A DNA stretch of 64,000 nucleotides from Phycisphaerales bacterium. Lineage in GTDB: Bacteria > Planctomycetota > Phycisphaerae > Phycisphaerales > SM1A02. The notes under the pieces are model-generated. The model worked only from the letters and a program-made list of their open reading frames with translations. It had not been told where the DNA came from and ran no database searches. The DNA lies in the NCBI GenBank assembly GCA_046350355.1, contig JAXMAN010000002.1:70042-134041 (forward strand), in the 5' to 3' direction. The position numbers were made by a program, and so were the translations under genes. The stretch's first letter is position 1, and the number at the start of each line of letters is the position of its first letter. This document shows positions 1-64,000 of the stretch, in pieces.

Positions 1-493
1 GCGCGCCCTCGGCGGTGCGCTCCGAGGCCATGCCCGCCTCGTAGATGAGCGCGATGCCCGGATGCTGCAGCCGGCCGTGGAGCTCCGCCTCGCGCTGGAA
101 GCGGCGCACCGCGTTCGCGCCGCCGAAGGCGCGGATGACCTTGAGCGCGACGGTGCGCCGCGGCGATTCCTGCTGCGCCAGGTAGACGACGCCCATGCCG
201 CCGGTGCCGAGCACGCCCTCGATGCGGTAGTCGCCGATCCACGCGGGAAGCTGCAGGTCCTCGCGCATCTGCGAGGCGAGCTGCGCGACCGCGCCGTCGA
301 GACGCCGCGTCAGCGTCGACGCCGACTGCGCGTCCGCGTCCGCCTCGAGCAGCGTCGCGAGCTCGGCGGCGAGCTCGGGATCCTCCTGCGCGAGCTCGCG
401 CATCCGGCCATGGCGCACCGCCTCGGGCGCATCCACGAGCGCGCGGAAGTGCTCCTGCAGGCGCCGCCAGCGCTCGGGGTCAGCGATCGGCAT
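1..493 (-). CDS. Ser/Thr protein kinase, N-terminal part (gene continues beyond window start)
   Basis: Minus-strand ATG at 493-491. Translation is [16 protein letters not shown]...GTGGMGVVYLAQQ...ALKVIR, with a glycine loop and a VAIK-type lysine. It overlaps the stop of the upstream sigma gene by about 14 nt. It is absent from the ORF track because there is no stop in the window. Confidence 0.8.
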   Translation of the reverse strand, partial: MPIADPERWRRLQEHFRALVDAPEAVRHGRMRELAQEDPELAAELATLLEADADAQSASTLTRRLDGAVAQLASQMREDLQLPAWIGDYRIEGVLGTGGMGVVYLAQQESPRRTVALKVIRAFGGANAVRRFQREAELHGRLQHPGIALIYEAGMASERTAEGA

Positions 494-1082
494 GGGAGAG
501 CTTCGAGGCCAGCCAGGCGCGCGCCATGCGCCAGTCGAGCTCGACGGTGCGCGTGCTCACGCCCAGCGCGTCGGCGACCTCGGCGACGGTCATGCCCGCG
601 AAGACGCGCATCTCGACGACCTGCGCCTGGCGCGGGTCGAGCGCCTCGAGCTGGCGCAGGCACTCGTCGACGGCGATGACCTCCTCGGGCGCGGAGTCGC
701 CGGAGGTCGCGTCCAGGTCCTCCAGGCTCAGCGGCCGCGCGCCGCCGCCACGCTTGAGCGCCGAGCGCGCGCGGGCGTTGTCCACCAGCACCTGCCGCAT
801 GGCGGTCGCCGCCACCGCCAGGAAGTGCGCCTTGTCGGCGACCTGCAGGTGGGGGTCGGAGCCCAGCTTCAGCCACGCCTCGTGCACCAGCGCGGTCGGC
901 TGCAACGTCTGCCCCTGGCCGCGCAGCATCGACCCCGCAAGCGCACGGAGTTCGCCGTAAAGGCCGTCCCGAAGGGCACTTCGGGCGCCATCGCCGCCCC
1001 CGCGCAGTTGCAGCAGCAGGGTGGTGGTGGCCTCGGCGGTGAGCATTCCCAAAATTCTACGGGAGAGCGTTGCGGGTTCCAC
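480..1082 (-). CDS. ECF-type RNA polymerase sigma-70 factor (kinase-associated subfamily)
   Basis: 200 aa. Sigma-70 region 2 is LVHEAWLKL and region 4 HTH is [21 protein letters not shown] kinase gene follows immediately downstream. Confidence 0.85.
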
Positions 1083-1186
1083 GGCCCGATTGCGTGGATC
1101 GTGGTGAGGGCCCTCCGGCGCGTGCCGGCCGGCGTCTCCTTCGAAGACGGACTCGTTTCCGTCCGGTCCATAAACGGAAGACTCTC

Positions 1187-2326
1187 ATGTCCAAGATCTG
1201 TTCCTTCGGGCGCCTGGCGCGCCTGGCTGCCGTGGCGATGGTCGCCACCGCCGCCCCTGCGTTCGGCCAGGTGGCCGTCTGTTCGTGCACCGGCGACATC
1301 ACCGGTGATGGCGTCGTCGACGGCGCCGACCTCGGTCGCCTGCTCGGCGCCTGGGGCACCGGCTTCGCCGAGGCGGACCTCGACAACAGCGGCATCGTCG
1401 ACGGTGCCGACCTGGGCATCCTGCTGGGCGCCTGGGGCAACTGCCCCGCGCCGGCGAACGACAGCTGCTCCAGCGCGGTCGTCATCGACTCGATGGGCGG
1501 CGCGTATCCCTTCTGCACGCTCCAGACGACGACGGACGGTCCCTCGGTGAGCTCCGCGAGCTGCTCGCAGGTCACCCAGATCCACAACGACGTCTGGTTC
1601 TACTACGAGGCGCTCAGCACCGGCCAGCTCACGCTCTCCACCTGCAACGACGCGAACTTCGACACCGTCATCGCGGTCTACGGCTCGACGATCCAGGGCC
1701 TCTCGCCCTGCCCGACCGACGGCATCGGCTTCGCGACCTTCCTCGGCTGCAGCGACGACGCCGCGGGCTGCTCGAACCTCACCTCGAAGCTCACGGTGAA
1801 CGTCAACGCGGGCAGCCGGTACCGCATCCGCGTCGGGGGCTTCAACTCGATCGCGCGCGGCAACGGCGTGCTGCATGTCACCTTCACCCACCCGGGCGAG
1901 TCCTGCGACAACCCGCGCATGGCGCAGAACTTCGTCGCTTCGCAGACGATCTTCGGCAACACGACGGACAACCCGAGCATCAGCAATCCCTTCCCGTGCT
2001 TCTCCGGCCTGCCCTCGGGCGGCACCGAGTGGATCCACTGGACCTCGGACTGCTGGGGCGTCGCGACCTTCAGCACCTGCCACGACGGCACGAACTTCGA
2101 CACCATCCTGACCGTGCTCCGCTACAACTTCAACGGCCAGTGCTGGGACGAGTACCTCTCGTGCAACGACGACTCGCCGATCGTCGGCTGCCAGATCAAC
2201 GGCAACAACCGCAAGTCGTACATCCAGCGCGTCGTGCAGCCCGGCGAGGTCCTCTACATCCTCGTCTCCGGCTTCAACGGAGCCCGCGGCAGCTACGAGC
2301 TGACCATCGACCGCTCCTGCGACTGA
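1187..2326 (+). CDS. Secreted protein with N-terminal dockerin-like repeats and two PPC (pre-peptidase C-terminal)-like domains
   Basis: Signal peptide [28 protein letters not shown]. There are two DxDGxVDGADLGxLLGAWG repeats. Two roughly 130-aa repeats ([15 protein letters not shown]...[11 protein letters not shown] and [14 protein letters not shown]...GSYELTID) match the PPC pattern. Confidence 0.8.
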
Positions 2327-2425
2327 TTCCACGGCTCTCCTGACAACCAACGCATGGGCGGCGGCTGCGTGTGTGCGGGCCGCCGCCTTTGCGTTGGTGC
2401 ATGCCTCGTGCCTACGATCGCGGCG

Positions 2426-3025
2426 ATGATGCGCGCAAATCTGACCGCCTTCGCCACGCTCGTGCTCTGCGGATGCGCCGCCCAGGCGCCCGCGCCCGCA
2501 CGTGCGCCCTCCGCGCCACCTCCAAGCGCGCCCGCGCCCTCCTTCCCGCAGGACTGGTGCGGCACCTGGGAGGGAACGATGACCCTCTCCGCCGCGGGCC
2601 GCGAGTCCGTGCAGCGCGTGCCCGTCACCTTCGAGATCGCGCCGACCGCCGAGGAGGGCGTCTACCGCTGGCGCACCACCTACAACCACGATCCCTCGAC
2701 GGGGCAGAAGGACTACCTCCTGCGCACCGTCGACATCGCCGCGGGGCGCTACGCGATCGACGAAGGCGGCGGCGTCGTGCTCGACGCCGACTGGATGGGG
2801 CGCGCGCTCATCAGCATCTTCGAGGTGCAGGGGCGCACCTTCGAGGCGCGCTACGCGCTCGAGGGGGAGACGCTCGTGCAGGACATCGTCTATTGGCAGT
2901 CGATTCCGCCCCGTGGCAGCGACGCCGATCCGAAGCGCCCGCCCGTCGCGACGGTTCGGATCGAAGGCCGCCAGCGCAGCGAGCTCCGGCGCGCCGCGGC
3001 CCCCGCGCGCGCACCGGGGCGATAG
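2426..3025 (+). CDS. Hypothetical lipoprotein
   Basis: MMRANLTAFATLVLCGCAAQ carries a lipobox (LCGC). The product is an ordinary soluble protein by composition. The upstream part of the listed ORF (2354) is probably not coding. Confidence 0.55.
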   Translation: MMRANLTAFATLVLCGCAAQAPAPARAPSAPPPSAPAPSFPQDWCGTWEGTMTLSAAGRESVQRVPVTFEIAPTAEEGVYRWRTTYNHDPSTGQKDYLLRTVDIAAGRYAIDEGGGVVLDADWMGRALISIFEVQGRTFEARYALEGETLVQDIVYWQSIPPRGSDADPKRPPVATVRIEGRQRSELRRAAAPARAPGR

Positions 3026-3083
3026 CCCGCGGCAGCAGCGTCGTACCGGCGCGACCCGCTTGGATCTCCCCGCCGTCCGCACT

Positions 3084-4010
3084 ATGGTGCTCGCCATGTC
3101 GACCCGTCTCCCCGTGCGTTCCCTGATCGCCGCCTCGCTCGCGGGCCTCTGCGCCGCCGCCGCCCTCGCCTCGGGCCCCGGTGGGATCATCGGGCACTGG
3201 GCCCTGGATGAGCCCGCGGGGGCGATCATGTACGACACCTCCGGCAACGGTAACAACGGCCTCTTCCCCCAGTACTTGCCACGTGTCGCGGGAGTCAGCG
3301 ACCTCGCGGCGCAGCTCGGCATGGGCTACGCCATCGTGAACGACAACCCCTCGCTCAATCCCGTCAACGCGATCACGATCTCCGCGTGGTACCGCGCGAC
3401 GATCCCGTGGGCCGGCGCGGGCAACGACCCCATCGTCGACAAGCCCTATGTCTGCCACTGCGGGGCGCCGTACTACCAGTACCACCTGGGCGTCACGGGA
3501 ACCGAGTACGGCGTCGCGCCCCGTTCGATCAGCTTCACCACCGCCGGAGGCGGGAGCGTCACGTCGCCTCCCGGGATCTTCGAGCTCGGCGAGTGGCACC
3601 ACTATGTCGCGACATCCGACGCGAACGCGTCGCGCCTCTACGTCGATGGCACGCTCGTCGCGACCGGTCCCGGCACCGGGCCGATCCCCAGCTACGGGCG
3701 CCCGATCTACATCGGCCGCTACGGAAACCTGCTCATCTACCTGCAGGGCAACGTCGACGAGATCCAGATCTACGACCGCGCGCTGACGTGCCGCGAGGTG
3801 AAGTACCTCCACGAGCACCCCGGCAGCCACCTCTTGACCATCGACACGACGCCGGCGGACCTCGACGGCGACGGCGTCGTCGGCGGCTCGGACCTGGGCA
3901 TCCTGCTTGGAAGCTGGGGCCCGTGCGCCGGCGACTGCGGCGCCGACCTCGACTGCAGCGGGAGCGTGGACGGATCCGACCTCGGCATCATGCTCGGTTC
4001 GTGGAGCTGA
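3084..4010 (+). CDS. LamG-like jellyroll (concanavalin A-like lectin) domain protein with C-terminal dockerin-like repeats
   Basis: Signal peptide MVLAMSTRLPVRSLIAASLAGLCAAAALA. LamG_3-type motifs are ITISAWYRAT, GEWHHYVATSD, LYVDGTLVA and VDEIQIYDRALTCREV. The C-terminus is DLDGDGVVGGSDLGILLGSWG ... DGSDLGIMLGSWS. Confidence 0.8.
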   Translation: MVLAMSTRLPVRSLIAASLAGLCAAAALASGPGGIIGHWALDEPAGAIMYDTSGNGNNGLFPQYLPRVAGVSDLAAQLGMGYAIVNDNPSLNPVNAITISAWYRATIPWAGAGNDPIVDKPYVCHCGAPYYQYHLGVTGTEYGVAPRSISFTTAGGGSVTSPPGIFELGEWHHYVATSDANASRLYVDGTLVATGPGTGPIPSYGRPIYIGRYGNLLIYLQGNVDEIQIYDRALTCREVKYLHEHPGSHLLTIDTTPADLDGDGVVGGSDLGILLGSWGPCAGDCGADLDCSGSVDGSDLGIMLGSWS

Positions 4011-4025
4011 TCGCGCGCCGCGCGC

Positions 4026-5033
4026 TCAACGCTTCGCCGCACCGTCGCGCACGCACCGGAATCCCAGGTGCTGCAGCGAGGTGTCGCTCGAGCACGCCAT
4101 GCGCGCCGCGGGGCGGTAGCTGGCGCAGTAGCTGTCGTTGCAGAGGAACGAGCCGCCGCGGTGCACGCGGCTGTCCTTCGACTGCGGATTGCGCGGGTCG
4201 AGGCAGCTCGTCGGTCCCTTGGGGTTGACCACGACCGTGCCCGGCCCCGCCTCGAGCACGCGGCGCGCGTACGCGTCGGCGCGGTAGAGGTCGCTGCACC
4301 ACTCCCAGACATTGCCCGCCATGTCGACGAGCCCGTAGCGGTTGGGCGGAAAGCTGCCCACCGGCGACGCACCCACGAAGCCATCCTCCGCCGAGTTGTG
4401 GTCGGGGAAGCTGCCTTGCCAGGTGTTCGCGCGCGCGGGCGTGACCGGCTCGTCCCCCCAGTCGTTGAGCTTGCCGTCGAGGCCGCCGCGCGCGGCGAAC
4501 TCCCACTCGGACTCGGTGGGGAGGCGCTTGCCCGCCCATCGGCAGTAGGCGACGGCGTCCTCGAAGGCGACCTGCACGACGGGAAAGTCGTCCATCCCCT
4601 CGATGCTCGTCTTCGGCCCGCCGGGATGGCGCCAGTTCGCGCCCGTGGTCCAGGTCCACCACTGGTCGACCGCGTCCAGCGGCACCGGCTGCGCGGGCGG
4701 AGTGAAGGCGAGCGAACCCGGAAGCAGCATCTCGTCCGCGGGCTTGGGCGTTCCGGGCGGGCACTGCTTCTTGAGCTCCTCCCAGTCGACGGGGCGCTCG
4801 GCGACGGTGCGGTAGCCGGTCGCATCCACGAAGGCGCGGAACTGCGCGTTGGTCACCTCGGTGCGGTCCATCCAGAAGCCGTCGACGCGCACGCGGTGGA
4901 TCGGCCGCTCGTCCGGGCGCGCGAGTTCGTGCACGCAGCCCATGCTGAACTCGCCGCCGGGGATCCAGACCATGCCACGGGGGATGCGCTCGGAGAGCGC
5001 GAGCAACGCAAGCAGCGAGGCCGCGGCGATCAT
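4026..5033 (-). CDS. Formylglycine-generating enzyme (FGE/SUMF1) family protein, secreted
   Basis: 335 aa with signal peptide MIAAASLLALLAL. Motifs are RVDGFWMDRTEVTNAQF, AYCRWAGKRLPTESEWEFAARGG, NVWEWCSD and RVHRGGSF. It overlaps the upstream GT gene by 4 nt (ATGA). Confidence 0.9.
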   Translation of the reverse strand: MIAAASLLALLALSERIPRGMVWIPGGEFSMGCVHELARPDERPIHRVRVDGFWMDRTEVTNAQFRAFVDATGYRTVAERPVDWEELKKQCPPGTPKPADEMLLPGSLAFTPPAQPVPLDAVDQWWTWTTGANWRHPGGPKTSIEGMDDFPVVQVAFEDAVAYCRWAGKRLPTESEWEFAARGGLDGKLNDWGDEPVTPARANTWQGSFPDHNSAEDGFVGASPVGSFPPNRYGLVDMAGNVWEWCSDLYRADAYARRVLEAGPGTVVVNPKGPTSCLDPRNPQSKDSRVHRGGSFLCNDSYCASYRPAARMACSSDTSLQHLGFRCVRDGAAKR

Positions 5034-6283
5034 GCGCGCATCGTACGCAGCGCCTGCGCGGCCTGTTCGCCGCCGTCGTCGGCGCCGACGCTCGGTCCGA
5101 GCGTCGCCGCGCGCTTCGCCGCCGCCGCGTCCGCGAGCAGCGCCTCCAGCTCCCGCGCGATCGTCCGCGCGTTCACCTTGCCGCGCGGCAGCGAGCGCGC
5201 GACCCCCAGCCGCACCGCGCGCGCGGCGTTGTCGAACTGGTCGTGCGCGTGCGGGATCACCAGCATCGGCCGCCCCGCGCGCAGCGCCTGCGCCGTGCTG
5301 CCGATCCCGCCGTGGTGCACCGTCGCCGCGCAGCGCGGCATCACCGCGCCGAAGGGGGCGTACGGCAGCGCGATCGAGCCCGCGGGCAGCGCGCGCGGCG
5401 CCTCGCGCCCCGCGCCCACCAGGAAGATGCCGCGCCGCTTCATCGCCGCGCAGGCGCGCGCGGCCTCCTCGTAGAAGTCGCCCGCCACATGCACCGCCGC
5501 GGTGCCCAGGCAGAAGAGCAGCGGGGGCTCGCCCGCCTCCAGGAACCGCTCGAGCGCGGGATCGAGCGCCGTCGGCGCGCCGATGCGGTCGTGCCAGGGG
5601 AAGCCGCAGATGCGCCCCGTCGCCGGATCGTCCGCGCACGGACCGCGGAAGTGCGTCGACCACATGCCCAGGTTGCGCAGCCCGCCGCGCGTGATCTGCG
5701 TGTAGTCGCGCGGCACCTTCGGCAGCCCCAGCCGCCGCCGCGTGCGCGCGACGCTGCGCTCGACCGTCCACCACAGCACCGCCGGCTGCATCGTGCGCAG
5801 CAGCCACCGCGCGAAGGGCCCCGGCCGCACCGGGTACTCGGCGACGGGGCAGATCGGATCGTCCTGCGCCATCCAGCACATGGGCGAAAGCACCACGCTC
5901 GCGCGCGGCACCCGCGCCTGGTCCGCTGCCCACGCCGCGCCCATCGCGATGTGGTGGTGCGCGACCAGGTCGAAGCGCCCGCGCTCGAGCATCGGCCGCA
6001 ACGTCTGCAGGCACTCGACCGCGAATCCGCCGATGAGCACGTCCATCACCGTGCGGATGCCGCGGCGCGGATGCATCACGTCGGGGTAGAGCTCGCCGAT
6101 GCGCGTGAGGTCGATGTGCTCGCCGATGGGCTGGAAGGCGATCCCCTCGCGCTCGATCTGCGCGCGGAAGTAGGGATTCGTCGCGATCGTCGCCTGGTCG
6201 CCCGCGGCCTGCAGCGCGCGCGCGATCGCGATGAAGGGATGGATGTCCCCGTGCGAACCCGTCGTGACCAGCAGCGCGCGCAT
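5030..6283 (-). CDS. Glycosyltransferase family 1 (MGT/UDP-glucuronosyl-glucosyltransferase-like)
   Basis: N-terminus is MRALLVTTGSHGDIHPF. The GT1 signature is HHGGIGSTAQALRAGRPMLVIPHAHDQFDNA. Confidence 0.85.
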   Translation of the reverse strand: MRALLVTTGSHGDIHPFIAIARALQAAGDQATIATNPYFRAQIEREGIAFQPIGEHIDLTRIGELYPDVMHPRRGIRTVMDVLIGGFAVECLQTLRPMLERGRFDLVAHHHIAMGAAWAADQARVPRASVVLSPMCWMAQDDPICPVAEYPVRPGPFARWLLRTMQPAVLWWTVERSVARTRRRLGLPKVPRDYTQITRGGLRNLGMWSTHFRGPCADDPATGRICGFPWHDRIGAPTALDPALERFLEAGEPPLLFCLGTAAVHVAGDFYEEAARACAAMKRRGIFLVGAGREAPRALPAGSIALPYAPFGAVMPRCAATVHHGGIGSTAQALRAGRPMLVIPHAHDQFDNAARAVRLGVARSLPRGKVNARTIARELEALLADAAAAKRAATLGPSVGADDGGEQAAQALRTMRA

Positions 6284-6319
6284 CGGAGCGACGAAGGTAC
6301 CGCACTACACTGCGCCGCG

Positions 6320-7765
6320 ATGCGCTACCTCCGAGACGCCGCGCGGGCGTTCGCCGCCACGCTTGCGGCGACCCTGCTCTCCGGCTGCACCGCCTTCACG
6401 CTGCCGACCGCGCCGAACCTCTACGCGGATCCCAAGGGCGACACCTCCGCCTTCGACCGCATCCCGGAGAAGCTCCGTTCGCCCGAGGTCACCGTCCTCT
6501 ACGCGACCGACCGCGATCCCGCGGACCACGACGGCCGCCCCGGCTACGGCATCGGCCGCTGCGAGCAGGTGGCGCTGGGCACCTGCGTCGTGCGCATGGA
6601 GGGCAAGTCGGGCACCTGGGAGGAGGTCGTCGCCGCGAGCACCATCGCCGGCAAGGGCGACGATGTGCGTCTGGCGATGGTCTCCTTCGAGGAGGTCGAG
6701 CGCTTCCGCGCCGTCGACGCGCGCCTGATGAGCAACGCGCCGATCCCGCTGCCGGAGCCTCCCGAGCTCGCGCAGTCGCGCCGCGACTTCGTCGAGCGCG
6801 TGCACGCGCTGCTCAAGCCGCGCCTGGACGCCGCGCCGCAGAAGGAGATCTTCCTCTTCGTGCACGGCTACAACAACACCTTCGAGGAGGGGGCGCTGCG
6901 CGCCGCGCAGATCTGGCACTTCGTCGGCCGCGAGGGAGTGCCGGTGCTCTGGTCGTGGCCCGCAGGAAGCCCCGGCCTGCTGCGCGGCTACACGCACGAC
7001 CGCGAGTCGAGCGAGTTCACCGTCCCGCACCTGAAGGCCTTCCTGCTGGCGCTCGCCTCGTGCCCGGGACTCGAGAAGATCAACATCGTCGCGCACAGCC
7101 GCGGCACCGACGTCGTCTTCAGCGCGCTGCGCGAGCTGCATCTGGAGGCGCGCGGCGCGGGCCGCGACACGCGCCAGGTGCTGCGCCTGGGCAACGTCGT
7201 CCTCGCCGCGCCGGACATCGACATGGAGGTCTTCCTCGCGCGCATGCGCTCGGACTACGTCGGCTACATCCCCGAGCGCTTCACCATCTACGTCTCCCCC
7301 AACGACAGCGCCATCGGCGTCTCCGCGTGGCTCTTCGGCAGCGTGCGGCGCCTGGGCCAGGCGGACGCGCGCTGGCTCCCGCCCGACCTGCAGGCGGGGC
7401 TGCGCGCGCATCCGGTGCTCAGCGTCGTCGATGTCCGCGCCTCGACGATCGGCATGGGGCACGACTACTTCCTGACGAATCCGGCGGTGCTCACCGACCT
7501 CATCCTCGTGCTGCGCGACCACCGCGCGCCCGGCGCCGAGAACGGACGGCCGCTCGAGCGCCAGCCGTCGGGCTTCTGGCGCCTGGACAACGGCTATCCC
7601 TTCCGCGCGCCGTCGAAGGTGCGCAGCGGCGACATCGGCGCGCCGCAGATCCCGCCGCTGCCGGAGGAGGAGCCGCCGCCGCCTGCGCCCGCGTCGTCCG
7701 CGCCCGCGGCGTCCGCGCCCTTCAGCTCCGCCGCCGGCGCGAACGCAGCAGCAGCGCACCCATGA
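6320..7765 (+). CDS. DUF900-family alpha/beta hydrolase lipoprotein
   Basis: MRYLRDAARAFAATLAATLLSGCTAF carries a lipobox. Motifs are IFLFVHGYNNTFEEGALRAAQI, VLWSWPAGSPGLLRGYTHDRESS and NIVAHSRGTDV (nucleophile elbow). Confidence 0.8.
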   Translation: MRYLRDAARAFAATLAATLLSGCTAFTLPTAPNLYADPKGDTSAFDRIPEKLRSPEVTVLYATDRDPADHDGRPGYGIGRCEQVALGTCVVRMEGKSGTWEEVVAASTIAGKGDDVRLAMVSFEEVERFRAVDARLMSNAPIPLPEPPELAQSRRDFVERVHALLKPRLDAAPQKEIFLFVHGYNNTFEEGALRAAQIWHFVGREGVPVLWSWPAGSPGLLRGYTHDRESSEFTVPHLKAFLLALASCPGLEKINIVAHSRGTDVVFSALRELHLEARGAGRDTRQVLRLGNVVLAAPDIDMEVFLARMRSDYVGYIPERFTIYVSPNDSAIGVSAWLFGSVRRLGQADARWLPPDLQAGLRAHPVLSVVDVRASTIGMGHDYFLTNPAVLTDLILVLRDHRAPGAENGRPLERQPSGFWRLDNGYPFRAPSKVRSGDIGAPQIPPLPEEEPPPPAPASSAPAASAPFSSAAGANAAAAHP

Positions 7766-8360
7766 CCGCCGCCGCGCCCGGCGCGGGCACCTGCACGAGC
7801 TGCACGCCCGTGACGCAGCCGATCGCGCCGTTGACGGTGAAGATGTCGATGTTCAGCGCCTGGTTGGCGGCGATCGTGACCGTGCTCAGCGAGTGCGTCA
7901 CGCCCTGCACGTAGCCGCCCGGCCACGCGCCGCCGACGACGGTGTATCCCGAGCCGTTCACGTTCACCGCGGTCGGGAGCTGCTGGAAGGTCCAGGTGTA
8001 GACGTAGACGTCGTAGGTCCCCGCGGCGAGCCCGCTGAAGCTGTAGCTCTCCAGGAAGGGGATCACGAGGCCGTCGTCGATGAGCGCCTCGTCGTCGCCG
8101 AAGGTGTTGGGATCGTTGTATCCCGCGAGCGATCCGCCGGTGCCCGTGAGCGTGACGCCCGTCGCGCCGCCGCCGAGTCCCGCGAGTCCCACGAGCGTGC
8201 CGCCCGCGTAGGTGTTCCACACGCCGGCCTGTCCCGCCGCGGCGCCGAAGCCCGAGCCCGGCGTGGGCGTCGTGTTGCCGAAGTCAATGTTGAACGACTG
8301 GGCCGAGGCGCTGCCGGCCACGATGCCCGCCGCAAGGCAGGCGAGTGCGATGTGACGCAT
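7722..8360 (-). CDS. PEP-CTERM sorting-domain secreted protein
   Basis: Signal peptide MRHIALACLAAGIVAGSASAQ. A Gly/Thr-rich beta-type body ends in the C-terminal VPAPGAAAVMGALLLRSRRRRS. Confidence 0.75.
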   Translation of the reverse strand: MRHIALACLAAGIVAGSASAQSFNIDFGNTTPTPGSGFGAAAGQAGVWNTYAGGTLVGLAGLGGGATGVTLTGTGGSLAGYNDPNTFGDDEALIDDGLVIPFLESYSFSGLAAGTYDVYVYTWTFQQLPTAVNVNGSGYTVVGGAWPGGYVQGVTHSLSTVTIAANQALNIDIFTVNGAIGCVTGVQLVQVPAPGAAAVMGALLLRSRRRRS

Positions 8361-8540
8361 GGATGGGCTCCGCGAAAGGGATGCGCGGCGGGGTGGAAAG
8401 GGAAGGGATCGGGAAGCGCCCCCGCCGGCGCGCGTCCCGCGACAAGTGTGCCTAGATTGCAGGGTGGGTCAAGGGACGGCGCGCGATCGGGCGCCGATAG
8501 ACTGCGCCCCCCGCGCCCGGCGCGGACGAGGAGCAGCACC

Positions 8541-10820
8541 ATGGCCACTTCCACGGGACATCGTTGGCGTTTCACGCGTTCGGGCGGCTCGGACCAGCCG
8601 CGCCTCGAGACGGCGGAGGACTTCGCCAACCTCGAGCACCTCGACCTCAAGCTCTGGGCGGCGCTCGCCTGCCCGGTGAAGGGGCTCGAGTTCGACGAGC
8701 GCACGCTCGCGCTCATCGACACCGACAACGACGGCCGTGTCCGCGCGCCCGAGATCATCGCCGCGGTGCAGTGGTGCGAGGACCACCTGCGCGACCTCGC
8801 CGCCCTCAAGGAGGGGACCGACGCGCTCCCGCTCTCGCAGATCAACGACCAGACCCCCAGCGGCAAGGCGATCCTCGCCTCCGCGAAGCAGATCCTGCGC
8901 GACCTGGGCAAGCCCGACGCGACCGCGATCACGCTGGCCGACGCCGCCGACACCGCCAAGATCTTCGCCGGCACGCGCTTCAACGGCGACGGCATCGTCC
9001 CCGCCGACGCGGCGGAGGACGACGCGACCAGGCGCGCGATCGCCGACGTCATCGCCTGCATGGGCGCGGTCGCCGACCGCAGCGGCAAGCCCGGCGTCGA
9101 CCAGGCGAAGCTCGACGCCTTCTTCGCGCAGTGCGCCGCCTTCGACGCGTGGGCGACGGCCGCGGAGTCCGATCCCTCGCTGCGCGCGCTCGGCGACTCC
9201 ACCGCGGCCGCGCTCGAGGCGCTGCAGGCGGTGCGCGCGAAGGTCGACGACTACTTCGCGCGCTGCCGCATGGCGGCCTTCGATCCGCGCGCCCTCGCCG
9301 CGGTCAACCGCCAGGAGGCGGACTACCTCGCCATCGCCGCGAAGGACCTCTCCGTCACCGCGGCGGAAGTGGCGGGCTTCCCGATCGCCAAGGTCGAGGC
9401 CGGCCGCGCGCTCCCGCTGGAGTCGGGCCTGAATCCCGCGTGGGAGGGCAGGATCGCCGCGATGCGCACGCTCCTGGTCGCGCCCCTGCTGGGCGCGCAG
9501 GTGCGCGAGCTCACGGAAGCGCAGTGGCGCGAGCTCTGCGGCAAGCTCGCCGCCTACGAGGCGTGGCTCACCGGCAAGCCCGCCGTCGCCGTCGAGCCGC
9601 TGGGCATCGCGCGCGTGCGCGAGCTCCTGCGCGGCGGCGCGCAGCAGGCGATCGCGGCGCTCATCGCGCAGGACCTCGCGCTGCAGACCGAAGCCAACAC
9701 GATCTGCGAGGTCGAGCGGCTGGTCCGCTACTACCGCGACCTCAACCAGCTCCTCAACAACTTCGTCAACTTCAGCGACTTCTACTCGCGCCGGCGCCGC
9801 GCCTCCTTCCAGGTGGGCACGCTCTACCTCGACGGCCGCGCCTGCGATCTCTGCGTGCGCGTCGACGACGCGGGCAAGCATGCCGCGCTCGCGGGCATGT
9901 CGAAGGCGTACCTCGCGTACTGCGACTGCACGCGCCCCTCGGGCGAGAAGCTCTCCGTCGCCGCGGCCTTCACCGGCGGCGACGCCGACTTCCTCATGGT
10001 CGGCCGCAACGGCATCTTCTACGACCGCAAGGGGCGCGACTGGGACGCGACGATCACCAAGGTCGTCGAGAATCCCATCAGCATCCGCCAGGCCTTCTGG
10101 GCGCCGTACAAGAAGCTCGTGCGCATGATCGAGGAGCAGGCCGCCAAGCGCGCCGCCGCGAAGGAGGCGGAGAACGACGCGCAGCTCGCCGCCGCCGCCA
10201 ACGCGACGGTGAACGCCGACAAGGCCGCGCCCGCCGGCGCCACGCCCACCGAGAAGAAGATCGACGTCGGCACGGTCGCCGCCCTGGGCGTCGCCTTCGG
10301 CGCGTTGGGCACCCTGATGGTCGCGGTCGTCAGCGGCATCACGGGGCTCTTCGAGCTTCCCTTCTGGCAGGCGGTGATCGTCGTCGGCGGCATCCTGGTG
10401 CTCATCTCGACGCCGAGCATGGTCGTCGCCTGGCTCAAGCTGCGCCAGCGCAACCTCGGCCCCATCCTCGACGCCAACGGCTGGGCGATCAACGGGCGCA
10501 TGATGCTCAACGTGCCCTTCGGCGGCTCGCTCACGAGCGTCGCGGCGGTCCCCGGCGGCTCGCTCGCGGCGGCGGCGGATCCCTTCGGCGAGAAGCGCAG
10601 CCCCTGGCCGCGCCTGGTGCTCGCGGTCGTGATCGTCTGCTTCCTCTTCAGCCTGCTCAACCACTTCGAGCTCATCGGCCGCGGCCTGGTCGCCGCCGGC
10701 GTCGAGGAGTCGAACCTGCCGGCCTTCATCCTGAAGCCCGGCGACGCGCAGCGGCTGGCCGAGGCGCGCCGTCAGGCGGAGCTCAAGGCCGCGGCGGAGA
10801 AGGCGGCGGAGAAGAAGTAG
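8541..10820 (+). CDS. Hypothetical membrane protein with a canonical EF-hand loop
   Basis: MATSTGHRWRF... The EF-hand loop is DTDNDGRVRAPE (DxDxDGxIxxxE). Two or three C-terminal TM helices are followed by a KAAAEKAAEKK tail. Composition is coding-like. The long antisense ORF 8469..11258 is rejected. Confidence 0.7.
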   Translation: MATSTGHRWRFTRSGGSDQPRLETAEDFANLEHLDLKLWAALACPVKGLEFDERTLALIDTDNDGRVRAPEIIAAVQWCEDHLRDLAALKEGTDALPLSQINDQTPSGKAILASAKQILRDLGKPDATAITLADAADTAKIFAGTRFNGDGIVPADAAEDDATRRAIADVIACMGAVADRSGKPGVDQAKLDAFFAQCAAFDAWATAAESDPSLRALGDSTAAALEALQAVRAKVDDYFARCRMAAFDPRALAAVNRQEADYLAIAAKDLSVTAAEVAGFPIAKVEAGRALPLESGLNPAWEGRIAAMRTLLVAPLLGAQVRELTEAQWRELCGKLAAYEAWLTGKPAVAVEPLGIARVRELLRGGAQQAIAALIAQDLALQTEANTICEVERLVRYYRDLNQLLNNFVNFSDFYSRRRRASFQVGTLYLDGRACDLCVRVDDAGKHAALAGMSKAYLAYCDCTRPSGEKLSVAAAFTGGDADFLMVGRNGIFYDRKGRDWDATITKVVENPISIRQAFWAPYKKLVRMIEEQAAKRAAAKEAENDAQLAAAANATVNADKAAPAGATPTEKKIDVGTVAALGVAFGALGTLMVAVVSGITGLFELPFWQAVIVVGGILVLISTPSMVVAWLKLRQRNLGPILDANGWAINGRMMLNVPFGGSLTSVAAVPGGSLAAAADPFGEKRSPWPRLVLAVVIVCFLFSLLNHFELIGRGLVAAGVEESNLPAFILKPGDAQRLAEARRQAELKAAAEKAAEKK

Positions 10821-12237
10821 CGGCGGCCTTCGCGGGCGCGGGCGCCTCCTTCTCCAGCCCCAGCAGCGTGCGCAGGAAGACCGTGTCGTCGTACTTCTCG
10901 CCGTCGCGGTCCATCTGCGCGAAGCGCACGACCACCAGCTCCTGCTCGGGCAGGATGTAGAGGCGCTGCTTTCCCGCGCCGGCGGCCATCGCCACGCGGA
11001 TCTCGTTGCCCTGCGCGTCGCGCACCGCCTCCACCTGCGCGGCCTGGCGCTGCTGCTGCGCCTGCACCTCGCGCGGCGACTGCGGCGCGAAGAAGGCCCG
11101 CTTTCGCGCGATCGGGTTGTCCGCGACCAGCGCGCCCTCGCCCTCCTTGCCGTTGAGCAGCCACCAGGTGAGGCCGTAGTGCTCGTTGCAGCGGCTGGGC
11201 TCGAAGCACTGCTGCAGCAGCGCGAGCGGGATGACCTGCTCGTCGTGCGTCTTTCCATCCGCGTCCTTCACGGTGGCGACGCCGCCGCGGCGCACGAACT
11301 CGCCGAACTTCGCCCACTCGCGGGCCGTCAGGTGGCCGCCGCCGGGCAGGTTGGGCCGTCCCGCCACATCGGGCGCGAAGCGGTCGACGCCCACGCCGAT
11401 GCCGCTGGGCACCAGCACGCGCGTCGTCAGGTATTCCCAGTAGCTCTTCTCGGGCCGCGTCGACTTCGCGAGCGCGCGCTCGAGGTAGGCGCCGAAGACG
11501 TAGTAGTGCGATCCGCCGTAGCGGAAGACGGTGCCCGGCTCGGTCTTCGCGGGAATCTGCAGCGCCGCGGCGAAGCGGTCGGGGGCGGTCTGCGCGGGCA
11601 GGCGCTGGCGGATCGCCTCCTTGACGAGCCCGTCCGAGCCGAGGTTGCGGATGCCCGCTCCCTGCGCGCCCAGCAGCGGACTGTTGGGATCGAGCCCCGA
11701 GGAGAGCGTGAGCAGCTCGCGCACCGTGATCTTCGAGCGGCGCGGATCGTCCTTCCACTCCACCAGCAGGTCGCTCACCGGCGCATCCAGGCTGGGGATG
11801 ACCCCGTCGGCGAGCGCCGCCATCGCCAGCACGCCCGTGAAGCTCTTCGTGCCGCTGGCAAGCGGATGCGGGCGCGACGCGCTCCAGCCGTTGCCGTACT
11901 GCTCGAAGACGATCTCGCCGCGCTGCATCACGAGCACCGCGCGACCCGAGACGGACTCCGAGTAGCGCGCGGCCGCGGCCATCGCCGCGGGATCCAGCGC
12001 GGCGGCGCGCGGCGCGTCGGGATGGAGGAAGGGCGCGCCCGCGGCGGAGGCGGTGGCGGGCGGCTTCGCCGGCGGGGCGGCCGACGTTGCTGCCGGCGCC
12101 GTCGGCGCCGCCGCGTCCGCCCCCGAATTGTGCTGTGCCTGGCGCGCGCCGCCCGTCGCGTGCGAACATCCGACGAGCGGCGTCGCCGCCGCCAGCGAAC
12201 AACACGCGATCGAGCCCAGCAGGTGCATGGTCTTCAT
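10783..12237 (-). CDS. Serine hydrolase (class C beta-lactamase/PBP-like) lipoprotein
   Basis: MKTMHLLGSIACCSLAAATPLVGCS carries a lipobox. The S-x-x-K motif is ASGTKSFTG, followed by a YGGSHYY region. Confidence 0.85.
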   Translation of the reverse strand: MKTMHLLGSIACCSLAAATPLVGCSHATGGARQAQHNSGADAAAPTAPAATSAAPPAKPPATASAAGAPFLHPDAPRAAALDPAAMAAAARYSESVSGRAVLVMQRGEIVFEQYGNGWSASRPHPLASGTKSFTGVLAMAALADGVIPSLDAPVSDLLVEWKDDPRRSKITVRELLTLSSGLDPNSPLLGAQGAGIRNLGSDGLVKEAIRQRLPAQTAPDRFAAALQIPAKTEPGTVFRYGGSHYYVFGAYLERALAKSTRPEKSYWEYLTTRVLVPSGIGVGVDRFAPDVAGRPNLPGGGHLTAREWAKFGEFVRRGGVATVKDADGKTHDEQVIPLALLQQCFEPSRCNEHYGLTWWLLNGKEGEGALVADNPIARKRAFFAPQSPREVQAQQQRQAAQVEAVRDAQGNEIRVAMAAGAGKQRLYILPEQELVVVRFAQMDRDGEKYDDTVFLRTLLGLEKEAPAPAKAAATSSPPPSPPRP

Positions 12238-12278
12238 GGCACCGGCATGACGCGCGGCCGCGCGCTTCGATTGCGTGG

Positions 12279-13730
12279 CTACGCGGGCTTCGCCGCCGCG
12301 GGGAAGTCCGGTAGTCCGAATCCGGGGCGGTACTCGCGCGTCACGATCGTGCGCGAGGCGTCCTCGTGGTTCGTGAACTTCAGCGCGGCGCGGTCCCACC
12401 GCAGCTCTTGGTTGGGGAAGCGCGCGGCGCGCGAGCAGAGGAGTCCCGCCTCCGCCATGCGCACGCCCGCGGAGAAGGGTGTCTGCACGAAGGCGTCCTG
12501 CTTGCCCAGGATGCGGTTCACCCACGAGTGCCAGTGGTTGCGCGCCTGGCAGGTGCCCAGTCCGGGCAGCGCCTTCCAGTCGACGGGCTTGCCCCCGCGC
12601 CAGACCTCGATCTCGCCTTCGGGCTGGACGCACAGCACGCCGTCCTCGCAGACCACCAGCGTGCCCGTGCCGCCGAACTTGCCCGGCGGCAGTCCAAGCG
12701 CGGCGCGGGAGGGCGCCTGGCCGCGGTCGCAGTAGTGCACCGGGAAGACCGGCCGCGCGAAGTGCTCGCCGCCGCCGGGATAGCTCAGCGTCGACTGCAC
12801 GCAGAGCGCGTGATAGAAGTCCGAGGGCGTGCGCGTCTGCGAGAGCACCGCCGTCGGCGAATCGAGCCCGTACGCGAAGACCAGCACATCCAGCAGGTGC
12901 GTGCACCAGTCGCCCAGCTGCCCGGTGCCGTAGTCCCACGAGGAGCGCCAGCGCTGGCCGACGAGCCCCTCGCGGCAGGGGGCGTCGACGGCGGCGCCCA
13001 GCCAGAGCGGCCAGTCGATGTTCGCCGGCGGGGGGGTCGGGTCCTTCAGGCCGCCGTAGTAGAAGTAGCCGTCGCCGCCGTCCGGCGGGCCGTTGACCCA
13101 GACATGCGCCTCGATCGCCTTGCCCAGGAGGTTCTTGCGCAGGATCTCGACCGCGTACTGGCGGCCCGTGTACCCCATGCGCTGGTTCCCGGTCTGGGTG
13201 ACCAGGTTCGGGCAGGCCGCGATCGCGCGGTCCATCGCCACCACCTCGGAAAGCTGCTGCACGAGCGGCTTCTGGCCGTAGACATGCTTCCCGGCCTTCA
13301 TCGCCGTGAGCATGATGAGCGCGTGGTTGTGGTCGGGGACGCAGACCACCACCGCGTCGAACGTGTCGCGGTGCTTGTCGAAGGCCTCCCGGAAGTCGGT
13401 GCAGACGAAGGCGTCGGGGAACTCGCCGTGGATCTGGGACCGCGCGTTGGCATCCACGTCGCAGAAGCCCGAGAAGACGACGTCGGGGTGCTGCTTCAGC
13501 TCGTGGCGGTCCGCCGGGGCGATGCTCCCCCCGACGCCGATCTGCAGGAGCTGCAGCTTCCCGAGCGCGCCGGCGCGGGCACGTGTGGAGGCGGGGGTCG
13601 GGAGGGCGGGGGTGGGGGCGTCGGCCGCCGTTGCCGGACGCACGAGGAGGGGGGCGGCCAGCCAGGCGCCCGCGGCCGCGGCTGCGGTCCGAAGGGCGTC
13701 GCGGCGGCTCCAGGAGGGGTCCATCGCCAT
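12279..13730 (-). CDS. Gfo/Idh/MocA-family oxidoreductase with TAT signal
   Basis: The twin-arginine signal is MAMDPSWSRRDALRTAAAAAGAWLAAP. The Rossmann motif is LQIGVGGSIA. Confidence 0.85.
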   Translation of the reverse strand: MAMDPSWSRRDALRTAAAAAGAWLAAPLLVRPATAADAPTPALPTPASTRARAGALGKLQLLQIGVGGSIAPADRHELKQHPDVVFSGFCDVDANARSQIHGEFPDAFVCTDFREAFDKHRDTFDAVVVCVPDHNHALIMLTAMKAGKHVYGQKPLVQQLSEVVAMDRAIAACPNLVTQTGNQRMGYTGRQYAVEILRKNLLGKAIEAHVWVNGPPDGGDGYFYYGGLKDPTPPPANIDWPLWLGAAVDAPCREGLVGQRWRSSWDYGTGQLGDWCTHLLDVLVFAYGLDSPTAVLSQTRTPSDFYHALCVQSTLSYPGGGEHFARPVFPVHYCDRGQAPSRAALGLPPGKFGGTGTLVVCEDGVLCVQPEGEIEVWRGGKPVDWKALPGLGTCQARNHWHSWVNRILGKQDAFVQTPFSAGVRMAEAGLLCSRAARFPNQELRWDRAALKFTNHEDASRTIVTREYRPGFGLPDFPAAAKPA

Positions 13731-14043
13731 GTGCGCGAGGGTACCGGACCCACTTCCACGCACCAGTGCAATTTTCCGTGAATTGACAGCCCCCGGATTG
13801 GCATTCTCGGACTTTCAGCCCCGGGTTCAGATCTGACTTCCGCGCACTTTTTCACAGACCCGAACTTGGAAATCCCCGGTTTGGAGTTAGGTTTGGCGTG
13901 CTGACTTTGGCCATCCACCCCAGCGTCCCCTTTCAAGCGTCGTGGGTCGATGAGCCGACTTTCGCGGGGGGATCAGGAAAAGGGCCAATCTGATCTGCTG
14001 CGCGCCTGCGGCGCATCTGTACTTCTGTTCGTTCCCCTTAGAG
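13731..14043. promoter_or_regulatory. Divergent intergenic region of lower GC than its surroundings, likely carrying promoters for both flanking genes
   Basis: A 313-nt non-coding gap between two divergently oriented genes. It is AT-richer than flanks and contains several TTCAG/TTGAC-like segments. No specific -35/-10 can be asserted. Confidence 0.3.
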
Positions 14044-14775
14044 ATGAAAGTGCAAACCCTCATGAAGACGACCACGACTCGTACCTCGCTCCTGAGCCTT
14101 GCTGCGCTGGCTCCCCTCGCGGCGGTCGCCGTGGCCAACGCCGGCCTCGCGTTCAGCTTCGCTGACCCGACCCCCGGCAAGCAGCTCCACAACGTCCAGG
14201 ACAACCACGCTGGTGCTGGCACCGGCCTGATGACCTACGACCAGGACGCTGCCATCACCTTCCTGGTGGACGGCTCCACCGAGGCGAACCCGTTCACGAC
14301 CTCGTGGACGAACGCCCGCATGGAGATGAACATGACGGTCTTCACCGGCTCGACCTCGGCTGGCGTCTTCAGCGCCCCGGTCAGCGGGTTCTTCCGCATC
14401 TATGACGCCAACACCGGCGCCACGATCGTCCGCGGCGACGCCACGGGCGGCGCGTTCCTCCGCTTCGCCGGCACGAGCACCATCCTGCTCTCCAGCGACT
14501 CGGGCTTCGCGTACACCTTCGGCCAGGCGCTGATCGACGCCCTCGCCTTCTACGGCAACGCCGGCTCCTCGCCGTTCGACCCGCAGGAAGGCAGCTTCTC
14601 GCTGACCGACGCCGTCGCCGTGAACGGTGGCGACATCATCGGCGAGGGTGGCGTGGTCCAGTCCTTCGACGCCAACGCCTCCTTCTCGGGCAACACCGAG
14701 ACCATCCCCGCTCCGGGCGCCCTCGCCCTGCTCAGCGTGGCTGGCCTGGTCTCCGCCCGCCGCCGTCGCGCCTAA
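14044..14775 (+). CDS. PEP-CTERM sorting-domain secreted protein
   Basis: Signal peptide MKTTTTRTSLLSLAALAPLAAVAVANA. The C-terminus is IPAPGALALLSVAGLVSARRRRA. Confidence 0.75.
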   Translation: MKVQTLMKTTTTRTSLLSLAALAPLAAVAVANAGLAFSFADPTPGKQLHNVQDNHAGAGTGLMTYDQDAAITFLVDGSTEANPFTTSWTNARMEMNMTVFTGSTSAGVFSAPVSGFFRIYDANTGATIVRGDATGGAFLRFAGTSTILLSSDSGFAYTFGQALIDALAFYGNAGSSPFDPQEGSFSLTDAVAVNGGDIIGEGGVVQSFDANASFSGNTETIPAPGALALLSVAGLVSARRRRA

Positions 14776-14896
14776 CCCGCGCGGCTCGCATCTCGCGAAT
14801 CACAGCCCGCCCAGGCGCATGCCTGGGCGGGTTGCTTTTTGCCGTGATGGAACCGACGTGTTGGAACCGGGGGGAGGGGGGCGCCACGCGCCCGGG

Positions 14897-17800
14897 TCAG
14901 CGGGCGCCGGCGACCGTCTGCCAGCGCTCGACGACCGCCCGCAGTTCGGGCTCGCTCGCCTCCTGGGCCTGCGGGCCGAAGAGGCGCGACTCCAGTCCCA
15001 CGATCTCCTCGCGCAGCGACTGCGCGCGGGCGGGCTCCAGGGCGGCCCCACGCTCGCGCTCCAGGCGGCGCAGCGAGGTGACGACCCCCAGCGGGGTCAG
15101 GCGCGCGGGGGCCCACGCCGGGGCGGGCGCGGCCTCGCGGCGCTTGGTCCAGTGACGGGCCAGCAGCACCGCCCCGCCCAGCAGCGCGGCGAGCGCCGCG
15201 GCGATGACCAGGCGGATCTGCGTCCAGCCGCCGCCGGCGACCGCGACCGTCGAGCCCTTCACGGGCACGATGTCCAGGTCGGCGTAGGCGCGCGACTCGA
15301 GCGTGGCGTCCACGCCAGGACGCAGGACCGGCAGCGTGAAGACGCTCCCGATGTCCCCGCCGGCGCGCGTGTAGGTCACCGTGTAGGTGCGCTCGATGGG
15401 CAGGTGGAAGATGCCGTTGCTGTCCGCCTCGGGGTAGCCGTCCTTGGGCTCGGCGCTCGGCGACATCATGCCAAAGCGCGAGGGCATCGCCGCATCGCCC
15501 GCCTGCATCACCACCATCGGCGCGGCGGCGATGCCGTCCGCGCCGAGCGTGTAGCCGGCGAGCGGCGCGTCGACGCCCTGCAGGATCTCCTGCAGCGCGG
15601 GGGGGACGCCCTCGCCCTTCACGCGCACTTCCAGCGTGACCGTCTGCTTGCCCTGCGCGAGCCCCTCGGCGCCGCGCACATCGACCAGCTGCGCGACCTC
15701 CAGCTTCGTCACCGGGCGCGGTGCGGCATCGTCGCCGCTGGCCAGCAGCGGCGTGTTGCTCGGCAGCGCCAGCGAGACGGGGCCCGTCTGGTCCGTGAAC
15801 TGCATGTCCAGCGTGACCGAGGGCAGCCGGTCCGTGACCGGCTCCTTGCGGCTGAGCACCACGTAGGCCATCGGCTTCTCGAGCCAGCCGTCCTGCCCCG
15901 CCTCGACGACGCCGCGCGGGGGCATGAAGGGGTCGAAGAAGCCGATCGCCTGCACATCGAAGGCGCGCGTGAAGGCGTCCTCGAGGGCCTTCTGCACCTG
16001 GTCGCGGTAGTTGATCTGCCGGTAGTTGTTGCCGACGCGGCCGAAGACGCCGTTCTGCAGGTACTTCGAGAAGCCGCCCGTCTCGCGGTCCACGGAGTGC
16101 GTGTAGCGCAGCGAGACCAGCACGCCGAAGGGCTTGCCCACGCCGACATGGTCCGGGCCGTCGAGCGTCAGGCGCAGCTTGATCTCGTCCTTCACCAGGT
16201 CGCGGTAGAGCTCCTGCATCGCGCGCAGGCCGGCGCCCGCGGGATGGTCGCCGATCACGCGCAGCGCGTGGTGCACCAGGCGCGGCTTGACCTCGGGATC
16301 GGCGCGCTCGATCGCGCCCTGCACGGCTGCGGCGAAGGCGGCCATGTGGCGGTCGTAGTCGTCGCGCGCGAGCGTCTGCAGCGACTTGCGCAGCAGGTCG
16401 ACCTGGTCGTCCTGGAGCGTGCCCTCCTTGGGCAGGTCGTCCACGCGCAGGAAGTTGAGCTCGGCGGTGCCCATCGCGGCGCCGAACCAGCGCAGGTGGA
16501 TGCTCGGATCGTCGCGCACCTTGCCCGCCTGCAGCGCGGCGATGTACGCGGTGGCAGCCTGTGCGAAGGCGTCGAAGGCGGCCTGCCGGTAGGCGCCGGT
16601 CTTCTCCGCGTCGGCGCCGGGCTGCTGCTGGCGGAACTGCATCCGGTCGAAGGTGAGCGCGGCCTTCATGGAGGCCAGCTCCCACGATCCCGGCTCGCGG
16701 GCGATCGCCGCGTCGGCGAGGTCGATCGCGACTCCGTAGCCCTTGTCCACGAGCGCGGCGATCTCGTTGTCCGAGCGCTTGGTGCCGGTGGCCTTCTGCG
16801 CGGCGCGGTTGCGCCAGTCTCCGTTGAGGCTGCTGCCCATGCGCTCGGCGAGCATCGCGGCCGTGGCGGGGGGCATGCCGCCGATGGGGCCGAAGACGCG
16901 CTCGATGTCGGCGCGGTCGTAGACCTCCGTCGAGGCGTGGCAGGCCATGAAGGCCGGGACGAGCCCGGGGAGCGCGCGCGCCTCGACGCCGTGCTCGCGC
17001 AGCGTGGCCAGGAGCGTGCCCAGGCGCTCCAGATTGCGCCGCTGCCGTCCGCGCGTGAGCGGCGCCATCGGCATCGCGTCGCGGTAGAAGGCGAAGTACT
17101 GCATCATCTCCGGCGGGTACTCCTGCACCGGAGTGAGGCGGATGCGCCACTTCTGGAGGAAGTCGTCCGCGAAGGAGGCGGCGTCGGCGGGGGAGCGGTC
17201 GATCGCGGTGTCGAGCATCGCCAGCGCCTGGTCGGTCTCGTCCGCGGTGGTCGCGAGCGCGATGCACGCCTTGCGCGCGCGCGAGGCGAGCGAGGGCTCG
17301 AGCGCCTGCAGCCACTTCTCGTTGGGGATCGCGCGCAGCAGGAGCTGCGCCTCGCGCGCGACCATGCGGTTCTGGCCGCGGCGCGAGACCGCCTGCTCCA
17401 TCTCCTGCACCAGCGCGGCGGTGACCATGCGCAGCGGCACGCGCAGCGAGGCGATGTCGATGTCCTCGCGCGCCAGCAGCAGGTCCACGGCCTCCTTCAG
17501 GCCCAGGAGCGCCTGCGCGCGCTGCTCCGTCTCCAGGCGCTGCTCGCCGACGCCGGTGGCGGCCAGCGCGAGCGCCTCGAGCGCGGCGGGGCCGAGCGAA
17601 GGATTGGCGAAAACCTTCGTGAGCCAGGGGCCCGCCTGCGCGCGCGGGACGCGGCTCATGAGGTCGATCGCCATCTTGAGCGCCTCGCGGCGCACGGCGA
17701 GGGTCTCGCGGTCGATCAGTGCGACGTCGCAGAAGATCTGCCAGGCCTCCAGGCGCAGCGCGTCCGCCTCGGGGCTGTCGCCGGCCTTCTCGGCGAGGTC

Positions 17801-18847
17801 GAGCTTGTAGCGGCCGTGCGCGTTCATCTGCGAGCCGTCGCCGGCGGCGCGCGCGGCCTCCAGCGGCGGGAGGAACTCGTAGGCGGGGCCGATGAGCCCG
17901 GCGCCGACGAGCAGCTCGACGGTGCGGCGGCGCGCCTCGGGGGTCGCGGTGCCGAAGGAGCGCGTGCCCTTGGCGAGCATCGCGAGCATCGGGCCGGTGC
18001 TGTACTTGGCGGATGCCGACTGCAGCATCTTGCCGAAGGCCTGCATCTGCCAGGGCTTGAGCTCGCCCGGCGAGGCGTCGGCGAGCGCGATCACTTCCTC
18101 GGGAAGCAGGCCCGCGTCGCCGCGGTTCATCGCCTGCAGGATCGCGGCGTAGACGGGCTCGGACTCGATGGCGGGACGCGAGGCGAGGAACTCCGAGAGC
18201 ACGCCCCATTCGCCGGCCATCGTCTGCAGGTGCAGCCAGCGCGCGAGGTCCTGCGGCTGCGCCGTCTCGGGGTTGGGGTTCGCGACCTGGCCGAAGCCCA
18301 GCTTGCTGCGCGCGGCGAGCACCGCGGCGGGCTTGCGCGCGAAGTCGAGCTCGCGCATCGCGTTGGCGATCTGCTGCCCGCGCTGGATCTGCGCGTTGCG
18401 CGCGGCGGTGATGCCCAGCGCGGCCTCGAGGTCGACGCCCAGGTCGGTGTAGTACGCGCGAAGCTGCTCCTGCTCCGCCTCGCTCGCGGCCGTGTAGAGC
18501 GCCTTCAGCTCCGCCAGCTCCGCCGCGGAAAATATGCCGGGCATGCCCGGCATATTTTCCGCGCCTTCGGGGGGTGCGCCGGGGGTGCCGGGGCGCACGA
18601 CGGCGCCGGCGGGCGCGGCTGTGCCCGGCATCGTCTGCGGCGCGGTCGCCGCGCCTGCGGGCTGCGCGGGCACCACCTGCACGGTTCCCGACTGCACCGG
18701 CACCGCCTGCGCGGGCGCGAGCGGCGTCGCCGGGACCGACTGCACCGTCACTTGCGCGGGCGCCGCGCCCGCGGGTGCGAGGACGAACGCCGCCATGGCG
18801 GCGCGGGACCAGATGCGCGAGTCGTGGATTCGCGTGCCGCGTGTCAT
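14897..18847 (-). CDS. BatD-like oxygen-tolerance protein, unusually large (about 1316 aa), with C-terminal TM anchor
   Basis: Last gene of the Bat operon. The C-terminal TM is WTQIRLVIAAALAALLGGAVLLARHW, followed by a charged tail. The first roughly 100 aa are A/P/Q/V low-complexity and include the 34-nt palindrome in-frame (ENMPGMPGIFSA), so the true start is uncertain (18847 or 18799). Confidence 0.65.
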   Translation of the reverse strand: MTRGTRIHDSRIWSRAAMAAFVLAPAGAAPAQVTVQSVPATPLAPAQAVPVQSGTVQVVPAQPAGAATAPQTMPGTAAPAGAVVRPGTPGAPPEGAENMPGMPGIFSAAELAELKALYTAASEAEQEQLRAYYTDLGVDLEAALGITAARNAQIQRGQQIANAMRELDFARKPAAVLAARSKLGFGQVANPNPETAQPQDLARWLHLQTMAGEWGVLSEFLASRPAIESEPVYAAILQAMNRGDAGLLPEEVIALADASPGELKPWQMQAFGKMLQSASAKYSTGPMLAMLAKGTRSFGTATPEARRRTVELLVGAGLIGPAYEFLPPLEAARAAGDGSQMNAHGRYKLDLAEKAGDSPEADALRLEAWQIFCDVALIDRETLAVRREALKMAIDLMSRVPRAQAGPWLTKVFANPSLGPAALEALALAATGVGEQRLETEQRAQALLGLKEAVDLLLAREDIDIASLRVPLRMVTAALVQEMEQAVSRRGQNRMVAREAQLLLRAIPNEKWLQALEPSLASRARKACIALATTADETDQALAMLDTAIDRSPADAASFADDFLQKWRIRLTPVQEYPPEMMQYFAFYRDAMPMAPLTRGRQRRNLERLGTLLATLREHGVEARALPGLVPAFMACHASTEVYDRADIERVFGPIGGMPPATAAMLAERMGSSLNGDWRNRAAQKATGTKRSDNEIAALVDKGYGVAIDLADAAIAREPGSWELASMKAALTFDRMQFRQQQPGADAEKTGAYRQAAFDAFAQAATAYIAALQAGKVRDDPSIHLRWFGAAMGTAELNFLRVDDLPKEGTLQDDQVDLLRKSLQTLARDDYDRHMAAFAAAVQGAIERADPEVKPRLVHHALRVIGDHPAGAGLRAMQELYRDLVKDEIKLRLTLDGPDHVGVGKPFGVLVSLRYTHSVDRETGGFSKYLQNGVFGRVGNNYRQINYRDQVQKALEDAFTRAFDVQAIGFFDPFMPPRGVVEAGQDGWLEKPMAYVVLSRKEPVTDRLPSVTLDMQFTDQTGPVSLALPSNTPLLASGDDAAPRPVTKLEVAQLVDVRGAEGLAQGKQTVTLEVRVKGEGVPPALQEILQGVDAPLAGYTLGADGIAAAPMVVMQAGDAAMPSRFGMMSPSAEPKDGYPEADSNGIFHLPIERTYTVTYTRAGGDIGSVFTLPVLRPGVDATLESRAYADLDIVPVKGSTVAVAGGGWTQIRLVIAAALAALLGGAVLLARHWTKRREAAPAPAWAPARLTPLGVVTSLRRLERERGAALEPARAQSLREEIVGLESRLFGPQAQEASEPELRAVVERWQTVAGAR
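18527..18560. repeat. 34-nt perfect palindrome GGAAAATATGCCGGGCATGCCCGGCATATTTTCC, copy A (extends to 40 nt with CGC/GCG flanks)
   Basis: Exact inverted repeat. AT-rich arms and a GC core in a 70% GC genome. It is read in-frame within the BatD-like ORF. Confidence 0.9.
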
Positions 18848-18863
18848 CGGTTGTTCCTGAGAT

Positions 18864-19736
18864 TCACCAGCCGTCGCCGATCTCGCCGTTCATGCCGGCT
18901 CCGTTTCTGGGCTGATCGCCCGGGCGCTTGCCCTTGCCCTTCTTCTTCTGCTTCCCCGGCAGGCCGCTGTTGCAGTTGCCGCCCGGGCAGTCCTTCGGGC
19001 GCGGACGCATCAGGAGCTGCTCGATCGAGCTCTGCTCCAGGTTCAGCACCAGCTCCCCGTTGCGCTCGAGATCGATCGCCGACTGCGGATCGCCCCCCGT
19101 CGCGCGCGCGCGCTCCGACAGGTAGCGGTAGTTCTGTCGCGCCAGACCGGAGAGCTCGCGCCACTCCGCGGTGGGCTTGCCCGCCATGCGCATCAGGCGC
19201 GCGCCGTAGTAGTAGGCCGTCGCCAGCTCGTTGCGCGCGGCCAGCACCAGCGGGCTCCCCTGGGTCTGCGGGGTCTCCGCGGTCTCCAGCAGGTCCTCCA
19301 GCTCCAGCGTGCCCGCCTCGATCTGCCCGGCGCGGACGCTCGCGCGCGCGTGCGCCAGCCGCAGCCGGTCGCGCAGCGCGGGATCGCCGTCGCCCACCAG
19401 CTCCTTCGCCGCCTGGATCGTCTCGGCGGTCGCCGCCCACGCGGTCTTCGCGGCGGAGGCGGTGCGCTCCTCCTCCTGCTCGGCGTCGCGCACGGCGGCG
19501 TTGAGCGCGGGATCGCTCGTGCCGGCCGCGGCCATGCGCGCGGCGATCGCGCGCAGGTGCGCCTGGTAGGCGGTCTCCTGCAGCGCGGCGGCAGAGTCCT
19601 GCTCGCGCTCGGCGCGCGTGACGATGCGCGCGGCCTTGTCCTCGTTCCAGAGCTGCTGCCCCGGCCCGAAGTGGTAGGTGACCAGCGCCACCGGCACGAG
19701 TGCCCAGACGGTCCATCCGAGGCGAGAGAGGATCAT
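18864..19736 (-). CDS. BatC-like TPR/helical repeat protein with N-terminal TM
   Basis: MILSRLGWTVWALVPVALVTYHF is a TM helix, followed by helical repeats and a C-terminal Lys/Gly-rich tail. It sits in the operon between BatB and BatD. Its ATG overlaps the BatB stop (ATGA). Confidence 0.65.
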   Translation of the reverse strand: MILSRLGWTVWALVPVALVTYHFGPGQQLWNEDKAARIVTRAEREQDSAAALQETAYQAHLRAIAARMAAAGTSDPALNAAVRDAEQEEERTASAAKTAWAATAETIQAAKELVGDGDPALRDRLRLAHARASVRAGQIEAGTLELEDLLETAETPQTQGSPLVLAARNELATAYYYGARLMRMAGKPTAEWRELSGLARQNYRYLSERARATGGDPQSAIDLERNGELVLNLEQSSIEQLLMRPRPKDCPGGNCNSGLPGKQKKKGKGKRPGDQPRNGAGMNGEIGDGW

Positions 19737-20773
19737 GCCGGAGTTCTCCCCGCGCCAAGCGCGGTCGAACGGGTTCCCTGGGTTTCCGCGCGCCCACCCG
19801 AGGTGCGCGGGCCCTGCAGGGCTGCAGCGTACGCGCGCGGCACGCCCAGGACCAAGAGCGCGGGGCCCAGAAGCCCCAGGATTCCGCATCCCAGGCCGAC
19901 CGCGACCAGCCCCGCCTCGCGCAGGCTGAGGGTCTCCGAGACCCGCGGCGAGACCATCGCCAGCGACTCCACCACCTCGCGCGGCAGGTGGCGCGTGTTG
20001 CCCTGGTGGTAGACGCCGCCGAGCGCGCTCGCCAGGCCGCGCAGCGCCCACTCGTCCTGGCGCGAGCTGTGCCCGGAGACGACCGTCGGCCGCGAGGGAT
20101 CGCCCACGCCGATGACGATCGCGTCCGCGATCGAGAGCGGCCGCGGCCCCGGATGCACGGGGCGGTTGAGGTCGCCGTCGGTGATGACCACGAGCGTCGT
20201 CGAGCGGCGTGCCCAGCCCTTGGCCATCGCGTAGGCGGCGTCGAGGCCCGCCTGCAGGTCCGTCTCGCCGGGCTTGAACGCGGTGTAGAGGGGCAGCCCG
20301 TCGAAGAAGTTCGCGAGCAGCTCCTTGTCCGTCGAGTCCTGCAGCATCGGGATCGCCCGCGTGTAGAAGGCGATCATCGAGACGCGCGTGTCCTTCATGT
20401 CCAGCCGGTCCAGGATGCCGCGCAGCAGCTTTCCCGCCCAGGACATGCGCGAGACCTTCTCCGCACCCGGGCCCGCGTCCGCCAGGTTCATGCTCGGCGA
20501 GACATCCAGCACCACCAGGAGCTGCCGCGAGGCGCGCGGATCCGGGCGCACCTCCGTCTCGACCGGATCGAACTGGTACAGCACGACCGCGCCCCAGGTG
20601 GCGAGCGCGAATGCGACGGTGCGCAGCACGGGCGCCGCGCGCGCCCAGCGCCGCGGCGCGCCCGTGGGGCCGAAGGCGAGCTTCGCGACGCGCGCGGTGC
20701 GGCGCGCGTGCAGCGCCTCGGCGCCGGCGACCAGCAGCAGCGCGGCGATCGCGGCCAGGGTGGCGGTCACCAC
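19733..20773 (-). CDS. BatB-like von Willebrand factor A domain membrane protein
   Basis: The N-terminal TM is MVTATLAAIAALLLVAG. The VWA MIDAS motif is LLVVLDVSPSM. Confidence 0.8.
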   Translation of the reverse strand: MVTATLAAIAALLLVAGAEALHARRTARVAKLAFGPTGAPRRWARAAPVLRTVAFALATWGAVVLYQFDPVETEVRPDPRASRQLLVVLDVSPSMNLADAGPGAEKVSRMSWAGKLLRGILDRLDMKDTRVSMIAFYTRAIPMLQDSTDKELLANFFDGLPLYTAFKPGETDLQAGLDAAYAMAKGWARRSTTLVVITDGDLNRPVHPGPRPLSIADAIVIGVGDPSRPTVVSGHSSRQDEWALRGLASALGGVYHQGNTRHLPREVVESLAMVSPRVSETLSLREAGLVAVGLGCGILGLLGPALLVLGVPRAYAAALQGPRTSGGRAETQGTRSTALGAGRTPA

Positions 20774-21666
20774 GGCGTGTACCTCAGCGCCAGCAGGCCG
20801 ATCGCGTGCGCGCCCAGCAGCGCCAGCAGCACGGTGGCGAAGGGGCGGAAATCGTCCATCGGCACCGTGCCCACCGGCGCGAAGCGCGCGGGCTTCATGC
20901 GGTCGATGTGCCGGAAGATCGCGCTCATGCTCGCGGCGTCCGTGGCCGCGAAGGCGTCGCCGCCCGTGGTCTGCGCGAGCTCGACGATCGGCGCGGGGAC
21001 GTCGCTCTCATCGATGTGGATGTGGTAGAGGACGATGCCCGCGTCCTTGAGCTCGTTGCCGATCTCCGTCTCCTCGCCGTTGCCCAGGTCGAAGCTCATG
21101 CCGTCGCTCACGAGCACGATGAGCTTGTCCCCCTGCGTCGCCTCGGCGAGCATGTTGCGCTTGCAGAACTGCACCGCCGCGCCGATGGCGGTGCCGCCCA
21201 TGTGCGAGGGCATGTAGTCGGGATTCGCGAAGGGCAGCGCGTTGCGGATCGCCTGCAGGTCCTTCGTCAGCGGCAGCCAGCGGATCTGCGCGACGCCGAA
21301 GAGCGTGAGCCCGAAGGCGTCCCCCTCGCGCGCGCGGGTGAAGTCCTCGACCGCCTTCGACGCGAGCTGGTAGTTGCGCCCGGACATGCTGCCGGAGACG
21401 TCGAAGCAGATCTGGATGTTGGTGAGCGAGCGCTCCTGCCGCGGCTGGCGCAGCGTCTGCGGATCGGCCAGGATCACGACGGCGCACGCCAGCAGCAGCA
21501 GCGGGATCGCGTCGAAGCAGCCCAGCAGCCGGCGCAGCCAGGGGCGCTCCGGATGCGCCGCATGGTCCGCAGGGCTCACGATGCCCGGGCCGCGCGCGAT
21601 CACCGTCCACATCAGCAGGACGGGCACCGCCAGCAGGACGAGCACCCAGGGATGCGCGAAGGTCAC
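20767..21666 (-). CDS. BatA-like VWA domain membrane protein (GTG start)
   Basis: VTFAHPWVLVLLAVPVLLMW is a TM helix. The MIDAS motif is ICFDVSGSMSG, and the body matches VWA (LIVLVSDG). The GTG start overlaps the upstream stop (GTGA). Confidence 0.8.
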   Translation of the reverse strand: MTFAHPWVLVLLAVPVLLMWTVIARGPGIVSPADHAAHPERPWLRRLLGCFDAIPLLLLACAVVILADPQTLRQPRQERSLTNIQICFDVSGSMSGRNYQLASKAVEDFTRAREGDAFGLTLFGVAQIRWLPLTKDLQAIRNALPFANPDYMPSHMGGTAIGAAVQFCKRNMLAEATQGDKLIVLVSDGMSFDLGNGEETEIGNELKDAGIVLYHIHIDESDVPAPIVELAQTTGGDAFAATDAASMSAIFRHIDRMKPARFAPVGTVPMDDFRPFATVLLALLGAHAIGLLALRYTPW

Positions 21667-22559
21667 GGGCGCGGCTCCTGCGTGGCGTCGGCGGTCGCGC
21701 CCGCCGTCTGCGCGCTCGCCTCGATCGCGGCGATCGCGGCGCTCGGGTCGCCGCCGCGCGGCGCGTGCAGCCAGCGCTCGACGGCGGCCACGGCGTCGGC
21801 GGTGCGCGGATCGGCGCGCAGCGCGGCGATCGCGCCGGCGAGGTCCGCGGGCGTCTCGGCGTGCCCGGGGCGCAGCGCCTGCAGCAGCAGCAGCTCCGCG
21901 CGCGAGCGCTCGGCCAGCGTGAGCTCGCGCTCGCGCGCCTGATGCACGAGCTCCAGCAGCAGCTCGCGCGGCGTCGGCGCGCGCGGCGCGGGGGCGGGCG
22001 GCGGCGCGGGCGCGCGGCGCATCGCGCGGCGCACCAGGATCACCGCGGGCACCGCCAGCCAGAGCGCGGCGACCGCGCCCAGCAGCAGGCCGTAGTGCGC
22101 CGCGAAGCCGAACTCGGGCGCCGCGTCGCCGAAGACATCCGTGCCGTGGCCGGGCGGAAGCTGCGTGAAGATCTCGACCGTCATCGGCGGCAGCGCCTCG
22201 GCGGGGCGGCCGTCGGCGCGCTCGACGAGCGGCGCGAGGTCGTAGCTGCCCGAGACGATGCCCAGGTAGTCGACGCGCGCGCGGTCGCCCGGCAGCGGCG
22301 TGATGCGCACGATGACGGGCGCGGCCACGTCGCCCATCGGCTTCGCGCGCAGGCGCACGCCGTTGGCCGCGGGCGGGTCGGGGATCTCGAAGCTGCCGAC
22401 CGCGCCGCGCGGCGCGCGCGAGACGGCGGCGGGGGGCGTGATCGCGCCGGTGGCGGGCGTCGCGGCAGGCGACGTCGTCGCGGGCGCCTGCGCCCAGGTG
22501 CGCGTCGCGCCCGCGCTCGCAAGCGCGACCACCGCGATCATCGTGCACGCGCGCCTCAT
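21663..22559 (-). CDS. Hypothetical signal-peptide/TM protein of the Bat operon
   Basis: Signal peptide MRRACTMIAVVALASAGATRTWAQ. An internal TM is YGLLLGAVAALWLAVPAVILV. It is flanked by ATGA and GTGA overlaps that couple it to the DUF58 and BatA genes. Confidence 0.6.
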   Translation of the reverse strand: MRRACTMIAVVALASAGATRTWAQAPATTSPAATPATGAITPPAAVSRAPRGAVGSFEIPDPPAANGVRLRAKPMGDVAAPVIVRITPLPGDRARVDYLGIVSGSYDLAPLVERADGRPAEALPPMTVEIFTQLPPGHGTDVFGDAAPEFGFAAHYGLLLGAVAALWLAVPAVILVRRAMRRAPAPPPAPAPRAPTPRELLLELVHQARERELTLAERSRAELLLLQALRPGHAETPADLAGAIAALRADPRTADAVAAVERWLHAPRGGDPSAAIAAIEASAQTAGATADATQEPRP

Positions 22560-23437
22560 CCGCGCCCCCGCAGCAGCCCGCCGCGCGTCGCCAGGAAGTG
22601 GCGCAATGCGGGCAGGAAGGGCTCGTCCGTCTCGATCTGCAGCGCGTCCGCGCCCGAGCGCAGCAGCTCCTCGCGCACGCGCGCCGGATCGGCCAGCCGC
22701 GAGCGTCCGCCCGCGACGAAGCTGCGTCCGGTCTCGGGCTCGCGCGCGCGCAGGAAGCCCGCGCGCAGCGGCGCCGTCTCCGCGGGATCCATCGTGTGGA
22801 TCACCATGCAGTCGTGCTTCTGCGAGGCGTGGCGGATCGCGCCGATCGCGCCCGGATCGTGCAGGTCGCTGATCACGACGATCACGCCCGAGCGCTGCGT
22901 GCGCGCCACGAGCTGCGCCAGCCGCTGCGAGAGCTGCGTCGACTCGCTGTAGTCGCCCGTGCGCAGCGGCTCGATCGCGCGCCAGAGGTCGCTGCGACGC
23001 AGGCTCGGAAGCATCGGCACGGTGCGCTCGCCCGCGCCGACGACCGCGACCGGGCTCATGCGCCGCTGCGCGACCAGCCCCAGCGCCGCCGCGATCCACA
23101 CCGCGACATCGTGCTTGCTGCGCGCGCCCGAGCGCACCGCCATCGACGCCGAGGTGTCGACGACCAGGTGCACCGTCACGCGCTTGAGCGCCTCGTACTC
23201 GCGCACGAAGGCGCGGCCGACGCGCGCGCTCAGGCGCCAGTTGATGAGGCGCACCGAATCGCCCGGCTCGTACGGCCGGCTGCTTGCGTACTCCAGCCCG
23301 CTTCCCAGCAGGCGCGAGGTGTCCGACCCGAAGGCCAGGTCGTCCGCGAGCCGCCGCACGACGATGTCGAAGTCCCCCCGCGCCAGCTGCTCCGGCGGCG
23401 GTAGGCCCAGGTCGAACTGCGTCGCGGTCGCGTCCAC
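22556..23437 (-). CDS. DUF58-family protein (MoxR-associated VWA-like)
   Basis: MDATATQFDL... The DUF58 motif is GLEYASSRPYEPGDSVRLINWRLSAR. A MIDAS-like motif is HLVVDTSASM. Confidence 0.85.
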   Translation of the reverse strand: MDATATQFDLGLPPPEQLARGDFDIVVRRLADDLAFGSDTSRLLGSGLEYASSRPYEPGDSVRLINWRLSARVGRAFVREYEALKRVTVHLVVDTSASMAVRSGARSKHDVAVWIAAALGLVAQRRMSPVAVVGAGERTVPMLPSLRRSDLWRAIEPLRTGDYSESTQLSQRLAQLVARTQRSGVIVVISDLHDPGAIGAIRHASQKHDCMVIHTMDPAETAPLRAGFLRAREPETGRSFVAGGRSRLADPARVREELLRSGADALQIETDEPFLPALRHFLATRGGLLRGRG

Positions 23438-23458
23438 GCGTGCTCCGTTTCGGATGCG

Positions 23459-24448
23459 CTACGCCATCGTCGCCAGGATGTCGCGCAGCACGGCGGCGCC
23501 GGAGCGCCCCTGCGCGAGCGCCTCGTACTTGAGGCGGATGCGGTGGAGGATGACGTCCTCGGCGAGCGCGAAGATGTCCTCGGGGATCACGTAGTCGCGG
23601 CCGTGGATGTAGGCGCGCGCGCGGGAGGCGTGCACCAGCGCGAGCGCGGCGCGCGGGCTGCAGCCCAGCTCGATCTCGGGATGGCGGCGCGTGAGGTTCA
23701 CGAGCTCGACGCAGTCGCGCACGAAGACGTCGCTCACGTGCACCGCCTGCACCGCGGACATCGCGGTGGTGAGGTCGCGCACATGGAGCTGGTGGTCGCT
23801 GGTGATCGCGTCGAAGGCGGACATCGGCACCGCGCCCTCGCCGTGGCGCTTCAGGCGAAGCTGCAGGCTGCGGCGCACGACCTCCGCCTCGTCCTGCGGG
23901 GTCGGATAGGTCAGGCGGTGGCGCAGCATGAAGCGGTCGAGCTGCGCCTCGGGAAGCTCGAAGGTGCCGGCCTGCTCGACGGGGTTCTGCGTCGCGATGA
24001 CCAGGAAGGGCGCGGGCAGGTCGTGCGTCGTGTCGCCGATGGAGACGCGCCGCTCCTGCATCGCCTCCAGCAGCGCCGACTGCACCTTCGGCGAGGCGCG
24101 GTTGATCTCGTCCGCCAGCAGCAGGTTCGTGAAGATCGGTCCCTTGTGGATGCGGAACTCGCCCGACTTCTGTTCCAGGATCTCGCTGCCCACGATGTCG
24201 CTGGGCAGCAGGTCGATGGTGAACTGCACGCGCGCGAAGTGCAGCTCGATCGCCTTCGCGACCGACTGCACCAGCAGCGTCTTGGCGATGCCGGGGACGC
24301 CCTCGAGCAGCAGGTGTCCGCCGGTCAGCAGCGCGATGAGCACGCGCTCGACGACGACCTCCTGCCCCACGACGGTGCGGGCGACCTGCGTGCGCACGTG
24401 GTCCACGAAGGGACAGCGGCCGGTGACGGTGGAAGTGGCGGTGGACAT
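23459..24448 (-). CDS. moxR: MoxR-family AAA+ ATPase
   Basis: MSTATSTVTGRCPF... Walker A is LLLEGVPGIAKT. Walker B / sensor is LLADEINRASPKVQSALLEAMQE. It is 329 aa. Confidence 0.9.
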   Translation of the reverse strand: MSTATSTVTGRCPFVDHVRTQVARTVVGQEVVVERVLIALLTGGHLLLEGVPGIAKTLLVQSVAKAIELHFARVQFTIDLLPSDIVGSEILEQKSGEFRIHKGPIFTNLLLADEINRASPKVQSALLEAMQERRVSIGDTTHDLPAPFLVIATQNPVEQAGTFELPEAQLDRFMLRHRLTYPTPQDEAEVVRRSLQLRLKRHGEGAVPMSAFDAITSDHQLHVRDLTTAMSAVQAVHVSDVFVRDCVELVNLTRRHPEIELGCSPRAALALVHASRARAYIHGRDYVIPEDIFALAEDVILHRIRLKYEALAQGRSGAAVLRDILATMA

Positions 24449-24467
24449 GTCGGTGTGTTCCTGCGGC

Positions 24468-25628
24468 TCAGGCGGCGGGCTCGGCGAGGAGCTGCTCCAC
24501 GATCGTGCGCACGCGCTCCATGCGCGCCCCGGCGATGCGCACCTTCCCCGAACGGTCGATGACGATCGTGACCGGCGCGAACTGCACGCCGTACGCGGTG
24601 GCGGTGACGCCGCGCGCGGGCGGCTTGGCGTCGGCGGGCTTGGTGTCCGCGGGCTTGGCATCCGCGGGCTTGGCGTCGCCCGCGGCCGGCGCGGCCGGCG
24701 TCGCCGCCGCGTCCTGCGCCACCGGCACCTCCAGCTTCGCGGCTGCAATCTGCTCGCCCATCGCCTTCCAGTCCGCCGAGGGCGCGCAGACGGCGGCGAC
24801 CACGACGCCCTGCGTCGCGAAGTCCTTGCGCAGGCGCGCGAGCTCCGCGAGCTGCGTCTGCGAGGCGCGGCTTCCCGGCGCCGTGAACTGCAGCACGACG
24901 ACCGATCCCTTCGTCGCCTCGGGCGTGACGGGCGTGCCGATCCACTGCTGCGCGCGCAGTTCGGGCGCGGGCTTGCCTTCGATCGCGCGCAGCGCGGTCG
25001 GGCGCTTGGCGCCGCCGGCATAGCACTCGGCGGGGAACTCGCCGACGGTCGCGGGGGCGGCGGCCGCGGTGGGCGCGCCCTCCTTCAGCAGCATCTCGGC
25101 GACCTCGGCGACGCGGTTGGGCAGCAGCCCCACCGCGCGCACGGTGCCGGTGCGGTCGATCGCGACGTAGGTCGGGAAGAACTGCAGGTTGTACGCCTTC
25201 GCGCTCGCGCCGCCCTTGTCCTTCGCGACGGGGTAGTTGATCTTCTTGTCCTTGACGACCTGCGGCGCCTTCTCCCAGCCGCTGTTGGTGTCGTGCATGC
25301 CGATGAAGACGAGGTCTCCGTCGGTGTGCGCGGACATCAGCTTCACGTTCTCGGGGACGGCGGCCATGCATGGGCCGCACCAGGTCGCCCAGAAGTCCAG
25401 GATGATGACCTTGCCGCGGTTGGCGGCGATGGTCTGCGAATCGCCGATCCACGACTCGGTGGAGATCTCGGGTGCGGGCTTGCCCTCGAGCTGCTTCAGC
25501 GTCGCGGGACGCTGCGCGCCCTCGAAGAACCAGTCGTCGGGAATCGAAGGTGGCGCGCCCAGGGCCCCCGGGGCGAGCATGGCGACAACAGTGAATGCGA
25601 TCGCCGCGGCAAGTGTCGTCCGTCGCAT
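24468..25628 (-). CDS. TlpA-like thiol-disulfide oxidoreductase with two thioredoxin-fold domains
   Basis: Signal peptide MRRTTLAAAIAFTVVAMLAPGALGA. Domain 1 carries WATWCGPC. Domain 2 is thioredoxin-like but lacks CxxC. Confidence 0.8.
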   Translation of the reverse strand: MRRTTLAAAIAFTVVAMLAPGALGAPPSIPDDWFFEGAQRPATLKQLEGKPAPEISTESWIGDSQTIAANRGKVIILDFWATWCGPCMAAVPENVKLMSAHTDGDLVFIGMHDTNSGWEKAPQVVKDKKINYPVAKDKGGASAKAYNLQFFPTYVAIDRTGTVRAVGLLPNRVAEVAEMLLKEGAPTAAAAPATVGEFPAECYAGGAKRPTALRAIEGKPAPELRAQQWIGTPVTPEATKGSVVVLQFTAPGSRASQTQLAELARLRKDFATQGVVVAAVCAPSADWKAMGEQIAAAKLEVPVAQDAAATPAAPAAGDAKPADAKPADTKPADAKPPARGVTATAYGVQFAPVTIVIDRSGKVRIAGARMERVRTIVEQLLAEPAA

Positions 25629-25743
25629 GGGCGCATTGAACCACGGCGGCGGCCCGTCACGCGCCGCGGGGCGGGGGCAATCCACCCGGAGCGCGGAATT
25701 TTCTTGGCGACCGCGCAAGGGCCCGGGTACGGTGGTGCCCATC

Positions 25744-26520
25744 ATGACGACGCTCCTGCTTGCCCCGGTGGTGCTCGCCCTCACGCCTCCGATGCCGCTG
25801 CAGCCGGTCTCCGCGACGGGGTCCAGCTGGGTCATCGCGACCGCCTCGGGCGTGGGCAACATCTACGAGTCGCGCACCCTCGTGCTCGGCGACCTGCTCA
25901 AGGGGTTCGAGTCGGATGTCGTGGCGACGGGAACCTCCAGCGTCGGCACCGCGGACACGCACGCGCGCCTGCTGCGCGGCGGGCTTGGCTGGCGGCTGAT
26001 CGCCGGCGGCGGCGGCGACACCTCGGTCGGCGGGGGGCAGAGCGCCTTCTCGCGAGCGGATGTGAGCGCCTCCGTGGAGTTTACGCTGGAGCGCGCGGGA
26101 CGCATCGGGCTCGCATGGGACCTCGGGGCGTATGGCATCAGCTCGGGCAATGTGCGGCTGGTCCGCCTGCCGGTCGTGGCGGGCAGCACGCTCTCCGAGT
26201 CGTGGGTGAGTTCCTACATCGTTCCCGACCTCAACTCGGGATCGGCCGTGCTGGAGCTGCCCGCCGGCAGCTATCGCCTCCAGGCGTCCGGCACGACGCA
26301 ATGCAACTCGGGCTTCGCGAACCCGGACACCGGCCGGTACGACCTGCAGGTCGACCTCGTCGCGCTCGACGCGCCCGACCTCAACGGCGACGGCGCGATC
26401 GACGGCGCGGACCTCGGCCTGCTGCTTGCCGGCTGGGGCACCGCCGACGCCGACCTCAACGGCGACGGCACCACCGACGGCGCGGACCTGGGCCTGCTGC
26501 TGGCGCAGTGGGGGAACTGA
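25744..26520 (+). CDS. Secreted protein with C-terminal dockerin-like repeats
   Basis: Signal peptide MTTLLLAPVVLALTPPMPLQPVSA. The C-terminus is DLNGDGAIDGADLGLLLAGWG ... DLNGDGTTDGADLGLLLAQWGN. Confidence 0.7.
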   Translation: MTTLLLAPVVLALTPPMPLQPVSATGSSWVIATASGVGNIYESRTLVLGDLLKGFESDVVATGTSSVGTADTHARLLRGGLGWRLIAGGGGDTSVGGGQSAFSRADVSASVEFTLERAGRIGLAWDLGAYGISSGNVRLVRLPVVAGSTLSESWVSSYIVPDLNSGSAVLELPAGSYRLQASGTTQCNSGFANPDTGRYDLQVDLVALDAPDLNGDGAIDGADLGLLLAGWGTADADLNGDGTTDGADLGLLLAQWGN

Positions 26521-26548
26521 CCGAAGCGACTTTCTCCTCTTTCGGGCG

Positions 26549-27661
26549 ATGATTGTCAAGCCACTCTCGGACGGGCCACTTCCTTCCGATCCGGCGCTTC
26601 GGGCGGGCGTCGAGGCGGAGCGGCAGCTCGCCCACTACCTGCATCGCGCCTTCGCCGCCTCGGATCGCCTCTTTGTCCTGCACGACCTGCGGATCGAGGA
26701 TCCCGCGCAGCCGGAGTCGACGGGCGCGCCGGGCGTCTGCCAGATCGACCACCTGATCGTCCATCGCTTCGGCGTCTTCATCGCCGAGAGCAAGTCGTTC
26801 CAGCTCCCGGTCGTGGTGCAGTCGGACGGTTCGGGCGGCGACATGTGGACGCGCGTGGTCGGAGGGCGCACGACCGGGATCCCGTCACCGATCCAGCAGG
26901 CCCGTCGACAGGGAGAGTTGCTTCGTGCCTATCTGCAGCGGCACCGCGAGCAGCTGCTCGGGAAGGTCGGGCTTGGCATGGGGCTGCTCGCCAAGGCGCT
27001 CGCGGGAACCGATCAACGCGGCTTCTCCGCGATGCCGGTGCAGCTCATCGTCGCGATCGGCGATCGCGGGCACGTGACGCGCAAGGGCGGATGGAGGGAG
27101 CCTGAGTCGCCGCTGCGCACCTTCGTGACCAAGGCGGACCAGGTCCCCGCGAAGATCGAGGAGCAGCTCCGGCGCCATGAGTCTGCAAGCGGGCTGCTTG
27201 CGGCGGACGACGGCGCGTACGGCGTCTGGTCCATGCAGCTCGCGGAAGCGGCGCGCGTCGCCGACTTCCTCCGGGCGAGCCACACGCCGTTGCGTCGCGC
27301 CGCGGCCGCCGCACGGGCCGCTGCACCGTCCCCGGCACCAGCCGCCGCAACGACTGCCGCGCCTGCCGCCACCCCGGCTGCCACTCCGCCCGCCGCGCCG
27401 GCGATGCCTGCGCCTCCCGCCCGGCTCGCCTGCAGCGGGTGCGGCCGCAGCGATCTGAATCCACTGACCGGCAAGTACGGCTGCTACTGGAAGTGCGCCG
27501 CCTGCGGAGCCAACATGAAGATGCCCGAGACCTGTCGCCGCTGCGGTGCGCGGCGCGTCGATGGCGCGAAGGTGCAGGTGTCGCAGGAAGGGACGGACTT
27601 CCGCCGCCGCTGCGGTGCGTGCGGCTTCGATGAGGTGCTTGCCAGCTCACCGCGCCGATAG
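26549..27661 (+). CDS. NERD (nuclease-related domain) protein with C-terminal topoisomerase-type C4 zinc fingers
   Basis: MIVKPLSD... The NERD core is QIDHLIVHRFGVFIAESK. The C-terminus is CSGCGRSDLNPLTGKYGCYWKCAACGANMKMPETCRRCGAR...CGACG. Confidence 0.8.
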   Translation: MIVKPLSDGPLPSDPALRAGVEAERQLAHYLHRAFAASDRLFVLHDLRIEDPAQPESTGAPGVCQIDHLIVHRFGVFIAESKSFQLPVVVQSDGSGGDMWTRVVGGRTTGIPSPIQQARRQGELLRAYLQRHREQLLGKVGLGMGLLAKALAGTDQRGFSAMPVQLIVAIGDRGHVTRKGGWREPESPLRTFVTKADQVPAKIEEQLRRHESASGLLAADDGAYGVWSMQLAEAARVADFLRASHTPLRRAAAAARAAAPSPAPAAATTAAPAATPAATPPAAPAMPAPPARLACSGCGRSDLNPLTGKYGCYWKCAACGANMKMPETCRRCGARRVDGAKVQVSQEGTDFRRRCGACGFDEVLASSPRR

Positions 27662-27673
27662 GAGGCTTCATCC

Positions 27674-27907
27674 ATGCCCGAATTCACCCCCAAGATGGAG
27701 CGACTCGCCGCGCTCGCCGTGCCGCTGCTGGTGTGGCTGGGGCTGTGGGTGCTTCTTTCGGTGTGCTTCATGCTGCCGATCCCGATCATCTCCGACTGGG
27801 TCGCCCTGCTGGGCGTTCGGCCGTGGAGCTTCGCGATGGCGGGCGTCGCGTTTCTGTTCGCGCTGGTCCTCTACGCGATGGATTCGCGCCGACATATTCA
27901 GCGCTGA
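27674..27907 (+). CDS. Small 2-TM membrane protein (77 aa)
   Basis: A strong SD (GGAGG) lies 8 nt upstream of ATG, 12 nt after the NERD gene stop. MPEFTPKMERLAALAVPLLVWLGLWVLL carries two hydrophobic helices. Confidence 0.6.
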   Translation: MPEFTPKMERLAALAVPLLVWLGLWVLLSVCFMLPIPIISDWVALLGVRPWSFAMAGVAFLFALVLYAMDSRRHIQR

Positions 27908-28096
27908 AAACCGCGCTGGCGCGCTCCCAGGGGCGGTGCGTGCACGATCTTGCGCAAATCGGGCGAAGTCGCCGTTGCGCGCGCCGTTTGCCGGTATCGT
28001 TCCGGGTTCAGCGATGGTTGTTCAGTCCGAAGTGTCTGCAGCTCTCTGACGATTCCAGATAGAGACGGCCCGAAGCGGCCAGCTCACCGATGATGG

Positions 28097-28131
28097 AAGA
28101 ACGCCCCGGCCTCAAGCTGGGGCGTTTGCGT
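28097..28131 (+). terminator. Candidate intrinsic terminator
   Basis: Hairpin AACGCCCCGG-loop-GGGGCGTT followed by TGCGTTTT, in the convergent intergenic gap downstream of the NERD/small-membrane genes. Confidence 0.4.
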
Positions 28132-28183
28132 TTTGGGAGGGATTGGGGCGGCGCGCGTCTCGCGCTCCCCGTGCGCCCCGCAC

Positions 28184-30793
28184 CTACGGCGCCGCGCGCG
28201 CCTTCCACGACGCCGCCTGCTCGGGCTTGCCCCACTTCTCGTAGAGCGTCGAGATCGCCTTCGCCGCATCCTTCAGCCGCTGGTGCCCCGCGGGCAGCGA
28301 CGCCGTCAGGCTCTCGTAGCCCGCGAGCTCCAGCTTCTCCGCCTCCTCGTAGCGCTGCTGGTCGACGAGGCACTCCGCGACGTTGAGCATCGCCTGCCCC
28401 TGCATCCAGTGCTTCTCGGGGAGCGCCTTCTGGATCCCCGCGAGCATCGCGCGGAAGATCGGCTCCGCCTCCTGCGGCTTCTTGCGGTCCAGCAGCAGCA
28501 GGCCCAGGTTGTTCATCACCACGAGCGTCGGCTGCGCCTGCTCGCCCAGCGTGCGCCGGCGCGTCTCGAGCGCCTGGCGCATGAGCCGTTCCGCCTCGTC
28601 CAGATTGCCCAGGAGCTGCTCCTGCCGCGCGAGGTTCGCCAGGTAGGTGACGGTCGTGTCGTGGTCGACGCCCAGCGAACGCGAGGCCGCGTCGAGGCAG
28701 TGGCGCAGCATCGTGCGCGCCTCGTCGTACTTGCGCTGCATCTCCAGCGCGAGCGCGAGCGAGTTCTCCGTCGTCAGCGAGTGCGGATGGTCCGCGCCGT
28801 AGATGCGCCGCTTGGACGCGAGCACCTCGCGGTTGAGCTTCTCCGACTCCTCGTAGCGCGAGAGGTCCTTCAGGATCGAGGCGCGAATGCTCTTGGCCAT
28901 CAGCGTGGTCGGCCCGTCCGCGCCCTGCGCGGCCATCGCCGCGTCGACCAGCTTCTGCGCGGTGCGGTCCGCGTCCTCGAGCCGCCCCAGGTGCTGCAGC
29001 GTGTCCGCGACGCTCGCCATCGTCTCCAGCGTCGCCTTCTCCTTCAGTCCCACGACGCGCTCCTGGATCTCCAGCGTGCGCCCGTATTCGACGAGCGCCG
29101 CCTCCAGGTCCCCCGACATCTGCAGCGTCTGCGCGAGCATGCTGCGCGTGGCGAGCGTGTCCGGCGCCTCCGCGCCCAGCGCCGCGGTGCGGTCGGCGAG
29201 GTTCTTCTCCAGGTCGCGCCGCGCCGCCTCGATGTTGCCCATCATGAGCTCCGCGGCCGCGATGTTGAAGGCGCTCGTGAGCGTCTCGCGGTCGGCCGGG
29301 CCCAGCGCCTTCGTGCGCAGCTCCAGCGCGCGCGCGAGCTGCTCCTTCGACTCCTGGTAGCGCGCGAGCGCGAAGTAGGTCTCGCCGAGGGTCTCGCGCA
29401 GCATCGCCTCCGTCACCGGGTCCTCGCTCAGCGCGGGGCCCAGCCGCTTCGCCGCGTCGTCCACGAGGTCCTTCACGGTCGGCTCGCGTCCGCCGCTGCG
29501 CTCGGGGTCGATGGACGAGAGCATGTCCTGGAGGAAGCTCGCGGTCGCCTCGGCGCGGCGGCGCTGCTGCTCCGCCGTCTCGCGCGCGTGGCGCTCGCGC
29601 TCGGCGGCGTCCTCCGCGCGGAAGTAGCCGATGCCGGTGCCGACGACCGCCGCGACCAGCGCCAGCGCGACCGCCGCCGTCGCCGCGACCAGCCCGCGCC
29701 GGCGCCGCACGAACTTGCGCGCGCGGTACGCGGCGCTCTCGGGGCCCGCCAGCAGCGGGAGCCCGCGCAGGTAGTTGCGCACGTCGTCGGCGAGCTCGCT
29801 CGCGGAGCGGTAGCGCTCGCCGCGGTCCTTGCGCATCGCCTTCAGCGGGATCCACTCGAGCTCGCGGTGCAGCGCGCGGCGCAGCTCGTCGAGATCGATG
29901 CGCCGGCGCCGCGCGAACTCCGCGGCGATCGCGCCCAGGCTGCTCAGGCGCGCGCTCGGGCGCGGCGGGTCGACCTCGCGGATGATGCGCTGGATCTCCG
30001 CGTCGGCGGCGGAGCGCAGCGTGCGGCTGTCGAAGGGGGTCGCGCCCGTGAGCAGCTCGTAGAGGAGCACGCCCAGCGAATAGACGTCCGTGCGCGTGTC
30101 GATGTCGGGGCTGCCCTCGGCCTGCTCCGGACTCATGTACTCGGGCGTGCCGATGAGCTGGCGATGGCGCGTGACGAGCGTCTTCTCCGTCAGCGGGCCC
30201 GCGGTCGCCTTGGCGATGCCGAAGTCGATCACCTTGGGCACCGGCGTGCCGTCGTGCATCGAGACGAGGATGTTCGAGGGCTTGATGTCGCGGTGGATCA
30301 GCCCCTTCTGGTGCGCGTGCTGCACCGCCTGGCAGACCTGCACGAAGAGCTCCAGCCGCTCGCGGATCGTCAGGTTGTGCTTGTCGCAGAACTCGGTCAT
30401 GGGCTCGCCGCGGCACAGCTCCATGACGAAGTAGGGGCGCCCCGAGGCGGTCGCGCCCGCGTCGAGCACCTTCGCGATGTTGGGATGGTCCATCATCGCC
30501 AGCGCCTGCCGCTCCTGCTCGAAGCGCGCGACGACGGCGCGGGTGTCCATCCCCGCCTTGATGATCTTGAGCGCGACGCGCTGCACCATCGGATCGCGCC
30601 GCTCGGCCATCCACACGGTGCCGAAGCCGCCTTCGCCGATCACCTCCAGCAGCCGGTACGGACCGACCTGCGCGTGCACCTGCTCCGCCTCGTGCGGCGA
30701 GCCCGCGGGCAGCAGCGTCGGCGGCAGGTCGGAGCGCGGCGTCGCGTCGCGCGGCGTCGCGTCGCGCGCGGGGGTCTCGTCGGCGGGGGCCAT
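28184..30793 (-). CDS. Ser/Thr protein kinase with C-terminal TPR repeat array
   Basis: 869 aa. Kinase motifs are GEGGFGTVW, VALKIIK, HRDIKPSNIL, DFGIA and GTPEYMSPE. A TM helix (LVAATAAVALALVAAVVG) is followed by about 10 TPR-like repeats. Confidence 0.9.
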   Translation of the reverse strand: MAPADETPARDATPRDATPRSDLPPTLLPAGSPHEAEQVHAQVGPYRLLEVIGEGGFGTVWMAERRDPMVQRVALKIIKAGMDTRAVVARFEQERQALAMMDHPNIAKVLDAGATASGRPYFVMELCRGEPMTEFCDKHNLTIRERLELFVQVCQAVQHAHQKGLIHRDIKPSNILVSMHDGTPVPKVIDFGIAKATAGPLTEKTLVTRHRQLIGTPEYMSPEQAEGSPDIDTRTDVYSLGVLLYELLTGATPFDSRTLRSAADAEIQRIIREVDPPRPSARLSSLGAIAAEFARRRRIDLDELRRALHRELEWIPLKAMRKDRGERYRSASELADDVRNYLRGLPLLAGPESAAYRARKFVRRRRGLVAATAAVALALVAAVVGTGIGYFRAEDAAERERHARETAEQQRRRAEATASFLQDMLSSIDPERSGGREPTVKDLVDDAAKRLGPALSEDPVTEAMLRETLGETYFALARYQESKEQLARALELRTKALGPADRETLTSAFNIAAAELMMGNIEAARRDLEKNLADRTAALGAEAPDTLATRSMLAQTLQMSGDLEAALVEYGRTLEIQERVVGLKEKATLETMASVADTLQHLGRLEDADRTAQKLVDAAMAAQGADGPTTLMAKSIRASILKDLSRYEESEKLNREVLASKRRIYGADHPHSLTTENSLALALEMQRKYDEARTMLRHCLDAASRSLGVDHDTTVTYLANLARQEQLLGNLDEAERLMRQALETRRRTLGEQAQPTLVVMNNLGLLLLDRKKPQEAEPIFRAMLAGIQKALPEKHWMQGQAMLNVAECLVDQQRYEEAEKLELAGYESLTASLPAGHQRLKDAAKAISTLYEKWGKPEQAASWKARAAP

Positions 30794-30916
30794 CGCGGTG
30801 AATCTATCCGCACGCCCGCGCCGCAGGATGCATGCGGCCACCTGCGCCCGGATACACTTGCGCCGCTCCGGAGGCGGGCGCGCGCTTGTACTCCGGTCGC
30901 TGTGGGGATCCCCGCC

Positions 30917-33085
30917 ATGCTGCATCCATCGATCGTCCAGTCGTCGCTCGCTCCCGCCGCCCCGATGCTGCTGGCCGAGCCGGTGCTTCCGGCGATCGTG
31001 GTCACCATCGCCTGGATGCTGGGCGGGGGACTCGTCGCCCTCGTGGCGCTCTACTTCCTGATCACGCGCTGGGTGGTGAACGTCGGCTCCACCGAGATCG
31101 CCATCACCGAGCGGCGCTTCTCCGGACGCCGCCTGCCCGCGGGACGCGTCTTCGCCGCCAACGGCGAGGTCGGCATCCAGGCCGCGTACCTCGCGCCCGG
31201 ACTGCACATCGTCCCCTGGCCTTTCATCCGCGTCGTCGCGAAGGTGCCCTTCGTCACGATCGGACCCGACGAGCTCGGCGTCATCACCGCCACCGACGGC
31301 GAGCCGATGCCCTCCGGTCGCATCTACGCCGAGGACAAGGCGGGCGCCTCGCACGACAACTTCCAGAACCCGACCGCCTTCCTCAACGGCGGCGGCATCC
31401 GCGGCAAGCAGCTGCGCTTCCTGACCAACGGCACCTTCAAGATCCATCCGCAGCTCTTCCGCGTCGAGAAGATCAAGAAGACGGTCGTCCCGCAGGGCGC
31501 CATCGGCGTCGTCACCGCGGCCGACGGCGTGGCGCTCGAGCAGGGCCAGCTCCTGGGCAAGAGCGTCTCCGACCACGACTGCTTCCAGAAGGCCGAGATC
31601 TTCCTCACGCAGGGCGGGCAGAAGGGCCCGCAGATCGAGTTCCTGCGCCCCGGCACCTACAACATCTTCACCGACATGTTCCAGGTCGAGCTGCAGGTGG
31701 CGATCACCATCGGCGACGACCAGGTCGGCATGGTCGAGGCGCGCGACGGCCGCCCGATGCCGCGCGAGGACGTCGTCGCGCCGACGCCCGATGTCGGCCT
31801 GCACAACAGCTTCCAGGATGGCCAGGCCTTTCTGAACGCGGGTGGCTACCGCGGTCCGCAGGAGGCCGTGCTGCGCCCCGGCACCTACTACATCAACCCG
31901 TACCTCTTCTCCGTCGTGGGCGCGCCGCTCACGGTGATCCGCCAGGGCGAGGTGGGCGTGCTCATCTCCAACATCGGCAAGGATCCCGCCTCGCTGCCGC
32001 AGGATGCGATGGAGGCCGCCCCCGGCCCGCTCGAGCGCGGCGCGAAGGATCCCGACGAGACGCGCGTCGACGCCGGCGTGCGCACGCGCCACGTCGTGCC
32101 CGACGGCTTCCGCGGCATCCAGCGCAATGTGCTCGGGCCCGGCAAGTACAACATCAACCCGCGCGCCTTCACCGTCATCCCGATCCCGACGACCACGCGC
32201 TCGGTGGAGTGGGGCGGCGGCGGCAACGAGGGCAACTTCGATCCCTTCCAGGTCGTCTCGCACGACGGCTTCGAGATGCGCGTCGAGGTGCGCTGCCAGT
32301 ACCGCATCCTGCCCGAGAACGCCCCCTACGTGGTGCAGAAGCTCGGCTCGATCGCGGACCTCGAGGCGAACGTCATCCACCCGCAGATCGACGGCATCTT
32401 CCGCGCGCAGGTCTCCAAGTCGCCCGCGATCTCGTACCAGCAGAACCGCGCCGAGGAGCAGACCGCCGCCGAACGCGCGGTGCGCGAGGACCTCTCGCTC
32501 TACAAGGTCGAGGTGGTCTCGGTGATGATCACCAACATCCACCTGCCCGAGGCGCTGATGAAGACCACCCAGGAGAAGAACCTGGCGGAGCAGCGCAAGT
32601 CGATGTTCGACGCGCAGGAGCAGGCGGAGAAGCGCCGCATCGAGTTCCAGAAGACCAAGTCGCAGGCCGACCAGCAGGACGCGCTCATCAAGGCCGAGAT
32701 CGGCATCGCGATCGCCAAGCACGAGGCCTCGCAGGCGCAGGAGCGCGCGCACGGCACCGCGGCGCAGATCCGCATCCAGGCGGAGGCCGAGGCGAGCCGC
32801 AACAAGCAGATCGGCGACGCCGAGGCCGCGGTCATCGAGGCCAAGGGCTCCGCGCAGGCCGAGGCGTACCGCCGCCAGGTCGCGGCGCTCACCGCCAACG
32901 GCGTGACGATGGTCGAGGTGACCAAGTCGATCGCCGCGGCGGGGCTGAAGATCACCCCCGACGTGGTCGTCGCCGGCAGCGGCGGACGCGAGGGCGGCGG
33001 TCTGGTCGACCTGCTGCTGGCGAACATGCTGCGCGAGCAGCGCGCGGCGCCCGCGGTGGCGGGGCCGGCGGCGTCCGGGCAGTGA
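30917..33085 (+). CDS. Flotillin-like SPFH/Band-7 domain protein
   Basis: The N-terminal TM is MLHPS...VVTIAWMLGGGLVALVALYFLI. An SPFH body is followed by a C-terminal EA-rich coiled coil (QAEAEASRNKQIGDAEAAVIEAKGSAQAEAYRRQVAAL). Confidence 0.85.
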   Translation: MLHPSIVQSSLAPAAPMLLAEPVLPAIVVTIAWMLGGGLVALVALYFLITRWVVNVGSTEIAITERRFSGRRLPAGRVFAANGEVGIQAAYLAPGLHIVPWPFIRVVAKVPFVTIGPDELGVITATDGEPMPSGRIYAEDKAGASHDNFQNPTAFLNGGGIRGKQLRFLTNGTFKIHPQLFRVEKIKKTVVPQGAIGVVTAADGVALEQGQLLGKSVSDHDCFQKAEIFLTQGGQKGPQIEFLRPGTYNIFTDMFQVELQVAITIGDDQVGMVEARDGRPMPREDVVAPTPDVGLHNSFQDGQAFLNAGGYRGPQEAVLRPGTYYINPYLFSVVGAPLTVIRQGEVGVLISNIGKDPASLPQDAMEAAPGPLERGAKDPDETRVDAGVRTRHVVPDGFRGIQRNVLGPGKYNINPRAFTVIPIPTTTRSVEWGGGGNEGNFDPFQVVSHDGFEMRVEVRCQYRILPENAPYVVQKLGSIADLEANVIHPQIDGIFRAQVSKSPAISYQQNRAEEQTAAERAVREDLSLYKVEVVSVMITNIHLPEALMKTTQEKNLAEQRKSMFDAQEQAEKRRIEFQKTKSQADQQDALIKAEIGIAIAKHEASQAQERAHGTAAQIRIQAEAEASRNKQIGDAEAAVIEAKGSAQAEAYRRQVAALTANGVTMVEVTKSIAAAGLKITPDVVVAGSGGREGGGLVDLLLANMLREQRAAPAVAGPAASGQ

Positions 33086-33094
33086 CGGACGCGG

Positions 33095-33811
33095 CTACTC
33101 CTCGGTCTCGGCGGCGTAGCCCTCTTCGTGCGGCTGCACGACGACGAATCCGTCGCCGCGGAAGTGCATCTGCAGCGCCTCGCCGCCGCCGCGGCCCAGC
33201 AGCGTGCGGAAGCTCATGTCCGTCTTGAGCTCGGGCTCGAGGTTGCCGCTCCACAGAATCGTCGCGTTGGGGTCGGTGGAGACGGGGCGGTCCGGCGTGA
33301 CGCGCAGCGTGAGCGGGTCGTGGTGGCTGGTGACCGCGACGATGCCGTGGCCCTCGAAGCGCACGTTGAAGAGGCCGCCGGCGAGCATCGTCGCGATCCC
33401 CTTCATCATGCGCATGTCCCAGCGCACCGTCTCCTGGAAGGCGAGCACGTCGTTGCCGTTGACGACGATCGCATCGCCCGCGAGCTGCAGCAGGACGACC
33501 TTCTTGCCGCGGTCCGCGAGGTAGACGGTGCCGCGCCCCTCGGCCTTCGCGAGCGGCATCGACTCCCCGCCGATCGCGCGCTTGAGCATGCGGCCGATGC
33601 CGTGCTCGAGCATGCCCTCGCGCGTGAAGCGGACATCGCCGGTGTGCGCGATCATCGTGCCCAGGCGCATCCAGACGCGGCCGTCGAGGTTGAGCTCGAG
33701 GATGCGGTCGCTCTCGAGCTCGAAGACGCCGTGCCCGCGGTCGCGCTGCGTGGTGCGCGAGACGAACTCGGCGATGGTCTGCGTCGGCCGGGCGATGGGA
33801 GGGGTGGACAT
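33095..33811 (-). CDS. AIM24-family (DUF124) protein
   Basis: MSTPPIARP... An AIM24-like pattern (GDGVL...NGNDVLAF...GHGIVAV...GDGFVVVQP). 238 aa. Confidence 0.7.
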   Translation of the reverse strand: MSTPPIARPTQTIAEFVSRTTQRDRGHGVFELESDRILELNLDGRVWMRLGTMIAHTGDVRFTREGMLEHGIGRMLKRAIGGESMPLAKAEGRGTVYLADRGKKVVLLQLAGDAIVVNGNDVLAFQETVRWDMRMMKGIATMLAGGLFNVRFEGHGIVAVTSHHDPLTLRVTPDRPVSTDPNATILWSGNLEPELKTDMSFRTLLGRGGGEALQMHFRGDGFVVVQPHEEGYAAETEE

Positions 33812-33831
33812 GCCCTGAAAATACGCCCCCC

Positions 33832-33865
33832 GGATAATATGCCGGGCATGCCCGGCATATTTTCC
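33832..33865. repeat. 34-nt palindrome copy B (one mismatch: GGATAAT) with an extra degenerate left half-site (GAAAATACGCC) at 33817-33827
   Basis: It lies in the divergent intergenic region, about 20 nt upstream of the AIM24 ATG. Confidence 0.85.
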
Positions 33866-34090
33866 GCGCGACGGGGTCCGATTCTTCGAAGAAGCCGCCC
33901 GGGAGCGCGGGGCGCGCGCACGACCGCCGCCGCGCCGCGCGCGCTGCGGCATCCGCGCGTCTGGGGCGTGCGCCGCGCGAGTTCTCCGAAGACCCGGCAC
34001 GCGCGCGTGCGCACGCGCGCGCCGAGCGCATTTGTTCTGCGGGGAAGCATCGCCGCTTGCGATGCGCACCTGCGTTTGTAGGCTCGGTTC

Positions 34091-34426
34091 ATGCGATTCC
34101 GCATTCGCGGACGCGAGCGCGACAGCGATGAAGTCGTCGAGCTGGATGTGGAGGCGACGAACTCCCTCGAAGCGCTCGAGTCCATCCGATCCCAGGGAGT
34201 GGAGCCGTTTGGCATCATCGGCATCGCTCCCCACGAACCACCCCGCGCCGGGGGCCCAGGGGCGGCGCTCTGGGTCCTCGGTGGCGCGGCGCTGATCGCT
34301 GCGACCGCGCTGCTCGTGTGGACGCTCTTCCCGGCGCCGGCATCGGCGCCGGACCGCGCGCCGGACCACGCGCCCGACCACGCGGCGCAGGCCGACGCGC
34401 CACCGCCCTCCGCGGCAGGTGAGTGA
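34091..34426 (+). CDS. Hypothetical small protein with C-terminal TM
   Basis: MRFRIRGRERDSDEVVELDVEATNSLEALESIRSQG... then ALWVLGGAALIAATALLVWTLF. Weakly supported. Confidence 0.4.
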   Translation: MRFRIRGRERDSDEVVELDVEATNSLEALESIRSQGVEPFGIIGIAPHEPPRAGGPGAALWVLGGAALIAATALLVWTLFPAPASAPDRAPDHAPDHAAQADAPPPSAAGE

Positions 34427-34490
34427 CCGTGCGCGCGGGCGAGGTCTGGCCCGCCCAGGCCGCCCGCGCCGCCGCATCTACGATGCGCGC

Positions 34491-35012
34491 ATGCTCACAC
34501 GACGATCCCCGATCGGCACGCCCCGAAGCGGCGCCGCGCACGCCGCGGTGCTCGCCGCGACGCTCGCCGCCGCCGGCGCGCTTGCGGGATGCGCCACGCG
34601 CCCCGCGACGCCCGCGAAGCCCGCCTACGACGCCGCGCTCGCGAAGTCGCTGGGCGCGAACGCCAACGGGATGCGCTCCTACATCTTCGTGCTCCTGCGC
34701 ACCGGCCCCAAGCGCATGCCCGACGGCCCCGCGCGCAACGCGATGTTCGAGGGGCACATGGCCAACATCCAGCGGCTCGCGAAGGAGGGCAAGCTCGTCC
34801 TCGCGGGCCCCTTCGACGGCAAGGACGGCTGGCGCGGGATGTTCGTCTTCGCGGTCGCGACGATCGAGGAGGCGAAGGCCTGCGTCGACACCGATCCCGT
34901 CATCCAGAACGGCGAGATGGTCGCCGAGTACCACACCTGGTTCGGCAGCGCCGCGGTGATGCAGGTGACATCGATTCACGAGCGCCTGGTGGCCCCGCAG
35001 CCCGCCAAGTAG
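34491..35012 (+). CDS. YciI-like domain lipoprotein
   Basis: The lipobox is LAGC. The YciI-like pattern is NAMFEGHMANIQRLAKEGKLVLAGPFDGKDGWRGMFVFAVATIEEAKACVDTDPVIQNGEMVAEYHTW. Confidence 0.6.
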   Translation: MLTRRSPIGTPRSGAAHAAVLAATLAAAGALAGCATRPATPAKPAYDAALAKSLGANANGMRSYIFVLLRTGPKRMPDGPARNAMFEGHMANIQRLAKEGKLVLAGPFDGKDGWRGMFVFAVATIEEAKACVDTDPVIQNGEMVAEYHTWFGSAAVMQVTSIHERLVAPQPAK

Positions 35013-35133
35013 GCCACGCAGCCTGCAAATCACGGGTTTCCGCTGGTGCCGCGGGGGGCCGGAGGTACCCTTTGGCCAGTGGCGCGCGTGGGGCGCGTCC
35101 GTGCCGACAGCCCGTCCTCGTGAGGAGCCAACG

Positions 35134-37359
35134 ATGAGCATCGCCGCCTTCTCCGCCCGTGCCGCGATCGCGGCGACGGCGGCCCTCGGATGCGCCGCCT
35201 TTGCACAGGTCGACCCGGGGGACTGTGGCGCCTGCTGCGCCGTGCCGCCGCAGGTCTCGGGCTTCACCGCGCCCGCGCTTGTCAGCACCATGGGCGGCGT
35301 CGTCGGCTCGGACTTCGTGGTCCACGCCTTCGGCGTCGGCGGCTGCACCACGCAGCCGCCCGGTCCGTGGGTCAACCCGCCCGCGTTCCGCCATCCCGAC
35401 TGGACGCTCGCGAAGCTCGGCTCGGTCTTCGGCGTGACCGTCGACAGCCAGGGCAACGTCTATGTCGCGCACACTTCCGTCTACGACATCGACGCGCTCG
35501 GCACCGTCGGCGGCGGCGGGGCGGGCGCGATCTACAAGCTCGACAGCGCCACCGGCACGCCGAGCCTCTTCTGCACGCTCCCGAACTCCGCGCCCTGCTC
35601 GACGCCCGGCACCTTCTGCGCGCCCGGCATCGGCAACCTCACTTATTCCTGCGAGCACCACTGCATCTACGCGACCGACTTCGAGGACGGCCGCATCTAC
35701 CGCATCAGCATGACCGGCGCGCTGCTCGAGGCCTACAGCTTCGGCGACCAGGCGATCCAGAGCGCGGCGCCGATGCAGAACGACCCCATCGGCATCGCGC
35801 CCTGGGGCAAGCGCACCTGGGCGGTGGCGGTCGCGGGCGACCGGCTCTACTTCAGCGTCGTCCGCGCGGACATGAGCTACTTCCCGCAGATGCCCGGCGG
35901 CCCGCCGGGACCGCCGTATCCGCCGCCGGCCGCCGACCAGGAGATCTGGAGCATCCCGCTGACGCCCGTGACCGGCGCATTCGCGAGCGGCAACTCCACG
36001 CTCGAGATCCGCGTGCCCAAGTGCAACGTCGGCATCGTCAATCCCTTCAACACGCCGCTGCCGCCGGGCATCCTCTCGAACCCCGTCTCCGACATCGCCT
36101 TCGACGGCGACTGCTGCATGTACCTCGCCGAGCGCACGATGAACGACGCGACGACGACGGGCGCGCACTGCTCGCGGCTGCTCAAGTACTGCCGCGGCAC
36201 CGACGGGACGCCGTGGTCGCCCTCGAACGACCTCTTCGAGGTGGGGCAGACCACCTGCTCGAACATCTCGCTGGCCGCGCCCAACTCCGACGCGGGCGGC
36301 GTGGGCATCGATCCCAGCACCTGCAACCTGGTGTGGACGACCGCCGACTACATGGAGATGCCCTGGTGCAACGGCCCGGGCTGGTACTACGGCATCAACG
36401 GCCTGCCGCTCACCGGCGGCGTGAACGCCGCGGGCCTGCATATCGACATGAACGGCGACGTGAGCTACTTCGACAAGACGCGCATCGGCAGCGTCGAGGT
36501 CGCATGCCGCGTCGCGGATCCGTGCACGGCCAGCGCGGTGGCGACCTGCCATCTTGGCCCCGACGGGCTGCCCGACGGCACCTACGACCTCTCGATCACC
36601 GTGCACAACGGGCTCGACGGGCAGGCCGCGAACTTCATCCTGCTGCCGGATCTGGGCACCTACATCCCGCTGGTGCCGCCGCTGAATCCGGGCGAGTCGC
36701 GCAAGCTCACGACGACCGTCACGGGGCAGGGGCCGGGCACGCTCACGCTCGACATCGGCCTCTTCAACAGCTTCGGCGCCGATGGGCAGTGCTGCGGCAT
36801 CCTCGATGTCGAGGTGGAGCTGCCCGACTGCGACTGCATGCTCGTCGAGCACCTGACCGTCGACTGCACGGACGACCGCGATCCGACGACCTTCTGGTAC
36901 GACGTGCAGTTCACGGTGCGCAACACGAGCGCCTTCGTGGCCTCGCACTTCTTCATCATCCCGGTCTCCGCAGGCGTGACGACCGTGCCGCAGTACGTGG
37001 CGCTGCCGGCGCTGCTGCCGGGCCAGACCGCGCCGATCTCGTTCACCCTCAAGTTCCCCGGTCCGCCGCCGGTCGGACCCGACGGCCTCTGGCACACCTC
37101 GATCAGCTTCAGCATGCACAGCGCGAACCTGGCGATCTGCTGCAAGAAGGTCTGGGAGATCAGCGGTCCGCGCGAGTGCGCCGCGCCGCTGCTGGGCGAC
37201 CTCGACGGCGATGGCGATGTCGACGGCGCCGACCTCGGCCGCATGCTCGCGGCGTGGGGCGCCGCGGCGGCGCCCGGCGCGCCGGGCGACCTCAACGTCG
37301 ACGGCACGGTCGACGGCGTGGATCTGGGCGTGCTGCTGGGCGCGTGGGCGCCCCGCTGA
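35134..37359 (+). CDS. Large secreted protein (741 aa) with C-terminal dockerin-like repeats
   Basis: Signal peptide MSIAAFSARAAIAATAALGCAAFAQ. The body is Cys-rich with beta-propeller-like motifs (NVYVAH, RIYRIS). The C-terminus is [23 protein letters not shown] ... DLNVDGTVDGVDLGVLLGAWAPR. Confidence 0.8.
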   Translation: MSIAAFSARAAIAATAALGCAAFAQVDPGDCGACCAVPPQVSGFTAPALVSTMGGVVGSDFVVHAFGVGGCTTQPPGPWVNPPAFRHPDWTLAKLGSVFGVTVDSQGNVYVAHTSVYDIDALGTVGGGGAGAIYKLDSATGTPSLFCTLPNSAPCSTPGTFCAPGIGNLTYSCEHHCIYATDFEDGRIYRISMTGALLEAYSFGDQAIQSAAPMQNDPIGIAPWGKRTWAVAVAGDRLYFSVVRADMSYFPQMPGGPPGPPYPPPAADQEIWSIPLTPVTGAFASGNSTLEIRVPKCNVGIVNPFNTPLPPGILSNPVSDIAFDGDCCMYLAERTMNDATTTGAHCSRLLKYCRGTDGTPWSPSNDLFEVGQTTCSNISLAAPNSDAGGVGIDPSTCNLVWTTADYMEMPWCNGPGWYYGINGLPLTGGVNAAGLHIDMNGDVSYFDKTRIGSVEVACRVADPCTASAVATCHLGPDGLPDGTYDLSITVHNGLDGQAANFILLPDLGTYIPLVPPLNPGESRKLTTTVTGQGPGTLTLDIGLFNSFGADGQCCGILDVEVELPDCDCMLVEHLTVDCTDDRDPTTFWYDVQFTVRNTSAFVASHFFIIPVSAGVTTVPQYVALPALLPGQTAPISFTLKFPGPPPVGPDGLWHTSISFSMHSANLAICCKKVWEISGPRECAAPLLGDLDGDGDVDGADLGRMLAAWGAAAAPGAPGDLNVDGTVDGVDLGVLLGAWAPR

Positions 37360-37364
37360 CCTCC

Positions 37365-37398
37365 GGAAAATATGCCGGGCATGCCCGGCATATTTTCC
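37365..37398. repeat. 34-nt palindrome copy C (exact)
   Basis: It begins 6 nt after the stop of the 35134..37359 gene and ends 12 nt before the next ATG. Confidence 0.9.
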
Positions 37399-37409
37399 AC
37401 CCGATCCGG

Positions 37410-38327
37410 ATGACCGCAGAGCAGACGATCCAGCGTCCGATCCAGCCGCCATTCGCCAGCGCCGCCTGTCCGCGCTGCGGGCATCGGTGCGAGATCGATC
37501 CGGAACAGCCGCTCGCGCCGGTGCGGTGTCCGGATTGCGGGGGGGAGTTCGTTGGTGGGCGGGTGTGGGACGTCGCGCTCGCGGATCCGGCCGCGCGTCG
37601 GCGCTTCGCGTGGGCGCTGATCGTTGGTGGAGGGGCGTGCGTGCTTGGGATAGTCGCTCGAGAGGCGGGCCCGGTGCTCGTCGCGCTGGGTGTGCAGGTC
37701 GCCCGCGACGGACGCGGTTTTCAAAGCGCATGGATTGAACCGCTCCTGACGCTGATGGCGCATGTCGCGCAGTTCGTTTCCATCCCGGCGCAGTGGATGC
37801 TGCTTCGTGCTGGCCTGGCCGAGGCACGGCGCCCGCGCGCGATCTGGGCAGCGTGGGCGTGGCTGGTCGTGCAGTCGCTGTGCGTGTTGTTCAGCCTGCT
37901 TGTCCTTGCGGTGTGGATGAAGGATCGCGATCCGGGACAGTTCAGGCAGATGCAGGCGACGTATGAATCGATCAGCGGGTCGCTTGGAGGCGTGCCGGGG
38001 AACCTGCACCTTTCGATCGCGTTCGCCATCCCGGCGGGCGTGGCCATCATGCTCCTGCTCCTGGGCCTGCCTTCCCCCGGTTTGGTCGGACGATCGGTGA
38101 AGTTGGCATGCTTGATCATCGCCGCTGGCATCGTGCTGCCGTTCATGGTCCGCAGTGCGATGTCGATCCTGTCTGCGGTGGACTCAAACACGACCGTGCA
38201 GTTGGCCCAATCGGCCGCGTTCCGCGTGATCCACAGCGCAGCCACGCATTGGATCCCGTCTGCCACTGTCGCCATCGGCGGACTCATGCTCCTGCGGACG
38301 GGGATCCGCATGCGGGGCGCGCGATGA
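37410..38327 (+). CDS. Polytopic membrane protein with N-terminal C4 zinc ribbon
   Basis: MTAEQTIQRPIQPPFASAACPRCGHRCEIDPEQPLAPVRCPDCGG is followed by 5-6 TM helices. Its stop overlaps the next start (ATGA). Confidence 0.7.
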   Translation: MTAEQTIQRPIQPPFASAACPRCGHRCEIDPEQPLAPVRCPDCGGEFVGGRVWDVALADPAARRRFAWALIVGGGACVLGIVAREAGPVLVALGVQVARDGRGFQSAWIEPLLTLMAHVAQFVSIPAQWMLLRAGLAEARRPRAIWAAWAWLVVQSLCVLFSLLVLAVWMKDRDPGQFRQMQATYESISGSLGGVPGNLHLSIAFAIPAGVAIMLLLLGLPSPGLVGRSVKLACLIIAAGIVLPFMVRSAMSILSAVDSNTTVQLAQSAAFRVIHSAATHWIPSATVAIGGLMLLRTGIRMRGAR

Positions 38328-38911
38328 AGCCCCGCGCGCCGCGCCGCCTCCGCATCGCCGCGTGGATCGCGATCGCGGTCGCGCTCGGGGCGGCCACGCT
38401 GCAGGTCGCGAGCGTCCGCTGGTCGATGCGCTACGCCTTCGAAGCCGGCCCGCTCAGCGTCTCGCTTGACGCGGCCGATGGGCTCGCCGCGATCTGGGTC
38501 GCGACCAAGACGGGCGTCATGGGCGTCTACGACGTGGGCTGGCACGCCTCCCGCACTTCGCCGGCGCCGGACGAGGGGATCTTCGGTCGCGCGCTCGGCG
38601 GCTCCTGGCGATGGATCCTCGCCGAAGGCGGCAACGAGGTCATCCCGCCGCACGCGCACACGGTCTGGCGGCTGCCCGGCATCATCGAGTACGAGAGCGA
38701 TCCCGGCATGTGGGCGGATGGCGGCGTCGCGCGCACGCTCTCCTTCGTGGTGTGGCCGATCCCCGTGATCGCCGGCGCCTGCGCCTGGTGGCTTTTCGGC
38801 GCGGCGCGCCGCGCGCAGCGGCGCGCGACGGGTCGATGCGTCCGCTGCGGCTACGACCGGACCGGCGTCGCCGCGGGCGCGTTGTGCCCCGAATGCGGCA
38901 CCGCCGCCTGA
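38324..38911 (+). CDS. 2-TM membrane protein with C-terminal C4 zinc ribbon (family member)
   Basis: The N-terminal TM is MKPRAPRRLRIAAWIAIAVALGAA. The C-terminus is WWLFGAARRAQRRATGRCVRCGYDRTGVAAGALCPECGTAA. Confidence 0.7.
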   Translation: MKPRAPRRLRIAAWIAIAVALGAATLQVASVRWSMRYAFEAGPLSVSLDAADGLAAIWVATKTGVMGVYDVGWHASRTSPAPDEGIFGRALGGSWRWILAEGGNEVIPPHAHTVWRLPGIIEYESDPGMWADGGVARTLSFVVWPIPVIAGACAWWLFGAARRAQRRATGRCVRCGYDRTGVAAGALCPECGTAA

Positions 38912-38942
38912 AAATATGCCGGGCATGCCCGGCATGTTTTCC
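38909..38942. repeat. 34-nt palindrome copy D (two mismatches: TGAAAAT... and ...CATGTTTTCC)
   Basis: It overlaps the TGA stop of the 38324..38911 gene. The next gene's ATG is 31 nt downstream. Confidence 0.85.
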
Positions 38943-38972
38943 GCCACGCGCATCTACGATCCGCGCAGCACG

Positions 38973-39701
38973 ATGGAACTCCGCCCCGCGAGCATCGTCA
39001 TCCTCGACATCAGCGGATACACGAAGTTCATCCGGATGCACCGGCTCGCGGTCCTGCACGCGGAGCACATCATCAACGACCTGCTCGAGCACGCGATCGC
39101 CGCCACCGGCGCGCCGCTGGTCGTCAACAAGCTCCAGGGCGACGCCGTCCTCATGTACGCGGTCGCCGACGACCACGCGCCCGCCGCGCGCGCGATCGTC
39201 GAGATGGTCACGCGCTCCTTCGACGCCTTCCGCCGCCGCGAGCTCGAGCTCGTCAGCGACTGCAAGCTCTGCCCGTGCTCCGCGTGCACCAGCGTCCAGA
39301 ACCTGCGCCTGAAGGCGATCCTCCACCACGGCGACGTCGTCTTCAAGCGCATGCGCCAATTCGAGGAGATCGCCGGCCAGGAGGTCATCGTCGCGCACCG
39401 GCTGCTGAAGAACTCGATCGAGGCGGACGAGTACATCCTCGCCACCGACGCCTTCGACCGGCTCTTGGGCGGCGCGATCCCGGGCCACCGCCGCGAGGCG
39501 CGCCAGGAGCAGTGCGAGGGCATCGGCCCCGTCGCGGTCGCCGCGTACTTCGCCCAGGGCGCCGCGCCCGTCGCGCCGCCGCGCCGTACGCTGCTGCAGC
39601 GCGTGGGGATGTCGCTCTCGATGGACATGCACCTGCTCAAGCGCATCTTCCACCGCCCCGAGGGATTCGAGAATCTGCGGGCGGCGCAGGGCGGGCGCTG
39701 A
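38973..39701 (+). CDS. Hypothetical cytoplasmic protein (possibly DUF2652-like)
   Basis: MELRPASIVILDISGYTKFIRMHRLAVLHAEHIINDLLE... A conserved-looking core. A Cys cluster is CKLCPCSAC. The family assignment is from memory only. Confidence 0.6.
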   Translation: MELRPASIVILDISGYTKFIRMHRLAVLHAEHIINDLLEHAIAATGAPLVVNKLQGDAVLMYAVADDHAPAARAIVEMVTRSFDAFRRRELELVSDCKLCPCSACTSVQNLRLKAILHHGDVVFKRMRQFEEIAGQEVIVAHRLLKNSIEADEYILATDAFDRLLGGAIPGHRREARQEQCEGIGPVAVAAYFAQGAAPVAPPRRTLLQRVGMSLSMDMHLLKRIFHRPEGFENLRAAQGGR

Positions 39702-39755
39702 CAGCTGCGCATCGCCGCGCACCGTTTCGATGCACCGCTCACCGAGGAGAGATCC

Positions 39756-40901
39756 ATGACCCGCTTCCGGATGGCGTTCGTTTCGACCCTGCTCGCACTG
39801 CTCGCGGCCGCCGTGGCGCATGCCGGAGAGGAGAAGGCGATCCCGATCGGCGGCGCGACGCTGCACATCGCGGTGCCCGAGGGATGGAGCAGCAGCATCG
39901 ACAACCAGACGCCGCCCACGATCACGCTCAAGGCCGCCGATCCGTCGAAGGCGAACCTGCTGCTCACCGCGGTCGGTCCGCAGACGACCGACGCCGCGCT
40001 GCGCAAGGCCGCGCTCACGACGGGGAACTTCTACGCCCCCGGTTCGGTGGAGAAGAAGGTCACGTTCACGGAGGTCAAGGGCAAGGCGATCCACGGCTTC
40101 ATGTCCAGCTACACCGACGCGAGCAAGGGCACGGTCGAGTTTCGATATGTGACGGCGGGAAACCTCGTCAGCGGCAAGCGGGAGTTCATCGCGACCCTGC
40201 TGACGCAGTCGAAGGACGCGCCCGAACGCGCCGCCGGGCTCGAGGCGATCCGCTCGATCTCCGTCGTCGCGGACGGTCCCGAGGGCGCGCCCGCGGGTGC
40301 ACCCGCCGGCGGGGCCGCGTCGAAGTCCGCATCGCGCGACGAACTGCGCATTCCCAGCCCCGACGGCTCCTGGGTGCTGGTCCTGCCCGGGAAGTGGCGG
40401 TCGCGCGGCGTGCAGGTTTCGCCGGACGGCAAGGCCGCGCAGGCCTCGGCGATCTCGGCCAACGGGCTGATGATGACGATCTTCCTGGAGCCGGCCGCGC
40501 AGTCCGACGGGAACGCCGAAGCCGCGCGCGCCTTCTACCTCGAGCGGATGAAGGAGAACCCGCTGGGCATGGACGGCCTCAAGCAGCAGCTCGTCGGCGA
40601 GGTCGCCACGCTCGAGTACGACCAGGGCCTGGGCGACTTCACGCAGCACAACCTGAACGCGTACCTCGCGCACAAGGGCATCTGGGTCGACGTCCATGTC
40701 TCGAAGCCCGGCTTCAACGAACGCACCGACCGCGCGACGATCGACGCGCTCGTGAAGGGCATGCGCGCGGAGGATCGGACGCAGAAGTCGCTGGATGGCG
40801 GCTCGGGGTCCAAGGCGCAGGGGACGAAGCAGCAAGGGTCGAAGCAGCAGGGCTCGAAGCAGCAAGGCACGAAGCAGGGGGCGACGCCGCAGAATCCGTA
40901 G
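39756..40901 (+). CDS. Secreted hypothetical protein
   Basis: GGAGAG lies upstream. Signal peptide MTRFRMAFVSTLLALLAAAVAHA. The C-terminal repeats are QGTKQQGSKQQGSKQQGTKQ. Confidence 0.7.
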   Translation: MTRFRMAFVSTLLALLAAAVAHAGEEKAIPIGGATLHIAVPEGWSSSIDNQTPPTITLKAADPSKANLLLTAVGPQTTDAALRKAALTTGNFYAPGSVEKKVTFTEVKGKAIHGFMSSYTDASKGTVEFRYVTAGNLVSGKREFIATLLTQSKDAPERAAGLEAIRSISVVADGPEGAPAGAPAGGAASKSASRDELRIPSPDGSWVLVLPGKWRSRGVQVSPDGKAAQASAISANGLMMTIFLEPAAQSDGNAEAARAFYLERMKENPLGMDGLKQQLVGEVATLEYDQGLGDFTQHNLNAYLAHKGIWVDVHVSKPGFNERTDRATIDALVKGMRAEDRTQKSLDGGSGSKAQGTKQQGSKQQGSKQQGTKQGATPQNP

Positions 40902-41077
40902 CAGGGGAACACGCCGTCGGCGCCGCAGGGGTGAGGGATGAAAGGCCGCGTCACCTGCGCGGTTATCAAGCAGGAATGCCACTTGCGCAGGTGCCGGAGA
41001 GACCCTATGATTCCCCGTTCCGAGATGGGGCGCGCGCGATGTTCGAAGTAGCGCACGCGCGCCCCTCCGGAAGTTTT

Positions 41078-41149
41078 GCGGGTGTAACTCAGTGGTAGAG
41101 TGCCACCTTGCCAAGGTGGATGTCGAGGGTTCAAGTCCCTTCACCCGCT
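41078..41149 (+). tRNA. tRNA-Gly (anticodon GCC)
   Basis: GCGGGTG-TA-ACTC-AGTGGTA-GAGT-G-CCACC-TTGCCAA-GGTGG-ATGTC-GAGGG-TTCAAGT-CCCTT-CACCCGC-T. The cloverleaf has a 7-bp acceptor stem, a GTTCAAGT T-loop and a GCC anticodon. No CCA is encoded. Confidence 0.9.
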
Positions 41150-41155
41150 CTCCGA

Positions 41156-41188
41156 AAAGGCCCTCCTTGCGAGGGCCTTGTCGTTTTT
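41156..41188 (+). terminator. Intrinsic terminator of tRNA-Gly
   Basis: GGCCCTC-cttgc-GAGGGCC followed by TTGTCGTTTTTGG. Confidence 0.6.
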
Positions 41189-41209
41189 GGCACCGAAACT
41201 GGCACCGAG

Positions 41210-41446
41210 TCATCTCTGTCGATGCACAAGATCGCCTGCGCGAGGAAGCTCCACCTCGGCGTAGACCTCGGTCACCGGAGTGTGCTGGTGGCCAGCGACG
41301 ATGACGCCCTCGGCGTCCACCACGATGGGCTGGCGGAAGCCGAACTGGCGGATGCTCTGGGCGACCGCGGCGACGGCGTCGTCGTTGTCGCGGGGGTTGC
41401 CCGGGTAGGGACGGATCGAGCCGGTCGGCCGCAGCTCGACCTTCAC
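41210..41446 (-). pseudogene. ParB-like nuclease N-terminal domain fragment (truncated)
   Basis: 78 aa: ELRPTGSIRPYPGNPRDNDDAVAAVAQSIRQFGFRQPIVVDAEGVIVAGHQHT matches the ParB/Srx N-domain (NPR ... SI..G...PI.V...G.iiaGh.R). It stops after the domain, 58 nt from the tRNA 3' end. There is no partner C-terminal domain. Confidence 0.5.
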
Positions 41447-41580
41447 GTGGTCCCCCGGCGGTTCAGGTTGTCGGCAAGGCGATCGCTCACGCAGGGCTCC
41501 TGCGGGGCGACGCGCTCATCGTCGCATGCGCAGGGGCGGTGTCAAGCGGGCGGGAAGGGAATCTGAACTACGCTGCGGGC

Positions 41581-42057
41581 GTGCGCTTCCTGAAGCGGCT
41601 GACGATCCGGCTCCGGTGGCCAGCGGTGGTGGTGGCCGCCGCATTGCTAGCCGTCATCGCGCTGTCATGTCGCTATTCGTGGTTCGGCAGACTGCAGTGG
41701 GGGAACTCGACCTGGTCGCTGGGGGTCAACGCCACGGTCGTCGGGGGCCGCTGGAATGCGGACGTCTATCGGGACAACCTCGAGTACTTCCAATGGTTGG
41801 GACGGGCCGATTGGTCCGCATGGAGCATGGGAACCTACTTCGTCGCGAAAGCCTATGAGGACGTCCTGGCAGGCGCGTGGTTCGCGATGTGTCCGATCTG
41901 GTGGCTTGCGCTTCCGCCTGCGCTGCTCGCAGTCGCGGGCTTCCGCCTGAAGCGCCGCGAACAGACGCCCGGCCAGTGCAAACGCTGCGGCCACCCGCTA
42001 GCCGGCGCGGTGGTGTGCCCCGAGTGCGGCACGCCTGCGCCAGCATCGGCCGCGTGA
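41581..42057 (+). CDS. 2-TM membrane protein with C-terminal C4 zinc ribbon, tandem paralog 1 (GTG start inferred)
   Basis: VRFLKRLTIRLRWPAVVVAAALLAVIALS is TM1. The middle is a W-rich loop. TM2 is WWLALPPALLAVAGF. The tail is RLKRREQTPGQCKRCGHPLAGAVVCPECGT. Start is placed at the conserved GTG shared by the three paralogs. Confidence 0.6.
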   Translation: MRFLKRLTIRLRWPAVVVAAALLAVIALSCRYSWFGRLQWGNSTWSLGVNATVVGGRWNADVYRDNLEYFQWLGRADWSAWSMGTYFVAKAYEDVLAGAWFAMCPIWWLALPPALLAVAGFRLKRREQTPGQCKRCGHPLAGAVVCPECGTPAPASAA

Positions 42058-42259
42058 GCACGCGTCGACCGCGCGAAGAGTTATCTCAGCGGCCACTCGC
42101 ATCGCCGATTTGGACCAGATTTGGACCAGCGCATCCGTGCGCGTGTGTTTCCGTCTGCGCGTATCCGTCGCGACTATCGGCACTCAACCCCTTGTCCCCG
42201 CGTGCGTTGTGTGCTGATGTGTTCCGAAGTGGTGCGGAGTGCTACGCGACATTTCGCAC

Positions 42260-42306
42260 TTTGCCAAGGTGGATGTCGAGGGTTCAAGTCCCTTCCCCCG
42301 CTCTCC
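42260..42306 (+). repeat. Direct copy of the 3' half of tRNA-Gly (anticodon loop to 3' end plus 4-nt trailer), 45/46 identity
   Basis: TTGCCAAGGTGGATGTCGAGGGTTCAAGTCCCTTCCCCCGCTCTCC versus tRNA TTGCCAAGGTGGATGTCGAGGGTTCAAGTCCCTTCACCCGCTCTCC. Confidence 0.85.
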
Positions 42307-42307
42307 T

Positions 42308-42340
42308 GACGGCGCTCTGACGAGCGCCGTCTTTCGTTTT
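42308..42340 (+). terminator. Intrinsic terminator following the tRNA-fragment copy
   Basis: GACGGCGCTC-tgac-GAGCGCCGTC followed by TTTCGTTTTGG. Confidence 0.5.
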
Positions 42341-42452
42341 GGCATGCGGGGGAACTGATCGCTTCGAGCTGCCGCGCTGCGACACGCCGACGCCCGTGCG
42401 CGGAGGGCCGGTGTGGGGCGAACAACGTGGGGGCGCTCACTACGCTGCGCGC

Positions 42453-42941
42453 GTGCGCTTCCTGAAGCGGTTGACGATCCGGCTCCGGTGGCCCGCTGCG
42501 GTGCTGGTTGGGCTGCTCACACTCGGATTCGTCTGTTCGGCTTTCTGGGGGTGTCGAGTCGACCTGAGCTTCCTCGGGAGTTGGTGGATCCTCGACCTTG
42601 GAAACACGATCGCCACCCTCACTCAATACGATTCACAGCTCGATCCTGGGCGACCCTCTCCGGATTTGGTTGTGACCGGCTACTCAGTCAAGTGGTATCC
42701 GATCGAGGATTTCGACCTCTTCCTCAATGCGTGGGTCCGGAAGGGATCTTGGCCGGGGGTCGACTGGGTCGCACGGCTGCCACTCTGGTATCTCGCACTA
42801 CCTCCGGCCCTGCTCGCCATCGCGGGGTTTGTCATGAAGCGCCGCGAACCGAAGCCCGGCCAGTGCCAGCATTGCCGCCACCCGCTCGCCGGCGCGGTGG
42901 TGTGCCCCGAGTGCGGCACGCGACCACTCGCCGCGTCCTGA
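42453..42941 (+). CDS. 2-TM membrane protein with C-terminal C4 zinc ribbon, tandem paralog 2 (GTG start inferred)
   Basis: VRFLKRLTIRLRWPAAVLVGLLTLGF... The C-terminus is LAIAGFVMKRREPKPGQCQHCRHPLAGAVVCPECGT. Confidence 0.6.
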   Translation: MRFLKRLTIRLRWPAAVLVGLLTLGFVCSAFWGCRVDLSFLGSWWILDLGNTIATLTQYDSQLDPGRPSPDLVVTGYSVKWYPIEDFDLFLNAWVRKGSWPGVDWVARLPLWYLALPPALLAIAGFVMKRREPKPGQCQHCRHPLAGAVVCPECGTRPLAAS

Positions 42942-43141
42942 TCTCGCCTTGAATCCAACGAGCTGCCTCCGCTGCCACTCATCACGCAACATCGGCCCCT
43001 CCGCCGTCCCGTAATCGCATTCGTTGACTGTCGCGCGTGACTCCACGCGCGTTCAATGCGACGCTCTGGTTGCCGCGGAGTGCGCCACCGGCCATCCGCG
43101 CACGCCCGCTCATCCACTCAATCGCCCCACCTCCCCCAACC

Positions 43142-43831
43142 ATGCCGCGCATTCCCGGGACCATCGCCGCGACCCTCCTCGCCGCACTCGGGGCGGCCCA
43201 CGCGCACGGCGAGGTCCTCTGCCTCGAGGGCACCCATCACTCCACCGACTTTCGGCTGCGCCCACACGACCTGATCATCGCGACGGCAGACCTCACGCTC
43301 TCGTGCGCGCGGACCCTGCGGATCGAGGGGCGCATCGTGGCGGCGCCGAGCTGCTCGATCCACCTCGTCGCGACCGAGCTGATCATCGACGACGGCCGGG
43401 TCTACGCGGGCGACGGTCTCTCGACCCACGCGATCGACGGCGACGGCGGCAAGGGGGGCGATGTCGTGCTGAACGCGCAGCGGATCACGATGTCCGACAC
43501 TGTCATCCGCGCGGGTCGTGGCGGGAACGCGGGACCGTCGGGCAACGGCGGCGCGGGAGGGGATATCCGAATCATCGGGACCCCCGAGAACAGCATCGAT
43601 GCAACCGTGATTCTCGACACGGGCGCCGCCGGCGAGGGCGGCGACGGCATCAGCGGCTTCTCCGAGGCCGCGCGCGCCGGAGGCAATGGCGGAGACGCGG
43701 GCAACCTCATCGTCAACGTCGCCTGGTGGTCGACGGGGGAGCGGCCCGCGCCGCCTCCAGTCCGGTCGCCAGTCAAGAACGCGCAGCGTGCCGTGGGTGC
43801 TTCGCGGATGGGGTGCGTGGCGGTGGATTGA
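43142..43831 (+). CDS. Secreted Gly-rich beta-helix-like repeat protein
   Basis: Signal peptide MPRIPGTIAATLLAALGAAHAHG. Repeats are GDGGKGGDVV, GRGGNAGPSGNGGAGGDIRI and GAAGEGGDGISG. Confidence 0.6.
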   Translation: MPRIPGTIAATLLAALGAAHAHGEVLCLEGTHHSTDFRLRPHDLIIATADLTLSCARTLRIEGRIVAAPSCSIHLVATELIIDDGRVYAGDGLSTHAIDGDGGKGGDVVLNAQRITMSDTVIRAGRGGNAGPSGNGGAGGDIRIIGTPENSIDATVILDTGAAGEGGDGISGFSEAARAGGNGGDAGNLIVNVAWWSTGERPAPPPVRSPVKNAQRAVGASRMGCVAVD

Positions 43832-43895
43832 GGGGTCGGGCGGCGGGGGACGCTGCGTCCGATGGCGAAGAAACCTCCCGCGATACGCTGCCTTC

Positions 43896-44423
43896 GTGCG
43901 CTTCCTAAAGCGGCTCGCAATCAAGCTCCGGTGGCCCGCGGCGATCGTGGCCGGGCTGCTCGTCGCGGTGGCGGGCTGGTCCTGCCTCTACTGCCAGTCC
44001 GTGGTGATGCGCACATCCTCGCGGATGCTCTCGATCCAGTACGAGCGGCTGCGGTGTGGCGTGGTGCTGATGGAGTCGGGCGTCGACTGGGGCAACGAGT
44101 GGGACCTGCGGTTCAACTCGCGCGACGCGAATTGGCAGACGGTCGCGCGCGCGCCGTGGGATTCGCTCTGGCGGACGATTTGGACCGCCCCGCGGCGCAG
44201 CGGCCTCGCGAACACGGTCTCGGGCGTCTCGTTCCCGATCTGGTACCTCGTGCTTCCGTCGGCGGCGCTTGCGATCGTGGGCTTTCGACTCAAGCGTCGG
44301 GAGCCGCGGCCCGGGCATTGCGTTCGCTGCCGGTATCCGCTCGCGGGCGCGGCGGCGTGTCCGGAGTGCGGGACGGCGGCGCCGCTCACTCCGGACGCAC
44401 CCCCGCCCCCGCCCGCGACGTAG
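43896..44423 (+). CDS. 2-TM membrane protein with C-terminal C4 zinc ribbon, tandem paralog 3 (GTG start inferred)
   Basis: VRFLKRLAIKLRWPAAIVAGLLVAVAGW... The C-terminus is LAIVGFRLKRREPRPGHCVRCRYPLAGAAACPECGTAAPL. Confidence 0.6.
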   Translation: MRFLKRLAIKLRWPAAIVAGLLVAVAGWSCLYCQSVVMRTSSRMLSIQYERLRCGVVLMESGVDWGNEWDLRFNSRDANWQTVARAPWDSLWRTIWTAPRRSGLANTVSGVSFPIWYLVLPSAALAIVGFRLKRREPRPGHCVRCRYPLAGAAACPECGTAAPLTPDAPPPPPAT

Positions 44424-44474
44424 CATCGCCCCACCGGGCCGCGACCGCCGCCCAGCGCTTTCCCGGAGGCCTCC

Positions 44475-45863
44475 ATGCTCGGCACGCTGCTCCTGACCCA
44501 CGCCGTCGCGATCGCGCTCGCCCAGGACGCGCCGCATGCCGACCCCGCGACGACGGCGCCGCCCGATCCGCCGCGCCACCCCGCGCTCGACAACCCGAAC
44601 TTCCAGCGCGGAAAGGTGGTCGAGTTCCCCAACGGCCTCACCGGACGCATCGGCTCCAGCTGCGTCTCGCCGCCCTTGAGCACGCTCCTGACGCCCGAGA
44701 CATGGATCGACGTCGCTCGCGCGACGACTGCGCTCGACCTGGATCCCGCGGGCGCCGCGGCGGGCTCGCTTCGTTCCGCCGCAGAGGCCTTTCGAGCGGC
44801 GCTTCGGGAGCGGCGCACCCGGGACTGGCGTCCGGCCGCGGACCGGATCAATGCGTCGATCGCCGAGAACGAGGCGCACCAGGTCGTCGATGACGAGCGG
44901 CTGCGCGCCGCCACCGCCGTCTTCTACCGCGACTGCGCGCTGGAGTCGATGCGCAACTTCGACGAGGAGTCGGCCGCGCTCGTGCGCGCGCTCGCCAGCG
45001 CTTCGGGCGGGGAGCTCGATCCGCAGGTCGCGCAGCGCGCATCGCGGTCGCTCTGGCGGACGCGCGTCACGGAGTTCCTTGGCGATTGGTCATCGATCCC
45101 GATGCCGCCGGTCGTCTCGATCCTGCTGCGCACGGAGATCGCCGGCGCACAGGTGAAGGCCGGCCACAAGGATGCCGTCGAAGCCATCCTCCAGCAGTTC
45201 GAGCCGCTGTGGGACGCTTCCTTGCGCGATCTCCTCAATGCGCACGCACGCGCTTTCACGAAGACCGAGGACACTCCGAGCGTGCTGCGTCCGGTCTCGG
45301 CCATCGTCGACCGCATGACCGACGCGGACGCGCGCGCGATCGCGGAGCTCGCGCCCCACCTGGACGATCCGGAGCTGCGGTGGACGCACGCTGTCCTCGT
45401 CCGCCGCTGTCCGCACGCGCGCGCCGTCGCCGATGCTTGGCTCGGCATCTCGCACCTGGCCGCGACCGCCGCCGATCCCGCGATTCGCACGCGGCTCGTG
45501 GCCGCCTCGGAGCTCCTTCGATCGCAGGTCGACGCGATGGCGCTCGTCTACCGCGATGGTTGGCGCGGGATCATCATCCACGGCGCGACGCCGACCCATC
45601 CGGAAGTCGCGAACTACGGCCCCGAGATGCGCAAGATCGCTCGGGATGCGCAGCGGCAGGCGCTGGCGCTGATCGCGACCATCGATGGCGCTGCCTCCGA
45701 GGCCGGGCCCGCCGACGCGATGATGGTCGCGCGCGCCACCCGCGACGCGCTGGTGCCGGTGACTGGCAAGCTGGAAGACGGCAAGCTTGCCGCGAAGGCC
45801 ATCGCGCCCGGCTGGCCGCCGATGGTGTGGACCAATGATGCCGGGGCGATGGTGCCGCGGTGA
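44475..45863 (+). CDS. Secreted hypothetical protein
   Basis: Signal peptide MLGTLLLTHAVAIALAQDAP. 462 aa, soluble, helical composition. Confidence 0.65.
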   Translation: MLGTLLLTHAVAIALAQDAPHADPATTAPPDPPRHPALDNPNFQRGKVVEFPNGLTGRIGSSCVSPPLSTLLTPETWIDVARATTALDLDPAGAAAGSLRSAAEAFRAALRERRTRDWRPAADRINASIAENEAHQVVDDERLRAATAVFYRDCALESMRNFDEESAALVRALASASGGELDPQVAQRASRSLWRTRVTEFLGDWSSIPMPPVVSILLRTEIAGAQVKAGHKDAVEAILQQFEPLWDASLRDLLNAHARAFTKTEDTPSVLRPVSAIVDRMTDADARAIAELAPHLDDPELRWTHAVLVRRCPHARAVADAWLGISHLAATAADPAIRTRLVAASELLRSQVDAMALVYRDGWRGIIIHGATPTHPEVANYGPEMRKIARDAQRQALALIATIDGAASEAGPADAMMVARATRDALVPVTGKLEDGKLAAKAIAPGWPPMVWTNDAGAMVPR

Positions 45864-47434
45864 GCGGGGAGGAGTCCCTTCTCGCTGTGATGCGCGACAC
45901 CGGTGCCTCCCGAGGTACGCTGTCGCCTGTGCGCACTCGACCGTGGGGAACTCCGCGCCATTCGCGCTTCGGCGCACCGCTCATCGCGGGCGTACTCACA
46001 CTTTCCCTCGCCTCCGCCACCTGTCTCGCGCAGTCGCCATCTGAGCCACCGCCGGCGACTCCATCCACGCGCGGGGACGACACGACGCCGCCCGTCCCCG
46101 TCGCCGAGGCGCCGCCTGCGACCGTCCTGTTCCCGGAGAGCCACTTCTCGATGTACTACCCGCCGCGGCCGATCGACCGGTCCGACGCGGCGTTCTATGT
46201 CTGGATCTCGGGCGCGGAAGGCGTCGACGCGGAGCAGATCCGGCAGTGGACGCTTGCACTCGCGGATCTGGATCCGGCGTGGATCAAGAGCGCCTTCGCG
46301 AACGTGCGCACCACGGCCAATGCATGCGCACTCGCGGGGATGAAGCATCCGCCGGCGGCGGAGCGTGCGCGCGACCTCGAAGCCTTGGCAAACATGCGCG
46401 ACACCGCGGCGGAGGGTATCGCCGCCAAGGAGCGCGCATTCCTGTGCTCCTTCCTCTCGCCCGATGCAGGCGATGCCGACCGGCGATCCGTGCTGATCGA
46501 CCGCGTCATGCAGGCCCGCAACGCGGAAGCGATCGAACTGACCATCACTGCGTCCGGCCACTGCGACGCTATGCCGATGCGCCTGCTGCACCGTGCCGCC
46601 ACAGACCAGCGCATTTCGCCTGAAGGGGCCGTCGCGCTTCGCCAGCTCGCCATAGACAACGCGGCGCGCGTCTATCAGCTTCGTCTGAGCACTGTTGCCG
46701 AAGCCATCCACCTGGCGCACCGCGCGGCGGCATCCCGAGCCGCGGCGGAGAGCCGTGGCGAATCGCAGGTTGGTGCGTCCGCTCCCGCTTACCGCGCCGT
46801 CGTTCTCGCCGCGGAACGTGCCGCGGAACTTCACCGCGAGCTGCTCCGGCTTGCCAGCACCTCCATGCCAGAAGCACTCGCTTCGGAGATCGACGCCGCC
46901 TACAAGGAGCAGGCATACGATCTCCTCGGCCGTGACGCGTTCTCCTTCGACCCAATCGTGGCGGCGCTTCGGCCACTCATGGCGCCGGAGGCACAGCACA
47001 CCGCCGACGAGTTGACTGCCGCCGACCGCAGCTATCGACGGGCGATGCACGATGCGGCGCTCGAACTCTTCGACCGGACCGTGAATCGCATGGTCCGCCG
47101 TGGACGCGTGGTGGATCCAGAGGAATCCGCACGTTTCGCGAACGCGCTCATCGCGTATCACGAGAACGCGTACAGGAGCGCGGGGCGCACGATCGACTCC
47201 CTCGCCGAGCTCGCCCGAGCGCGGGATGGTTGGGACGAACCGACTTACCAGCGGCTCCGCGCAGACTGGGAGAAAACTGTCCGATCGCGACTCAAGGAAC
47301 TGATGAACCGCGGCGTGACATCGCGCGCGGCGAGCGATGACCTGTTCGACCGCGAGGGCACCATCACGCCCGCGTCGGACTCCGTCATGCTTCGGAAGCA
47401 GAGGGCCCCGAACATGCATGCAGCCCCCCGGTGA
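45860..47434 (+). CDS. Secreted hypothetical protein (GTG start overlapping upstream stop, GTGA)
   Basis: An internal signal-like segment is RFGAPLIAGVLTLSLASATCLAQS. Alternative starts at M11 are possible. 524 aa. Confidence 0.55.
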   Translation: MSGEESLLAVMRDTGASRGTLSPVRTRPWGTPRHSRFGAPLIAGVLTLSLASATCLAQSPSEPPPATPSTRGDDTTPPVPVAEAPPATVLFPESHFSMYYPPRPIDRSDAAFYVWISGAEGVDAEQIRQWTLALADLDPAWIKSAFANVRTTANACALAGMKHPPAAERARDLEALANMRDTAAEGIAAKERAFLCSFLSPDAGDADRRSVLIDRVMQARNAEAIELTITASGHCDAMPMRLLHRAATDQRISPEGAVALRQLAIDNAARVYQLRLSTVAEAIHLAHRAAASRAAAESRGESQVGASAPAYRAVVLAAERAAELHRELLRLASTSMPEALASEIDAAYKEQAYDLLGRDAFSFDPIVAALRPLMAPEAQHTADELTAADRSYRRAMHDAALELFDRTVNRMVRRGRVVDPEESARFANALIAYHENAYRSAGRTIDSLAELARARDGWDEPTYQRLRADWEKTVRSRLKELMNRGVTSRAASDDLFDREGTITPASDSVMLRKQRAPNMHAAPR

Positions 47435-48164
47435 TTCGTTCGTACTCGCCGTGACTCCGCCGCGCTCGTCCAACTCCCTTCGCACGGCCTTCCTTCCCGC
47501 TCCCGTCCCCGCGCCGGTGCGGACGCTCGCCATCGCTTCGCGCCTCTGCCTGATCGCGGCTTGGGTTGGCGCGTTGCTCGTCACGGGCGAGCTTGCCTGC
47601 GACGCCATTCTCAGAAACTTCGGCACGCCCTCCACGAGCGCGTGGGTCTGGGCCTTGGGCGCGCGCTGGGGCGCAATCCTCACCGCGCTCGCCGTGCTGA
47701 CCGCGCTGCTGTGCCCGCTCGTCTCGATCACCCTCGACCGCATGCGCCTGAGCCGCACGGAGGAGATGGCGCGCGCCCGTGCCTGCAATCGCTGCGGCTA
47801 CGCCGACGCGGGCACCGGCGAACGCTGCAGCGAGTGCGGCGCGGCGCCGGTGCAGCACGTCGCGCCGCCGCTCTCGGCGGTGCTCGCCTACACGGGCGGC
47901 GGGTTCTTCGGCCTCGGCGCGGGCCGCGGCGCGAACGCGCAGCTGGGCGATTCCGTGGGGAACGCGCTCCACGCGGCCGCCTCTGCGCAGTGGATTCAAC
48001 GCATCGACCGCGCGCTGTTCACCCTCATCGTCGTCAACATCGTGCTCACGCAGCGGCCGCTTGGCGTCCCGATGTCGATGAGCCTGGTGCTCCTGCCCTT
48101 CGTCGCGGCGGCAATCCTGCTGCGGATCACGATCCGCCACTGCATGTCATTTCGGGCGCTGTGA
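47418..48164 (+). CDS. Membrane protein with internal C4 zinc ribbon (divergent family member)
   Basis: TM helices flank the zinc ribbon ARACNRCGYADAGTGERCSECGAAP. The start is uncertain and overlaps the upstream gene end. Confidence 0.5.
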   Translation: MQPPGDSFVLAVTPPRSSNSLRTAFLPAPVPAPVRTLAIASRLCLIAAWVGALLVTGELACDAILRNFGTPSTSAWVWALGARWGAILTALAVLTALLCPLVSITLDRMRLSRTEEMARARACNRCGYADAGTGERCSECGAAPVQHVAPPLSAVLAYTGGGFFGLGAGRGANAQLGDSVGNALHAAASAQWIQRIDRALFTLIVVNIVLTQRPLGVPMSMSLVLLPFVAAAILLRITIRHCMSFRAL

Positions 48165-50192
48165 TGCGTCGCCGCGCGGATCTTCCGGCGCCGCGGCCGG
48201 GATCGCCGCCCGCAGCCGCTGCGCCTCCTCCGCGATGCGCGTCTCCGCCGCGTGCGGCTCGATCGCGGGCGCCCACTCCTCGCTCGCCAGCAACGCGAGC
48301 GCCGGCGAGGCCTCCGACGCGCCCACCGGCGGCGCCGTATCGAAGGCCTTGAGCTGCGCGATCCGGCCCCGCATGCGGTCGAGTGGCGCGTCCTCCCACA
48401 GCATCGCGCCGAGTGCGCGCGTGTGGCGCTCGGAGCGGTCGTCCGGCAGCGCGTCCGCGGCGTCCAGCACCAGCGTGATGGCCAGCAGCCGCTGCTCCGG
48501 GAGCTTGTCAAGTTCGGCCTGGATCCGCCGGCACCAGTCGCCCAACTGTGCGGTGGAGTCCGCATCCGGTCGCAGCATGAGGCGCACCGCGAGGCGCGTG
48601 CGCTGCTTGCCCGCCCACGCCGCGAGGTCGACCGGCGGCATCGTCGCCAGCGCTTCGAGCGCGTCGCGCAGCGCCGCGCGCGTCGACGCGTCCGCGGCTC
48701 CGAGCATGCCCAGCACGACATCCAGCTCCCGCAGCGTCTGCGCAACGGACGCGCGCAGCACGCATCGTGCGACGGGATCCTCCACGCTGCACGCCGCGCG
48801 CGCTGCGCGCAGCCACAGCAGCGTCTCGCGCGCGCAGGCCGGCACATCGCCGGACCGCGCGGCGCATCGCGCGCGCTCGACCACCAGCGCGAGCGCATCC
48901 GCCGTCCGCAGCGCCGCGAACGATGCCGGCACGCCGCGTGCCCGCCACTGCGCCGGCTGCGACCAGTCGAGCGGGGGGTTCGTCGCGGCCAGCGCCTGGA
49001 AGAGGCGCTCGAGCGGCGGCAGGTGCAACTCGTCGCACTCCCCGTCGGACGCGGGCGCGCTCGCGGTCGCGGAGAGCTCCCGTATCCGCGTCAGCGTCGG
49101 CGACTGCGCGACCTGCGCGTCGATCCGGTCGAGCCAGTACGCGGCCCGCCGGCGCGCGGCGGAGTTGTCGTAGCGCTCCGGCACGAGCGCCTCCGCGATC
49201 GCGCGCCGCGCACGCAGGTCGCGCGCGACGGTCGCGGCGCGCTCCAGGAGCGCGCAGGGCGTCTCGCCGAGGATCGACTCCGAGAGCAGCGCACGCTCGA
49301 ACGCGCCCCATTCCGATGCGCGCAGCGCGTCGCAGACCGGCGGTGCAGGCGCCGCTCCCGGAGCGTCCGCAGGCACCGCCAGCGCGAGCGCCTGGGCCGA
49401 GCGCTTCCAGAGCGCGGCCACACGCTGCGCCCCGGCGGCCCACTCGCCCTCGGACATCGACCGGAGCTGCGTCAGCGGAGCGACCAGGTCTGGCGTGGCG
49501 CTCGGCGGGGGCGAGATCTTCCTGGCTCCCTCCGCGCCTGCGTCCTGGGCGCGCTCGCGCCGTAGCCACGTGACCCACGCGTCGCACACGTCGGCGAGCG
49601 CGCGCGCGCGCCCCGTCGGATCGGCCGAATCCAGCCGCTGCATCGCGCTGAGGATCCTCCCCGCGTCCAATGCGGAGACGCGGTCGAGCTCGAGCGCCCC
49701 GTCAAAGGCCTGCATCGCCTGCGCGAGCACCCACTCGGAGAACATCGAGCCCGCGATGGTGCGATCGCGCGCAAGCTGCCCACCGAGCGAGAAGAGCGTG
49801 GCGATCGAACCGATCGCGCGGTCGTGCTCCGGTCCGTCGAGTTGCGCCCGCGCGCTCAGCAACAGGAGCGCCGTCGCCCGCCGGACCGCCATTCCGTCGG
49901 CGGGGAAGTACTCCGGCGGCGCGTCCGGGTCATCCTTGTCGTCCGTGGGCGCCGCGCCCGGCCCCCGCACATGCGCCGCACGCGCGAGCGCGGCCAGCGT
50001 CTTCGCCTGGCTTGCCAGGATCGCGCGGGCGCGGGCGGTCACCAGGGCGTCCGCGTCGAGCCCCCCGACCTCCACGATCACGGTCTCGACCGGCCGCAGC
50101 TCCGATGCATCAAGAATCGCTCGATAGTCCGGCCGGCCCGTGGGCTGCGCGGCCTGGAGCGCGAGTGCGCTGACGAGCGTGAGCATCACCAT
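48147..50192 (-). CDS. Secreted hypothetical protein (681 aa)
   Basis: Signal peptide MVMLTLVSALALQAAQP. Coding-like helical composition. It is convergent with the 47418..48164 gene. Confidence 0.6.
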   Translation of the reverse strand: MVMLTLVSALALQAAQPTGRPDYRAILDASELRPVETVIVEVGGLDADALVTARARAILASQAKTLAALARAAHVRGPGAAPTDDKDDPDAPPEYFPADGMAVRRATALLLLSARAQLDGPEHDRAIGSIATLFSLGGQLARDRTIAGSMFSEWVLAQAMQAFDGALELDRVSALDAGRILSAMQRLDSADPTGRARALADVCDAWVTWLRRERAQDAGAEGARKISPPPSATPDLVAPLTQLRSMSEGEWAAGAQRVAALWKRSAQALALAVPADAPGAAPAPPVCDALRASEWGAFERALLSESILGETPCALLERAATVARDLRARRAIAEALVPERYDNSAARRRAAYWLDRIDAQVAQSPTLTRIRELSATASAPASDGECDELHLPPLERLFQALAATNPPLDWSQPAQWRARGVPASFAALRTADALALVVERARCAARSGDVPACARETLLWLRAARAACSVEDPVARCVLRASVAQTLRELDVVLGMLGAADASTRAALRDALEALATMPPVDLAAWAGKQRTRLAVRLMLRPDADSTAQLGDWCRRIQAELDKLPEQRLLAITLVLDAADALPDDRSERHTRALGAMLWEDAPLDRMRGRIAQLKAFDTAPPVGASEASPALALLASEEWAPAIEPHAAETRIAEEAQRLRAAIPAAAPEDPRGDASQRPK

Positions 50193-50281
50193 GCGAGCCT
50201 CCCCGACTGTGAGGCTACGCGCCTGCGGAGCTCCGCACCGGTGCTCCGGCGCAGTGGCCCCCGCACTCGCTCACCCGCCAC

Positions 50282-52462
50282 TCACCCCCAACTCCCCAGC
50301 AGCAGCCCCAGGTCCGCGCCGTTCACGACGCCGTTGCCGTCGATGTCGGCGCGGCCGTCGGCGCCGCCGGTGCTGCCCCAGGCGCCCAGGAGCAGGCCGA
50401 GGTCGCTGCCGTCGGTGACGCCGTCGCCGTTGAGGTCGCCGGGGCTGGCGACGCCGCCCTGCGTGAGCACCTCCTGCGGCACGATCTCCGTGCTGCGGCC
50501 GGGGCCGCTCCACTTGAACTGGAAGCCGGCGCCGCCGCCGTTCTCGAAGAACTCCAGCCGCACCGGGTGCTTGCCCGCGCGCAGCGCGACCGTGCCGCTG
50601 CGCGTGGTCATGCCGTGCAGGCCGTCGTTGTCGGCGATCACCGTGCTGCCGATGCGCATGCGCGAACCGTCGTCCGAGGTGATCGAGAAGGTCCAGCGTC
50701 CGTCGGTGGGCACCTCGACCCAGCCTTCGTAGACCGCGCCGACCTCGTCCGCGCGGCCGCTGCCCGCGTAGACGCCGTCGGTGCTCGCGTAGTTCACGTT
50801 CGCGACCGTCTCCACCAGGTAGGGGGTGAGCGCGGCCCAGTTGGGCAGCGCCTGCGGTGCGGTGAGCGCGTAGTAGCTGCAGCGCAGCCCCGCGGTCGCG
50901 CCCGCGGGCGCCCACGGCGCGCGCGGCTGGTCGAGCGTCACGGTGACGGTCGCATTGGCCGTCGCGCCCGAGACCGGCTCGCGGAGCTGGTAGCTGAAGG
51001 TGCGCGCGCCGCTCGTCGCGTCGGGCGCGGGCACGAGCTGCACCAGGTCACGGCCGCCGATGCCCGCCCCGGGAAGCACCGTCAGCGCGTCGCCCTTGGA
51101 GGTCAGCGTCGCGCAGCTCGCGATCTCCAGCGCGTCCATGTTGGGGTCGTAGTCGTTGCTGAGCACATCGAGCGCCATCGTCACCGTCGTCACGCCGAAG
51201 AAGATGTCTGCGTTCGCGACCGGCGCCGCCGGCACCGACGCGTTCACCGCGGCCTGCACCGCCTTGCGCAGGTTGATGCGCCCGAAGCCCAGCGCCTCCG
51301 TCTCCGCCGCGCCGCCCCACGCGTCGCAGGTGTGCATCAGGTAGTACTCGGCCTGCGCCGCGCTCAGCGCGGGATTGGCGGCGCGGATCAGGCCCAGCGC
51401 GCCGTTGGCCACGGGCGCGGCCATGCTCGTGCCGCTCGCGAATCCGTAGCCGCCGTCGTTGGTGGTGCTGAGGATGCTGCTGCCGGGGGCGAAGAGATCC
51501 ACGCCGCGTCCGTAGCTGGAGAAGCTCGAGCGCTGGTCGGAGCTGTTGCTCGCGCCGACGACGATCACATGCTCGAAGTCCCAGCCCGCGTGGTCGTCGG
51601 CGGAGTTGCCCGCGGCCCAGAGCAGGCTCGCGTCGAGCGTGCGGATGTACTCGCCGGTGGTCTCGATCGCCTCGTAGCCGATGCCGCTGTAGCTGGCGCT
51701 CACGGACTTCGCGCCGTGTTCGGCCGCCCAGCGCGCGCCGGAGAGCAGCGCGTCGAAGCTGGCGCCGCCGCTGGCCGCCTCGCTGACGCGGATGGGCATG
51801 ATGCCCAGGTTCCAGCCCATGCCGCAGACGCCGACGCCGTTGTTGCCGCTCGCCGCGGCGCAGCCCGCGACGTGCGTGCCGTGGCCGTGGATGTCGGTCA
51901 TCACGCCGCCGTTGGCCTCCGCGACCCCCGAGACCGCGTTGTAGCCCGAGACGCGGTTGGTGAGGTCCGCGTGCGTGATGATCCCGGTGTCGGTCACGGC
52001 GACGACCACCGCGGTCGTGCCCGTCACGATGTCCCACGCGAGCGGGCTCTGCATCATCGAGTGGTGCCACTGCTCGCCGAAGCGCGGATCGTTCGGCACG
52101 CCCACGGGGTAGACGGTCCAGTTCGGATGCGCGTACTGGAAGAGACCGGTCGCCATGAGCTGCGCCGCCACGCGCGACTCCGCGGCGCCCGGGCGCTCCG
52201 GTCCCTTGGCGACGCCGATCACCAGCTCGCCCGTCTCGGGGTAATCGCGACGCACCACTCCCGCGAGCTGCTGCTGCGCGAGCGCGCGCGCCGCGATGCC
52301 CAGGTCCTGGCGCGGCCGCACGATGAGCTCGCCGCTGAACTCGCGCTCGCCGGGGATCTCCGTGAAGGGCATCGCGCTGCCGCTGGCGGGGGCGATGGGC
52401 GAGGGGACGCCGGCGGCAACCTGCTGCATCGGCGCGAGGGCGAGGATCAGGATCGGGAGCAT
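50282..52462 (-). CDS. Subtilisin-like S8 serine protease with PA14 domain and C-terminal dockerin-like repeats
   Basis: Signal peptide MLPILILALAPMQQVAAG. The catalytic triad motifs are VAVTDTGI, HGHGTHVAG and GTSMAAP. The PA14-like region is GLRCSYYALT...GRWTFSITSDDGSRMRIG. The C-terminus is DLNGDGVTDGSDLGLLLGAWG ... DIDGNGVVNGADLGLLLGSWG. Confidence 0.9.
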   Translation of the reverse strand: MLPILILALAPMQQVAAGVPSPIAPASGSAMPFTEIPGEREFSGELIVRPRQDLGIAARALAQQQLAGVVRRDYPETGELVIGVAKGPERPGAAESRVAAQLMATGLFQYAHPNWTVYPVGVPNDPRFGEQWHHSMMQSPLAWDIVTGTTAVVVAVTDTGIITHADLTNRVSGYNAVSGVAEANGGVMTDIHGHGTHVAGCAAASGNNGVGVCGMGWNLGIMPIRVSEAASGGASFDALLSGARWAAEHGAKSVSASYSGIGYEAIETTGEYIRTLDASLLWAAGNSADDHAGWDFEHVIVVGASNSSDQRSSFSSYGRGVDLFAPGSSILSTTNDGGYGFASGTSMAAPVANGALGLIRAANPALSAAQAEYYLMHTCDAWGGAAETEALGFGRINLRKAVQAAVNASVPAAPVANADIFFGVTTVTMALDVLSNDYDPNMDALEIASCATLTSKGDALTVLPGAGIGGRDLVQLVPAPDATSGARTFSYQLREPVSGATANATVTVTLDQPRAPWAPAGATAGLRCSYYALTAPQALPNWAALTPYLVETVANVNYASTDGVYAGSGRADEVGAVYEGWVEVPTDGRWTFSITSDDGSRMRIGSTVIADNDGLHGMTTRSGTVALRAGKHPVRLEFFENGGGAGFQFKWSGPGRSTEIVPQEVLTQGGVASPGDLNGDGVTDGSDLGLLLGAWGSTGGADGRADIDGNGVVNGADLGLLLGSWG

Positions 52463-52613
52463 GCGTGGGGTCCTTGGGACAAGTGGGGGGAGGCCCTGAA
52501 GTATGCCCTCGCATTCGCAGCGCGCCACCATGCAGTTCCCGGACCGGGGGTAGACTCCGCACGCCGACCGCTGGGCGTGCGTCCGCGTCGGCTGCCTGAC
52601 CCCGGATCCCCAC

Positions 52614-55004
52614 ATGCTCAGCTCGATCGCCGTCGCGTCTCTGCTGGCCGCCTCGCTCGCGATGCAGGCCCCGCCGCCGCCCGCCGCCCCGGCGCCCTCG
52701 GGTGCCGCCGCGACCCCCGCGCAACTCAACGTCTGGCCGCAGCAGATCCTGGCCAACGGCAAGCAGTACACGATCTTCCAGCCCGTCGTCACGGGCATCG
52801 ACGGCTCGCGCGCGTACCTCGTGACGCAGGTCGCGATGGACAGCGCCGACGGCAAGCGCGTGACCGCGAAGGCCCTCCTCCAGGCGGACATGTTCCCCGC
52901 GGACATCCCCGGCGAGGTCGAGATCAACGGCTTCCGCGTCCGCCAGCTCATGGTCGACAACAAGCCCGCGGCGCAGGCCGACTCGCAGGCGCTCGGGCAG
53001 GCGCTCTTCGTCGTCGCGATGACCATCGACCGCGCCTCGCTCGTGCAGAACATGCGGCTGATGAACGCGCGCGGCAGCTCGACGCCGGGCCTGCGCATGG
53101 ATCCGCCCGCGATCCTCGTGAAGTCCGCCCCCGCCGTGCTCGTGGAGATCGCCGGCGAGCCGGCCCTCATGCCGCTGGGCAACACCGGCTGGTCGTACGT
53201 GCGCAACTCGCCCTTCGTCCTGCTGCAGTCCAAGGACGGCCTCTGGTGGACGAGCGTCAACGGCGCGTGGATGACCTCCAAGTCGCTCACGGGCGATTTC
53301 GCGGCGGGCGACCAGCAGCCCAGCGCGGACGTCGTGAAGGCGATCGGCTCGCTGGGCATGGGCGCTCCCGACATCAGCGCGACGCCGCGCCGCATCGCGC
53401 GTCCCACGGCCGCGCGCGCGCCGGTCGCGGTCGTCGCCACCAAGCCGACGGTGCTCGTGAGCATCGACGGCGCGCCGAAGCTGGCGAAGGTCGGCGAGGG
53501 CGTCTGGGCCGTCTCCAACTCCAACGCGACGCTGCTCAGCGCCGACGAGGGCAAGAGCTTCTACCTGCTCGCCTCGGGCCGCTGGTTCACGACCACGAAT
53601 CTCACCGGCGGCGCGTGGAAGTACGTCGCGCCCATCGACGCGCCCCGCGCCTTCACGCACCTGCCGCGCACCAAGCGCTGGGACGCCGCGCGCGCCGCGC
53701 TGCCGGGCACGCCCGAGTCCAACGAGGCCGCGCTTGCGGTCCGCGAGATCCGCACCGTCACCGTCACCCGCGCCGGAGCCAACTGCGGCGTCGCCTGGTC
53801 GGGCACGCCGCAGTTCAAGGCGATCGCCGGCAGCGAGGCGCAGTACGCCGTGAACGCCACGCGTCCGGTCGTGCGCCTGGGCAAGTCCTTCTTCTGCTGC
53901 GACGACGGCGTCTGGTTCACCGCCGACGCCGCCGCGGGCCCGTGGACCGTCGCGGACAAGCTCCCGCCGGCCATCTTCACGATTCCCGCGAGCTGCCCGA
54001 TCTACCCCGCGACCTACGTGGAGATCTTCGGCGCGACCCCCGACAGCGTGACCTTCGGCTTCGGCGCGGGCTACTTCGGCTCGTACCTCAACGACGGAAC
54101 GCCCGTCTACGGCACCGGCTTCGACTACGGCACCACCGGCACGGGCGCCAATTTCTGGGCGTATCCGCAGACCTACGGCATGGATCCGCAGTACGACGCG
54201 CAGACCGGCACCTTCACGCCGCCGGACGATCCGACCGACGACTACGCCTACTTCGGCTCGCCCGACATCAACCCGCTGAACACCGCCAACGGCGCGTGGG
54301 GCGGCTGGGGCTGGTGCTCCGGCTGGAACACCGCGTGGGCCACGGGCTGGAACAACTGGTGGGGCTGGGATCACTGGGGCTGGTGGATGGCCCACTGGCA
54401 CCCGTACTTCGCGCGCTGGCTGCCCGCGCACCACGACTGGCAGAAGCAGACCGCCAAGGACGCGCAGTCGCGCGCCGCGCAGCGCGGCACGCCGATGGCG
54501 CAGCGCACCTGGCCCGCGCCCCGCGGCGAGATGGCCAAGGCCGGCAGCGTGACGATCCAGAACGCGGCCGCCCCGACCGGCGGCGGCGCCGCGCCGAAGG
54601 CCGATCCCGCGATGCAGGCGGCCGCAGAGAACCAGGCCGCGCTCGCGAAGCAGTTTCAGGGCACCGCGGGCGACACGCCCGTCGCCTTCCGCGGACCCAA
54701 CGACGAGTACGCGGGCTACTCGCGCGACGCGTACCGCCCGTGGACCGGCACCGGCACGCCGCTGGGCGGCAACTGGGGCTACGCGCCGCTCGCCGCCCCC
54801 AACGGCTTCCACCCGCCGCAGCAGTTCGCGACGCCGGGCGCCTACTGGGGCTCGGGCATCGCCGCGGGCAACAACGTCGGTCCCAACGCGGGCCCGTACT
54901 CGACCCCGCAGGGCCACGGCGGATGGGGCACCTACGACCACTGGGCCGGCGAAGGCCTGGCGAACACGCAGTTCACCGGCTACAGCAACGTCGGCAGTCC
55001 CTAA
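52614..55004 (+). CDS. Secreted hypothetical protein with Trp/Gly-rich C-terminal region
   Basis: Signal peptide MLSSIAVASLLAASLAMQAPPPPAAPA. The C-terminal segment is GWGWCSGWNTAWATGWNNWWGWDHWGWWMAHWHPYFARW. Confidence 0.7.
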   Translation: MLSSIAVASLLAASLAMQAPPPPAAPAPSGAAATPAQLNVWPQQILANGKQYTIFQPVVTGIDGSRAYLVTQVAMDSADGKRVTAKALLQADMFPADIPGEVEINGFRVRQLMVDNKPAAQADSQALGQALFVVAMTIDRASLVQNMRLMNARGSSTPGLRMDPPAILVKSAPAVLVEIAGEPALMPLGNTGWSYVRNSPFVLLQSKDGLWWTSVNGAWMTSKSLTGDFAAGDQQPSADVVKAIGSLGMGAPDISATPRRIARPTAARAPVAVVATKPTVLVSIDGAPKLAKVGEGVWAVSNSNATLLSADEGKSFYLLASGRWFTTTNLTGGAWKYVAPIDAPRAFTHLPRTKRWDAARAALPGTPESNEAALAVREIRTVTVTRAGANCGVAWSGTPQFKAIAGSEAQYAVNATRPVVRLGKSFFCCDDGVWFTADAAAGPWTVADKLPPAIFTIPASCPIYPATYVEIFGATPDSVTFGFGAGYFGSYLNDGTPVYGTGFDYGTTGTGANFWAYPQTYGMDPQYDAQTGTFTPPDDPTDDYAYFGSPDINPLNTANGAWGGWGWCSGWNTAWATGWNNWWGWDHWGWWMAHWHPYFARWLPAHHDWQKQTAKDAQSRAAQRGTPMAQRTWPAPRGEMAKAGSVTIQNAAAPTGGGAAPKADPAMQAAAENQAALAKQFQGTAGDTPVAFRGPNDEYAGYSRDAYRPWTGTGTPLGGNWGYAPLAAPNGFHPPQQFATPGAYWGSGIAAGNNVGPNAGPYSTPQGHGGWGTYDHWAGEGLANTQFTGYSNVGSP

Positions 55005-55708
55005 GCCTCGCGACGCATCGTCGCGACCAACCGACCGGACATCGGCATGCGCCGCAGCCGCTGCACCCGCAGCCCTGCGGCGCGTGCTCGTTCATGCATC
55101 TCGGCGGGGGTGAAGCCCTTGTCGACGCTGAGGATCGCGTCGTGGCGCACCACCGGCGCGCTGGCGAGCGTCATCACGCGCACCGCCGCCTGGCTCAGCG
55201 GCTGGCGCCAGAGGTCGTTCCACAGCACCGTGCGCGCGGCGGCCCCCATCGCGGCAAGCGCGCGCTCGACGCCGGGGTCGTCGAAGTGGTGCAGCAGCAT
55301 CGCGGCGTGGGCGAGGTCGTAGCCATCGTTGGGGTCGAGCGCCTCCACCCCCGCCACGCGCAGCGCGATCGGCGCGTCGGGCGCCTCGCGCTGCAGCCGC
55401 GCGCGCGCGAGCTCGATCGTCGCGGAGCTCGGGTCGATCCCCACGATCGCGATCTCCAGCCCGCGCCGCTTCGCCCAGCGCCAGGCGGCCTCGGGCAGGT
55501 CGGCGATCCCGGTACCGACATCCAGCAGGTGCAGCGGGCGGTCGCGCGGCCACTCGCCCGCGGCGTGCAGCGACTCCAGCGCCTCCACCAGCGCGCGCGC
55601 GCCGCCGAGCCACCGGTTCACGCCGCGGATGAAGCGGAAGCTCTCCTCCAGCTCGGCGACGCCGATGGCCGGATCGTCCATGAGCTCGGGTGCGCTGGCG
55701 CGTGGCAT
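55001..55708 (-). CDS. Class I SAM-dependent methyltransferase
   Basis: A GGAGGAG SD lies upstream. MPRASAPELMDDP... Motif I is LLDVGTGIADL. The upstream 480 codons of the listed long ORF are not coding. Confidence 0.8.
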   Translation of the reverse strand: MPRASAPELMDDPAIGVAELEESFRFIRGVNRWLGGARALVEALESLHAAGEWPRDRPLHLLDVGTGIADLPEAAWRWAKRRGLEIAIVGIDPSSATIELARARLQREAPDAPIALRVAGVEALDPNDGYDLAHAAMLLHHFDDPGVERALAAMGAAARTVLWNDLWRQPLSQAAVRVMTLASAPVVRHDAILSVDKGFTPAEMHERARAAGLRVQRLRRMPMSGRLVATMRREA

Positions 55709-55731
55709 GGTCGTTCTCCTCCGGAGTCCGC

Positions 55732-57426
55732 TCAGAGCGCGCCGCGCACCTTGTCGGCGACCGCGAAGCCCTCGAGCAGGCACGTCTCCACCGCGGGCAG
55801 CAGCCAGTTGTCCTGGTTCGCGAACCAGATGCGCCCGTCGACGGGCCGTCGCAGCGCCGCGGGCAGCCCGCCCGAGAGCGCGCCCGGCCGCGCGTAGGGC
55901 ATCGCGTGCCCCCAGCGCGTCAGGCGCACCTGCAGGACATCGCTCGGCGCGAGCCCCACCAGCGAGAGCATGTGCGCGATCTGCGGCGCGCCCATCGCGG
56001 CGTAGTCGCGCCACTGCTCGGGCTGCACGATCGTGAAGCGCGCCGTGTGCCAGGGCAGCGGCCAGTAGAGCGTGAGCACCGCGCCCGGCCCCAGCGTGCG
56101 GTCGGCGAAGGTGCCGTTCACCGCGTCGGCGATGATCGGCCGCTGCGAGAAGGCGTAGTCGTCCATCGGGTACGACGCGTCGCCGCCCAGGAAGAGGTCG
56201 TAGAGCTCCGGCGGCACCGGGCGCGAGAGGATCACGTTCGCGACCACGTACGCGACGGTGGGCACCTGCTCCATCGCCTCGAACTTCTCCGGCTCGGCCT
56301 GCGCGAGCCAGGGCATCAGGTGCCGCGCGATGTGCTTGGCGTTCGCGAGCACGACGTGCCGCGCCAGGCTGCGGTGCACGCGGCCGTCGGCGTCGCGCCA
56401 GCGCACGAGCGCGCCCTGCGGATGGCGGTCGATCGTGGTGACCGTCGCGCCGGGACGCAGCAGCGGTCCGCCCGCGATGTTCCCCAGCAGCCCGCCCGAG
56501 CCGTGGCGCCGCTCCTCGCGCGCGAGCGCGCGCCAGAGCGCGTGCGCCAGCCCGGCGTTCCCGCCCGGCAGGATCCAGCGCCCGAACTCCTCGGCGGCGA
56601 CGAAGTTCCATCCCGCCGCGGCGCTCAGCTCGTGCATGCCCACGCCGAAGCTCGAATAGCAGTACGCCTGCAGCGCGTACGCCAGGCGCGCGGGCAGGGG
56701 GCCGCCGCACGCCTCCTCGAGCGCGGCCTGGAAGCTCTGCGCGTCCAGCGCGGCCAGCTCGCGGCTGGGCGCTCCTTCGAAGGGAATGTCGGGGTACGCG
56801 TCGTTGGCGTAGTACGCCACGCGCGCGCGGTACGCGGCGACCTGCGCGAGCTCCTCGCGCGTCGCGCGCGGGCCCGCGAGCTCCGCCGTCACCTGCGACT
56901 CCCACTCGAAGGTCAGCGGCGACTCGTCGACGCGCACCTGCGCGTCCACGCCCAGCTCGGTGTAGAGCTGCGCGAGGCGGCTTCCGCGGTCCGGGCTCAT
57001 GAAGTACGCGCTGCCCAGGCTCCACTGCAGCCCGCGCCAGCGCTCGCCCATCGCGTTGCCGCCGAAGCGCGGACGCAGGTCAAAGAGCGCGACGCGTCGG
57101 TCGCGCAGCGCGTGCGCAGTCGCCAGGCCGCTCAGCCCGCCGCCGACGACGGCGACGTCGAGCACCTCGTCCGCCACCGGACGACGGCCGTCGCAGTCCT
57201 CGCAGTTGTGGAAGGGGAGCGCGTTCTCGCGGAAGACATCGCCGTACCAGCGCGGCGAGAAGGGCAGTCCCCCGACGACCTCGCCCTCGCCCAGCGAGGG
57301 AAGCGTCGCGATCGGATCGCCGGCCGCCGGAGCCGCGCTCCCGGCCTGGGCGTGCGCGAGTCGCCGCGGAAGCGCGGCGGCTGCGAGCACGCCCAGACCC
57401 GCGAAGAGCGCGGTCCGGCGGTCCAC
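55732..57426 (-). CDS. FAD/NAD(P)-binding oxidoreductase (amine-oxidase-like) with TAT signal
   Basis: The twin-arginine signal is MDRRTALFAGLGVLAAAALPRRLAHA. The dinucleotide-binding motif is VAVVGGGLSGLATA. Confidence 0.8.
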   Translation of the reverse strand: MDRRTALFAGLGVLAAAALPRRLAHAQAGSAAPAAGDPIATLPSLGEGEVVGGLPFSPRWYGDVFRENALPFHNCEDCDGRRPVADEVLDVAVVGGGLSGLATAHALRDRRVALFDLRPRFGGNAMGERWRGLQWSLGSAYFMSPDRGSRLAQLYTELGVDAQVRVDESPLTFEWESQVTAELAGPRATREELAQVAAYRARVAYYANDAYPDIPFEGAPSRELAALDAQSFQAALEEACGGPLPARLAYALQAYCYSSFGVGMHELSAAAGWNFVAAEEFGRWILPGGNAGLAHALWRALAREERRHGSGGLLGNIAGGPLLRPGATVTTIDRHPQGALVRWRDADGRVHRSLARHVVLANAKHIARHLMPWLAQAEPEKFEAMEQVPTVAYVVANVILSRPVPPELYDLFLGGDASYPMDDYAFSQRPIIADAVNGTFADRTLGPGAVLTLYWPLPWHTARFTIVQPEQWRDYAAMGAPQIAHMLSLVGLAPSDVLQVRLTRWGHAMPYARPGALSGGLPAALRRPVDGRIWFANQDNWLLPAVETCLLEGFAVADKVRGAL

Positions 57427-57428
57427 GG

Positions 57429-60400
57429 CTACTTGTCCGCCGGCGCGATGCCCATGCCGTCGCGCTTGGGATAGGCCGGGCGCTGCGGCGCCACGGGCGG
57501 GTTCTTCTTCAGCTCCGCCAGCAGGAGCTCGACCGCCTTGTCCATCTGGGGATCGGTGCCGCCGTAGTGCGGTCCGCCCTTCATGACGCCGGGGTCGTCG
57601 AGCACCTCGTAGTCGGGATCGACGCCGTGGCCTTCGATGCCCCAGGTGCCGTCGGTCTCGTAGAAGGCGAAGACGGGCACGCGGACGCCGGCGCCATCGA
57701 TGAGGCCGGGGTTGCCGCTGATGCCCACGAGGCCGCCCCAGGTGCGCGTGCCCACGAGCGGGCCGAGCTTCGAGTGGCGGAAGAGCCAGGGGAACATGTC
57801 GCCGCCGCTGCCCGCGAGGCCGTTGATGAGCATCGCCTTGGGGCCGTTGTGCGCATCGGGCGGCCAGATCCAGTCATGCTGGTCGCGACGCGCCCAGTAG
57901 TTGGTGGTCGGGCGGTTGAGCAGCTCGATGAAGCGGTTGGGGATCTGCCCGCCGCCGTTCCAGCGGTCGTCGACGATGACCGCGGGACGGAAGCGCTGGC
58001 TCTGGAACTGCCGCACCAGGTCGCTCTGCCCATCGATGCCCGTGTTGGGCACGTAGATGTAGCCGACCTGGCCGCCGGACTTCTCGGCGACGTACTTGCG
58101 GTTGGCCTCGATCCAGTCGCGGTAGCGGAGGCTGTCCTCCTCGCCCATCGGGCGCACGACCACCTCGCGCACCTTGTCGTCCATCGTCGGGTTGGGGCCG
58201 ACGGTGAGCGTCACGATCTTGCCCGCCATGCCCTGGAAGGGCGCCCACGGATCCTTCGATCCGTCGACGGGCAGGCCGTTGACGGCCAGGAGGTACTCGC
58301 CCTCCTTGACCTCGACGCCCAGGTCGTCCAGCGGGTTGCGCGCGTCGGCGTCCCAGGGAGCGCCGCGGACGATGTGCCCGAAGCGGTAGACGGTCTTGCC
58401 GTCGGGGCCGGTGCCCGCCTCCCAGTCGACGCCGAGCATGCCGACGTTCATGCTGGGACCGCGCTCGGACTCGCGGCCGTTGTAGTACGCGTGGCCGACG
58501 TTGAGCTCGCTGATCATCTCGCTGATGATGTAGGAGATGTCCTCGCGGCTGTTGGCGTGGTCGACCATCGCCAGGTAGCGCTTGCCGACCGCGTCCCAGT
58601 CGACGCCGTGCATGTTGGGGTCGTAGAAGTAGTCGCGGAAGATGCGCCAGGCATCCTTCACGAGCTGGCGCCACTCGGTGCGCGGCTCGATCTCCACGAG
58701 CATCGGCGAGGTCACGATCGGCTTGCCCGAGGCGCCCGCGCTCGCGTCGAAGATCTGGTTGCCCACGAGGAGCTTCTTGCCGTCGGCGCTCATCTGGTAG
58801 CCGCCGCCGTCGCAGACCTTCTTCGCTTCCTTCTTCTTGTCGTTGATGTCGAAGACCTTGATCTGGCCATTCTGCGAGAAGATCAGGTGGCCACGGTCGT
58901 TCACCGAGGTGTTGCCCATGCGGCCGGAGCCGACGGGCAGCTCGAAGGCGCGCGCCTCGAAGCCTTCATAGTCGATGGTGAAGGGCTTCTTCTCCTCCTT
59001 CTTCTTCTCGTCCTTCTTCTCGTCGCCCTTCTTGTCGTCGGGCTTGGCGGCCTCGCTCTTGGCGCGGGTGCCGCTGAGCTCGTAGCGCGCGGTGTTGTCG
59101 CCGGCCTTCGCGGTGCCCGTGCCCTTGAGGCTGTCGCCGTCGATCGTCGCCTCGATCTCGTAGGTCGCGTCCTTGCCGGTGCCGGAGACCTTGAGCGTCT
59201 TGCCCTCGGCGTTCCAGGTGCCGGTCAGGTCGCCGGAGTAGCGCTCCGAGGTGAACTTCGCGGTCACCGCGCTGCCCTCGCCCATGGTCACGACCAGCGC
59301 GAAGGGGATCGTCTCCTTGTCGCTCTTGGCGGTGCAGTTCCACATGCCGGCGGGGCCGGTGGCCGCGGCGGGGGCGTCCTTCTTCTCGTCGTCGACGGCG
59401 ATCTCGACGTCGCTGTTGGGACGGCGGCGGCGGGGACGGTCGCCGTTGCCGGCGGGCGGGGCGCCACCGGCGTTGCCGCCGTCGCCCTCCTTCTTCTCGT
59501 CCTTCTTCTCGTCGCCCTTCTTCTCGTCCTTCTTGGCGTCCTTGCCCTTCTCCTCGTCGACCTCGGCGAGCCAGGGGTTCTTCACGTTCTTGCGCAGGGG
59601 CACCGCGTAGAGGCGCGCGGTGTCCTGGTAGACCCAGCTCGTGTCGAGCTCGCTGTACTCGGCGCGGTTGAAGCCGCGCTGGCTGGTGAAGTAGAGCCAG
59701 TCGCCGGCGCGGTCGAAGGCGGGATCGCCGTCGTTGAAGGTGCCGCTGGTGACCTCCTTCGCCTCGCCCTTGGCGACGTCGTAGATCCAGATGCTGCTGG
59801 TGCGGCGCTCCGGCAGCGACTTGCCGTACGCGATGTACGCGCTGTCGCCGCTCCAGCTCGTGCCGATGCCGCCGTCCCACGGCTCCTTGTCGACGACCTT
59901 GCGGTCGCCGCTCTCGACGTCGACCAGGTAGAGGGTCGCGGTCTTGTCCTGGTAGAGCAGCTTCTTCGAGTCGGGCGCCCAGTCGATGCCCGTCTTGAAG
60001 GGGCCGCCGTCCTTGGTGAGCTGGCGCTTCTCGCCCTTGCCGTCGGCGGGCATGAGCCAGAGCTCGTACTCGCCGGTGGAGTCGTCGAAATAGGCGATCC
60101 ACTTGCCGTCGGGGCTCCACGCGGGGCTGCGCTCGGCGACGCCGTTGGTGCGCGTCATGTTGCGCGGCGTGCCGTGCTCGGCCGGCGTGTTCCAGATGTC
60201 GCCGCGCGCGGCGACCGCGACGCGCTTGCCGCTGGGGCTGATCGAGGCGCCCTGGAGCTCGTCCGCCACGTCCTCGGTGCGCGGGCGCACGGTGGGGCGG
60301 TCGCCGGGGATGCGGACCTCGACCTCGCGGGTGGCGCCGCTGGCCAGGTCGAGCACCATGAGCTTCGTGCCCTTCTGGAAGACGATCTCGCCGTCGCCCA

Positions 60401-61190
60401 GGGAGGGCCACTTCACGTCCTCGTCCGTGAAGCGCGTGACCTGCGCGCGCTTGCCGGACTTGCTGTCGTAGCTCCAGATGTTGAGCTTGTGCGCGGCCTT
60501 GGGATCGTCGGTCTGGTCGCTCAGGTAGTAGACGGTCGTGCCGTTCCACATCGGAAGGGTGTCGATGCCCTCCCAGTCGGTGATGCGCTTGGCCTCGCCC
60601 GACTTGAGGTTGTAGAGCCAGATGTCGGTCTGCATGCCGCCCCGGTAGCGCTTCCAGGTGCGGTTGTCGATGCTGTGGGGCGTGTACGCCAGCCACTCGC
60701 CGTCGGGGCTGATCGCGCCGTTGGTGCCGTAGGGAACGGGCAGCGGCTGCGGGAGGCCGCCCGACTCCTTCACGCGGTAGAGGCGCGCCGCGCGGGCGAT
60801 GCCCTCCATGCCGCTGGCGGTGAAGAGCAGGTCCCCGTCCGGAGTCCACTCGTTGACGACTTCGCCGGAGGGGTGGTGCGTCACGCGCTTGGGCGCGCCG
60901 CCGCCGGCGGGAATCACATAGATGTCGCGGTTGCCGTCGTAGTTGCCCACGAAGGCGATGCGCGTCCCGTCCGGCGAGAAGCGGGGCATGACCTCGGCGC
61001 CCGCGGCGCTCGTCAGCGGGCGGGCGACGCCGCCGTTCTTGGAGACGACCCAGAGGTTGTTGGCGAAGACGAAGACGATCTCGTCCTTGCCGATGTCCGG
61101 GTAGCGGAGCATCGCCGCGTCCGGGATGGTGACAGGATCGGCCGCGACCGCGGCAGTCAGCACGACGGAGGAGAGGAGCGTGTGAATCAT
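57429..61190 (-). CDS. Tricorn protease homolog (S41 family with N-terminal PD40 beta-propellers)
   Basis: Signal peptide MIHTLLSSVVLTAAVA. PD40-like repeats are SPDGTRIAF, SPDGEWLAY and SPDGKWIAY. The C-terminal S41 domain carries GGQVGYIYVPNTGIDG and LINGLAGSGGDMF. 1253 aa, including Lys/Glu-rich low-complexity insertions. Confidence 0.9.
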   Translation of the reverse strand: MIHTLLSSVVLTAAVAADPVTIPDAAMLRYPDIGKDEIVFVFANNLWVVSKNGGVARPLTSAAGAEVMPRFSPDGTRIAFVGNYDGNRDIYVIPAGGGAPKRVTHHPSGEVVNEWTPDGDLLFTASGMEGIARAARLYRVKESGGLPQPLPVPYGTNGAISPDGEWLAYTPHSIDNRTWKRYRGGMQTDIWLYNLKSGEAKRITDWEGIDTLPMWNGTTVYYLSDQTDDPKAAHKLNIWSYDSKSGKRAQVTRFTDEDVKWPSLGDGEIVFQKGTKLMVLDLASGATREVEVRIPGDRPTVRPRTEDVADELQGASISPSGKRVAVAARGDIWNTPAEHGTPRNMTRTNGVAERSPAWSPDGKWIAYFDDSTGEYELWLMPADGKGEKRQLTKDGGPFKTGIDWAPDSKKLLYQDKTATLYLVDVESGDRKVVDKEPWDGGIGTSWSGDSAYIAYGKSLPERRTSSIWIYDVAKGEAKEVTSGTFNDGDPAFDRAGDWLYFTSQRGFNRAEYSELDTSWVYQDTARLYAVPLRKNVKNPWLAEVDEEKGKDAKKDEKKGDEKKDEKKEGDGGNAGGAPPAGNGDRPRRRRPNSDVEIAVDDEKKDAPAAATGPAGMWNCTAKSDKETIPFALVVTMGEGSAVTAKFTSERYSGDLTGTWNAEGKTLKVSGTGKDATYEIEATIDGDSLKGTGTAKAGDNTARYELSGTRAKSEAAKPDDKKGDEKKDEKKKEEKKPFTIDYEGFEARAFELPVGSGRMGNTSVNDRGHLIFSQNGQIKVFDINDKKKEAKKVCDGGGYQMSADGKKLLVGNQIFDASAGASGKPIVTSPMLVEIEPRTEWRQLVKDAWRIFRDYFYDPNMHGVDWDAVGKRYLAMVDHANSREDISYIISEMISELNVGHAYYNGRESERGPSMNVGMLGVDWEAGTGPDGKTVYRFGHIVRGAPWDADARNPLDDLGVEVKEGEYLLAVNGLPVDGSKDPWAPFQGMAGKIVTLTVGPNPTMDDKVREVVVRPMGEEDSLRYRDWIEANRKYVAEKSGGQVGYIYVPNTGIDGQSDLVRQFQSQRFRPAVIVDDRWNGGGQIPNRFIELLNRPTTNYWARRDQHDWIWPPDAHNGPKAMLINGLAGSGGDMFPWLFRHSKLGPLVGTRTWGGLVGISGNPGLIDGAGVRVPVFAFYETDGTWGIEGHGVDPDYEVLDDPGVMKGGPHYGGTDPQMDKAVELLLAELKKNPPVAPQRPAYPKRDGMGIAPADK

Positions 61191-61263
61191 GTGAGGTAGG
61201 GGTTGTACCCTCTCACACGCACGGGGCCGCAGCAACCTTGCAGCCCCAAGGGCCGTTTTCAGG

Positions 61264-61986
61264 TTATTTGGAGGGCGTCCCGGCGGGTCCCGGCGGCGAG
61301 GATCCGCCCTCCCCCGAGGGGTCGACCACGCCCTGCTGCGCGAGCAGCTCGCGCAGGCGGATGAGGCCACGGCGCGCGTGCGTCTTGACCGTCCCGAGCG
61401 GAAGTCCCGTGCTGCGCGCGATTTCCTCGTGCGAGGTTCCCCGGAAGATCGCCAGTTGCAGCACACGCCGCTGCTCCGGCCGAAGCTGCTCGAAGGCCTC
61501 CTGCGCCAGTCGCGACGCCTCCGCCACCTCGGTGCTGCGACCGACCGGCGGCTCCTCCGCGGCGGGGGGCGACTCCGGCAGCGCCGCGTTGTCCAGCCGC
61601 CGCGAGCGACGGCGCCCGCGGTCGATGAGGCGCCGCCGCGCGATCATCGCGACGAAGGTCGACTCGCTCGCGACCGAGGGATCGAAGCGCGCCGCGCTCT
61701 TCCACAGGTCGATGAAGATCTCCTGCACCGCGTCGTCGGCGTCCGAGGGGGTGGGACTCAGCCGCCGCGCGAGCGCCCAGACCAGGCCGCCGTAGCGGTC
61801 CATGCACTCGCGCATGGCCGAGGGGCCGCCCGATGCCAGCCGCAGGAGGATGTTCGAGTCGTCTGGCAGGGGAGTCTCCGTCGTTCGCGCGGCCGGGCCT
61901 CGGCCGCGCGCCTCAGCCGGTGGCCTGCATCGCGTCGCGCTCGGCGCGCCGGCGCTTGAGCTCCGCGTCGATGAACCCGCCGACAT
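61264..61986 (-). CDS. ECF RNA polymerase sigma-70 factor
   Basis: Region 2 is DDAVQEIFIDLWKSAARFD. Region 4 is SHEEIARSTGLPLGTVKTHARRG. ATG is at 61986. The N-terminal 25 codons overlap the prfB 3' end by 74 nt, so the exact start is uncertain. Confidence 0.75.
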   Translation of the reverse strand: MSAGSSTRSSSAGAPSATRCRPPAEARGRGPAARTTETPLPDDSNILLRLASGGPSAMRECMDRYGGLVWALARRLSPTPSDADDAVQEIFIDLWKSAARFDPSVASESTFVAMIARRRLIDRGRRRSRRLDNAALPESPPAAEEPPVGRSTEVAEASRLAQEAFEQLRPEQRRVLQLAIFRGTSHEEIARSTGLPLGTVKTHARRGLIRLRELLAQQGVVDPSGEGGSSPPGPAGTPSK

Positions 61987-63038
61987 CGCCGTCGATGACC
62001 TTCTGCGGATTCATGACTTCGTAGCCGGTTCGGTGGTCCTTCACGCGGTTGTCGTAGAAGACATAGGAGCGGATCTGGGTGCCCCAGCCGCGGTCGACCT
62101 GCCCGCCCGTGGCGGCGTCGAGCTCGGCCTGGCGCCGCTCCTCCTCGAGCGCCTCCAGCTTCGAACGAAGGACGCTGAAGGCCTGCTTCTTGTTCTGGAG
62201 CTGGTCGCGGTAGGTGCTGGCGACCACCTGGATGCCGGTGGGGATGTGCGTGATGCGGATCGCGCTGGCGACCTTGTTCACGTTCTGGCCGCCGGGGCCG
62301 CTGGCGCGCACGAAGGCGACGACCTCGATGTCCTTCTCGGGGATCTCCAGGTCCGTCTCCTCGAACTCGGGCGTGACATCCACGGTCGCGAAACTGGTCT
62401 GGCGCTTGGCTTCCGCGTTGTACGGGCTGACGCGGGCCAGGCGGTGCGTGCCGCGCTCGCAGCTCATGTAGCCGTAGACGAAGGGGCCGCTGAGCCGGTA
62501 CGCGACCTCGGAGATGCCCACCTCGCTGCCGGGCAGCCGGTGCATCTCCTCGACCTTGAAGCCCATCTTGCTCCACCAGCGCAGGTACATGCGCTCGAGC
62601 ATCTCGGCCCAGTCGTTGGCCTCGGTGCCGCCCACGCCTGCCTGGATGGTGACGAAGCAGTTGCGGTGGTCGTGCTTGTTGGAGAGCAGGCTCTGCGACT
62701 CGACGGCGGCCATCTTGTCCACGAGCCCGTGGAGGTTCTCGTCGACCTCGGCGAGCAGATCCTGGTCGCCGGACTCGCGGGCCAGCTCATAGCCGACCTG
62801 CGCGTCCTCGAAGCCCTTCATCACCTCCTCGAGGGGCTCGATCTGCGCGCGGACCACCTTCAGCTCGTCGATGGTGCGCTGCGCCGCCTTCTGGTCGCCC
62901 CAGAAGTCGGGGGCCTCCATCTTGGCCGTGAGACGCTCGCGCTCCTTGACCTTTGCTGGGTAGTTAAAGAGAGTCGCGGATGGTTGTGATCCGCGCCTCA
63001 AGGTCGTCCAGCACGGGCTGGTGTGCGTCGTAGTGCAT
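61913..63038 (-). CDS. prfB: Peptide chain release factor 2 with programmed +1 ribosomal frameshift
   Basis: Frame 0 reads ATG(63038)...MHYDAHQPVLDDLEARITTIRDSL and ends at CTT-TAA-C (62969-62963). The +1 frame continues NYPAKVKERERLTAKMEAPDFWGDQ... It carries GGQ (SGPGGQNVNK) and an SPY tripeptide at the RF2 SPF position. It matches ORF 61913..63001 in the +1 frame. Confidence 0.9.
62963..62969 (-). promoter_or_regulatory. prfB +1 frameshift site CUU UAA C
   Basis: Minus-strand CTTTAAC (plus-strand gttaaag). The in-frame stop is TAA rather than the common TGA. No obvious SD-like GGAGG lies immediately upstream; the upstream sequence is GCGACTCT. Confidence 0.8.
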
Positions 63039-63107
63039 CCGCCGAGTGTACGGGCGCCGGGCGCGCCGCCGCGTCCGACGCGCCAACTTGCGCGCGCGAA
63101 ACTAGAC

Positions 63108-64000
63108 TTCCCGGTCCATGAAGGTCGCCAGCCGCGTCGCCCGCATGAAGGAAAGCGCCACCCTCGCCGTCGCCGCGCGGGCGCTGGCGCTGCAGAAGCA
63201 GGGGGTCGATGTGGTGGCCTTCGGCACCGGCGAGCCCGACTTCGACACCCCGCGCGAGATCAAGGCCGCCGCCGAGCGCGCGCTCGAGGCGGGGATGACC
63301 AAGTATGTGGCGACCCCCGGCACGCCCGACGCGCGCGCCGCCATCGCGCGCAAGCTCCGCGAGGAGAACGGCGTCGACTGCGCGCCCGAGCACATCTCGA
63401 TCACCGCCGGCGCGAAGCACGCGATCTACCTGGTGATGCAGACGCTGCTGGATCCGGGCGACGAGGTGATCGTCCCCACCCCCGCGTGGGTGAGCTACCG
63501 CCCGCTGGTGGAGCTCGCCGGCGGATCCGTGGTCGAGGTCCCCGGCAGCGTGGAGAGCGGCTTCAAGGTCACGCCGCAGCAGATCGCCGCCGCGGTCACG
63601 CCGCGCACGCGCGCGATCATCCTGAACTCGCCCTCGAATCCCTGCGGCATCGCGTATTCCGAGCAGGAGCTGCGCGCGATCGTCGCCGCCCTCGCGCCCC
63701 ATCCGCAGGTCACGATCGTCAGCGACGAGATCTACGAGAAGCTGGTCTATCCCGAGATGGCGCCGGGCCTGAAGGCCTGGAGCCCCGGCAGCGATCCCGC
63801 GGTCGCGCAGCGCACCATCACCGTCAACGGCATGAGCAAGGCCTTCGCGATGACCGGCTGGCGCGTGGGCTATGTCTGCGCTCCCGGCGGCGGCGGCGCG
63901 TTCGCGCGCGAGCTCATCAAGCTCCAGGGCCAGATGACCAACAACATCCCGGCCTTCTTCATGCCCGCGATCGTCGAGGCGCTCAGCGAGCGCGTCGCGC
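63108..64000 (+). CDS. Pyridoxal-phosphate-dependent aminotransferase class I (aspartate/aromatic), 3' end beyond window
   Basis: MKVASRVARMKESATLAVAARALALQKQGVDVVAFGTGEPDF... Motifs are SNPCG and the PLP-lysine motif NGMSKAFAMTGWRVGY. It is not in the ORF track because there is no stop within the window. Confidence 0.85.

Follow-up and report, generated by a model that had tools for sequence, protein, structure and literature searches.

The locus described here raises the question of whether several neighboring genes for membrane proteins with a four-cysteine (C4) zinc ribbon form one family and, if so, what the shared ribbon does. The window, that is, the whole stretch of 64 kb that was analyzed, comes from a Phycisphaerales MAG. 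In its six-frame translation, the pattern C..C-x5-25-C.[ED]CG has six matches spread over 11 kb, all on the + strand and within ORFs A-F, compared with a mean of 0.03 and a maximum of 1 in 200 random sequences with the dinucleotide transition frequencies of the window. The motif cluster noticed in a first-pass annotation is therefore real; all six ORFs that it listed are open at their coordinates, and the tail sequences that it quoted are exact.

37410..38327, + strand: gene A, ATG start, 305 aa; polytopic membrane protein; generic C4 ribbon at the N-terminus, CPRC-x17-CPDCG
38324..38911, + strand: gene B, ATG start, 195 aa; full architecture, conserved 105-aa periplasmic domain, RRAQRR, CVRCGYDRTGVAAGALCPECG
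41581..42057, + strand: gene C, GTG start, 158 aa; full architecture, C/D/E subgroup
42453..42941, + strand: gene D, GTG start, 162 aa; full architecture, C/D/E subgroup
43896..44423, + strand: gene E, GTG start, 175 aa; full architecture, C/D/E subgroup
47418..48164, + strand: gene F, ATG start, 248 aa; 4-TM protein whose central cytoplasmic loop carries the family-type ribbon, CNRCGYADAGTGERCSECG

These genes had been combined into a six-member family, with a single architecture for B-F. When scored with a family profile from which the window sequences had been left out, E (128.7 bits), C (123.5), D (120.3) and B (97.3) match over their full length, F reaches 21.6 bits through a local match over TM and ribbon, and A scores -16.9 bits. 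The proteins C, D and E are clear paralogs, with 40-43% mutual identity (E 1e-32 to 1e-37); the match of B to these is confined to TM2 and the tail (E 1e-6 to 1e-10), that of F to one TM segment and the ribbon (E 5e-7), and A shows a weak match over the cysteines only. The ribbon of A has a 17-residue spacer, while in 98% of 318 family ribbons the spacer measures 9-12 residues, and no match to gene A was found among related family loci. Thus, the family and its common architecture hold for B-E; F is a partial relative, another membrane protein with the same ribbon, and A is not a member, its C4 ribbon being unrelated.

The order of elements in B-E is a basic N-terminus, TM1, a Trp-rich loop, TM2, poly-Arg and CxxCG[YH]xLxG..CPECG. 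Hydropathy indicates two TM segments in each, and the loops span 71-105 aa with 6.7-11.3% Trp. These are predicted to be small two-pass inner-membrane hairpin proteins with both ends in the cytoplasm and a periplasmic loop domain of 70-105 aa that is predicted to be beta-rich and Trp-rich. The AF2 model of C (pLDDT 75) consists of the TM1 helix (2-31), beta strands (34-105), the TM2 helix (106-126) and the ribbon. Throughout the family, TM2 starts with P-[LI]-W and is directly followed by about five arginines and then by a putative zinc knuckle located ~11 residues from the C-terminus, with the consensus G-x-C-x-x-C-G-[YH]-[DNP]-L-x-[GA]-x3-6-C-P-E-C-G. Over the 318 ribbons, conservation is 83% for G-2, 84% for Y, 92% for L, 96% for P and 97% for E, and the 14 residues preceding the ribbon contain 4.9 Arg/Lys.

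41977..42030, + strand: segment of C that encodes the zinc knuckle (family signature taken from 318 ribbons); corresponding segments: B 38837-38899, D 42864-42917, E 44319-44372, F 47784-47840, A 37467-37541

Genes B-E belong to a very large, unnamed and uncurated family that is almost purely planctomycete. Conservation of the tail extends well outside this genome, contrary to the refuting possibility named in the first-pass annotation, a chance likeness confined to it: a profile search retrieved 30,978 representative clusters (50% identity) at E<=1e-3 and 700 at E<=1e-10, mostly full-length matches of 150-200 aa, and 7,064 of 8,000 scored candidates reached E<=1e-5. Among the 120 matches listed, the source names are 'hypothetical protein' throughout, except for one automatic 'Nop10' label, and nearly all are without a Pfam entry. 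The family DNA pattern is present at at least 120 genome loci; 118 of the 120 sampled come from named Planctomycetota lineages. The initial impression that no family name applies was correct: neither the window proteins nor 84 relatives attain the cut-off of any Pfam or NCBIfam model. The best sub-threshold Pfam matches for C and D are generic zinc ribbons, with 11-19 bits for window proteins versus curated cut-offs of 25-27, and a generic Pfam zinc ribbon is found at E<=1e-3 in 4 of the 84 relatives. The PDB contains no sequence or fold match to the window proteins, and no paper covering them was found in the literature. Tandem arrays of 3-8 copies are common elsewhere and typical of the family, so that the local expansion is not noteworthy in itself: B-E are fast-evolving family members and no local oddities.

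The ribbon is not confined to hairpin proteins. It is also found N-terminally on a family of ~250-aa polytopic proteins (21 loci) and fused to amino-acid permease, protein kinase, redoxin, RDD, MFS and PrsW proteins, each of these partners being seen once, in stop-to-stop ORFs and not in curated gene models. The sole recurrent neighbor within 8 kb of the related loci is another family member; no conserved non-family neighbor gene was detected in this range. We infer, with a probability of about one half, that the family couples a variable periplasmic domain to a generic cytoplasmic zinc-knuckle docking tag. The Arg-rich putative knuckle would be a portable, membrane-proximal tag by which a wide variety of membrane proteins connect to a single common partner or site in the cytoplasm. 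Zinc ribbons (ZnR) of membrane proteins are described as protein-docking modules (PMC11135422; PMC5182063, PMC5182065), the zinc module of ZitP being a docking surface for PopZ (PMC5182063, PMC5182065, PMC11135422). The ZnR of GltJ provides switchable docking, binding an internal linker and MglB, and ZnR-containing membrane receptors have been noted in planctomycetes (PMC11135422). The conserved non-cysteine residues of the family knuckle could also be purely structural.

The closest known systems include ZitP of Caulobacter crescentus, a bitopic inner-membrane protein with an MJ0042-type ribbon (Pfam Zn_ribbon_4/5), which resembles the family in the small cytoplasmic four-cysteine module adjoining the membrane anchor and in a periplasmic domain of unknown fold. 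However, the ribbon of ZitP is N-terminal whereas that of B-E is C-terminal, the MJ0042-type motif is longer-spaced than the family ribbon, and the partner PopZ is known from Alphaproteobacteria; ZitP is not known to be part of a multi-copy, tandemly arrayed family. No sequence similarity to ZitP was found for B-E, gene A alone giving a non-significant PF13717 match (E 0.57). GltJ, of the Myxococcus xanthus gliding-motility machinery, is likewise a membrane protein with a cytoplasmic zinc ribbon, but its ZnR lies at the N-terminus, is accompanied by a GYF domain and a linker, and is part of a defined machine; the window family lacks both GYF domain and linker and has no conserved operon. No relation of the family ribbon to ZitP or GltJ could be detected in sequence or in fold, and with its short spacer the ribbon is shorter than the classical three-stranded zinc ribbons. 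Zn_Ribbon_1 (PF13240), Zn_ribbon_3 (PF13248) and DZR (PF12773) are similar short CxxC...CxxC modules attached to TM proteins but are signature-free cysteine patterns, to which the window family adds poly-Arg, G-x-C, G-Y-D-L-x-G, C-P-E-C-G, P-L-W at the start of TM2 and the whole hairpin architecture.

The same distribution of the module could come about with no dedicated partner, if the poly-Arg and the compact knuckle served as a topogenic or structural anchor that locks the TM end in the cytoplasm, through the positive-inside rule and a folded stopper, and stabilizes small membrane proteins; the hairpin proteins would then be structural or periplasm-facing components. The module always directly adjoins a TM segment, after ~5 Arg/Lys, it is borne by unrelated membrane proteins, whether at either terminus or in a loop, no conserved partner gene lies nearby, and the conserved G, Y, L, P and E would be expected for knuckle geometry and a mini-core. 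This explanation nevertheless seems doubtful: in other bacteria, positive charges alone suffice for topology, and Y, L, P and E hardly vary over tens of thousands of clusters, which, together with the restriction to one phylum, suggests recognition by something phylum-specific.

Gene B belongs to a conserved orthologous subgroup, with orthologs at 88%, 55% and 51% identity. It overlaps A by 4 nt (ATGA), and the A-B pair is bracketed by two of the four copies of a palindrome in the window, none of which is expected by chance; at the locus of the B ortholog P0014, the pairing is absent and the gene stands alone, flanked by a glycoside hydrolase and gyrB.

37364..37397, no strand assigned: 34-nt palindrome CGGAAAATATGCCGGGCATGCCCGGCATATTTTC; second copy at 38910-38943

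Genes C, D and E, to judge from their alignments, are mosaics in which both gene ends are conserved and the loop has been replaced. Of the three genes described as a tandem, C adjoins D, but an unrelated ORF separates D from E.

41567..41635, + strand: 5' 'handle' of C, 14 nt before the start plus codons for VRFLKRLTIRLRWPA; copies, also +, in D (42439-42507, 91% identity) and E (43882-43950, 78%), direct-repeat family D2
41878..42034, + strand: 3' 'handle' of C, covering TM2, the poly-basic stretch and the ribbon; copies, also +, in D (42765-42921, 80% identity) and E (44220-44376, 70%), direct-repeat family D1
43037-43831: unrelated ORF, 264 aa, between D and E
44475-45863 and 45860-47434, + strand: w462 (462 aa) and w524 (524 aa), two overlapping ORFs between E and F

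In comparisons with two metagenome contigs of just 3.0 and 0.9 kb, in which chimerism across conserved gene ends is possible, window positions 41299-41628 are ~97% identical to L124, identity falls to ~40% in the loop-coding segment 41629-41880 and returns to ~80% over TM2 and the ribbon of C from ~41881, which places the 5' breakpoint at ~41629; E matches P0007 at 99% identity in residues 1-120 and at 40-80% thereafter. A metagenome scan yielded no further close relatives that would replicate this pattern. The fast evolution proposed earlier is upheld for the C/D/E loops. The residues 'YAA' ahead of the annotated start of C are conserved in paralogs and homologs, so that translation may really begin at the in-frame GTG at 41539. 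Gene E heads a tightly packed same-strand run E-w462-w524-F; w462 and w524, which may be co-transcribed with E and F, have no recognized domains, and their N-termini, read by eye, are hydrophobic and signal-peptide-like. The E-w462 neighborhood is kept in L125, where a C/D/E-type hairpin gene merely ~44% identical to C is followed by a w462 homolog at 68.6% identity.

Gene C sits inside a decayed mobile-element remnant at a tRNA-Gly gene, in agreement with the tRNA/att context suggested by the first-pass annotation.

41078..41150, + strand: tRNA-Gly (GCC); its 3' 50 nt (41104-41153) are repeated at 42257-42306
41210..41446, - strand: truncated N-terminal fragment (78 aa), ParB-like / phage DNA-methylase, left over from an integrated mobile element

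The 50-nt repeat (96% identity) brackets a 1.1-kb segment holding C, and both copies are followed 3' by terminator-like hairpins. The ParB-like fragment matches Pfam ParB_N at E 0.0045, under the curated cut-off, and 297 phage records by tblastn (best E 1e-15, ~50% identity). This placement, the slightly lower GC content at 40-44 kb (0.67-0.68 versus 0.70-0.75 elsewhere), the tandem arrays of divergent copies and the mosaic loop replacement could all be accommodated if the family were carried by mobile elements and served in exclusion or immunity, the variable loops guarding against phages or periplasm-acting toxins and the arrays being sets of immunity-like specificities that spread with integrative elements. 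Such a role is unlikely, considering that no PADLOC or PHROG model matches the window proteins, the family DNA pattern is on just 6 IMG/VR viral contigs versus >120 genome loci, no toxin or integrase gene recurs as a neighbor, B-type orthologs lie among housekeeping genes, and the family is present phylum-wide.

The strongly basic stretch adjoining a CxxC...CxxC knuckle also brings to mind the basic zinc knuckles of the retroviral nucleocapsid and some ribosomal proteins, in which case the module would bind RNA or DNA and anchor transcripts, ribosomes or the nucleoid at the membrane. Weak PDB similarities over the ribbon do include bL32 (E 0.026), eL37, RpoP and Spt4, the two top rows being repeated CPECG matches to designed C2H2 zinc fingers. 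We consider nucleic-acid binding decidedly improbable: the ribosomal, RpoP and Spt4 similarities are not significant, the 9-12-residue spacer offers little binding surface, there is no aromatic-rich RNA-binding pattern past one Tyr, and gene context gives no pointer to nucleic-acid metabolism.

Finally, the suggested resemblance to ZAS factors (RsrA, ChrR, RslA), some of which likewise combine a membrane anchor, a zinc site in the cytoplasm and an extracytoplasmic domain, does not withstand comparison: these proteins carry H-x3-C-x2-C inside an N-terminal anti-sigma domain, far longer than ~35 residues and encoded beside the cognate ECF sigma gene. An anti-sigma or signaling-adaptor role, in which an ECF sigma factor would stay bound to the zinc module until the periplasmic loop sensed a signal, is largely refuted and very hard to credit even in a phylum described as ECF-rich (PMC7826278), since there is no conserved non-family neighbor and ECF sigma genes are not adjacent (ECF-like ORFs at 61267-62010 and, weakly, 483-1184 are 13 kb and 36 kb off, and 2 of ~120 related loci hold one within 8 kb), the motif and the anti-sigma domain are missing from a C-terminal, not N-terminal, tail of ~35 residues with a module of only ~20, and the tag is also found on permeases and kinases.

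Altogether, under the favored docking-tag reading, the specificity of the hairpin proteins would lie in the variable periplasmic domain, which in C/D/E would have diversified via duplication and recombination between the conserved 5' and 3' gene ends. Gene F would encode a different membrane protein bearing the same docking tag.

The six genes that the first-pass annotation grouped into one family are all open at the coordinates proposed there, and the tails quoted for them match exactly.

37410-38327, plus strand, gene A: membrane protein with an N-terminal zinc ribbon
38324-38911, plus strand, gene B: hairpin protein with a long loop
41581-42057, plus strand, gene C: hairpin protein
42453-42941, plus strand, gene D: hairpin protein
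43896-44423, plus strand, gene E: hairpin protein
47418-48164, plus strand, gene F: four-TM protein with a ribbon within the central loop

A six-frame translation of the 64-kb window contains the four-cysteine pattern C..C-x5-25-C.[ED]CG six times, always on the plus strand and within 37.4-48.2 kb, compared with a mean of 0.03 and a maximum of 1 in 200 random sequences drawn from the dinucleotide transition frequencies of the window; thus, the motif cluster is genuine and reflects neither chance nor low complexity. The proposal of a six-member family stands for B-E and fails for A and F. Against a profile built from 80 family members of other organisms, with the window sequences excluded, the end-to-end scores are 128.7 bits for E, 123.5 for C, 120.3 for D and 97.3 for B; F has a local match of 21.6 bits, and the score of A is -16.9 bits. 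Pairwise, C, D and E are 40-43% identical (E 1e-32 to 1e-37) and clearly paralogous; the alignment of B with these three is limited to TM2 and the tail (E 1e-6 to 1e-10), that of F with E to one TM segment and the ribbon (E 5e-7), and that of A with the other genes is weak and limited to the cysteines. By hydropathy, B-E contain two TM segments, with a basic N-terminus and loops of 71-105 aa that consist of 6.7-11.3% Trp. A, which has at least four TM segments after its ribbon, and F, which has four, depart from this two-TM hairpin. The tails of C, D and E fit the family signature exactly, with a spacer of 9 residues between the cysteine pairs, and the tail of B has a spacer of 12 and Arg instead of the signature Leu. 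In the F ribbon, the spacer is 10, Leu is replaced by Asp and CPECG by CSECG. The N-terminal ribbon of A (CPRC-x17-CPDCG) has a spacer of 17, lacks the family signature and is followed by several TM segments. Ribbons of the ZitP/MJ0042 type (PF13717, PF13719) are N-terminal and have the form CPxC...x17-20...CxxCG; the spacing in A is similar, although the match is non-significant (E 0.57, 10.6 bits vs a cut-off of 30.3), and neither model matches B-F. Altogether, these comparisons indicate that the window set consists of four true members (B-E), one protein related to them through the ribbon module alone (F) and one unrelated zinc-ribbon membrane protein (A).

C and D are identical to the NCBI proteins U0625_06800 and U0625_06805, which belong to a Phycisphaerales MAG and are encoded on a contig of 1.3 Mb. 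The AlphaFold2 model of C (14-sequence alignment, pLDDT 75) contains helices at residues 2-31 and 106-126, the latter followed by a small ribbon, with a beta-meander over residues 34-105 that is uncertain over 69-96; the model of B, from a 5-sequence alignment, had a pLDDT of 49.8 and was set aside. C, D and E are annotated with GTG starts, and the residues YAA immediately before these are kept in paralogs and homologs; the actual start codons may therefore lie further upstream, e.g., at 41539 for C.

The family signature was derived from 318 ribbons in 266 proteins.

Residue preferences of the family ribbon
positions -10 to -6 relative to the first Cys: Arg 42-67%
14 residues preceding the first Cys: on average 4.9 Arg/Lys and 0.5 Asp/Glu
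position -2: Gly 83%
directly following C-x-x-C: G 72%, Y 84% (H 12%), D 64%, L 92%, any residue, G or A 96%
residues separating the two cysteine pairs: 9-12 in 98% of ribbons
second knuckle: C, P 96%, E 97%, C, G 100%
from the ribbon to the C-terminus: median 11 residues

The tail expected of family members is a poly-Arg stretch followed by G-x-C-x-x-C-G-[YH]-x-L-x-[GA]-x3-6-C-P-E-C-G, with a spacer of 9-12 residues, near the C-terminus. TM2 typically opens with P-[LI]-W, and the tail peptide is RLKRREQTPGQCKRCGHPLAGAVVCPECGTPA, with the typical form RRRRxPGHCxKCGYDLTGNVSGxCPECG. The ribbon is a portable module: at the N-terminus of a family of polytopic proteins of about 250 aa, it is found in 21 of the 120 related loci listed, and 72 larger ribbon-bearing ORFs include single fusions to an amino-acid permease, a Ser/Thr kinase, a redoxin, and RDD, MFS, LRR and PrsW proteins, each of these cases being provisional because the fusions come from stop-to-stop ORFs. 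F fits the same pattern, as another membrane protein carrying the tag. Elsewhere in the window, the plus-strand ORF at 27431-27625 encodes a pair of C4 ribbons in succession (CSGCG...CAACG and CRRCG...CGACG), which differ in type from those of the family.

The earlier statement that no named family fits these proteins is borne out: Pfam and NCBIfam searches with the six proteins yielded sub-threshold generic zinc ribbons, and no model reached its cut-off. The best of these scores belong to C (DZR, PF12773, 19.4 bits vs a threshold of 27.3; Zn_ribbon_3, PF13248, 18.2 vs 27), and none of the window proteins reaches the gathering threshold of the curated generic ribbons PF13240, PF13248 and PF12773. 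The same two databases gave occasional generic zinc-ribbon matches for 84 relatives, and neither PADLOC nor PHROGs matched any of the six proteins or of four neighbours. Literature searches on the ribbon motifs and on zinc ribbons in Planctomycetes/Planctomycetota retrieved no paper describing the family. Word-indexed searches with single sequences found 11 relatives of C and 4 of B. A HMMER search of 1.84 billion cluster representatives with a 14-sequence profile retrieved 30,978 proteins at E<=1e-3, 700 of them at E<=1e-10; these roughly 31,000 clusters are counted at 50% identity. Most of the matches are 150-200 aa long and cover the profile end to end; many of about 300 aa hold two family units, and some proteins hold three or four, among them the called proteins P0036 (1508 aa), P0044 (545 aa) and P0074 (574 aa), which contain 3-4 complete units. 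With an 84-sequence profile, 7,064 of the 8,000 scored candidates were recovered at E<=1e-5; among the 120 matches listed for this profile, all are named 'hypothetical protein' except for one automatic 'Nop10', and nearly all lack a precomputed Pfam domain.

One genome per GTDB species was scanned with a back-translated CGY[DN]L...CPECG DNA pattern, yielding at least 120 loci which, given the GC bias of the pattern, are a sample rather than a census. The sampled loci are phyletically restricted: among the 120 listed, 118 come from genomes named Phycisphaerae, Tepidisphaerales, Planctomycetales, Planctomycetaceae, Isosphaeraceae or Planctomycetota, and the other two from an Alphaproteobacteria MAG and an unclassified bin (L101). 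The former locus (L046, JANQQE010000030.1) is the sole one among the 120 listed that is named for a phylum other than Planctomycetota, and its family copy could reflect horizontal transfer or mis-binning. The cluster is thus real as a local arrangement, as noted at first pass, yet the family, with its 30,978 proteins at E<=1e-3, is not confined to this genome; what is seen here is a local, partly element-associated instance of a very large, uncurated Planctomycetota family and not a peculiarity of one genome.

All-against-all clustering of the ORFs from the 120 related loci listed identified another family member as the sole recurrent neighbour. No recurrent non-family neighbour was found in these loci, GroEL and a MoxR-like ATPase, the most frequent of the unrelated clusters, being present in just 5 of the 120 each, and the candidate of a conserved operon partner was dropped. 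At least two copies of the ribbon within 8 kb were found in 28 of the 117 pattern-carrying genome loci listed with the stricter ribbon pattern and in 37 of 116 with the looser one. Two adjacent copies are present in L001, and same-strand arrays of 3-8 copies, spaced by about 0.45-0.9 kb, are found in five loci (L029, L054, L055, L061 and L075), four of which, from other Planctomycetota genomes, have the following extents.

L054, 87-5972: array of family genes
L075, 123-3448: array of family genes
L055, 1719-3302: array of family genes
L029, 1029-2003: array of family genes

In the window, the family genes are surrounded by the following genes.

35101-37359, plus strand: dockerin-bearing 752-aa protein upstream of A, with C-terminal dockerin-like GDxNxDGxVDxxDL repeats
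after B: DUF2652 protein
39756-40901: 381-aa ORF after B, just upstream of tRNA-Gly, with no family match
43037-43831, 44475-45863 and 45860-47434: domainless proteins near D, E and F, with N-termini that by eye resemble signal peptides
immediate window neighbour, opposite strand: 681-aa ORF
50282-53554, minus strand: large dockerin protein with subtilase S8, Big_9, PA14 and dockerin domains, ending in GDxNxDGxVDxxDL repeats

A functional A-B pair was rejected: P0014, the ortholog of B (55% identity), is encoded by a stand-alone gene between a glycoside hydrolase gene and gyrB, with no A-like neighbour, and no relatives of A were found in the related loci. The A-B overlap seen in the window thus does not reflect a conserved gene pair. 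Two of the four window copies of a 34-nt perfect palindrome, CGGAAAATATGCCGGGCATGCCCGGCATATTTTC (18531-18556, 33836-33861, 37364-37397 and 38910-38943; none expected by chance), flank the A-B pair, and the palindrome looks like a REP-like element or a bidirectional terminator. Further downstream, at 43896-48164, four genes follow one another closely on the plus strand: E, the 462-aa ORF, the 524-aa ORF and F. A 51-nt gap is followed by overlaps of 4 and 17 nt, and the four may form an operon; the run opens and closes with a ribbon-bearing membrane protein.

The tRNA/att context suspected at first pass is confirmed in the region of gene C, where a repeat of the tRNA-Gly 3' end bounds a 1.1-kb insert.

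41078-41150: tRNA-Gly(GCC)
41104-41153 and 42257-42306: 3' 50 nt of tRNA-Gly and its repeat, 96% identical and 1.15 kb apart
41157-41179 and 42308-42331: terminator-like hairpins, different from each other, one after each tRNA-end copy
41210-41446, minus strand: truncated 78-aa N-terminus of a ParB-like protein or phage DNA methylase, directly after tRNA-Gly

The segment between the tRNA-end copies contains gene C and the 78-aa ORF, which matches Pfam ParB_N below the cut-off (E 0.0045) and, in a tblastn search, 297 phage records (best E 1e-15, about 50% identity). No integrase-sized ORF is present in the insert, where this fragment is the sole trace of mobile-element genes, and the insert looks like a decayed integrated element rather than an active one. 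The GC content of the window is 0.67-0.75. Upstream of the tRNA gene, four overlapping copies of a 15-nt tandem repeat (40806-40880) encode GSKQQ/GTKQQ at the C-terminus of the 381-aa ORF.

The C, D and E genes are mosaics. They share a 69-nt 5' segment (91% and 78% identity), which consists of 14 nt upstream of the start and the VRFLKRLTIRLRWPA codons, and a 157-nt 3' segment (80% and 70%) encoding TM2 and the ribbon, and are dissimilar in the loop-coding middle. Positions 41299-42060 align with 2216-3014 of L124, a short (3.0 kb) metagenome contig that might be chimeric across conserved gene ends, with about 97% DNA identity over 41299-41628, including the ParB pseudogene, an abrupt fall to about 40% over the loop-coding 41629-41880 and a return to about 80% over 41881-42060 (TM2 and ribbon). 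L124 additionally contains 2.1 kb between the tRNA end and the matching region, with a 474-aa gene whose N-terminus resembles a signal peptide; comparison of this gene with the ParB fragment and the window neighbour genes found no relation. E is 99% identical to P0007, from a similarly short and possibly chimeric contig (0.9 kb), over residues 1-120, beyond which the identity declines across TM2 and the ribbon, to 80%, 66%, 53% and 40%. The neighbourhood of E and the 462-aa ORF is kept in L125, where the gene that follows a C/D/E-type gene has 68.6% identity to window 44475-45863 and the C/D/E-type gene itself about 44% identity to C; the hairpin gene diverges much faster than its neighbour. 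Together, the three comparisons, alike in their modular pattern, appear to indicate that modules were swapped between paralogs at the conserved gene ends, which is where the short source contigs are possibly chimeric; a metagenome contig scan for further close relatives that would replicate the mosaic recovered distant ones only. The long loop of B is well conserved among orthologs (88%, 55% and 51% identity), and B seems to evolve differently from C, D and E. The window thus offers a concrete case of family evolution that combines tandem duplication, module exchange at conserved gene ends and a decayed tRNA-linked element.

By the positive-inside rule, both termini of the hairpin proteins are predicted to be cytoplasmic, and zinc binding by the tail is suggested by its four invariant cysteines, which lie in knuckle contexts. 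The ribbon probably performs a generic role at the inner face of the membrane because the tail is nearly invariant and is found on many unrelated membrane proteins, with a variable periplasmic part. The tail could act as a tag that docks its bearers to one common partner or site in the cytoplasm, to which the hairpin proteins would couple diversified periplasmic domains. This reading is preferred because its best precedents are the zinc ribbons of ZitP and GltJ, and as a whole it is given a probability of about 0.5; the structural description is far more secure than the docking step. The ribbon of the membrane protein ZitP docks PopZ (PMC11135422, PMC5182063 and PMC5182065), and that of the membrane protein GltJ interacts with MglB and with an internal linker (PMC11135422). 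Membrane proteins that carry a ribbon on the cytoplasmic side are, as such, already known, and it is the family signature and the hairpin architecture that are undescribed.

The ribbon, flanked as it is by Arg-rich sequence next to TM2, might alternatively be a purely topogenic or stabilising anchor, which is unlikely. A role in immunity or exclusion linked to mobile elements is quite improbable; C lies within the tRNA-bounded insert, and the family DNA pattern was detected in just 6 of 2.9 million IMG/VR viral contigs, on which ground a viral origin of the family was dropped. A membrane-tethered nucleic-acid binder is very unlikely; a sequence profile search of the PDB produced no relative, its hits being spurious CPECG matches to designed C2H2 fingers and matches below significance to ribosomal or RNA polymerase ribbons. 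The least probable reading by far, suggested by a resemblance in topology that the first-pass annotation had pointed out, is that the hairpin proteins are ZAS-like anti-sigma factors. ZAS proteins carry H-x3-C-x2-C in an N-terminal anti-sigma domain and are encoded beside, and co-transcribed with, an ECF sigma gene. In contrast, the cytoplasmic tail of the hairpin proteins is merely about 35 aa long and C-terminal, H-x3-C-x2-C is absent from all six proteins, and these have no Pfam anti-sigma or zf-HC2 match even at E<=1. A two-round HMM search, seeded with an E. coli RpoE sequence, detected two ECF-type sigma-like ORFs in the window, neither of which adjoins the cluster.

61267-62010, minus strand: ECF-type sigma-like ORF, strong match
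483-1184, minus strand: ECF-type sigma-like ORF, weak match

An ECF-like ORF is present in just 2 of the approximately 120 related loci listed, so that the anti-sigma idea lacks contextual support as well, and the link was rejected.

Planctomycetota possess an unusual invaginated membrane system, and their cell biology is still debated. A bolder and rather doubtful extension of the docking-tag reading is that the Arg-rich CxxCGYDL...CPECG knuckle would be a phylum-wide address tag, by which dozens of membrane proteins per genome (hairpins, permeases, kinases and proteases) would be docked onto one cytoplasmic scaffold or membrane domain, perhaps tied to the invaginated membranes, with the hairpins as a recombining periplasmic recognition repertoire wired to that scaffold. 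The family is among the larger blocks of unannotated membrane proteins in Planctomycetota. Defining it together with the partner of its tail would annotate tens of thousands of 'hypothetical proteins', and the tail partner could expose a phylum-specific organisation of membrane proteins.
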